32,332 nucleotides of DNA from a bacterium (GTDB taxonomy: Bacteria; Krumholzibacteriota; Krumholzibacteriia; G020349025): positions 1 through 32,332 of the forward strand of contig JANLSU010000016.1 in the NCBI GenBank assembly GCA_031362565.1, written 5' to 3'. A program made the position numbers and the translations under genes. Positions 1 through 32,332 of the stretch are shown in pieces. How positions within the stretch are numbered: position 1 is the first letter of the stretch; each line of letters opens with the position of its first letter. Below the pieces are notes generated by a model. That model saw only the letters and a program-made list of their open reading frames with translations, searched no databases and was not told where the DNA came from.

Positions 1-1
1 C

Positions 2-1699
2 CGCGAGCCGTACGGAGTCCCCGACCACCGTAACGGCTCGCGACGCAGCCAACTCGAGACGCAAAAGCCCCAGAGACCGCAGTCCCTCGTCGGCACCCTG
101 CACCACGACATCGCCGAAGCGCGTCCGTTGCAGAGCGACGAGGTCGGTCAAACGTTCCGGCGCGATCCAGAGTCCGCCAGCTTGGAGGGTGGGGTTCCGC
201 GGGAGGCCCTCCAGCCGGCGGGAAATTTCGAAGAGTTGACGAACCCGAGGTTCATCTTGATAGGCACGGCGCAAGCGCGGCGAGCGATCGAGTGCTTGCC
301 ACACATCACCGGTGCCCTCGGTTCGCAGGTCTTCGAGCAACGTGTCCAACGTGCCACGCTCGAATTCCAAACCATCGGCCACCGCACGCAGGATGCCGCG
401 CGTCGAGAACAAGGGACGATGCGCAGCGCGTGCCGCGCGCTCGGGTCCGAAGTGCCGCAAGATGTCACGGACCAGTGCGTCGCGGTGCCGGTGTGCAACA
501 TCGAACTCGAAGGCGGGAATCCCACGCCGCTGCCGCGACAAGAAGCGATCGAACTCGAGTCCGTGGGCCAACGGATCGATCTCGGTGATTCCAGCGGTGT
601 AACACACAAGGCTGCCCGCCGCGGCGCCGCGCCCTGGCCCGAGGGGGATCCCCGCAGACCGAGCCCGCCGCACAACGTCCTGCACGATGAGAAGACCGCT
701 TGCCAGCTCTGTCTCCTCGATGACCGCAAGCTCGTGGGTGAGACGGTTTCGGACCGCGACGGGCAGGTCGTCGGCACACATTCCAAAGAGCCGTGTCGCG
801 CCGCGTTCGGTTTCGCGGCGCAGTTCATCCAAGGCCCCACGTCCGGATGCGGAAGCGCCGCGGAATGGCTGCACACGACCGAGATCCATGTCGACTTGGC
901 AGAGTTCGGCAACGACGTTGGTATTGTCCAACGCCTCCGGCAGGTCGCGGAACAGAGTCCGCATCTCGACGTCGCTGCGAAGCGGCGCGGCACTGCCTCC
1001 TGCAGAGCCGTCGCTTCGGCCGCCCAGCCGCCGCAACACCGCATAGGCTTCGGCATCGTCGGCTTCCAGGTAGCGCACGTCACAAATTCCGACGAGTGGA
1101 ACGTTGAGGGTGCGGGCCAGATGGACGAGGCCGCGCTCCACTTCCGGATCACTCGCGCCACCACGTTGAACGCGAATGAAATAGCCATCGGCGCCGAAGC
1201 GGTTGCGCAACCACTTCGCCATGCTGATGGCACCCGCTTCCCCGTGGGCCGCGAGTGCACGCGTCACGGGCCCGTCGAGCCCGCCATCCAAGGCCACGAC
1301 ACCGGCCGCGAACTCCTCGAGATCCTGAAACCCGACGCGGGGCTCGGCGTTTCCCTGCACGCCGGGCAAGATCTCGAGGTGGGCGCGGCTGGTGAGCCGC
1401 AACAAGTTGCGCAACCCGGTTTCGTTGCGCGCCAACAGTTGAAGGGCAGCAAAACCGCCGTCCCAAGGGGCGCGCGCCGGAATGTCGGGTTGGACGTGAA
1501 CAGTCACGCCGAGCAGCGGCCGCACGCCCGCCGCCCGTGCCGCTATAAAGAAGGGCACGAGCCCGTGGGTCGCATTGAGATCGGCGATGCCAACCGCCGG
1601 CAGACGCAAGTCCCGAGCGCGTTCGACCAAAGGTTCGACGCGACACATCCCGTCCAGGAAGCCGTATTCGGTGCGCACGCCAAGTGGGACGTAGACCAC
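2..1699 (-). CDS. dnaE: DNA polymerase III alpha subunit (DnaE)-family protein, PHP + palm/thumb region, runs off the left edge; catalytic motifs degenerate
   Basis: Not in the ORF track because it has no stop in the window. GTG at 1699 follows AGGAG, and the frame is open to base 2. Hand translation gives MVYVPLGVRTEYGFLDG..GIADLN..GVRPLLG..LLARNETGLRNL..PLVGICDVRY..GIPLGPGRGAAAGSLVCYTAGITEIDPLAHGLEFDRFL..LEGLPRNPTLQAGGLWIAPERLTDLV..LGLLRLEL, colinear with DnaE. Confidence 0.9.
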   Translation of the reverse strand, partial: MVYVPLGVRTEYGFLDGMCRVEPLVERARDLRLPAVGIADLNATHGLVPFFIAARAAGVRPLLGVTVHVQPDIPARAPWDGGFAALQLLARNETGLRNLLRLTSRAHLEILPGVQGNAEPRVGFQDLEEFAAGVVALDGGLDGPVTRALAAHGEAGAISMAKWLRNRFGADGYFIRVQRGGASDPEVERGLVHLARTLNVPLVGICDVRYLEADDAEAYAVLRRLGGRSDGSAGGSAAPLRSDVEMRTLFRDLPEALDNTNVVAELCQVDMDLGRVQPFRGASASGRGALDELRRETERGATRLFGMCADDLPVAVRNRLTHELAVIEETELASGLLIVQDVVRRARSAGIPLGPGRGAAAGSLVCYTAGITEIDPLAHGLEFDRFLSRQRRGIPAFEFDVAHRHRDALVRDILRHFGPERAARAAHRPLFSTRGILRAVADGLEFERGTLDTLLEDLRTEGTGDVWQALDRSPRLRRAYQDEPRVRQLFEISRRLEGLPRNPTLQAGGLWIAPERLTDLVALQRTRFGDVVVQGADEGLRSLGLLRLELAASRAVTVVGDSVRLA

Positions 1700-1844
1700 G
1701 GTGCTCTCCTAGTTTGGGTCGTTCCCGCTGTGCCCGCCGGTGTCAGTCTCAGCGTCTTCCCGCCTCGACCCTGATCACTCTGGCTTGGCCTGCAGGTGGG
1801 CGGCCCCGGGTTGAACTCGACGTCAGCAATGGGCTGACAGACGA

Positions 1845-1873
1845 ATAGTAGGGAACGGACGTTTAGGTGTCAA
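1845..1873 (-). promoter_or_regulatory. sigma70-type promoter for the dnaE-like gene
   Basis: Minus strand TTGACA (1873-1868), 17 nt spacer, TACTAT (1850-1845). The spacer contains GAAC-GGAC-GTTT (1853-1864). Confidence 0.7.
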
Positions 1874-2063
1874 CGGTTGTCGGGTGTTCAGTTTACGGAC
1901 CGTTGATTGTAAAGAGGTTAAGTCGCAACCGACTGCCGCCGGGTGGCGGTCACCGGTCCCGAGGTCCGGTGCCGGGGGCGAAAACTCGAAGCAGAATTTC
2001 AGCCCCGGACGCGCCGCGCCTGCAGGCTGGGCGCTCGGTTCCGGCCTTTGGGCGGCCGGCGAG

Positions 2064-3611
2064 TCAGACCGGTCGCAGCACGAAGCGATGCACGCGGATG
2101 CCCACGAACGGCGTCATTTCTTCCGACAGCGCCCGCACCCGGAGCGCCTTCCGCAGCGCCCCCTTGGGGTCGATCGCTTCGGGACGGCATTCGAAGTACC
2201 AGAGCACGCCACCGGCCGGTGCGAAGGCTTGGACATAGCGCGTCGCCGCATCGAGGTCCGCAAATGCGGCGGCCGGCGGATGCACCGGCCTGGCGCCCAG
2301 GTCGCGGTAGTAGCTGCGCATCGCAAGCGTCAGCGAGATCTGCACGACTGGATCCTCGGGCCCCGCGTGGGTCGCGACATAGTGCACGGCGCCTCGGGCA
2401 TCGTCGCGTCCGTAGCGCGGCATGAACAAATAGTTCGCACACGACCACAGGCTTGCCACGCATGCCGCCGCGACCGCGACCGCCCGCAGGCGCCGCGGCA
2501 ACACCTGCCATCCCGCCACTACCATCAACAGGAAGGCCGGCACGGCGACCGACAAGTACCGCACGTTGTAGGGCTTGACGTTGGTCGCCGCCAACCACAC
2601 CGTCCAACCGCACGTCACGAGCGCCGGCACCAGCAACAGTCCCCGCCCGCGCCGTTCGCGCCACAGGCCGGCGGCAAACGGCACCCCGAACCCCAGCAAC
2701 ACGAGAAGGAGCGCCGGCATCGACCGCGGCGCGGCCGCCGCCGCCGGATTCAGACGCAGCTCCTCTAATGTAGGACCGAGGCTGTACCCCGCGGCGAAGG
2801 CAAACGCCGTGTACGGCAACGCCAGCGGATGCAGGGTCGTCGCGCCGCGCAGCGGTTCCTTGGAGCCGAAATCGGATTCGACCCCCACCAGGCGCTCCGG
2901 ATGCACCTGGTGTTTGATTTGCCAGGCGTACGGCACGAGCGTAAACGCCAGAACGGCATGCGCGACACACCAGATGACGAGAGCGCGACGATTGCGCCGC
3001 ACGACCCACAGACCCCACGCCCCCAAACCAATCGTGAAGAAGAGCCCATTCAGATTGCTGAGGATGCCGGCCAGTTCCGCCAGCACGACGACTACCCCAC
3101 GTCCGACCGACTGCCGCTGCATGAAACGCCACGCCGCCAGCAGTGTCAGGATCGCGAACAAAATGCTGCAGGAGTAATTGCGGCACTCCTGCGAGTAATA
3201 GAGCGCGAACGGCGAGACCGTGAGCAAGGCCGCGGCACCCAGCCCCGCCCGCTCGCCCCACAGAGCGCGTCCCAGGAGTCCGATCGCCGGCACCGCCAGC
3301 GCCCCCGCCAGGACCGAAGGAAAGCGCAAACTCGCTTCGCTCTCGGACACCCGGCTCGCGAGCCAAATCGCCACCGCATGTAGCGGTCCGTGAATATCAC
3401 CCAGGAGCGTTCCGAAACCGAACTTGTCGATCTCACCGATCCAGGCATAGGACAGGACTTCGTCGATCCAAAAACTCTGGGCGCCGAGCCGCACGCACCG
3501 CAGCACGAATGCGACAATCGACAAGGCCAGCAGTCCGTAAACGAAACGCCGCGCCGCGGCCGTTGAAACTGCCGGGCGCGACGCGTCGACGTTGAGTTCC
3601 ACCTGTGACAT
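2064..3611 (-). CDS. GT-C fold membrane glycosyltransferase (GT39/ArnT/PMT-like)
   Basis: LGAQSFWIDE, DIHGPLH, SEASLRFPSVLAG and YYSQECRNY motifs with many TM segments. Start ATG 3611 has GGAG upstream; ATG 3650 is an alternative. Confidence 0.85.
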   Translation of the reverse strand: MSQVELNVDASRPAVSTAAARRFVYGLLALSIVAFVLRCVRLGAQSFWIDEVLSYAWIGEIDKFGFGTLLGDIHGPLHAVAIWLASRVSESEASLRFPSVLAGALAVPAIGLLGRALWGERAGLGAAALLTVSPFALYYSQECRNYSCSILFAILTLLAAWRFMQRQSVGRGVVVVLAELAGILSNLNGLFFTIGLGAWGLWVVRRNRRALVIWCVAHAVLAFTLVPYAWQIKHQVHPERLVGVESDFGSKEPLRGATTLHPLALPYTAFAFAAGYSLGPTLEELRLNPAAAAAPRSMPALLLVLLGFGVPFAAGLWRERRGRGLLLVPALVTCGWTVWLAATNVKPYNVRYLSVAVPAFLLMVVAGWQVLPRRLRAVAVAAACVASLWSCANYLFMPRYGRDDARGAVHYVATHAGPEDPVVQISLTLAMRSYYRDLGARPVHPPAAAFADLDAATRYVQAFAPAGGVLWYFECRPEAIDPKGALRKALRVRALSEEMTPFVGIRVHRFVLRPV

Positions 3612-3812
3612 GCGCACGATGCTCCGAGGCTTGAATCCCACCTCGAACATACAGGAAGCCCGGGACTGGATTCCAACCCTTCTCCCAAAGGGTACCCACG
3701 CGCGGATCCAAGATCCGCTTTCGATGCACCGTCACCGCTGGTACCCTCGGCCGTTCATCGCGCCTTCGACGCGAACCAAGCTTGGGCAAGAACAGCCAGA
3801 TCCGGAATTGCC

Positions 3813-4610
3813 ATGAGCCCGCTCCACGCCCTGTTGCTGACGCTCGCCGCATTCGTGGGCGGCATGCTGAACTCGATCGCCGGCGGCGGCACGTTGGTGT
3901 CCTTTCCGGCTCTCCTCTGGCATGGGATCGCACCCATCGAAGCCAATGCGACAAATGCTCTGGCACTCTGGCCGGGCTCGCTCAGCAGCGCCTGGGGTTA
4001 TCGCGCCGAGGTTCGAAGTGCCGGCCGGCGCTACCTGCTGCTGATCATCCCGAGCCTGGTGGGCGCGTTGTTGGGAGCGATGCTCTTGCGGCGGACTCCG
4101 GCGCCGGTCTTTGCGCGCCTCGTGCCGTTCCTGGTGTTGTTCGCAACACTGTTATTTGCGCTGCAGAACCCGCTGCAAAGTTGGCTGCGCCGCCACCCGT
4201 GGCGGACGCGCCGCAGCGTGCCACGTGCCGCGACGCCTGGCGATGGGCCGGTGGGCGGGCTCGCCGGTGCATTGTGTTTTCAATTCGCCGCAGCGGCGTA
4301 CGGCGGCTACTTCGGCGCTGGAATGGGCATCGTCATGCTGGCGAACTTGGCGCTCATCGGCCTGACGGATATCCATCAGATGAACGGCCTGAAGAGTGTC
4401 TACGGCTTCGTGATCAACTTCGTCGCCGCCCTCTACTTCATCCACGCCGGCCTCGTGCATTGGCCCGAAGCACTGGTGATGATGGTGGGCGCTCTCGCCG
4501 GCGGCTACGCAAGCGCCGGCGTCGCCAGGCGCCTGGGGCGCGAGTTCGCGCGCCGGGCCGTAGTGGTGATCGGGCTGGTCTTCACGATTGCGCTGTTGGT
4601 GCGGCGGTGA
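3813..4610 (+). CDS. Sulfite exporter TauE/SafE family membrane protein
   Basis: NSIAGGGTLVSFPALL, ANATN and YGGYFGAGMG motifs; highly hydrophobic. Confidence 0.9.
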   Translation: MSPLHALLLTLAAFVGGMLNSIAGGGTLVSFPALLWHGIAPIEANATNALALWPGSLSSAWGYRAEVRSAGRRYLLLIIPSLVGALLGAMLLRRTPAPVFARLVPFLVLFATLLFALQNPLQSWLRRHPWRTRRSVPRAATPGDGPVGGLAGALCFQFAAAAYGGYFGAGMGIVMLANLALIGLTDIHQMNGLKSVYGFVINFVAALYFIHAGLVHWPEALVMMVGALAGGYASAGVARRLGREFARRAVVVIGLVFTIALLVRR

Positions 4611-4695
4611 TTTTCGAGCCACCCGGCGCGGCCCCCTGGCTACAACCCATTTGACTTCCGTCGCACGCCAGAGCAAGATTTGTGCAGGGAGTCCC

Positions 4696-7425
4696 ATGCG
4701 TCGTTTACTGTCGATCCTACCCCTCGTTCTGGGCTTGCCGTTGCGCGCGCTGGCCACGCCGGTGGAATGTCCGGGATGTGTGCTGGGCCTTTTTGCGGAT
4801 TCCGCCATGACTCGCACTCAAGTCGAGGCCTCCGGTGAGTCGGTGCCCATCTATCTCGGCATCCGCTATGGAGCAGGCGCCGCGCAAGATCTGACCGGGA
4901 TCGAATTCAGTATTGCCAACCTCGATTCGTTTCTGGTGCAAGTCACGCCGTTCCCTCCCTTGGCAATCGTCATCGGCACTCCGGCGGCGCCAGCTCCGAT
5001 CGACACGCTGTACCACACCGGCGGCATGAATGTCGCGTGGTCGGAGTGTTTGCGCGGCGACCGGCCGCTGTTGAAGCTCGTCTTGCGGCCGCGCGGCGTG
5101 TGGCCACCGGCAACGGTCTTGCGCGTCAAACGCCGGTACCCGGCCACGGTGGATCGGGCCACCACGCCGATCTTGACGCGCTGTGACGAGCCTTTTTACA
5201 CCGCCGAGGCATTGCAGGGCGGGCGCCTCTTGCTTGGGCCGGGCGGAACGCCGCAGTGCTCGGTGACAACACCTCGGTTCGATTTCGGGCCGGTCGCTGA
5301 GGGAGCCACGCCAACAATTCCCGTCACGGTCACGAATACCGGCGGTGGTCTCCTGGAGGGCGTTGCCACGATCGCCGGTCAGGACTTCACCCTGGATCCA
5401 GCCGATCACGGTTTTATCCTGGCACACGCCGAGTCCAAGGTGTTCACAGTGCGCTTCACACCGTCCGCGCCGGGACCTCGGTCGTGCAACGTGTCATTCG
5501 CTGCCGGTTGCGACCCGCTGGTGTTCACCGGGCATTTGGTCGACGTCATACCGATCGCCGCGCTCTATGCAGGCGCAGATTCGCTGGTCGGTCATTTCGT
5601 GACGATCGAAGGCCAGGTGACGATCCCCAGCAACCCGGCGAATTCGGTCACGGAAGCATGGGTTCAGGATGCGAGTGGACGAGGCCTGCGTGCCGTTTTG
5701 GGGCTGGTCGGCCGCAGCGAATGCGCCGGACACGACCGGATCGTGCACTTGGGTGGAGTGTTCGAGCGTACGACCTATGGGTTCCAGGTGTCACACGTTA
5801 CCAACGCCCGCGTTTTGAGTTCGCTCAACCCGGAAGTTTCGCCGTTGCGCATCTCGATCGCGGAAGCTGCACGGCCGGATCACATCAGCACCTACGTCGA
5901 ATTGATTGGCACCGTGTCCCTCGTTCCATCCGGCGTCGCGATCACGGACAGCACCGGCACGCTACGGGTCGGGCCCATCTTGGGAGCCATCGCCGGCCTC
6001 ACGGCGATCGTCCGCGCGGTACCCGAAATCGACGCCGCGGGCCCCTTCTTGCACCTGTACGATTATGTCGAAACCTATGGCTGCGAGCTCCGTTCCGTGT
6101 GGGGCACCAGGGATGCCACCGTGCTCGGGGATTCCGCCGAGGCCAGTGTGCGGATCGGCTACAACCCGGAGCCGTTCAGTTCCTGGCGCGTTCGGGTGAC
6201 GTTCGATCCGCGAATCGTACGCCTGCTGAGCGTCAGAGTGGCGCCACTCCTGGCAGGATGGGCGCACTTCGCGGTCGAATCCAGGACCGATAGTTCCGTG
6301 GTGATTTCGGCATCGAATCCGGTGCCACTTCCCAGGCACACCTACTCGGACCTGACGCTTCTGAAGTTTCAGGTCATCGGCTGCACGCCACTGGGCACGA
6401 ACCTCGGCATCACCCTACTCGATGGGGATCTCGAGGGAGTGACGACATGTGATGGTGCCGTGTTCTGTTGGAACTGTCGTCCGACCGGCGACGTGAATGG
6501 GGACCTGGCGCTCACACCCGGAGATGCCCGCTGCACATTGCTCACCTTCTTGGGTGGAGGCACCGTGGCACCGGAGTGCGATGTCGCGGGCTTTTGCGAA
6601 GTCACGACCGGAGACGTCAATTGTGACTTCCACACGACACCCTCCGACGCCCTCGAGATCTTCGAGCGTTGGCTTGCAGGCGAGGCGCCGCGTGCCAAGT
6701 GTGCGACAAAAGCCGGCGATGCGCCGCTCGGAGCGGAGCCCGGAATCGCTGCCCCGATTCGCAGTCCCGGCAGCTTCCGTTTGGATGTGTCGAATGGGCG
6801 CGAAGAAGGCAACGGCGAATTCGCGCTCGGGCTTGAACGCCTGGCCCCCGCGGGCCCGGCCGCGGTCGGTGTAGAGATTCGATTCGATTCGGCACGACTG
6901 CAGTTCCTGGGTCTGCGCAAAGAACCAGCGGGCAACCAATGGAACGCGCTGGAGGTCGGATCCCCGGGTATTGGCCGCGTCCGGATCGGCGGATTCGACG
7001 CGCGCCAGGCAACGGCAGCGAGTCCGCAGACCGATCCCATCGCCCTCCTGCTCGCGCGCCTCGTGTTCCGTGGTGATCGGCACGGGCTGGAAGCGGCGCA
7101 AGTCGAGTGGCTCGATGAAACAGCGCCCGACCTTATCGCGTCCGACCACATCAGGTTGGGCATTCCAAGGCCGAATCCCATCGTGTCGGGGTCCGTCGTG
7201 CTGGATTTCGCGCTGCCAGTTGCCCAGACCGTCGTGGCCACGGTTCTGGACGTGCGCGGACGTCGAGTCAAGACCTTGGGCAACGGCATTCTGGCACCAG
7301 GCCAGCATGCAGTGCATTGGGACTGCACCGATGCGCAATCGCAACGCGTCGCCGCGGGCTTGTACGTCATCGTCGTGCGAATCGGTTCGATCGTGCAGCG
7401 GCACAAAGTGATTGTCGTGAACTGA
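4696..7425 (+). CDS. Secreted multidomain protein: signal peptide, Ig-like (ASPM/choice-of-anchor-D-like), OB-fold-like, cohesin-like, dockerin-like, second cohesin-like, C-terminal FlgD-Ig-like domain
   Basis: ATG 4696 after AGGGAG; signal MRRLLSILPLVLGLPLRALA; FDFGPV..VTVTNTGGGLLEG..VRFTP; GDVNGD..TPGDA / GDVNCD..TPSDA duplicate; C-terminal PRPNP..VLDVRGRRVKTL..WDCTD..AAGLYVIVV. Confidence 0.8.
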   Translation: MRRLLSILPLVLGLPLRALATPVECPGCVLGLFADSAMTRTQVEASGESVPIYLGIRYGAGAAQDLTGIEFSIANLDSFLVQVTPFPPLAIVIGTPAAPAPIDTLYHTGGMNVAWSECLRGDRPLLKLVLRPRGVWPPATVLRVKRRYPATVDRATTPILTRCDEPFYTAEALQGGRLLLGPGGTPQCSVTTPRFDFGPVAEGATPTIPVTVTNTGGGLLEGVATIAGQDFTLDPADHGFILAHAESKVFTVRFTPSAPGPRSCNVSFAAGCDPLVFTGHLVDVIPIAALYAGADSLVGHFVTIEGQVTIPSNPANSVTEAWVQDASGRGLRAVLGLVGRSECAGHDRIVHLGGVFERTTYGFQVSHVTNARVLSSLNPEVSPLRISIAEAARPDHISTYVELIGTVSLVPSGVAITDSTGTLRVGPILGAIAGLTAIVRAVPEIDAAGPFLHLYDYVETYGCELRSVWGTRDATVLGDSAEASVRIGYNPEPFSSWRVRVTFDPRIVRLLSVRVAPLLAGWAHFAVESRTDSSVVISASNPVPLPRHTYSDLTLLKFQVIGCTPLGTNLGITLLDGDLEGVTTCDGAVFCWNCRPTGDVNGDLALTPGDARCTLLTFLGGGTVAPECDVAGFCEVTTGDVNCDFHTTPSDALEIFERWLAGEAPRAKCATKAGDAPLGAEPGIAAPIRSPGSFRLDVSNGREEGNGEFALGLERLAPAGPAAVGVEIRFDSARLQFLGLRKEPAGNQWNALEVGSPGIGRVRIGGFDARQATAASPQTDPIALLLARLVFRGDRHGLEAAQVEWLDETAPDLIASDHIRLGIPRPNPIVSGSVVLDFALPVAQTVVATVLDVRGRRVKTLGNGILAPGQHAVHWDCTDAQSQRVAAGLYVIVVRIGSIVQRHKVIVVN

Positions 7426-7492
7426 ATGCCCTTGGTGCGGAGGCACCCCAGCACCACTACGGGGCGTGGTGCGTCGAACGCCGATCGGCGCG

Positions 7493-8560
7493 TCAGTGGC
7501 GGTACAACGCCTTCACGCGTCCCCAGTCCACGGCCGAGATTCCGACCAGCGGGCCACACGCTTCGCCGCATTCGGCGCTATTGATAATCGCGCGATAGCT
7601 GACCGGGAAGCGATCGATCTGCGTGATGCAGGCTTTCGGCACCGTGCAGTTTCGGCACGGCACGAAGTAGGCACACTCCGCCGCGATCGCTGCAGGATGT
7701 GTCGGTTCGACAGCCTTGAGTTCCAACGCGTGGATCCCAGTCAGGCCGTTCACGATGATCTTGCCCAAAACGATGTTCTCGTGGACAAACGGCTCGCCAA
7801 AACAGAATCCGTACAGGACGCGGACACCGGCACCGTCCAACGTTGCGGCATTATCCACGGGTTGCCCTTCCGACGACTGACTGTCCTCAGAGGGCACCCA
7901 AGTGAACGTCGCGCCCGGAGCGGGCGGTGAGACTTCAATTCGAAAGGACGCGCCGCGGATTCCCCAACGAACGTGCGTGTCCGGTTGGGCACTGACGATC
8001 AGGCGCGTACCATCCGGGGTCGGAAAGCAACAGACACCCGGCCGGCCTTCCGGGTAGAAGACAATTTGTCCGCTCGGAAAACTGACTGGCGCCAGCACAC
8101 TGACGACCGCCGTGCAACTGCTGGCCGTCACAATGTCATCCGTCAGCCGTGCGAGGCCAAGTGAGGCACTTGCACCGTCGCGTTGTGAACGGAGCCGGAG
8201 TGTGACAAGCAAAGCCTCCGTACCGTCCATTGGAGATGGAGTCACGTTATAACCCCCGACGCGAATCGTCTGATTGCGAAGCTCTGTACCTTCAACGTGC
8301 GTCCATCCGGCTAGCAAGGGCCCCGGGATGATGTCGACGAGCGAAAATTGATCCTGCGACCCCGAGAGATCGAACCCGAAGGCCGCCAGCGTTCCGGTCC
8401 CGGTAATGGTGATCGGAACCTCGAAGATCGGGTTCGTCGCAAGATCGACACACTGCGGCTGGAGGCATAGGCGCGGTGGCGACAAAGGCTCAGCGACGAC
8501 GTTTGAAGCCGCCAGAGGACTACAACAAGCAATGAGAAACATGCCGCGCGGAAGCCGCAT
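7493..8560 (-). CDS. Secreted cysteine-rich protein with a cohesin-like domain and C-terminal 'WGRVKALYR' tag
   Basis: GGAGG precedes ATG 8560; signal-like N-terminus; VPITITG..AAFGFDL..PLLAGW..IRVGGY..LLVTLRL cohesin-like pattern; ends DWGRVKALYRH. Confidence 0.75.
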   Translation of the reverse strand: MRLPRGMFLIACCSPLAASNVVAEPLSPPRLCLQPQCVDLATNPIFEVPITITGTGTLAAFGFDLSGSQDQFSLVDIIPGPLLAGWTHVEGTELRNQTIRVGGYNVTPSPMDGTEALLVTLRLRSQRDGASASLGLARLTDDIVTASSCTAVVSVLAPVSFPSGQIVFYPEGRPGVCCFPTPDGTRLIVSAQPDTHVRWGIRGASFRIEVSPPAPGATFTWVPSEDSQSSEGQPVDNAATLDGAGVRVLYGFCFGEPFVHENIVLGKIIVNGLTGIHALELKAVEPTHPAAIAAECAYFVPCRNCTVPKACITQIDRFPVSYRAIINSAECGEACGPLVGISAVDWGRVKALYRH

Positions 8561-8696
8561 CGGCGCCTCCAATCCGGGCGCGCGAATTCCAATGCGACAG
8601 GCTTCGAAAGCGGTTCGCGCGCTTCCTACCCATTGTATCCCCAGACTTCCGGCAAGGGAAGTCTGCAGTCCAGAAAACTCGGTCCAACCCACGGCG

Positions 8697-8891
8697 TCAG
8701 TCGTGCCGCAGCGCGCGCACCGGATCGATGCACGCGGCGCGCGATGCGGGATAGAGCCCGGCCAGGACGGCGATCAGCGTGCCGAAGGCGATCGCCGCGA
8801 GTGCGACCCAGGGAGGCAGATAGAACATCTCCCTCGCGGGAATGTCCTGCCGCACCATCCCGTCGTCATCTTCGGCACCGAGTGCTCTCCA
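8697..8891 (-). pseudogene. Remnant C-terminus of a MacB/FtsX-family ABC transporter permease
   Basis: Translates ..RALGAEDDD|GMVRQDIPAREMFYLPPWVALAAIAFGTLIAVLAGLYPASRAACIDPVRALRHD*. This is the typical permease ending, but only about 65 codons remain and there is no credible start. Confidence 0.75.
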
Positions 8892-9019
8892 AGTCGACGC
8901 CGTCCAACGCGCGGATTTCCTGCCCGCCCAGGTGATAGATCCGTGTAAGTTTCTCGGTGCGCAGCATGGTGCATCATGCTGCCACGGGCGCATCAGGCGC
9001 AATTGCGGGAGGAATTCCC

Positions 9020-9892
9020 TTGGTGGCGGCGAACACGAAGACGATTCACTATCGCGAGCAGCGGCCGGACGACCTGCTTCGCCCGTCCATCGAGTGCATC
9101 TGGATGGTGTGGGACGCCAAACGCCACGCCGCGCGCGCCCCGGAACACGTCATTCCGGATGCCTGCCCGGAGATCATCGTGCACTTGGGAGACCCCTTCG
9201 CGCGCCGCAGCGGGCAGCGCTGGAAGCAACAGCCGGCGGCGTTTCTCGCCGGCACATTGACGGCGCCTTGGACGCTGCGCGCCGGGCCCACGCTCTGCAC
9301 CCTTGGGATTCGATTTCGACCGGGTGGTCTGACGTCGATCTGGCCGTTCGACATGGCGCTCGCGACCGACCGCGAAGTCGCCCTCTCGGCGGTCACCGGC
9401 ATGCACCAGGCGCGTGATCTCGTGCAACGGTTACGCGCCGCGCGCGGCCAGGCCGGGTGCTTTCGCGCTGCCGCCGGATGGCTGATCGAGCAACGCGCCG
9501 CCGCACCCGCCACCCGACCGACGATTGCCCGCGCCGCCGTGCAACACATTCTGCAAAGCCGCGGCCAAGGCCGCATCGAGACCATGGCCGCCGACTTGGG
9601 CACCGGGCGGCGGCGCCTCGAGCGCGCCTTCGCACGCCACCTCGGCATTCGTCCCAAGCTGTTCGCGCGCATCGTGCGGTTGAATGCCGTCCTGGCAACG
9701 TTGGGAACGGTGGAACGCCAGAGCCTGGTGCAGATCGCGCTCGCGGCCGGCTACTTCGACCAAGCCCATTTGGCGCGCGACTTTCAAGCGGTCGTGCAAC
9801 GCACAGCACGCACCGACCGCACCTTGGACGGCGACATGGCGCACCACTTCACGCGGCCCGAGCGGCTCCTCGCACTCCTGGCCGGTGAATGA
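9020..9892 (+). CDS. AraC-family transcriptional regulator (DUF6597-like N-terminus)
   Basis: GGAGG then TTG 9020 / GTG 9023; PDACPEII, GIRFRPGG, RRLERAFARHLGIRPKLFARIVR and AGYFDQAHLARDF motifs. Confidence 0.9.
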   Translation: MVAANTKTIHYREQRPDDLLRPSIECIWMVWDAKRHAARAPEHVIPDACPEIIVHLGDPFARRSGQRWKQQPAAFLAGTLTAPWTLRAGPTLCTLGIRFRPGGLTSIWPFDMALATDREVALSAVTGMHQARDLVQRLRAARGQAGCFRAAAGWLIEQRAAAPATRPTIARAAVQHILQSRGQGRIETMAADLGTGRRRLERAFARHLGIRPKLFARIVRLNAVLATLGTVERQSLVQIALAAGYFDQAHLARDFQAVVQRTARTDRTLDGDMAHHFTRPERLLALLAGE

Positions 9893-9897
9893 TGGCG

Positions 9898-9934
9898 TGT
9901 CGCATTTGTCCAATCCCCAGCCCACGGGTATCCT
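9898..9934 (+). promoter_or_regulatory. Putative AraC-dependent promoter/operator for the downstream gene
   Basis: TGTCGCATTTGTCCAAT just after the AraC stop, overlapping TTGTCC (9906-9911), 17 nt spacer, TATCCT (9929-9934). Confidence 0.4.
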
Positions 9935-10026
9935 GCAGAGTAGGATTCGAGCCCCGATCCGGGCGTTCTTGAACCAGGACTTCGACCGGCCACAACACGC
10001 CGGCCGGTTACCAGGGAGAATGATCC

Positions 10027-10524
10027 ATGCGTCAACGCACCCGGTGGTTGCTCGGCCTCGGCTTGAGCGCCGGCCTCAGCCTCGCCGCAGCCCTGCCCTG
10101 CCGTTCGAACCCGAAGCTCGGCGGTTGCGCCGACCTTGCTTGGCTCGAAGGTTCATGGTCCGGCGCCAAGAACGGCGTGCAGATGGAAGAACACTGGACC
10201 TCGGCAGCCGGCGACGGCCTCGTCGGAATGCACAAGGACGTCAAGGACGGCCGCATGGTGTCGGTCGAGTTTTTCCGGATTGGACCGAACTCCGCCGGCA
10301 TCCCGACGTATTTCGCGAGTCCGAACGCCGCGCCGCCGACACCATTCGCAGCGATCGAATTCGGCGCCAAACGTGTCGTCTTCGAAAACCTCGCCCACGA
10401 CTTCCCACAGCGCGTGTTGTACTGGCTGGGTGCCGATGGCGCGCTGCACGCACGAATCGAAGGCACTCTGAACGGCGCAATGCAATCGGAAGAGTGGTCC
10501 TGGAGCCGGGACAAGGCGCATTGA
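10027..10524 (+). CDS. Exported DUF6265-like protein
   Basis: GGGAG RBS; signal peptide; LAWLEGSW..MEEHW..VVFENLAHDFPQRVLY..ARIEG pattern. Confidence 0.8.
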   Translation: MRQRTRWLLGLGLSAGLSLAAALPCRSNPKLGGCADLAWLEGSWSGAKNGVQMEEHWTSAAGDGLVGMHKDVKDGRMVSVEFFRIGPNSAGIPTYFASPNAAPPTPFAAIEFGAKRVVFENLAHDFPQRVLYWLGADGALHARIEGTLNGAMQSEEWSWSRDKAH

Positions 10525-10530
10525 ACGCGC

Positions 10531-12327
10531 TTACGACGCGTCGCCGGCCGCGAGGGTCTCCAATTCAACCCACCGCGCATAGGTTTTCTGGAGTGCAGTT
10601 TCAACCGTCGCGAGTTGTTGCTTCGTGCGCGCGACCTCGTCCGCCCGGGTCGTGTAAAAGCTGGGGGTCGCCATCAGCGCGAAGAGATGCTGCTTTTCGG
10701 CCTCGAGCTTTTCGATCTTCGCCGGCAGAGTGTCGAGCTCGCGCTGGTCCTTGAAGGTGACACGCGGCGCGCGCGGCGCGCGGCGGGCCGGTTTTGCCTT
10801 GGCGGGCTTCGCCGCAGTCGGCGGTTCGAGCGCCTTCTTCTGGCGCAGCCAGTCTTCGTAGCCGCCGGCGTACTCGCGCCACTCGCCGGCACCTTCCCAG
10901 ACGAGCGTCGAAGTCACGACGTTGTCGAGGAACGAGCGGTCGTGCGACACGACCAGCAACGAACCTTGAAACTCGAGCAGCAGGTCTTCCAAGAGTTCGA
11001 GCGTTTCCAAGTCGAGATCGTTGGTCGGTTCGTCGAGAACCAGGACATTGCAAGGCCGGGAGAGAATTTTGGCCAACTGCAGCCGCTTCCGCTCGCCACC
11101 GGACAGTTTGACGACCGGCCCCTGAATTTGCTCCGGCGTGAAGAGGAAGTCGCGCAGGTAACCGACCACATGGCGCTCGCCCCCCCCCACCGAGATCATC
11201 TCGCGGCCATCGGCGACATTCTCGATCACGGTCTTGGTCTCATCGAGCACGTCGTGCAGTTGTTCGAAGTGCGCCACTTCGAGCTTGGTGCCGACCGTCA
11301 CCGCGCCCTGCTGGGGCTCGAGGTCGCCCAGGAGCAAACGGATGAGCGTCGTCTTGCCGCAGCCGTTCGGGCCGAGAATTCCGATCCGATCGCCGCGCAT
11401 GATGCTGCCGGTCGCGCCGCGGACGATCGGCGTGCTGCCATACGCATAGCCGAGGTCTTTGTAGCGCAGCACGATCCGCCCGGATTTTTCCGTGTCCTGC
11501 AGTTGCGCCTTGACTCGTCCGGCTTCGTCGCGCCGCGCACCGCGCTCGGCGCGCAGTGACTCGAGCGCCCGGACGCGGCCTTCGTTGCGAGTGCGCCGCG
11601 CCTTGATCCCGCGCCGCAACCACGCTTCCTCCTGCGCCAGTTTCTTGTCGAAGACCCGGTCCTGCTCCACCGTGGCGCGCAACTCGTCTTCCCGCCGTTC
11701 GAGATAGACGTCGTAGTTGCAGCGATAACTGCGGATCACACCGCGGTCCAAGTCGAGGATGCGAGTCGCCAAGTTGCGAAGAAAGCTCCGGTCGTGGGTG
11801 ACGAAAATCAGTGTGCCGCGCCAATGCTGCAGCGCGTCCTCGAGGTGGCGAATGGCATCGATGTCGAGATGATTCGTCGGTTCATCCAGGATCAAAAGAT
11901 CTGGATTGCGCACCAAGGCCGCCGCCAGCAACACGCGGCGCTTGGAACCCGCCGAAAGGGTCTCGATCGCCGCGTCGAGATCCAGCGCCAGGTCGCCCGC
12001 CGCCTGATCGATGCGCGTTTCGATTTCCCATGCCGCATCGCTCCGGGTGGCACCGCAAACGTCGTGCAGGTAATCCCGCACGGTGCCGGCGAGATCGAGC
12101 GGCACATCTTGCTGCAAGCTCGCGACGCGCAGTCCCGGTTGCCGGGCCACGTCACCGGAGTCCGGTGCGAGACTGCCGTCCAGAATCTTGAGCAAGGTCG
12201 ACTTGCCCGCACCGTTGCGGCCCAGAAGCCCGAGCCGTTCGCCGGGCTCGATCTGCAGATTCACGGCGTCCAAGAGCGCCGGCCCCGCGAACGTGAGGCT
12301 GACGTTGTTCAGTCCCAGCAACGCCAT
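10531..12327 (-). CDS. uup: ABC-F family ATPase, Uup-like
   Basis: Two NBDs (GRNGAGKS..LDEPTNHLD; GPNGCGKT..LSGGE..LDEPTNDLD), linker EEAWLRRGIKARRTRNEGRVRAL, C-terminal coiled coil ending YARWVELE. Confidence 0.9.
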   Translation of the reverse strand: MALLGLNNVSLTFAGPALLDAVNLQIEPGERLGLLGRNGAGKSTLLKILDGSLAPDSGDVARQPGLRVASLQQDVPLDLAGTVRDYLHDVCGATRSDAAWEIETRIDQAAGDLALDLDAAIETLSAGSKRRVLLAAALVRNPDLLILDEPTNHLDIDAIRHLEDALQHWRGTLIFVTHDRSFLRNLATRILDLDRGVIRSYRCNYDVYLERREDELRATVEQDRVFDKKLAQEEAWLRRGIKARRTRNEGRVRALESLRAERGARRDEAGRVKAQLQDTEKSGRIVLRYKDLGYAYGSTPIVRGATGSIMRGDRIGILGPNGCGKTTLIRLLLGDLEPQQGAVTVGTKLEVAHFEQLHDVLDETKTVIENVADGREMISVGGGERHVVGYLRDFLFTPEQIQGPVVKLSGGERKRLQLAKILSRPCNVLVLDEPTNDLDLETLELLEDLLLEFQGSLLVVSHDRSFLDNVVTSTLVWEGAGEWREYAGGYEDWLRQKKALEPPTAAKPAKAKPARRAPRAPRVTFKDQRELDTLPAKIEKLEAEKQHLFALMATPSFYTTRADEVARTKQQLATVETALQKTYARWVELETLAAGDAS

Positions 12328-12330
12328 GAT

Positions 12331-12942
12331 TCACACATCTCCGCGTTTCGAGCCTTGGAGCCGGCCGGTATTCCACCACAGGGTTGCGACCAGCACGCCG
12401 CCGGCGATCGAGCCGACGAGCGACATGGCGAGATCGCCGAGCGTGTCACGATACGCGGTTCCCAACTCGTTCGGGTTGTTGCGAATGAACGCCGCATACT
12501 CGGCCAATTCCCAAAGGATATGCGTTACGGCACCGAATCCGACCGTCAGCGCTGCGACATCGAACCGGCGCAGGTGCCGTTGTTCGCGAATCATCAAACC
12601 AAACGCCGTCACCCAGGGCACCCAGGTGACGAAGTGCATGACATCATCCCACCACTCGATCGTGTCATAGAGATTGAGCGCGTTGCCTGCCGTATCGATC
12701 GTAAACGGCAACGCCACGAGCAGGTCGATGAGATGCGGATAGGGCATGGGCGTGCCGCGCCGCCGCCATCCCAACCACCAGACGAGCGGCACCAGCCAAA
12801 TGCCCGCGGGGTAGGACGCGAGACGCGTGCCGATGCCCTTGCCTTGGTACTGGGGCAAGTGCGGAAACACCACGGCATGCAGCAGAAGCAGCCCCAAAGC
12901 CACCTTGATGGCGACATTCAGGCGCGCCAGAGCGGATCGCAT
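12331..12942 (-). CDS. Integral membrane protein (DUF2238-like motifs)
   Basis: Several TM helices; WWDDVMHF, LWELAEY and YRDTLGDL motifs; ends 3 nt before the uup start. Confidence 0.7.
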   Translation of the reverse strand: MRSALARLNVAIKVALGLLLLHAVVFPHLPQYQGKGIGTRLASYPAGIWLVPLVWWLGWRRRGTPMPYPHLIDLLVALPFTIDTAGNALNLYDTIEWWDDVMHFVTWVPWVTAFGLMIREQRHLRRFDVAALTVGFGAVTHILWELAEYAAFIRNNPNELGTAYRDTLGDLAMSLVGSIAGGVLVATLWWNTGRLQGSKRGDV

Positions 12943-13017
12943 CGGATCGTGGCCACTTTCTTCGGCGGAGACGCGAAGGCCGCCCGACGCGGCGCCGAGC
13001 GGCCTCGCCGCATCGAA

Positions 13018-13094
13018 TGGTGGGCCGCCCGGGACTCGAACCCGGCACCACCTGCTTAAAAGGCAGATGCTCTAACCTGATGAGCTAGCGGCCC
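13018..13094 (-). tRNA. tRNA-Lys(UUU)
   Basis: GGGCCGC-TA-GCTC..GAGC-A-TCTGC-CT[TTT]AA-GCAGG-TGGTG-CCGGG-TTCGAGT-CCCGG-GCGGCCC-A-CCA, a 77 nt cloverleaf with encoded CCA. Confidence 0.97.
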
Positions 13095-13106
13095 AATTTG
13101 AGAGTG

Positions 13107-13136
13107 AAATTACCGTCTGAGCGTCACCCGGGTCAA
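13107..13136 (-). promoter_or_regulatory. Putative sigma70 promoter of tRNA-Lys
   Basis: TTGACC (13136-13131), 18 nt spacer, TAATTT (13112-13107), ending 12 nt upstream of the tRNA; the -35 overlaps the purA stop. Confidence 0.5.
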
Positions 13137-14425
13137 GCGCCCGGCTCGCCGTGTGGCGCGACGCGAAAAGTGCTATCACGATCGGCGCCCACGGATACGA
13201 TCGCCACCGGCACACCGGTGCGCGCCTCCAGAAATTCGATGTAACGCCGCGCCGCCGTGGGCAACGCCGCGAGCGACCGGCAGTCGCGCGTCGAGCGCTG
13301 CCAACCTTCGAAATCCACATACAGCGGCCGGCACCGGGCCTGCAGGGCGGTATCGGACGGCATGCGATCGATGCGCCGTCCGTCCAGCTCGTACGCGTCC
13401 GCGACCCGAATCGAGTCGAATTCGTCCAGGACGTCGAGCTTGGTGAGTGCCAACTCGGTGAAGCCATTCACCGCGGCAGCGCGCCGCAGCGCCGGCACAT
13501 CGAACCAGCCACAACGCCGCGCGCGCCCGGTCGTGACCCCGAACTCGCCGCCCGTCGTGCGCAAGCGCTCGCCGGTCGCATCCTCGAGTTCGGTCGGGAA
13601 CGGACCATTCCCAACCCGCGTTGCATAGGCTTTGGTGACGCCGATGACACGCTCGACCGCCTGCGGCGGCAGGCCGCAGCCGGCGAGAGCCCCAGCGCTG
13701 GTGCACGAGCTGGACGTCACATACGGATAGCTGCCGTGGTCGAGATCGAGCAATGCACCCTGTGCACCCTCGAGCACGATGCGTTGTCCCGCCTTCCACA
13801 GGTCGTGAACGAGTTCGGCGGTGTCGCAGAGCAGAGGCGCAATTTGCTCCCGGCAAGCCACGAGTTCGTCGCATGCGGCTTGTACGTCGAGCGCGGCGTG
13901 TGGTGCAAGCTCGGCGCGCTTGGCCTCGAGCGTCGCGGTGAGAAGTTGGCGCAATTCGCCGGCGGAGCGCTGAAAGACGTTCATTTGCAACCCATGGCGC
14001 GCCGCCTTGTCGGCGTACGCCGGCCCGATGCCGCGCCCGGTCGTCCCGACAGCCGCAGCGCCGCGCCGCACCTCTTCAGCGCGATCTTGCAAACGATGCG
14101 CCGGCAGCACGACATGTGCCGCCGAGCTGACGCGAAGACGCGACCGCAATTCGAGGCCGGTGGCTTCGAGCGCCTGGATTTCTTCGAGCAGTGCAAGCGG
14201 GTCGATGACCATGCCGTTGCCGAGCACGATGACGCATTCAGGATGGCGCACGCCCGACGGCACGAGGTGCAGCGCCAGCTTCTGCCCACCCTGAACGAGC
14301 GTATGGCCGGCATTCGCTCCGCCTTGGCAGCGGACCACGGCGCGCGCGCCGGCGGCTACGTAGTCGACGATCTTGCCTTTGCCCTCGTCGCCCCACTGGG
14401 CGCCCAGCACCACGTCACAGGGAAT
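13133..14425 (-). CDS. purA: Adenylosuccinate synthetase
   Basis: GAQWGDEGKGK, QGGANAGHT, GTTGRGIGPAY, EGAQG and GEFGVTTGRARRCGWFD motifs. Best start is ATT at 14425 behind GAGGAGG; the first canonical start is GTG 14413. Confidence 0.97.
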   Translation of the reverse strand: MPCDVVLGAQWGDEGKGKIVDYVAAGARAVVRCQGGANAGHTLVQGGQKLALHLVPSGVRHPECVIVLGNGMVIDPLALLEEIQALEATGLELRSRLRVSSAAHVVLPAHRLQDRAEEVRRGAAAVGTTGRGIGPAYADKAARHGLQMNVFQRSAGELRQLLTATLEAKRAELAPHAALDVQAACDELVACREQIAPLLCDTAELVHDLWKAGQRIVLEGAQGALLDLDHGSYPYVTSSSCTSAGALAGCGLPPQAVERVIGVTKAYATRVGNGPFPTELEDATGERLRTTGGEFGVTTGRARRCGWFDVPALRRAAAVNGFTELALTKLDVLDEFDSIRVADAYELDGRRIDRMPSDTALQARCRPLYVDFEGWQRSTRDCRSLAALPTAARRYIEFLEARTGVPVAIVSVGADRDSTFRVAPHGEPGA

Positions 14426-14512
14426 GGCCTTGCCTCCTCACACACACAGCAAATTTCGCCGCCGCCGCTCAAGGTTCCGCGGTGCTCGACGTCGAGTCGT
14501 TGTCGACGGAAA

Positions 14513-14905
14513 TCAACGGAAGAGAGTCTTGAGAGCCGACCACGCCTGCGGCGTCAGCTCCAGTGTGCAGTCCGACTGGCCGGGGTTCGAACGCTCCTCT
14601 GTGACGCCGGTATCGGTGCGCCCGTCGCCGTCTTCGTCACCCAGTTCGAACCCGTTCGTGCAGATGTCGCTGTCGGAGCGCAACTGCGCGATGGTGCGAT
14701 CCCACTTGGAACCATTGTTCTGAAAAGCGACACCGAAGACATTCAGCGACGGATTGGTGCTGGTCGGTGCCGGCACGACATGGCAATTGAGGCAGGCGAA
14801 TCGCCCCGCAACGGGCAGCTTTTGCATCAACGCCGTCGTCGCGCCAACCGACGTGGCGGCGCCGACGATCCCAAGCACCACAATCAATCGCAATTTACTC
14901 TGCAT
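14513..14905 (-). CDS. Small exported protein with one CxxCH heme motif, a temptin-like segment and C-terminal 'WSALKTLFR' tag
   Basis: GAGG then ATG 14905; signal peptide; CLNCH; NVFGVAF..KWD..SDSDICTNGFELGD..SNPG; 130 aa. Confidence 0.75.
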   Translation of the reverse strand: MQSKLRLIVVLGIVGAATSVGATTALMQKLPVAGRFACLNCHVVPAPTSTNPSLNVFGVAFQNNGSKWDRTIAQLRSDSDICTNGFELGDEDGDGRTDTGVTEERSNPGQSDCTLELTPQAWSALKTLFR

Positions 14906-15110
14906 CGTGCCTCGCACTTCGTGCGTCCGCGGGGCCGGCGCTCGGAAGCGCCACAAGCCCGCTTCTTCAAGTCTAGGCTCACGGGCCGGTGGGGTCAACG
15001 TCCCCGGCCGCCCGTCCGTCCAGCACGCATGCCCCAGGACAGCCGATCGTTCCCCAGGCTGCCGCCGGCCGCCTGGAGGCCCCCCACGGAACTGCAATCA
15101 CCGCGCCCGC

Positions 15111-16709
15111 TTAGAGCCGGATGAGGCGAATCCAATGGAAAAAGGGCTCGCGCCCGAGTTCCTCGACGAGCCGGGGCGGCGGCTCGGCGTCCAGGCTGAG
15201 CGTCGAAAGGGCCCGGGCGCCGTCCCGGGAACTGCCGTTGTTCATCTTGTTGATGTTGCCGCCCTGTGCGCCGACGATCGTCCCCATGCGCCCGATGACC
15301 CCGGGCACGTTGTCGGAGAGCGTCACCAACATCCAGCCGCGCGGCACGACCTCGAGCGGGAAATCGTCGATGCGCACGATGTGTCCGGTGTGTTTGCCGA
15401 ACTGCGTGCCGGCGATCTCGTGCGCGTCGCCGCTCGACTCGACGCGCACCCGGATGAGACTCGTGAAGTCGTCGCGTTCGTCGGCGTGCGCCACCGTCAC
15501 TTCGAGACCGCGTTCGCGGGCTCGCGCCCGGGCGTTCACCGCGCTGACACTCGCACCTTCCAGTGCGACACCCAAGAGTCCTTTCAAAACCGAGGTGACC
15601 AGCATTTCGACGTCGCCCTTGAAGCGTTCGCCGTGGAAATGCACCGCGACGCGCTCCGGCGGGCCGGAAAGAATCTGCGCCGCCATCGAACCCATCTTCT
15701 CGCAGATGTCCACATAGCCGCCGAGCAAGGCATACGTTTCACCACTCACCGCATGGGCGTTCGCCGCATGCAGCACAACGCCATTGACCAGGAACTCGGC
15801 AACCTGGCGCGCGATGGCGGTGCCGACATTGCGTTGCGCTTCCTCGGTCGATCCTCCCAAGTGCGGTGTCGTGATGATCTGTTCGTAGCGCGTCACCCGG
15901 CCGCCCGTCGGCGGTTCGGTTTCGAACACGTCGAGGGCCGCTCCGGCCACCTGGCCGGCGTCGATGGCATCGCAAAGCGCCTCTTCATCGATGATGCCGC
16001 CGCGCGCGCAGTTGACCAGCCGGACGCCGGGGCGCAATAGACCGAACTCGCGCTTGCCGATCAAATGCAGCGTCTTGGGCGTCAGCGGCGTGTGCACCGT
16101 GATGAAGTCCGAGTTGCGGAGCAAGTCATCGAGCTCGACGAGTTCGATGCTGGCATCCCGCAGCGTTTCGGGCGTCACGAACGGATCGAACGCCAGCACC
16201 TTCATGCCGAAGGCCACGGCGCGTTGGGCGATCACGGCGCCGATCCGCCCGAGCCCGACGATACCGAGCGTCTTGCCATACACCTCGACGCCTTGGAACT
16301 TGGTGCGCTCCCACTTGCCGTCCTTCACCGAACGATCGGCGGCCGGGATACGGCGCGCCAGCGCCATGAGCATCGAAAACGTGTGTTCGGCGGTCGAGAT
16401 GGAATTGGCGCCCGGGGTGTTCATGACGACGATGCCGCGCCGCGTCGCGGCTTCGACGTCGACGTTGTCGAGGCCGGCACCCGCACGGCCGACGACCTTG
16501 AGGCGTGGTGCGCCGTCGATCAATGCCGCGGTAATCTCATTGTTGCTGCGAATAATGACTGCATCGGCTTGCGGCAGGGCGCCCGCCAGTTCGTCTTGCG
16601 ACAAGTCACCGGGCGCATCGATCTCGAGGGCCGGGTAGTCGCGCAGGACGGCGAGCATTTCCGGCGCCGCCTTCGTCGGGATGAGGACTCGAAATCGCCT
16701 TTCGCTCAT
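15111..16709 (-). CDS. serA: D-3-phosphoglycerate dehydrogenase (long form with ASB and ACT domains)
   Basis: GRAGAGLDNVD, GIVGLGRIG, NCARGG, ALDVFETEP and TPHLGGSTEEAQ motifs; C-terminal DNVPGVIG ACT domain; start MSERRFRVLI at 16709. Confidence 0.95.
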   Translation of the reverse strand: MSERRFRVLIPTKAAPEMLAVLRDYPALEIDAPGDLSQDELAGALPQADAVIIRSNNEITAALIDGAPRLKVVGRAGAGLDNVDVEAATRRGIVVMNTPGANSISTAEHTFSMLMALARRIPAADRSVKDGKWERTKFQGVEVYGKTLGIVGLGRIGAVIAQRAVAFGMKVLAFDPFVTPETLRDASIELVELDDLLRNSDFITVHTPLTPKTLHLIGKREFGLLRPGVRLVNCARGGIIDEEALCDAIDAGQVAGAALDVFETEPPTGGRVTRYEQIITTPHLGGSTEEAQRNVGTAIARQVAEFLVNGVVLHAANAHAVSGETYALLGGYVDICEKMGSMAAQILSGPPERVAVHFHGERFKGDVEMLVTSVLKGLLGVALEGASVSAVNARARARERGLEVTVAHADERDDFTSLIRVRVESSGDAHEIAGTQFGKHTGHIVRIDDFPLEVVPRGWMLVTLSDNVPGVIGRMGTIVGAQGGNINKMNNGSSRDGARALSTLSLDAEPPPRLVEELGREPFFHWIRLIRL

Positions 16710-16719
16710 GGCGTCACAC

Positions 16720-17859
16720 TCACAAGTCCGCGAAGCGCGCCAGCACCGGTGCGGCTGCATCCGTCGCCACACCCGGTGCGACCGGCATCCCGTGGGCCCG
16801 CAGCGTCGCCTCGAAGGCCGCCAGGAAGAGGGTGATGTCGGCGGCGTCGAAAGCCCCCAGGTGGCCGACCCGCAGCATCTTGCCGGAGAGGTGATCTTGC
16901 CCGCCCGCGAGTTTGATACCGTACCGCTTGAACATCGAGCCGCGCACCGCGTCGGCGCCGACGTTCTCCGGAATAAGGATGGCGGTCACCGCATTGCTCG
17001 GGTGTTCCGCCAGCATTTGCAGGCCCAGCGCTCGCGTTCCAGCGCGCACCGCGTCGCCGAGAATCTGATGCCGCGCCCAAACCTTTTCGAGGCCCTCCGT
17101 CAAGATGCGCTCGCAGGCCTTCTCGAGCCCCATGACCAAGCTAATCGCCGGTGTCCAAGGGGACTGGCCCTGCGGCGCCGTCTTGAGCGCGCGCCCCAGA
17201 TCGAAGTAGAAACGCGGCGTGGGATTGTTCTCGAGCCGCGCCCGCGCCGCGGCCGAGAGCGACAGGAACGCCAGTCCCGGCGGCAGCATGAACGCCTTCT
17301 GGCTGCCCGAAATGACGCAATCGACGCCCCACGCCTTGGTCTCGACGCGGTGCGCACCTAGCGACGTGATGGCATCGACGACGAGCAACGCATCCAGCTC
17401 ATGCGCCACCTTGGCGATGGCCTCCAGATCGGCAAGCGCTGCAGTCGAGGTTTCGGAGTGCGTGACGAAGATCGACCGCGCCCCATGGCCGCGCGCTTCG
17501 CGCCGCAGTTGCTCGGGGGCGGGCGACGTCCCCCACTCGTTCTTGAGAACCCGCACGTCACGGCCGTACGTCTGCAACAGCTTGCCCCACCGTTCGCCGA
17601 ACTTGCCGCCGTCGATGGCCAGGCTCTTTTCGTTCGGCAGCGTCAGATTGACGACGGCAGCTTCCATGGCACCGGTGCCGCTTGCGGTCAACAGTACGAC
17701 CGGATCGTCGGTGCGATAGATCTGCTGCAGGAGTTCGCCGGTGCGGCGCATGATGGCTTGAAATTCCGGCGTGCGATGGTGCGGCATGGGTGCCGCCATG
17801 GCGAGCGACAGTTCCGGCGGCACGGGCGTCGGTCCCGGTGTGAACAAACGCGTCTGCAT
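16720..17859 (-). CDS. Class V PLP aminotransferase (serine-pyruvate/alanine-glyoxylate type; probable phosphoserine aminotransferase role next to serA)
   Basis: GGAGGA RBS; LFTPGPTP, HHRTPEF, SGTGAMEAA, HSETST, VDAITS and SGSQKAFMLPPG (PLP lysine) motifs. Confidence 0.9.
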   Translation of the reverse strand: MQTRLFTPGPTPVPPELSLAMAAPMPHHRTPEFQAIMRRTGELLQQIYRTDDPVVLLTASGTGAMEAAVVNLTLPNEKSLAIDGGKFGERWGKLLQTYGRDVRVLKNEWGTSPAPEQLRREARGHGARSIFVTHSETSTAALADLEAIAKVAHELDALLVVDAITSLGAHRVETKAWGVDCVISGSQKAFMLPPGLAFLSLSAAARARLENNPTPRFYFDLGRALKTAPQGQSPWTPAISLVMGLEKACERILTEGLEKVWARHQILGDAVRAGTRALGLQMLAEHPSNAVTAILIPENVGADAVRGSMFKRYGIKLAGGQDHLSGKMLRVGHLGAFDAADITLFLAAFEATLRAHGMPVAPGVATDAAAPVLARFADL

Positions 17860-17902
17860 GATCCTCCACAACCGGCCGAGCAGGGCGCACGACTCGCCGG
17901 GG

Positions 17903-18502
17903 TCACGATTCCTTGGTGGTTGCGAGCGCGTGCTCCATCCAATCGAGGAGTGCGTCGCGGCCTTCACCGGTTTGGCTCGAATACGGCACGACGGGCTGCG
18001 TTCCCGGCAGTTCGAGACACGCCACGATCCGCTGGATCGCCGGCTTACGCTCACTCTGCCGGAGCTTGTCCATCTTGGTCGGAACCAGGCAAAACGGCAG
18101 CCGTTCGGTGCGCAGCCACTCTACCATCTCGCAGTCGTCGCGAGAAGGCGCGTGCCGCGCGTCGACCAACTGCACCAGTCCCACGAGTTGCTCGCGAGTG
18201 CGCAGGTATTCCTGCATCATCTTGCGCCAATCGCCGCGCACCGCGTCGGGGGCGCGCGCGTAGCCGTAGCCCGGCAGGTCGACGACGTGGAACCGGTCGT
18301 TGACCAAGAAGTAATTCAAGCGCTGTGTCTTGCCCGGTGTCGACGACACGCGCGCCATCGTCCGCCGCCCCAGCAGATTGTTGAGCAGCGACGACTTGCC
18401 GACATTGGAGCGGCCCGAGAGCGCGATCTCGGTGCGCCGCCCCGGCGGGCACTCCTTTGGATTGCCGGCGCTCGTCACGAACGCCACCGTGTCGATCTTC
18501 AA
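17903..18502 (-). CDS. engB: Ribosome biogenesis GTPase YsxC/EngB (YihA)
   Basis: EIALSGRSNVGKSSLLN, STPGKTQ, VDLPGYGYA and TKMDK motifs. Start uncertain (TTG 18502 or GTG 18514). Confidence 0.93.
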   Translation of the reverse strand: MKIDTVAFVTSAGNPKECPPGRRTEIALSGRSNVGKSSLLNNLLGRRTMARVSSTPGKTQRLNYFLVNDRFHVVDLPGYGYARAPDAVRGDWRKMMQEYLRTREQLVGLVQLVDARHAPSRDDCEMVEWLRTERLPFCLVPTKMDKLRQSERKPAIQRIVACLELPGTQPVVPYSSQTGEGRDALLDWMEHALATTKES

Positions 18503-18813
18503 AACCGCCTGCACCTTTCGACTCGGACCGGCACCGCAAGGGGTGAGCGCGACTGCCGCGAGCGGGCCCGCCACTGTACCAGGTCGCGGCGGCGTACCTG
18601 GCGGGGGCGGGGGCGGCGCCGCTCCGAGGCATCATAAGGGTGGCCTTGATTCCAGACGTTCCGATCGCGTAGCCTCAGACGCATCGCACGCACCGCCTGC
18701 CGCCACGCGCCCTCACGTGTGGCGTGGCCGGTTGACCGGCGTTTCTGCGGTTCGGCTTGTTCAGACGGGCTCCCCAGCCCCGCGCTACTGGTCATTCATC
18801 GAGGAGCGACACC

Positions 18814-21411
18814 ATGCATCTCATCCGCCCCCGGGCGCCGCTGACCGCAATCCTGTGCGCGGGACTGCTCGCCGGCGCACCGGGTTCGCCGCAGGCCGGC
18901 ACGGGCACTGAACTCGCCATCGAGGCCAACGCCCGCTTCTCGAGCCCGACGTCGTCGACGCCGATCGTCGTGTCCCCCGGCGACCGGTTCGTCTGGGTGG
19001 TGAATCCCGACCTCGACACCGTGACGCAACTCGAAATCACCGTCACCGGATTGGTCGAACGGCACACCGTCAACGTCGGCGACGAGCCGACCAATCTCGC
19101 GATCACGCCCGACGGCAAGTTCGTCTACGTCGCCAACACCGCGAGCGGCACCGTCTCGGTCATACGCACGAAGGATCACCGCGTCGTGGACCTCATTCGC
19201 GTCGGCACCGAACCCTGCGGGCTCGCCTTCACGCCGAACGGCAAGAAGCTGTACGTGGCCAACGCCCGTTCGAACGACGTGTCGGTCATCGACCCCGACG
19301 AGAACGAGGTCGTGCGCACGATCAAAGACGTCGGACCCGAACCGCGTGGCCTGGCGATCACCAACGACGGCGATCGCAAAGACAACGACGAGAAACTCTA
19401 CGTCACCCAGTTCTTGGCCACGGATCGCCTTGGCGTGCTCATTGGCCGCGATGATTACAAAGAAGGACGCGTGACGGTGATCGACGTCGGCAACGACCGG
19501 GTGCAAGGCGTCGTGGTCTTGAATCCGCTCGCCGACACCGGTTTCAAGTCGAACGGCTCGGCGCTCGAACGCGTCGCGGCCACCAACCCGGCGACCTTCA
19601 CGGTCCAAACCGGCGCCTTCCCCAACATGCTGAACTCGATCGCCATCAAGGGCGGCCGCGCCTATGTACCGAACACCGCCGCATCCGCCGACGGTCCGGT
19701 GCGTTTCAACGTCAACGTGCAGGCCTTCTTGTCGGTTCTCGATACCCAGTCGGATACCGAGGGGACTGCCGGCGGCGTGACCCAGACCTTCAACATGAAC
19801 CGCGGCGTCAACTTTGAACCCGCTGGGCCGGATCGGCTGTTTTTCGCGATGCCCTGGCACTTGGCATTCGCGCACGGTTCCAACGCCGGGTACGTCGTCA
19901 TTGCGGCCAGCAACCTCGTGGTCAAGGTGGATCTCGACGCCGATGGCACGCCCACCATCCACACGCCGTCGGGCCCCGGAGCGCCCGGTGCCGTGGTGCG
20001 GATTGGCGTCGGCCAGAACCCGCGCGGCATCGCCATCGACTCGCGCGACCAGCGCGCCTATGTGGCAAACGAAGTGTCGCGCGACGTGTCGGTGATCGAT
20101 CTCGCAACGAATACGGTGCTGGCAACCGTGGCGTCGGCCCCGCTGCCGGCTGCCGGCAGTGACGCCGCGCGCTTGCTCATCGGCAAGGCACTCTTCAACA
20201 CATCGACCGGAGTGAATCTCCCGGCGCTCGGCGATTTGGGCGTAACCCCGCTCCGCATGTCGAACGACGGCTGGAGTGCATGCGCCGCCTGCCATCCGAA
20301 CGGTCTCACGGATGGCGTGGTGTGGATTTTCGGCGCCGGCCCGCGCCGCACCGTGCCGCTCAATGGCACCTTCAATCCGCACGATCCGGCCGATCAGAAG
20401 ATCCTCAATTATTCAGCGATCTTCGACGAAGTGCAGGACTTCGAGAACAACATCCGTGGCGTCTCGGGCGGCCTGGGACTCATCACCCTCGCGGACGGAA
20501 CGACGCCCGACCCGACGCTCAACGCATTCGCGCTCGCCAACACCGGGCGGAGTGCCCGGCTCGATCTGCTCGCCGACTATGTGGCGCGCGGCATTCGGAC
20601 GCCGCTTTCGCCGCTCACCGCCGGCGACCGCGACGTCAAGAGCGGCCGGCGCCAGTTCGAACGCGCCAACTGCGCCGCCTGCCACGGTGGCGGCGGCTGG
20701 TCGGCTAGCCGGCGCAACTACACTCCGGCACCGGATCCAGCCCTCATCGTCGGCGGACAGGTCATCGGCTTCTTGCGGCCGGTCGGAACCTTCGACGCCA
20801 CGGCAACGAACGAGATCCGCCAGAATGGCGCGGCGCCACTCGGTGCCGCCGGCTTCAACCCGCCGTCGCTGCTCGGCGCCCACGGTCTGGGTCCGGTGCT
20901 GCACAACGGTTCAGCGTTGACCATCGAGGACGTCTTGGAGAATGTCACGCACCGCAGTGCGGGCACGGGCGGCGTCGACAAACTGGCGCGGCTGCGCGAC
21001 CGTGAGCGCCTGGCGGCATTCGTGCGTTCTATCGACGCCAACACCACGCCGTTCCCGATCACCGCGCTGTTGACGGCCGCGCAGGCCAAGGCCACGGCCG
21101 ACGAAGGCGACGACGACGAAATCGAGTCGGGTGCCGTACGCCTGCGGCTCGACCCGTTCGCCAATCCGGTGCGTGGGACGGCGACGGTCGGCTTCGAGAT
21201 GGGCCGTGCGGGCCGTGCCGAAGTCACGGTCTACGACGTACGCGGCGCCCGCGTCATACGGCTCGCGAACGAGGTCCGTCCAGCCGGACGTCACGCTCTG
21301 ACCTGGGACGGCCGGATGGCCAACGGCGAGCCCGCTGCGGCCGGACTGTATTTCGTCCGCGTTCACACCGCAGATGCGAGCCGGGTTCGCAAGCTGGTGC
21401 TGACGCACTAG
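18814..21411 (+). CDS. Secreted YVTN/YncE beta-propeller + di-heme cytochrome c (CCP/MauG-like) + C-terminal FlgD-Ig-like domain
   Basis: GAGGAG RBS; signal peptide; repeated YVAN..SxxVSVID blades; two CAACH motifs; PSLLG..PVLHNGSALTIEDV; C-terminal VYDVRG..WDGR..AAGLYFVR. Confidence 0.85.
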   Translation: MHLIRPRAPLTAILCAGLLAGAPGSPQAGTGTELAIEANARFSSPTSSTPIVVSPGDRFVWVVNPDLDTVTQLEITVTGLVERHTVNVGDEPTNLAITPDGKFVYVANTASGTVSVIRTKDHRVVDLIRVGTEPCGLAFTPNGKKLYVANARSNDVSVIDPDENEVVRTIKDVGPEPRGLAITNDGDRKDNDEKLYVTQFLATDRLGVLIGRDDYKEGRVTVIDVGNDRVQGVVVLNPLADTGFKSNGSALERVAATNPATFTVQTGAFPNMLNSIAIKGGRAYVPNTAASADGPVRFNVNVQAFLSVLDTQSDTEGTAGGVTQTFNMNRGVNFEPAGPDRLFFAMPWHLAFAHGSNAGYVVIAASNLVVKVDLDADGTPTIHTPSGPGAPGAVVRIGVGQNPRGIAIDSRDQRAYVANEVSRDVSVIDLATNTVLATVASAPLPAAGSDAARLLIGKALFNTSTGVNLPALGDLGVTPLRMSNDGWSACAACHPNGLTDGVVWIFGAGPRRTVPLNGTFNPHDPADQKILNYSAIFDEVQDFENNIRGVSGGLGLITLADGTTPDPTLNAFALANTGRSARLDLLADYVARGIRTPLSPLTAGDRDVKSGRRQFERANCAACHGGGGWSASRRNYTPAPDPALIVGGQVIGFLRPVGTFDATATNEIRQNGAAPLGAAGFNPPSLLGAHGLGPVLHNGSALTIEDVLENVTHRSAGTGGVDKLARLRDRERLAAFVRSIDANTTPFPITALLTAAQAKATADEGDDDEIESGAVRLRLDPFANPVRGTATVGFEMGRAGRAEVTVYDVRGARVIRLANEVRPAGRHALTWDGRMANGEPAAAGLYFVRVHTADASRVRKLVLTH

Positions 21412-21454
21412 CCCAAGGCCGCCGCAATCGCCCGGCCCGCCGCTCGAGCGGCAC

Positions 21455-21492
21455 ACGAGGCCCACCGACCGCATCGGTGGGCCTCGTTTTTA
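21455..21492 (+). terminator. Intrinsic terminator
   Basis: ACGAGGCCCACCGA-ccgca-TCGGTGGGCCTCGT 14 bp stem followed by TTTTA. Confidence 0.85.
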
Positions 21493-21524
21493 TCGCGCTG
21501 CCGCGCCGGGCCGCGCCGGATGCG

Positions 21525-21589
21525 TTGACACACCCCGCACCAGGCCGCTACGATGCGAACCGTGGTTCAATTATCGAACAGCCGTTCGA
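21525..21589 (+). promoter_or_regulatory. sigma70 promoter plus tandem palindromic operators of the TetR-hcr-like operon
   Basis: TTGACA (21525-21530), 18 nt spacer, TACGAT (21549-21554); GAAC-cgtg-GTTC (21557-21568) and TCGAAC-agcc-GTTCGA (21574-21589). Confidence 0.65.
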
Positions 21590-22224
21590 AACCGAACGGT
21601 GTGGAACGCACCGCGCGCCGGCGCCATGCGCGGCGCCTCGAGATCTTGAGCGCCGCGGCGCGCGCCTTTCGAAGCCGTGGCTTCGCCGCGACCGGCATGC
21701 GCGAGATCGCTGCCGTCGCCGATCTTTCGCCCGCCAACCTGTATCACTATTTCCACGGCAAGCACGAGTTGCTGTATTTCTGCCAGGAGGCGTCGCTCGA
21801 ACTGCTGCTGGGAGCGCTGCGTGCGGCGCGCGATTCCAAAGCGCCGGCGGCAACGCAACTGCGCGCCGTGATCGAGGCACACGTGCGCTGCGTCTTGGGT
21901 GAGATGGAAGGCGCGACCGCGCACCTCGAAGTCGAGGATCTGCCGCCCGGACTCAAGCGCCGGATCGTCGCCAAGCGTGATCTCTACGAGCGCGGTATCC
22001 GACGGATTGTCGCCCGAGGCGTCGCCTCGGGTGAGTTCGTGGCCTGCGACGTCAAGCTCGTCACCCAGGCGATTCTCGGAGCCGTCAACTGGACCGCCCG
22101 CTGGTTCCGTCCGGAAGGGACGCGCTCACCGGACGAGGTCGGATCTGCATTCGCAATCTACTTGGTGCGCGGGCTCACCGCCGCACCGGCGCCATCGCGA
22201 CGCAACGGGAGGCAACGCACATGA
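21562..22224 (+). CDS. TetR/AcrR family regulator
   Basis: ILSAAARAFRSRGFAATGMREIAAVADLSPANLYHYFHGKHELL HTH; GAVNWTARWFRPEG C-terminus. ATG 21553 overlaps the -10 box, so GTG 21562 or GTG 21601 is more plausible. Confidence 0.92.
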   Translation: MVQLSNSRSKPNGVERTARRRHARRLEILSAAARAFRSRGFAATGMREIAAVADLSPANLYHYFHGKHELLYFCQEASLELLLGALRAARDSKAPAATQLRAVIEAHVRCVLGEMEGATAHLEVEDLPPGLKRRIVAKRDLYERGIRRIVARGVASGEFVACDVKLVTQAILGAVNWTARWFRPEGTRSPDEVGSAFAIYLVRGLTAAPAPSRRNGRQRT

Positions 22225-22751
22225 CGATCCCGAATGAGTCGAAGAAGTCGGCTCACATTACGTTCCAGTTGAACGGCGAGACCACCGAGGCGTCGTTCGC
22301 GCCGTACAAGACGCTGCTCGAGGTCCTGCGGGAGGACCTCGCCCTCACCGGCACCAAGCACGGCTGCGAATTGGGCGAATGCGGCGCCTGCGCCGTGCTG
22401 GTGGACGGCGAGCCCGTCTTGTCGTGCCTGGTCCTGGGACTCGAGTGCGAAGGGCGCGAAGTTCTGACCGTGGAAGGCATGGCAGAGGCCACCGACCTCC
22501 ATCCGCTGCAAACCGCGTTTGCGGACTTGGGGGGCGCGCAGTGCGGCTATTGCACGCCCGCCTTTCTCCTGACCGCCAAGGCGCTCCTCGACCGCAATCC
22601 CAACCCGTCGCGCGACGAGATTCGCGACGCGCTGTCGGGGGCACTCTGCCGCTGTACGGGGTATCTGCAGATTTTCGATGCCGTCGAATCGGCGATCGTG
22701 GCGATCGCGGCTCCCGGCGGCAACGGCTCTACACCTGGAGGCCGGCGATGA
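22221..22751 (+). CDS. hcrC: [2Fe-2S] subunit of a xanthine-oxidase-family enzyme (HcrC/CoxS-like)
   Basis: GTKHGCELGECGACAV..SC and QCGYCTP..LCRCTGY motifs; ATGA overlap with TetR. Confidence 0.85.
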   Translation: MTIPNESKKSAHITFQLNGETTEASFAPYKTLLEVLREDLALTGTKHGCELGECGACAVLVDGEPVLSCLVLGLECEGREVLTVEGMAEATDLHPLQTAFADLGGAQCGYCTPAFLLTAKALLDRNPNPSRDEIRDALSGALCRCTGYLQIFDAVESAIVAIAAPGGNGSTPGGRR

Positions 22752-25210
22752 GCGAGCGCCCGCACAACGTCATCGGGGTGCCGCGCCGGCGCGTCGACGC
22801 GCGCGCCAAGGTCACCGGCCAGACGCGGTTCGCGGACGACATCGCGTTGCCCCGCATGCTCTACTGCAAGCTCCTGCGCTCGCCGCATCCGCATGCGCGC
22901 ATCGTCCGCATCGACACGGCGCGCGCCGCGGCCCACCCGGGTGTGCATCTCGTTCTCACCGGCAAGGACCTGCCGATCGAATACGGCATCTTGCCCGTCA
23001 GCCAGGACGAACAGGCGCTCTGCGTCGACAAGGTGCGGTTCGTCGGTGATCCCATAGCTGCCGTCATCGCGCGCGAAGAACTTATCGCCTTCGAAGCGCT
23101 CGACCTCATCGACGTCGAGTACGAACCGCTCGCGACCATCGCCGACCCCTCGGATGCGCTCCAAGACGGCCTCGACCGCATCCATGAGTACGGCGAGGAA
23201 GGTAACGTGCACAAGCGCGTCGCCTTCGCATTCGGCGACACCGAAGAGGGTTTCGCGGCCGCCGACCACATCTTCGAAGACACGTTCTTCTACGAGGGCA
23301 ATACGCATCTCCCCATCGAACAGCATGCATCGATCGCCGCCGTCGATCCGGACGGCAAGGTGTGTATTTGGTCGAGCACCCAAACGCCGCATTACCTGCA
23401 CCGGGCATTGGCGAAAGTGCTCGAAATGTCGCCGGCGCACATCCGCGTCATTGCGACCCCGAACGGCGGCGGCTTCGGCGGCAAGAGCGATCCATTCAAC
23501 CATGAGATCGTGGTCGCCAAGGCCGCCCTGGTGCTCGGCCGGCCGGTGAAGATCTGCTTGAACCGCGAAGAGGTGTTCTATTGCCATCGTGGCCGCCACC
23601 CGGTTCTCATGCAGTTCAAGACCGGCGTCAAGAAGGACGGCACGATCACCGCCATGCACCTCAAGACGCTTATCGACGGTGGCGCGTACGGTTCCTATGG
23701 GGTCGCGAGCACCTTCTATACGGGGGCGCTGCAGACCGTCACCTACAAGGTGCCGCAGTACCGCTTCGAGGGTTGCCGCGTGTTCACCAACAAGCCGCCC
23801 TGCGGCCCCAAACGCGGCCATGGCACAGTACAACCGCGCTTCGGGCAAGAGATTCAGCTCGACAAGATCGCCGAACGCCTCGCCATCGACCCGGCCGAGC
23901 TGCGCTTGCGTATCGTCGAATCCCCGAATGCCGTCACCGCCAACTACATGCGGCTCGGCACCATCGGCCTCGCCGAATGCGTCCGCCGCGTCGTCGCCCG
24001 TTCGCAATGGGCGGAGAAGTTCCGGAAATTGCCGGAGGGCCGCGGCGTCGGCATCGCGTGCTCGGCGTATCTCTCGGGCGCCGGGCTGCCCATCTATTGG
24101 AACGCCATGCCGCACTCGGGCGTGCAAATCAAGCTCGACCGCGGCGGCGGTGTGACGGTGTTCTGCGGCGCGACGGAAATCGGCCAGGGTTCGGACGACG
24201 TGCTCGTCGCCTGCGTGGCCGAAGTGCTCGGCATCGAGCCTTTTGACATTCGTGCGGTGACCGGCGATACGGATCTCACGCCGGTCGACCTCGGTTCGTA
24301 TTCGAGCCGCGTCACACTCATGATGGGCAATGCGGCGATCCAGGCCGCGGAACGCGCCCGGGAGTTGCTGGCCGATGCCGTGGCGGCGCATCTCGAAGTG
24401 CCGAAGGGCCGGCTGGTGTTCGCCGCCCGGCGCGTCTTCGACAGCGAAGACCCGGATCGCGGCATCACGTTCCGCGAGGCCGTGTGCTTGGCGGAAGCCA
24501 AGTTCGGCACCCTGGGAACCGTCGGTTCCTACACGCCGCCGCGCTCCCCGGCGCTCTACAAAGGTGGCGGCGTTGGACCTTCGCCGACCTACTCGTATTC
24601 CGCGGCAGTCGTCGAGGTCGAGGTGGATCCGTCGACCGGCTGGATCGTCGTGCCGCGGGTGTGGATCGCGCACGACATCGGCCGGGCACTCAATCCAACC
24701 TTGGTGCGCGGCCAAGTCGAGGGCGGCGTGTACATGGGGCTTGGCGAAGCGCTCATGGAAGCACAGGTGTTCCGCCGCCTGCCGGCGAAGCTCTCGAACG
24801 CGCTCGTCCACAAGAACCCGTCGATGCTCGAGTACAAGAGCCCGACCGCACTCGACATGCCCGAGGTGTTCACCGACTTGATCGAGGACCCCGATCCGCG
24901 CGGGCCGTTCGGTGCCAAGGAAGTCGGCCAGGGGCCGCTCTTACCGATCATGCCGGCGGTCGCGAATGCGGTGTACGACGCGATCGGCGTCCGCATCGAC
25001 GAAGTGCCCATCACACCGGAAAAGATCGTCAAGGCGCTCGAGGCCAAAAAAGCCGGGCGTCCGGCGCGCTATGGGCCGGCGGGCTTCCCCACCGTGCAAT
25101 GGCCGGAGGCACTCCGCGTGCCGCCGCCGTGGGAAGGCGGCGACGGCCATGCGGTCAACGATCCGCCGCGCCCGCGCAGCGACAAGAAGGTCAAGGTGAT
25201 CCACACATGA
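22748..25210 (+). CDS. hcrA: Molybdopterin-binding subunit, 4-hydroxybenzoyl-CoA reductase alpha-like
   Basis: AKVTG, LRSPHPHARI, GGGFGGK, KRGHG, EIGQGS, GSYSSRVT, GQVEGG and GPFGAKEVGQG motifs; ATGA overlap. Substrate not certain. Confidence 0.8.
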   Translation: MSERPHNVIGVPRRRVDARAKVTGQTRFADDIALPRMLYCKLLRSPHPHARIVRIDTARAAAHPGVHLVLTGKDLPIEYGILPVSQDEQALCVDKVRFVGDPIAAVIAREELIAFEALDLIDVEYEPLATIADPSDALQDGLDRIHEYGEEGNVHKRVAFAFGDTEEGFAAADHIFEDTFFYEGNTHLPIEQHASIAAVDPDGKVCIWSSTQTPHYLHRALAKVLEMSPAHIRVIATPNGGGFGGKSDPFNHEIVVAKAALVLGRPVKICLNREEVFYCHRGRHPVLMQFKTGVKKDGTITAMHLKTLIDGGAYGSYGVASTFYTGALQTVTYKVPQYRFEGCRVFTNKPPCGPKRGHGTVQPRFGQEIQLDKIAERLAIDPAELRLRIVESPNAVTANYMRLGTIGLAECVRRVVARSQWAEKFRKLPEGRGVGIACSAYLSGAGLPIYWNAMPHSGVQIKLDRGGGVTVFCGATEIGQGSDDVLVACVAEVLGIEPFDIRAVTGDTDLTPVDLGSYSSRVTLMMGNAAIQAAERARELLADAVAAHLEVPKGRLVFAARRVFDSEDPDRGITFREAVCLAEAKFGTLGTVGSYTPPRSPALYKGGGVGPSPTYSYSAAVVEVEVDPSTGWIVVPRVWIAHDIGRALNPTLVRGQVEGGVYMGLGEALMEAQVFRRLPAKLSNALVHKNPSMLEYKSPTALDMPEVFTDLIEDPDPRGPFGAKEVGQGPLLPIMPAVANAVYDAIGVRIDEVPITPEKIVKALEAKKAGRPARYGPAGFPTVQWPEALRVPPPWEGGDGHAVNDPPRPRSDKKVKVIHT

Positions 25211-26280
25211 TGCGGCTGCCCTTGTTCCGTTACGAAGCACCGCGCTCCATCGAAGCGGCGGCGCGCATTCTCGCCGCCGAAGGACCGCAAGCCATGCTGC
25301 TCGCGGGCGGCACCGATCTGCTGCCCAACATGAAACGCCGCCAACAGACCCCGGCGGTCGTCGTCGGGCTCCGGCAGGTGGCCGGTTTTTCCGCCTTCGG
25401 CACGACCGGCAAACCTGCGAATGGTGACGGTGTCATAACGTTGGGCGCCGGCATGACGCTCACCCAGATCGGGCGCGACCCGCGCCTCGCGACCTGGGCG
25501 CCGGCTCTCTGGGAAGCGGCGATGCAGATTGCGACCCCGCATCTGCGCAATACGGCGACCCTCGGCGGCAATCTCTGTCTCGACACCCGCTGCAACTACT
25601 ACGACCAGAACTACGAATGGCGCAAAGCCATCGACTTCTGCATGAAGAAAGACGGCAAGACATGCTGGGTCGCGACCAGTAGCCCGCGTTGCCTTGCCGT
25701 CTCGTCCACCGACACGGCGCCAGCGCTCATCGCGCTCGGTGCCCAGGTGCGGCTCGTGTCGAGCGCCGGCGAGCGCCGGATCACGTTGGCCGATCTCTAC
25801 AACAACGACGGGATGCAGTATCTCACCCGGCGGCCCGACGAAATCTTAACCGAGGTCAGTGTCGAGGTGCGGGCCGGTTGGAAGAGCACCTACTGGAAGC
25901 TTAGGCGGCGTGGCTCGTTCGATTTCCCGGTGCTGTCGGTGGCCGCCGCGGCGCGCTTCGAAGGCAGCGGCAAGAACGCGCGCGTTGCCGAGGCGCGCAT
26001 CGTGCTGGGATCCGTCGCCTCGCGGCCGCTGATTGCGACCGACGCCGCGGCATCGCTGGCCGGCAAGGCGCTCGACGATGCAACGATCGCCGCCGCCGCG
26101 ACGTTGGCGGCCAATATTGCCAAGCCGATGGACAATACCGATTTCGTCCTCGGCTGGCGTAAGCGGGTCACGGCCGACTTCGTGACCTACGCGCTCCGTC
26201 ATCTGCGCGGTGACGATCAGCGTCCGGTGCGCGAGCGCTTCACCCACCACGGACTCCTCGCCATTGGGGTCAAGGCATGA
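25207..26280 (+). CDS. hcrB: FAD-binding subunit with [4Fe-4S] insertion, 4-hydroxybenzoyl-CoA reductase beta-like
   Basis: LAGGTDLLPNMKR and LRNTATLGGNLC motifs; Cys-rich insert RCNYYDQNYEWRKAIDFCMKKDGKTCWVATSSPRC typical of HcrB; KLRRRGSFDFP. Confidence 0.85.
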   Translation: MMRLPLFRYEAPRSIEAAARILAAEGPQAMLLAGGTDLLPNMKRRQQTPAVVVGLRQVAGFSAFGTTGKPANGDGVITLGAGMTLTQIGRDPRLATWAPALWEAAMQIATPHLRNTATLGGNLCLDTRCNYYDQNYEWRKAIDFCMKKDGKTCWVATSSPRCLAVSSTDTAPALIALGAQVRLVSSAGERRITLADLYNNDGMQYLTRRPDEILTEVSVEVRAGWKSTYWKLRRRGSFDFPVLSVAAAARFEGSGKNARVAEARIVLGSVASRPLIATDAAASLAGKALDDATIAAAATLAANIAKPMDNTDFVLGWRKRVTADFVTYALRHLRGDDQRPVRERFTHHGLLAIGVKA

Positions 26281-26296
26281 AGGTGCGGCGCGCGCC

Positions 26297-26962
26297 ATGA
26301 AACTCGGTGCCTGTCTGCTGGCCGCCGGTGCCAGCGAACGCATGGGCCGGTCGAAGGCCCTGTTACCGTTCGAAGGACGCACCTTTCTCGCCGCCGCGCT
26401 CGAAATGTTTCGGGCCGCCGGAGTCGAGACGCGCTTCGTTGTCGGCCGCGCCACGCCGGCGCCCGAATTGGCGGCGATGGCCGGTATTTGTGCCGCGAAC
26501 GGGGCGCGGCTCCTCGTGAATCCTGAACCGGAACGCGGCATGCTATCGTCGTTGCACGTGTGCTTGAACGCGATGCAGAGCGGCGATGCGCCGGCATTGG
26601 CAGGACTGTTCGTGCTCCCGGTCGATTGTCCGGGAGTGCGCCCCGGGACGCTTGCGGCGCTCGCGGCGGCATTCCGAACCTCGGGCGCGCCGGTCGTCGT
26701 GCCGCGCTTCGGCCTGCGGCGCGGCCATCCGGTGCTGTTCGCGGCGGCACTCTTCGAGGAACTCGCGGCTGCCCCACTCGACCAGGGCGCGCGGGCCGTC
26801 GTCCGGGCGCACGCCGCGGACCGGCTCGAATTGCCGGTCGACGATCCAGCCGTACTCAACGATGTCGACACACCAGATGCAATCGCGAGGTTGCGTCGGG
26901 CACTGCCTCGGGACGCCACTCCCCCATCCCCACCTGCCAACCCATCGAGTAGCGCGCGTTGA
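26297..26962 (+). CDS. mocA: Molybdenum cofactor cytidylyltransferase-like nucleotidyltransferase (MocA family)
   Basis: LLAAGASERMGRSKALLP, NPEPERGMLSSL, PVDCP, RGHPVLF and DVDTP motifs; follows the molybdoenzyme genes. Confidence 0.8.
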   Translation: MKLGACLLAAGASERMGRSKALLPFEGRTFLAAALEMFRAAGVETRFVVGRATPAPELAAMAGICAANGARLLVNPEPERGMLSSLHVCLNAMQSGDAPALAGLFVLPVDCPGVRPGTLAALAAAFRTSGAPVVVPRFGLRRGHPVLFAAALFEELAAAPLDQGARAVVRAHAADRLELPVDDPAVLNDVDTPDAIARLRRALPRDATPPSPPANPSSSAR

Positions 26963-27773
26963 TTTCGCTCTGCGGATTGAAATGCAAGTGACCGCCGGCG
27001 TCACGCCAGCGATACGCGTCGATGCCGAAGGGCCCGAAGTAGCCGGCGGCGGCGAGGGCCGTGGCAACACGCTCAGCGGCAGCCCGCAGTCGATCTGCCT
27101 CGGGCGCGGTGATTTCACCCGGCACGAGCGCGCGGCTGCGTACCCAAGCGCCGCGGGCATCGCACTCCTGCACGGTCGGTGTTCCGAAATGCACGGCGCC
27201 GGTTGCATCGACATAACCATGTAAACCGAAGTCGCGCTCGCGCTCGACCCATGGTTCGACTTGCAGCCCGCCGTCCTGCTGCAACGCCGCCTCGATCCAC
27301 CGCCACAGGCCCGCATCGCCGTCGACCGGTGACATGCGGCGCATGCCACGTCCACTGAATCCATGCGGGCGCTTGAGAACCCAAGGGCGCGGCGGGTGCC
27401 GGCCGAGGTGGGCGCGGACTTCGTTCAGACTGCGAACATACGCCGCAGCCTCCAAGGTCTGGCCCAGCGCGGCGCAAAAGCCACGGTGATTGACGTGCTG
27501 CAACACCGCGAGCGCTGGCGCATGCGGTACGAGCGCGCCCGCTGCCGCGAGGCGCGCCAGCGCCCGCGGCGTCGGGCACCACGCTTGCCCCATGGTGCCA
27601 TTCGCTGCCGGAGCCGCCGTGGAATCGAGAATCACGTCACCCGCGGCAACGAGACCCCGCAAATGCGGCGTGAGCAAACGGCTGCGGCGTGCGACGGCAG
27701 CCGTCGGCGTGTAGCCGGCGGGATCCTGCAGTTCATCGTCGGCGTCCAGATTGAGCACCCAAGCGGTCGTCAT
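26856..27773 (-). CDS. ATP-grasp-like hypothetical protein
   Basis: WVLKRPHGFSGRG, VEPWVER and GYFGPFGIDA..SEINARYSMG motifs; ATGA coupling to the upstream gene at 27770-27773. Confidence 0.7.
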   Translation of the reverse strand: MTTAWVLNLDADDELQDPAGYTPTAAVARRSRLLTPHLRGLVAAGDVILDSTAAPAANGTMGQAWCPTPRALARLAAAGALVPHAPALAVLQHVNHRGFCAALGQTLEAAAYVRSLNEVRAHLGRHPPRPWVLKRPHGFSGRGMRRMSPVDGDAGLWRWIEAALQQDGGLQVEPWVERERDFGLHGYVDATGAVHFGTPTVQECDARGAWVRSRALVPGEITAPEADRLRAAAERVATALAAAGYFGPFGIDAYRWRDAGGHLHFNPQSEINARYSMGWQVGMGEWRPEAVPDATSRLHLVCRHR

Positions 27774-28567
27774 GAGCTCGAGCTTGCGGCAAGGCGCGCC
27801 AAGAAGTCGCCACCCAATCCGGCGCGGACGCGGTCGATCTGGTTCATTTCGTCGCCGCGCATCACGATGGGCGAAAGCGGCGGCGGCAGATGCGCCCGCC
27901 AGGCGTCGAAATCGAGATCGCCCGTGAAACGCCGGAACCAATGGGCGGCAAAGCGGACATGGCGGATCTCTTCAGCGCCAACGGTTTCGACGATCACGGC
28001 ACCGGCCACGTCACCGGCATCGCGAAACAGACGGGCGAAGCGTTCCGAGTGATCCAGATTGCCGCCCTCGAACCCGACGCCCATGACCGCCACGAAGTGC
28101 GCTGCCGTTGTCGCCGCCGGCACCCGGTCCCAGAACCAATCGCGCACCGTAAAGTCGCCGTAGGCGACGCCGCAGGTCCGCAGATAGTCGGCATAGAGCC
28201 GCATGTGGCGCATTTCCTCCCGGCAGATGGCCAGGAGGCCGCGGCGAAACGTCGCCGGTGTGTCGGGGAAGGCCAAAATGGCCCACGCCATGAGTTCGGC
28301 AGCCTGCAATTCGTGATGCACGAAGGTATGAACGATGCGCGCCCGCCCGAGCACATGCTGCAATGCGCCGGGCCCCGGAAACTTGCGGGCCTTGCGCGCG
28401 GCGCGCAGTGCCGCCGGCCGGCCGGGCCATGCGACACGGCGCACCGGCGGCTCTACTTCCCAACGCCGCGGCAGCGGCGGCGGCTCGAGCTTATGGCCGA
28501 GGTCCGTGGTCGCGATGTAGTCCCACAACCAGCGTTCGACGGTGTCTTGTGGTGGTGTTTCGAGCAT
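27770..28567 (-). CDS. Ferritin-like diiron-carboxylate protein (DUF455 family)
   Basis: HTFVHHELQAAELMAWA, EEMRH, FEGGNLD and EEIRHVRFAAHWF (paired ExxH) motifs. Confidence 0.85.
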   Translation of the reverse strand: MLETPPQDTVERWLWDYIATTDLGHKLEPPPLPRRWEVEPPVRRVAWPGRPAALRAARKARKFPGPGALQHVLGRARIVHTFVHHELQAAELMAWAILAFPDTPATFRRGLLAICREEMRHMRLYADYLRTCGVAYGDFTVRDWFWDRVPAATTAAHFVAVMGVGFEGGNLDHSERFARLFRDAGDVAGAVIVETVGAEEIRHVRFAAHWFRRFTGDLDFDAWRAHLPPPLSPIVMRGDEMNQIDRVRAGLGGDFLARLAASSSS

Positions 28568-28603
28568 GCCTGCATGGTAGCCGACTACAAGCGCCGGCGA
28601 TAC

Positions 28604-29212
28604 TCACGCCTTCTTCTGCAAGACCCACGTCGTCATGCAGCGCAGATCCTGGACGTTCGTCGTCTTGAGCGGGTCGAGCCATACCGCACCGAGCCGCTCC
28701 GCAGCCGCGTTCAGAAAGGCCGCATCCACCAGAAACCGGTCCGAGCCATCCGGCAACCCATACCATCGGCTATGGTGTTTGATCACCCGCGCCTCAAGGC
28801 CGATCGTCGAAGCCAACCGCGCAAAGAACACCCCACCCGGCCGCAGCACCCGCCACAGCTCATCGAACATCGCCGCAAAGTGTTCCTCATCTCGCGCAAA
28901 GTGCAGTAAGGCATTGCACAGAACCGCGTCAAAGCGCGCCGTGGCAAATGGCATGGACGCCACGTCTGCAACCGCGAAGTTTTGCGGCGACAAATGCGGC
29001 GCCAGCTCACGCGCCAGCCGCTGCACCGCGTCGATGGCGGCAGGGTCCGTGTCGACCCCAAACACCTCATAGCCATTGCGCAGAAAGTACGTCAAGTTGC
29101 GGCCACCCCCGCACCCCGCATCCAACAAACTGGCCCCCGGCGCAAAACGTCCGCGCAGCAACTGGTCGAACACATAGATATCAATACTGCCAAACTGGTC
29201 CCGCAGATTCAT
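28604..29212 (-). CDS. Class I SAM-dependent methyltransferase
   Basis: LLDAGCGGGRN, VFGVD, FDAVLCNALLHFA and WRVLRPGG motifs. Confidence 0.92.
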   Translation of the reverse strand: MNLRDQFGSIDIYVFDQLLRGRFAPGASLLDAGCGGGRNLTYFLRNGYEVFGVDTDPAAIDAVQRLARELAPHLSPQNFAVADVASMPFATARFDAVLCNALLHFARDEEHFAAMFDELWRVLRPGGVFFARLASTIGLEARVIKHHSRWYGLPDGSDRFLVDAAFLNAAAERLGAVWLDPLKTTNVQDLRCMTTWVLQKKA

Positions 29213-29274
29213 TCCAACCCCAATGTGATAGCCACCCGCTACGATACCACGCCCCCCAAACGTGGGTTTCAGGC

Positions 29275-29471
29275 CCGATTCCGATTCCGATTAGTCGCAC
29301 GTCTTCGGAGGTGTGCGACCCCCCGACGGCTTGGTTAACGGGCTCGCGCATCTAATTTGCGCGCGAAGCGCGCGGCGCGGCCCGTTCTGTCTGAGCCGGC
29401 GGGGGGTCGCACGCCTCTGAAGACCCCCACGCTCCAGCAATTGGCCCGCTCCGCGTGGTTGGAGCGCGGGG
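29275..29471. repeat. Intergenic structured element: (CCGATT)x3, a 124 nt imperfect inverted repeat and a second hairpin
   Basis: Arms 29301-29334 and 29391-29424 pair at 29/34 Watson-Crick positions; inner AACGGGC/GCCCGTT and GCGCGC-GAA-GCGCGC stems; second stem 29425-29438/29458-29471. Confidence 0.8.
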
Positions 29472-29531
29472 TGCGAGCACGGAGATGCGAGTGCGACTAC
29501 GAGTGCGGGGGGTGCCGGATCCGATCCGAAT

Positions 29532-32030
29532 TCAGTGCGTGGTGCCGACCGGAGTCCGGCCGACCGGCGCGCGGCCCGTCGATTGGCGCTGTCCCGCGCG
29601 GGGCCGGACGCGGACGCGGCTGCGGGAAGAACTGCGAAACGCGACCTCGAGGACGTCGTCCATGTGTGCCACCGGGATGATCTCGAGCGCGTCGCGAACG
29701 AACGCCGGCAAATCTTGTAAGTCCTTGGCGTTGTCCTGCGGCACGAGCAGCGTTTTGACGCCGGCCCGCAATGCCGCAACCGCTTTCTCGTTCAGGCCGC
29801 CGATGGGCAGCGCCTTGCCGCGCAACGTGATCTCGCCGGTCATGGCGACCTGGCGATTCACCGGTTGGCCGCTGGCAAGAGACGCGATCGCGGTGGCGAT
29901 CGCAAGGCCGGCACTGGGTCCGTCCTTGGGAATAGCGCCATCCGGCACGTGCACGTGCACGTCCATGCGATCGAAGACTTCCGGCTTGATGCCGAGCCGC
30001 CTGGCCACCGAGCGGACGTAGGACAGCGCCGCACGCGCCGATTCCTTCATGACGTCGCCCAACTGGCCGGTCAAAATGAGCTCGCCCTTGCCGGTCATCA
30101 TGCTGACCTCGATCGGCAGGATCTCGCCGCCGGTCGACGTCCAAGCGAGCCCCGTGACGACCCCGACTTCGTCCGTGGCCGGTACTTCCTTGCCCAAATA
30201 CAGCGGCGTCGAGAGATAGCGTCCGACGTCGCCGCCGTCGACACGCACGATGTCGACGCCAACGCGTTTTGCCTTGGCGCGACGGGTTTCGCCCGGGCGC
30301 CCGCGGCGCGGTGCCGCCGGCGCCGCGGCGATACTGCGCGCCACCTTGCGGCACAAGCGCCCGATCTCGCGTTCGAGCGCCCGCACTCCGGCCTCGCGCG
30401 TGTAGCCGCGCACGATGGTTTCGAGCGCCGTGTCGGTCAGCAGCAAGCGCCCCGCCGGAATGCCGCTCTCGCGCAGTTGCTTGTCGACCAGGTGCCGGCG
30501 GGCGATGGCGATCTTTTCATGCTCCAGATAACCCGGCAGCCCAATCAGCTCCATACGGTCGAGAAGTGCCGGCGGAATCGTGTGCGTGACGTTCGCAGTG
30601 GTAATGAACAACACGTTCGAAAGGTCGAACCCGACTTCCAAGTAGTGGTCGCTGAAGTTGGCGTTCTGTTCCGGATCGAGCGCCTCGAGCAAGGCAGCCG
30701 ACGGATCGCCGCGAAAATCGCGCCCCAGCTTGTCGATTTCGTCGAGCAAGAAAACCGGATTGTTGCTGCCGCACCGCCGCAACGATTGCACGATGCGGCC
30801 GGGCATCGAGCCGATGTAGGTGCGCCGGTGGCCACGAATCTCCGCCTCGTCGTGCACCCCGCCCAGTGACAACCGGACGAACTTGCGGCCGAGCGTGTTG
30901 GCGATCGACCGGGCGAGCGACGTCTTCCCGACGCCCGGAGGTCCCACCAGGCACAGGATGGGGCCGCGGAACTCGTGGGTGAGTTTCGCCACCGCCAAGA
31001 ACTCGAGGATCCGGTCCTTTACTTTTTCGAGGCCGTAGTGATCGGCGTCGAGGTGCTGCTGGGCGCGACCCAGGTCGAGCTTGTCGCGGGTGGCGCGCTT
31101 CCACGGCAGGCTGGACAGCGTCTCCAAATACGTGCGCACCACGGTGGCTTCCGGTGACAGCGGCGCCATGCGCGCCAACCGGTCGAGTTCCTTGAATGCC
31201 GTCTCTTGTGCTTCATCGCTCATCCGCGCCTTGTCGATGGCGGCACGCAAGTCATCGGTTTCGTTGCCGCCCGACTCCCCGTGTCCCAGTTCCTTGCGAA
31301 TGGCTTTCAACTGCTCGTTCAGGTACAGCTCTTTCTGATTCTTCTTCACCTGGCTCTTGATCTCGCCATCGATCTTGCGCTCGATCTTGAGGATTTCGAG
31401 TTCCTCGGTGAGCACCTGGCCCAAGAGCCGGAAACGCGTCGCCAAATCGACGCTCTCCAGAATGCGCTGCTTGACGGTGACCTTGCTGATCACGTTGGCG
31501 GCGATGGTGTCCGAGAGCATGGAAGGAACCTCGATGCCGACGACCGACATCAGGACCTCGTCCGGCACGCGCTTGTTGATACGCACGTACTCGGAAAACT
31601 GGGTGGCGGCGCTGCGCTGCAGCGCTTCGACCTCGGGTGTACGGCCCTCGACATCGTCGAGCACCTGAATCTTGGCGCGCATCGCGTCGTCGTCGCCTTT
31701 GACGAGCCGCGACAGCCGCGCCCGCACGACACCCTGGATGAGCACCTTGAGGGTCCCGTCCGGAAGGCGCAGCAGCTGCAGCACCCGGCTCACGGTTCCC
31801 ATGCGGAAAACGTCGTCGAGGCCTGGTTCGGCGACATCCGGAGCGCGCTGGGCGGTGACGAAGATGAGTTTGTCGCCGGCCATGGCGGTCTGCAGTGCGG
31901 CGACCGACGCCGGACGCCCCACGAGCAGCGGGATGATCATGTGCGGGAACACAACCACGTCCCGCAATGGCAGGTGTGGCAGCGTTTCGCCGATCTCGAG
32001 GTCGCCGTCTTCGCGGTGAATCGTTGCCAT
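29532..32030 (-). CDS. lon: ATP-dependent Lon protease (endopeptidase La)
   Basis: LPLRDVVVFP, DHYGLEKVKDRI, GPPGVGKTS, LLDEIDK, PKDGPSAG (Ser) and IGGLNEK (Lys) motifs. Start at ATG 32030; the ORF-track extension to 32201 runs into the intron. Confidence 0.97.
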   Translation of the reverse strand: MATIHREDGDLEIGETLPHLPLRDVVVFPHMIIPLLVGRPASVAALQTAMAGDKLIFVTAQRAPDVAEPGLDDVFRMGTVSRVLQLLRLPDGTLKVLIQGVVRARLSRLVKGDDDAMRAKIQVLDDVEGRTPEVEALQRSAATQFSEYVRINKRVPDEVLMSVVGIEVPSMLSDTIAANVISKVTVKQRILESVDLATRFRLLGQVLTEELEILKIERKIDGEIKSQVKKNQKELYLNEQLKAIRKELGHGESGGNETDDLRAAIDKARMSDEAQETAFKELDRLARMAPLSPEATVVRTYLETLSSLPWKRATRDKLDLGRAQQHLDADHYGLEKVKDRILEFLAVAKLTHEFRGPILCLVGPPGVGKTSLARSIANTLGRKFVRLSLGGVHDEAEIRGHRRTYIGSMPGRIVQSLRRCGSNNPVFLLDEIDKLGRDFRGDPSAALLEALDPEQNANFSDHYLEVGFDLSNVLFITTANVTHTIPPALLDRMELIGLPGYLEHEKIAIARRHLVDKQLRESGIPAGRLLLTDTALETIVRGYTREAGVRALEREIGRLCRKVARSIAAAPAAPRRGRPGETRRAKAKRVGVDIVRVDGGDVGRYLSTPLYLGKEVPATDEVGVVTGLAWTSTGGEILPIEVSMMTGKGELILTGQLGDVMKESARAALSYVRSVARRLGIKPEVFDRMDVHVHVPDGAIPKDGPSAGLAIATAIASLASGQPVNRQVAMTGEITLRGKALPIGGLNEKAVAALRAGVKTLLVPQDNAKDLQDLPAFVRDALEIIPVAHMDDVLEVAFRSSSRSRVRVRPRAGQRQSTGRAPVGRTPVGTTH

Positions 32031-32193
32031 GCGCCCGGGCCATCCTCTCGTTGCGAAGAGGCCTTGCGCAAGAGACGTGCCCGGGTCCGAGCGGCGCGTC
32101 TGGGCTCCACACGCCGCCCGCAACCGCCGCCAGAGCAACGCAATCCGGGAAGTCGGGCCGGCGGCGCCGCGTGCCAATGCAAGAGGCGGCCGA

Positions 32194-32332
32194 AACGGCA
32201 TAGGGGTGGATCGGGCTCGGCCGATCCATCCCCTGCCACACCACCCGGCATGCGGGTCCGCACCGGGCGGTTCGAGCGGTTGAGGTCACGCGGCGAGCCG
32301 GGGCAGCCCAAGCTCGTCGAAGATCGAGTTCG
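32194..32332 (-). mobile_element. 3' end of a group II intron (class IIC-like): end of ORF, domain V and domain VI
   Basis: Minus strand GAACCGCCCGGTGCGGACCCGCATGCCGGGTGGTGTG (DV with CGC triad, about 32273-32237), then GGCAGGGG-ATGGATCGG..CCGATCCA-CCCCT-A-TGCC (DVI with bulged A at 32201). Confidence 0.92.
32286..32332 (-). CDS. C-terminus of a group II intron reverse transcriptase/maturase (partial)
   Basis: ..NSIFDELGLPRLAA* ends just before DV and resembles class C IEP termini, with no endonuclease domain. Confidence 0.75.
   Translation of the reverse strand, partial: NSIFDELGLPRLAA

Follow-up and report, generated by a model that had tools for sequence, protein, structure and literature searches.

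A DnaE-like reading frame with substituted polymerase residues may be a decaying copy of a replicase gene, a divergent polymerase, or a protein retained for something other than DNA synthesis. Such a frame occupies positions 2..1699 (minus strand) of the 32,332-nt stretch analysed here (the window), where 566 codons beginning with GTG and encoding PHP, palm and thumb regions run open to the window edge in the list of open reading frames. We refer to this apparent dead DnaE paralog as psiA, a label coined here. Pfam recognizes PHP at residues 8-179 (1.2e-26) and DNA_pol3_alpha at residues 292-548 (3.1e-52) of the window protein, in agreement with the first-pass annotation of this DNA, which had described an open, DnaE-like frame of this length. 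Open frames antisense to psiA are the usual artefact at 65% G+C.

The remainder of psiA was located on another contig of the same genome (C78), giving a full protein of ~1094 aa, with finger (1e-25), HHH_6 (8e-20) and OB (1e-7) domains on the C78 piece, followed by a stop codon and then by lexA (Pfam). An in-frame, gap-free overlap of 63 nt, with 8 mismatches, links the two contig ends. The join is confirmed by a metagenome contig, L072, which carries a full-length homolog of 1097 aa that is 69% identical to the N-terminal piece and 56% identical to the C-terminal piece. Truncation by a contig end, the 8/63 differing bases and a clade that evolves ~3x faster than DnaE1 could together suggest pseudogene decay or an artefact of assembly, an explanation to which we give virtually no credence and which is already contradicted by the data: no stop codon occurs in the ~1094 codons of the two pieces, a DNA contig from run X1 reaches 3767 nt beyond the window start toward the rest of the gene, the psiA promoter is conserved, orthologs at 44-69% identity are intact and share the same synteny, and dN/dS is 0.23-0.34. 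Intact orthologs were found in 5/6 sister genomes of the same family, and dN/dS was 0.227 for G001-G006 (dS 0.52, 958 codons) and 0.235 for the window protein against L072, far from the value near 1 expected of a pseudogene. psiA is thus a real full-length DnaE-type gene, unbroken at the window edge, as the first-pass annotation had proposed, and under purifying selection.

The residues D401, D403 and D555 (E. coli numbering) are the catalytic carboxylates of Pol III alpha. Aligning the window protein position by position to the E. coli subunit (2hnh), we found the PDxDxD motif degenerate, reading P395-A-F-E-F-D400 (500..517, minus strand), such that D401 corresponds to A396, D403 to E398 and D405 to D400, while the third carboxylate, D555, is replaced by E549 within GLLRLELAA (53..55, minus strand). 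In GPGRGAAAGS (residues 354-363; 611..640, minus strand) Ala359 takes the place of the GS-motif serine, turning the E. coli GRGSGAGS into GRGAAAGS; at the HAGG motif, Q506 stands at the position of H511 (182..184, minus strand), so that KHAGG reads LQAGG; and K553 corresponds to R547. In the PHP domain, the HxH metal ligands are replaced by G7-V8-R9 (1673..1681, minus strand) and are gone in all psiA members, and in the window protein TDH has become ADL and D-x-H has become DVR. Finger residues are altered in psiA as well (RPGP to RAGA, YQEQ to YPEQ, FNKSH to FDRAH), and among near-invariant canonical DnaE columns (>=97%) the window protein keeps only 35/59. The earlier statement that all catalytic residues are substituted therefore holds insofar as D401/D403/D555 read A/E/E, and goes too far insofar as two of these changes are D to E and D400 is retained; the changes it listed in the GS and HAAG motifs and in the HxH, TDH and DxH ligands reappear in the alignment.

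To place these substitutions, we examined the 150 best representatives from a library of 1.84 billion proteins. All 129/129 canonical DnaEs in this set read S-D-D-D-H-K-D at seven positions, and the triad-deviating sequences, 21 of the 150, all belong to the psiA family, which bears out the earlier remark that loss of the palm triad is unusual; DnaE2, as had also been stated, retains PDxDxD, GRGS and the D555 equivalent in the alignment. Among 12 other psiA-clade members, position 401 is Glu in eight, Ala in two, Gly in one and Asp in one, and position 555 is His in six, Glu in three, Asp in two and Val in one; as aligned, the triad positions drift freely from lineage to lineage among psiA orthologs. 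Judged from these alignments, psiA has lost the conserved catalytic triad, the dNTP-contact residues and the PHP exonuclease site, and is probably catalytically inactive.

Three carboxylates, E398, D400 and E549, are nevertheless left at the site of the window protein, 13/13 psiA members examined carry an acidic residue at both 403 and 405, and GPGRG does not vary within the clade, so that metal or nucleotide binding, or weak catalysis, may persist. It could accordingly be argued that psiA is still a polymerase, of a very slow or error-prone SOS type akin to a third DnaE2, with its metals held on these three residues. One relative, P0002, has the canonical triad (D/D/D, with D555, HAGG and GRGSAAGS also kept; a metagenome scan for its gene context returned 99 pattern matches, 0 of them confirmed), and this lineage retains the whole polymerase domain set including OB, whereas a homolog in family f6 is entirely without fingers. 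Linkage to lexA, described below, is a usual trait of translesion polymerases, and families f5 and f6 carry dinB in the same slot. We consider a surviving polymerase unlikely, given that even a D to E change at 401, 403 or 555 occurs in 0/129 canonical representatives, that 401 has become Ala here, with Gly, Ala or Glu in other members, while 555 extends to His and Val, and that the GS-motif serine, H511, K553 and several finger residues have changed too.

The overall C-family fold is predicted to be kept. An AF2 model of the N-terminal 566-residue piece has a pLDDT of 87.1, and Foldseek aligns it with a TMq of 0.86 to Taq Pol III alpha (4iqj/2hpi) and of 0.83-0.87 across Pol III alpha structures, in line with the fold retention suggested in the first-pass annotation. 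We assessed C-family membership by the domain set PF02811+PF07733+PF17657+PF14579 and by TIGR00594 (cut-off 434 bits): the Pfam domains are present on the two pieces, and TIGR00594 gives L072 554 bits and the G003 ortholog 726. The DnaE1 equivalog, NF004226, is the best-scoring family for psiA, yet its scores of 631.9 (L072) and 772.7 (G003) fall below the cut-off of 1002 bits; the DnaE2/ImuC family, NF004225, gives 480 and 556 bits, respectively, against a cut-off of 939, compared with 1343.9 for the genome's DnaE2. In a phylogenetic tree psiA forms its own clade (100), apart from DnaE2 (97). A separate canonical dnaE is present elsewhere in the same genome, its DnaE1 product scoring 1417.7 bits on NF004226, and the genome also has a lexA2-imuA-imuB-dnaE2 cassette. 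The tau-binding C-terminal region is absent from psiA, with profile coverage ending at 1068/1146 for the C78 piece and 1065/1146 for L072, whereas the same profile covers positions 5-1144 on the genome's own DnaE1; the tau-binding role that had been offered as one possibility is not supported.

psiA lies directly upstream of the main lexA gene. On its other side is a PMT_2/STT3-type membrane glycosyltransferase gene (2064..3650, minus strand; Pfam and synteny), a neighbour shared by 5/5 orthologous psiA loci and by L072. The gene order in orthologous loci is always glycosyltransferase - psiA - lexA - tRNA-Glu, with DinB_2 following in L072, and adjacency to lexA holds in 7/7 distinct psiA loci. 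This position fits the earlier idea of an ImuB-like protein built on a C-family scaffold. Across the phylum (Krumholzibacteriota/Latescibacterota labels), two more dead DnaE clades, psiB and psiC, hold the same tRNA-Lys...tRNA-Glu slot in other families; the psiC gene overlaps lexA in 4/5 loci, and psiB is next to lexA in 0/5. In family f6, the slot contains a Y-family polymerase gene and a gene for a 470-aa protein whose alignment is confined to the PHP/palm part (hhalign 86.6%, E 4.5e-6 with a 9-sequence profile; E 0.2 with two sequences) and which ends in QLELGL. A PDB sequence search with the 9-sequence profile gave no match; from the hhalign result, the protein is likely a truncated PHP/palm remnant.

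The expression signals noted in the first-pass annotation, a good ribosome-binding site and a near-consensus promoter, are borne out. AGGAGAG (1710-1704) precedes the GTG start (1699-1697) with a 6-nt spacer (1700..1710, minus strand), and a sigma-70-type promoter, TTGACA-17-TACTAT, matches the consensus at 10/12 positions (1845..1873, minus strand). The search found one such site, whereas 50 shuffles gave a mean of 0.0, and TTGAC[TA]-17-TACTAT is present in 6/6 orthologous loci. The aligned leader of ~145 nt that separates the start codon from the -10 box (1700..1844, minus strand) is conserved and may be an operator or RNA element; it has no Rfam match, and alifold of six sequences (-21.2, covariation term +0.56) gave no covariation support for a structured RNA. 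In metatranscriptome run X17, one 185-nt contig spans 1565-1742 with 4 differences, at most a weak hint of psiA expression; since the contig may belong to a relative or to carried-over DNA, we do not count it as expression.

Searches by eye and by alignment found no shared LexA operator motif in the psiA promoter, the psiA-lexA spacer, or the regions upstream of lexA2 and recA, and lexA appears to own a conserved promoter, so that its co-transcription with psiA is no more than a possibility. On our reading, psiA would be SOS-induced. The window contains 6 copies of RAAC-N4-GTTY where 1.65 would be expected, and one of them, GAACGGACGTTT (1853-1864, plus strand), falls within the psiA promoter spacer; we rejected the pattern as evidence of LexA control, as the spacer copy is not conserved in orthologs and two tandem copies precede a TetR gene. 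Separately, ATAC-N4-GTAT palindromes are present in the psiC promoters of L029 and L032.

psiA contains a variable linker in which one element stands out. A Q-L-x-[LF]-x-[FL] motif occupies the place of the canonical DnaE QTSLFG, with Q, [LM], [LF] and [FL] each present in 13/13 sequences, whereas other columns within ~35 positions reach at most 8/13, and the motif is also kept in psiB, psiC and the f6 470-aa protein. It fits the published QL[SD]LF / QLxLxL clamp-binding consensus. One survey gives the clamp-binding motif as QxxLF (PMC12926913). On the strength of this motif, psiA would bind the beta clamp.

With modest confidence, we favour a reading of psiA as an SOS-linked DnaE derivative that binds the clamp, has no catalytic role and operates much as ImuB does. 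psiA would be made from its own strong promoter as part of a DNA-damage (SOS) locus and would use the Q-L motif and its DNA-binding domains to dock at primer ends on the beta sliding clamp. Once docked, it may act without DNA synthesis as a competitor of, or brake on, the replicase, or alternatively as an adaptor that passes the clamp to translesion polymerases, its dead PHP/palm module serving as a partner-binding surface; either role, brake or adaptor, is one that we infer. The first-pass proposal of a retained fold with a non-catalytic function survives in this form, backed by the intact and selected gene, the drifting triad and the lexA locus, and without its tau-binding component.

The main partner of a non-catalytic psiA might instead be LexA, RecA, ImuA/ImuB/DnaE2 or DnaE1, bound by the PHP/palm module, in which case psiA would tune SOS induction or mutasome assembly, with only a secondary or vestigial part left to the Q-L motif. 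Constraint is strongest in the dead PHP domain (dN/dS 0.14, compared with 0.33-0.46 in the C-terminal parts), the psiC gene overlaps lexA, and PHP/palm is the part that survives in the f6 remnant; set against these observations, the Q-L motif is the sole conserved element of its linker and persists in the same f6 remnant as well as in psiB and psiC, and we think a partner other than the clamp rather improbable. Extending the clamp-binding reading to the whole phylum is more tentative, and we put it forward as a possibility somewhat short of probable: ancient dead Pol III alpha paralogs would occupy the tRNA-Lys...lexA...tRNA-Glu slot phylum-wide, having lost catalysis several times independently, with one family shrunk to a PHP/palm stub plus clamp motif, and, produced in the SOS response, would bind the clamp and stall or remodel the replisome once DNA is damaged, acting as replicase-shaped decoys or as C-family counterparts to ImuB.

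The closest known parallel is ImuB, described in three papers as a dead, LexA-linked Y-family polymerase with a clamp motif, thought to be a clamp-bound adaptor (PMC10421592, PMC11791113, PMC12926913). Going by that description, psiA is likewise a lexA-linked polymerase paralog with altered catalytic carboxylates and a predicted clamp-type motif, and it shares the loss of catalytic residues with retention under selection. Its fold, however, is of the C family (PHP-palm-thumb-fingers-HhH-OB) rather than the Y family, and it adjoins lexA alone, not imuA or dnaE2, the genome's ImuB-like gene being elsewhere. Since that gene is already present, psiA is unlikely to be a simple ImuB replacement. With DnaE2/ImuC, psiA has in common that it is an extra, non-essential DnaE copy with a degenerate PHP domain, no tau-binding tail and a lexA link, and it differs in lacking the catalytic motifs that DnaE2 keeps and in forming a separate clade. 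DnaE1 matches psiA in domain order and in the location of an internal clamp-type motif; psiA differs from it by the missing triad, PHP ligands and tau-binding region and by its faster evolution. A subset of bacterial PolX proteins, according to one survey, is retained despite an inactivated polymerase site and has a conserved PHP exonuclease site (PMC12926913). PolX resembles psiA in being retained without a polymerase site, and differs in that its conserved exonuclease explains the retention; the PHP site of psiA is dead too, leaving it no known enzymatic site.

A full-text literature search found no published description of a C-family pseudo-polymerase like psiA. Two surveys of Pol III alpha homologs mention, in their accessible text, only inactive PHP, PolY and PolX (PMC3919608, PMC12926913), although their supplements might list outliers. 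The newer of the two drew on complete representative genomes and left out sequences that had diverged strongly. In the Y family, ImuB is a known case of a dead polymerase paralog organising translesion synthesis, and we found no such case described for the C family; if the phylum-wide reading is true, these would be the first C-family pseudo-polymerases. Should psiA bind the clamp without synthesis, a replicase scaffold could be recycled into a damage-response regulator, and psiA would offer a natural tool for studying the non-catalytic contribution of the alpha subunit to the replisome. Public records name psiA proteins 'DNA polymerase III subunit alpha' or 'PHP domain-containing protein', annotations that can mislead replicase counts in uncultured phyla.

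The frame at 2..1699 on the minus strand (566 codons) starts with GTG at 1699 and is open at the window edge, which lies at the start of contig C5 in a genome of 5.4 Mb and 133 contigs. A domain search detected a PHP domain (residues 8-179, 1.2e-26) and a Pol III alpha palm/thumb domain (residues 292-548, 3.1e-52), and the 566 residues gave a confident AlphaFold model (pLDDT 87.1, pTM 0.87) that matched the Taq and E. coli Pol III alpha structures with TMq of 0.84-0.87 and E of about 1e-42 to 5e-44. Using the genome's own DnaE as a tblastn query, we traced the rest of the gene, its C-terminal half, to the end of contig C78, as a 548-codon frame with finger (1e-25), HHH_6 (8e-20) and OB (1e-7) domains and a terminal stop. 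The end of C78 and the start of C5 share an ungapped 63-nt overlap with 8 mismatches, which has the look of an assembly split by a strain bubble, and a DNA contig from sequencing run X1 spans window positions 1-1084 and extends 3767 nt past the window start. The metagenome contig L072 encodes a homolog of 1097 aa that shares 69% identity with the window piece and 56% with the C78 piece; the two pieces overlap on it by ~20 residues, which puts the protein of this genome at about 1094 aa. The C78 piece without a break up to its stop, the overlap being in frame, and the full-length L072 homolog bear out the first-pass annotation, which had described the gene as intact.

Aligning the window protein to E. 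coli Pol III alpha (PDB 2hnh), we found D401 replaced by A396, D403 by E398 and D555 by E549, these three E. coli residues being the catalytic carboxylates; K553 is replaced by R547, and D405 is kept as D400. GRGAAAGS stands at the GRGSGAGS position, LQAGG at KHAGG, and the PHP ligand motifs read G-V-R for HxH, ADL for TDH and DVR for D-x-H. To place these changes, a profile of this family, whose clade we call psiA, was compared with 1.84 billion representatives and the best 150 matches were examined: 129/129 canonical DnaEs among them read S-D-D-D-H-K-D at S364/D401/D403/D405/H511/K553/D555, and the 21 that deviate in the D401/D403/D555 triad all belong to this family. The substituted polymerase residues on which the pseudo-polymerase claim was built are thus real. 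In 12 other psiA members the triad region wanders, with E8, A2, G1 and D1 at position 401, D7 and E5 at 403, D8 and E4 at 405, and H6, E3, D2 and V1 at 555, and one member, the database protein P0002, retains D/D/D, D555, HAGG and GRGSAAGS; together these suggest that the psiA ancestor was probably still active and that catalysis was lost more than once. The acidic 403 and 405 positions of all psiA members compared are, as read from the alignment, the main caveat against a fully dead site; under a rival explanation, the Glu and Asp that remain would still support some residual or atypical polymerase activity of psiA. The losses extend beyond the triad: of 59 columns with an identity of 97% or more across 130 canonical rows, the protein keeps 35 when both pieces are counted, the lost ones cluster in the PHP ligands, palm site and finger motifs, and the C78 piece has degenerate finger motifs (VGVFQLES to VGIPQFDG, RPGP to RAGA, YQEQ to YPEQ, FNKSH to FDRAH).

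The genome encodes canonical polymerases elsewhere. A separate dnaE, proposed for verification at the outset, was confirmed on contig C85 (DnaE1 of 1178 aa, 1417.7 bits against a cut-off of 1002), with intact HxH, GRGSAAGS, PDIDIDF, HAAG and KMDFLG motifs. Contig C89 carries a classical mutagenesis cassette (7228-13772 of stretch L005, plus strand) consisting of a second lexA, a RecA/ImuA-like gene, a Y-family (ImuB-like) gene and DnaE2 (1343.9 bits, cut-off 939). The full-length L072 homolog falls below the cut-offs of the DnaE1 (631.9 against 1002 bits) and DnaE2 (480 against 939) models, and exceeds only that of the superfamily model (554 against 434). In a quick IQ-TREE analysis of 568 N-terminal columns and 52 rows, which carries a long-branch warning, psiA formed a clade with support of 100, separate from DnaE1 (99) and DnaE2 (97).

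Among 40 relatives searched, psiA orthologs occur in 5/6 same-family genomes, with 44-49% identity and intact frames of 1008-1076 aa; the same-family genome without one is 71% complete. The clade is limited to this one family among all 208 genomes of the phylum, and comprises 10 clusters (one labelled Candidatus Latescibacterota) in a collection of 5.8 billion proteins, where the next scores down are canonical DnaEs. It evolves ~3x faster than DnaE1 (path of 0.166 vs 0.06 between relatives G001 and G006). Pairwise Nei-Gojobori dN/dS for psiA was 0.227 between G001 and G006 (dS 0.52, 958 codons), 0.28-0.34 for more distant pairs and 0.235 between the window and L072 (dS 0.98), alongside 0.16-0.20 for DnaE1, whose frames included some upstream read-through, and 0.06 for lexA. 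A decaying pseudogene, one of the possibilities raised initially, does not fit these values of 0.227-0.34 and the intact orthologs; the gene's integrity, its synteny and its dN/dS contradict both decay and an artefact of assembly.

By domain, dN/dS between G001 and G006 was 0.14 for PHP, 0.20 for palm/thumb, 0.22 for fingers, 0.33 for the beta-binding region and 0.46 for the tail, such that the most constrained part is the catalytically dead PHP domain. All 13 aligned psiA members carry Q-[LM]-x-[LF]-x-[FL] in a variable linker downstream of the HhH domain, where no column within ~35 positions on either side exceeds 8/13. The motif is QLAFDF in our genome (residues 349-354 of the C78 piece) and QLELGL in L072, aligns with QTSLFG of the genome's DnaE1, and resembles the published clamp-binding consensus. 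For a motif of this type, PMC12926913 has 'QxxLF'. Profile coverage ends at 1065-1068 of 1146 positions, indicating that the tau-binding end is missing, so the tau-binding role suggested in the first-pass annotation falls away. The OB fold is retained in our genome and in the database proteins P0006 and P0007; orthologs lacking it (five relatives, G001 and G003-G006, and the database proteins P0009 and P0010) finish in a conserved RLWVVGRIRSR-type tail that aligns to the first OB strand.

On the best-supported reading, psiA derives from the replicase alpha subunit, has no catalytic role and forms part of the lexA locus. The protein would bind the sliding clamp and probably also DNA, and after damage might act as a competitor, brake or adaptor, with a partner docking on the conserved PHP/palm surface. 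The idea of a non-catalytic, ImuB-like role holds up as what we infer here: psiA would work like ImuB, yet lies outside the ImuB family. A second rival makes psiA a partner-binding regulator in which the clamp motif is secondary.

The order PMT_2-type glycosyltransferase, psiA, lexA was found at 7/7 distinct psiA loci (our genome through C5 plus C78, G001, G003, G004, G005, G006 and L072), with tRNA-Glu(UUC) downstream of lexA in 7/7 and tRNA-Lys(UUU) upstream of the glycosyltransferase in five (L018, L020, L021, L022, L072). The psiA GTG is preceded 6 nt upstream by the RBS AGGAGAG and by a promoter, TTGACA-17-TACTAT, at 1873..1845 (minus strand), the sole such site in 1600-2100 (mean of 0.0 in 50 shuffles). 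A TTGAC[TA]-17-TACTAT promoter with a leader of ~130-148 nt is kept at 6/6 psiA loci compared. The leader (1700-1844, minus strand) is strongly conserved with its orthologs, with GTTGGCGTCGATCAACCC and AACCTGCAGACCA blocks among the conserved parts; an Rfam search gave no match for it, and its alignment gives no covariation support. Between psiA and lexA there is a second conserved promoter-like block, TGGGCA-17-TATCGT, so lexA may be transcribed separately from psiA. On C78 (8972-9564 of stretch L004, minus strand), lexA is followed by tRNA-Glu(UUC) and a DinB_2/DinB-family (damage-inducible, metal-hydrolase-like) gene, an order also present in L072 and absent from the other psiA loci.

Two further clades of dead-site DnaE-like proteins, psiB (stretches L023-L028) and psiC (L026, L029-L032), occur in other families of the phylum; their members bear the NCBI labels Candidatus Krumholzibacteriota or Krumholzibacteria and the names 'PHP domain-containing protein' or 'DNA polymerase III subunit alpha'. 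psiB (about 910-1010 aa) retains the PHP HxH and a canonical QLSLFD clamp-type motif, with PDxDxD reading, for example, PVVELL and the D555 position V/Y/F/I; psiC (about 920-1190 aa) reads, for example, xxEIQ, keeps D555 and carries QLELPF. In the survey tables as read, psiB occurs in 40/43, 8/8 and 1/1 genomes of families f3, f7 and f9, and psiC in 20/23 and 12/13 of f4 and f8; the queries used here gave no match in f2 (91 genomes). All three clades share one slot (tRNA-Lys, psi, (lexA), tRNA-Glu), making them positional orthologs of a single old gene, and in the 52-row tree a branch with support of 96 places all three on the same side, under the same long-branch caveat. purA lies upstream in 4/5 psiC and 1/5 psiB loci; lexA directly follows and overlaps psiC in 4/5 loci, and adjoins psiB in none of 5. 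Upstream of psiC in L029 and L032, the palindromes ATACATATGTAT and GCATACGTTTGTATGC stand in the space separating the -35-like from the -10-like box of the psiC-lexA operon, and as ATAC-N4-GTAT-type sites they make candidate operators for LexA.

No psi was found in family f6, whose slot contains, in order, a Y-family polymerase gene (IMS, 1e-43 to 1e-46), a 470-aa protein (L099:4767-6164 and L100:4517-5953, plus strand, in relatives G016 and G031), lexA and tRNA-Glu. This protein, present in 10/10 f6 genomes and 0/198 others, has no Pfam match and none in a PDB sequence search, and ends in QLELGL, QLPLGL or QLSFDL. A 9-sequence profile of it aligned to the psi profile in hhalign (86.6%, E 4.5e-6, 413 columns; a 2-sequence profile reached only E 0.2), collinear over the PHP-palm-thumb part only, its end falling on the strand with the D555 position. 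The profile match suggests, with moderate support, a PHP/palm-only remnant of a dead DnaE; if so, selection would be keeping a dead PHP/palm module together with a clamp motif. In f5, the Y-family polymerase gene is followed by a ~200-aa ORF (L098:1935-2546, plus strand, and L097:6800-7420, minus strand, in relatives G010 and G025) and then lexA; the ORF starts with a clamp-binding-like QQILPF or RQIDLF, and its L098 copy has no Pfam match.

There appears to be a phylum-wide, undescribed family of lexA-linked dead DnaE paralogs, whose function we infer. Full-text literature searches, with passages of PMC3919608, PMC12926913 and PMC8565304 among the texts consulted, turned up no C-family homolog whose polymerase site is inactivated and no dnaE-like gene reported upstream of lexA, and supplements could list such outliers. 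The 2026 survey covers C-family inactivation for PHP only, and samples complete representative genomes with strongly diverged sequences removed (PMC12926913).

Elsewhere in the window, a tRNA gene at 13021-13094 (minus strand) is the single Rfam match at the gathering threshold. At 21520-21620 (plus strand), tandem palindromes GAACCGTGGTTC and GAACAGCCGTTC, and CGAACGGTGTGGAAC as well, come after a TTGACA-17-TACGAT promoter. These elements stand where a TetR-family gene (21553-22224) begins, the gene itself lying upstream of a molybdopterin oxidoreductase gene (22379-25210), and are likely TetR operators; an 11-mer of this region, CGAACGGTGTG, recurs upstream of lexA on C78.
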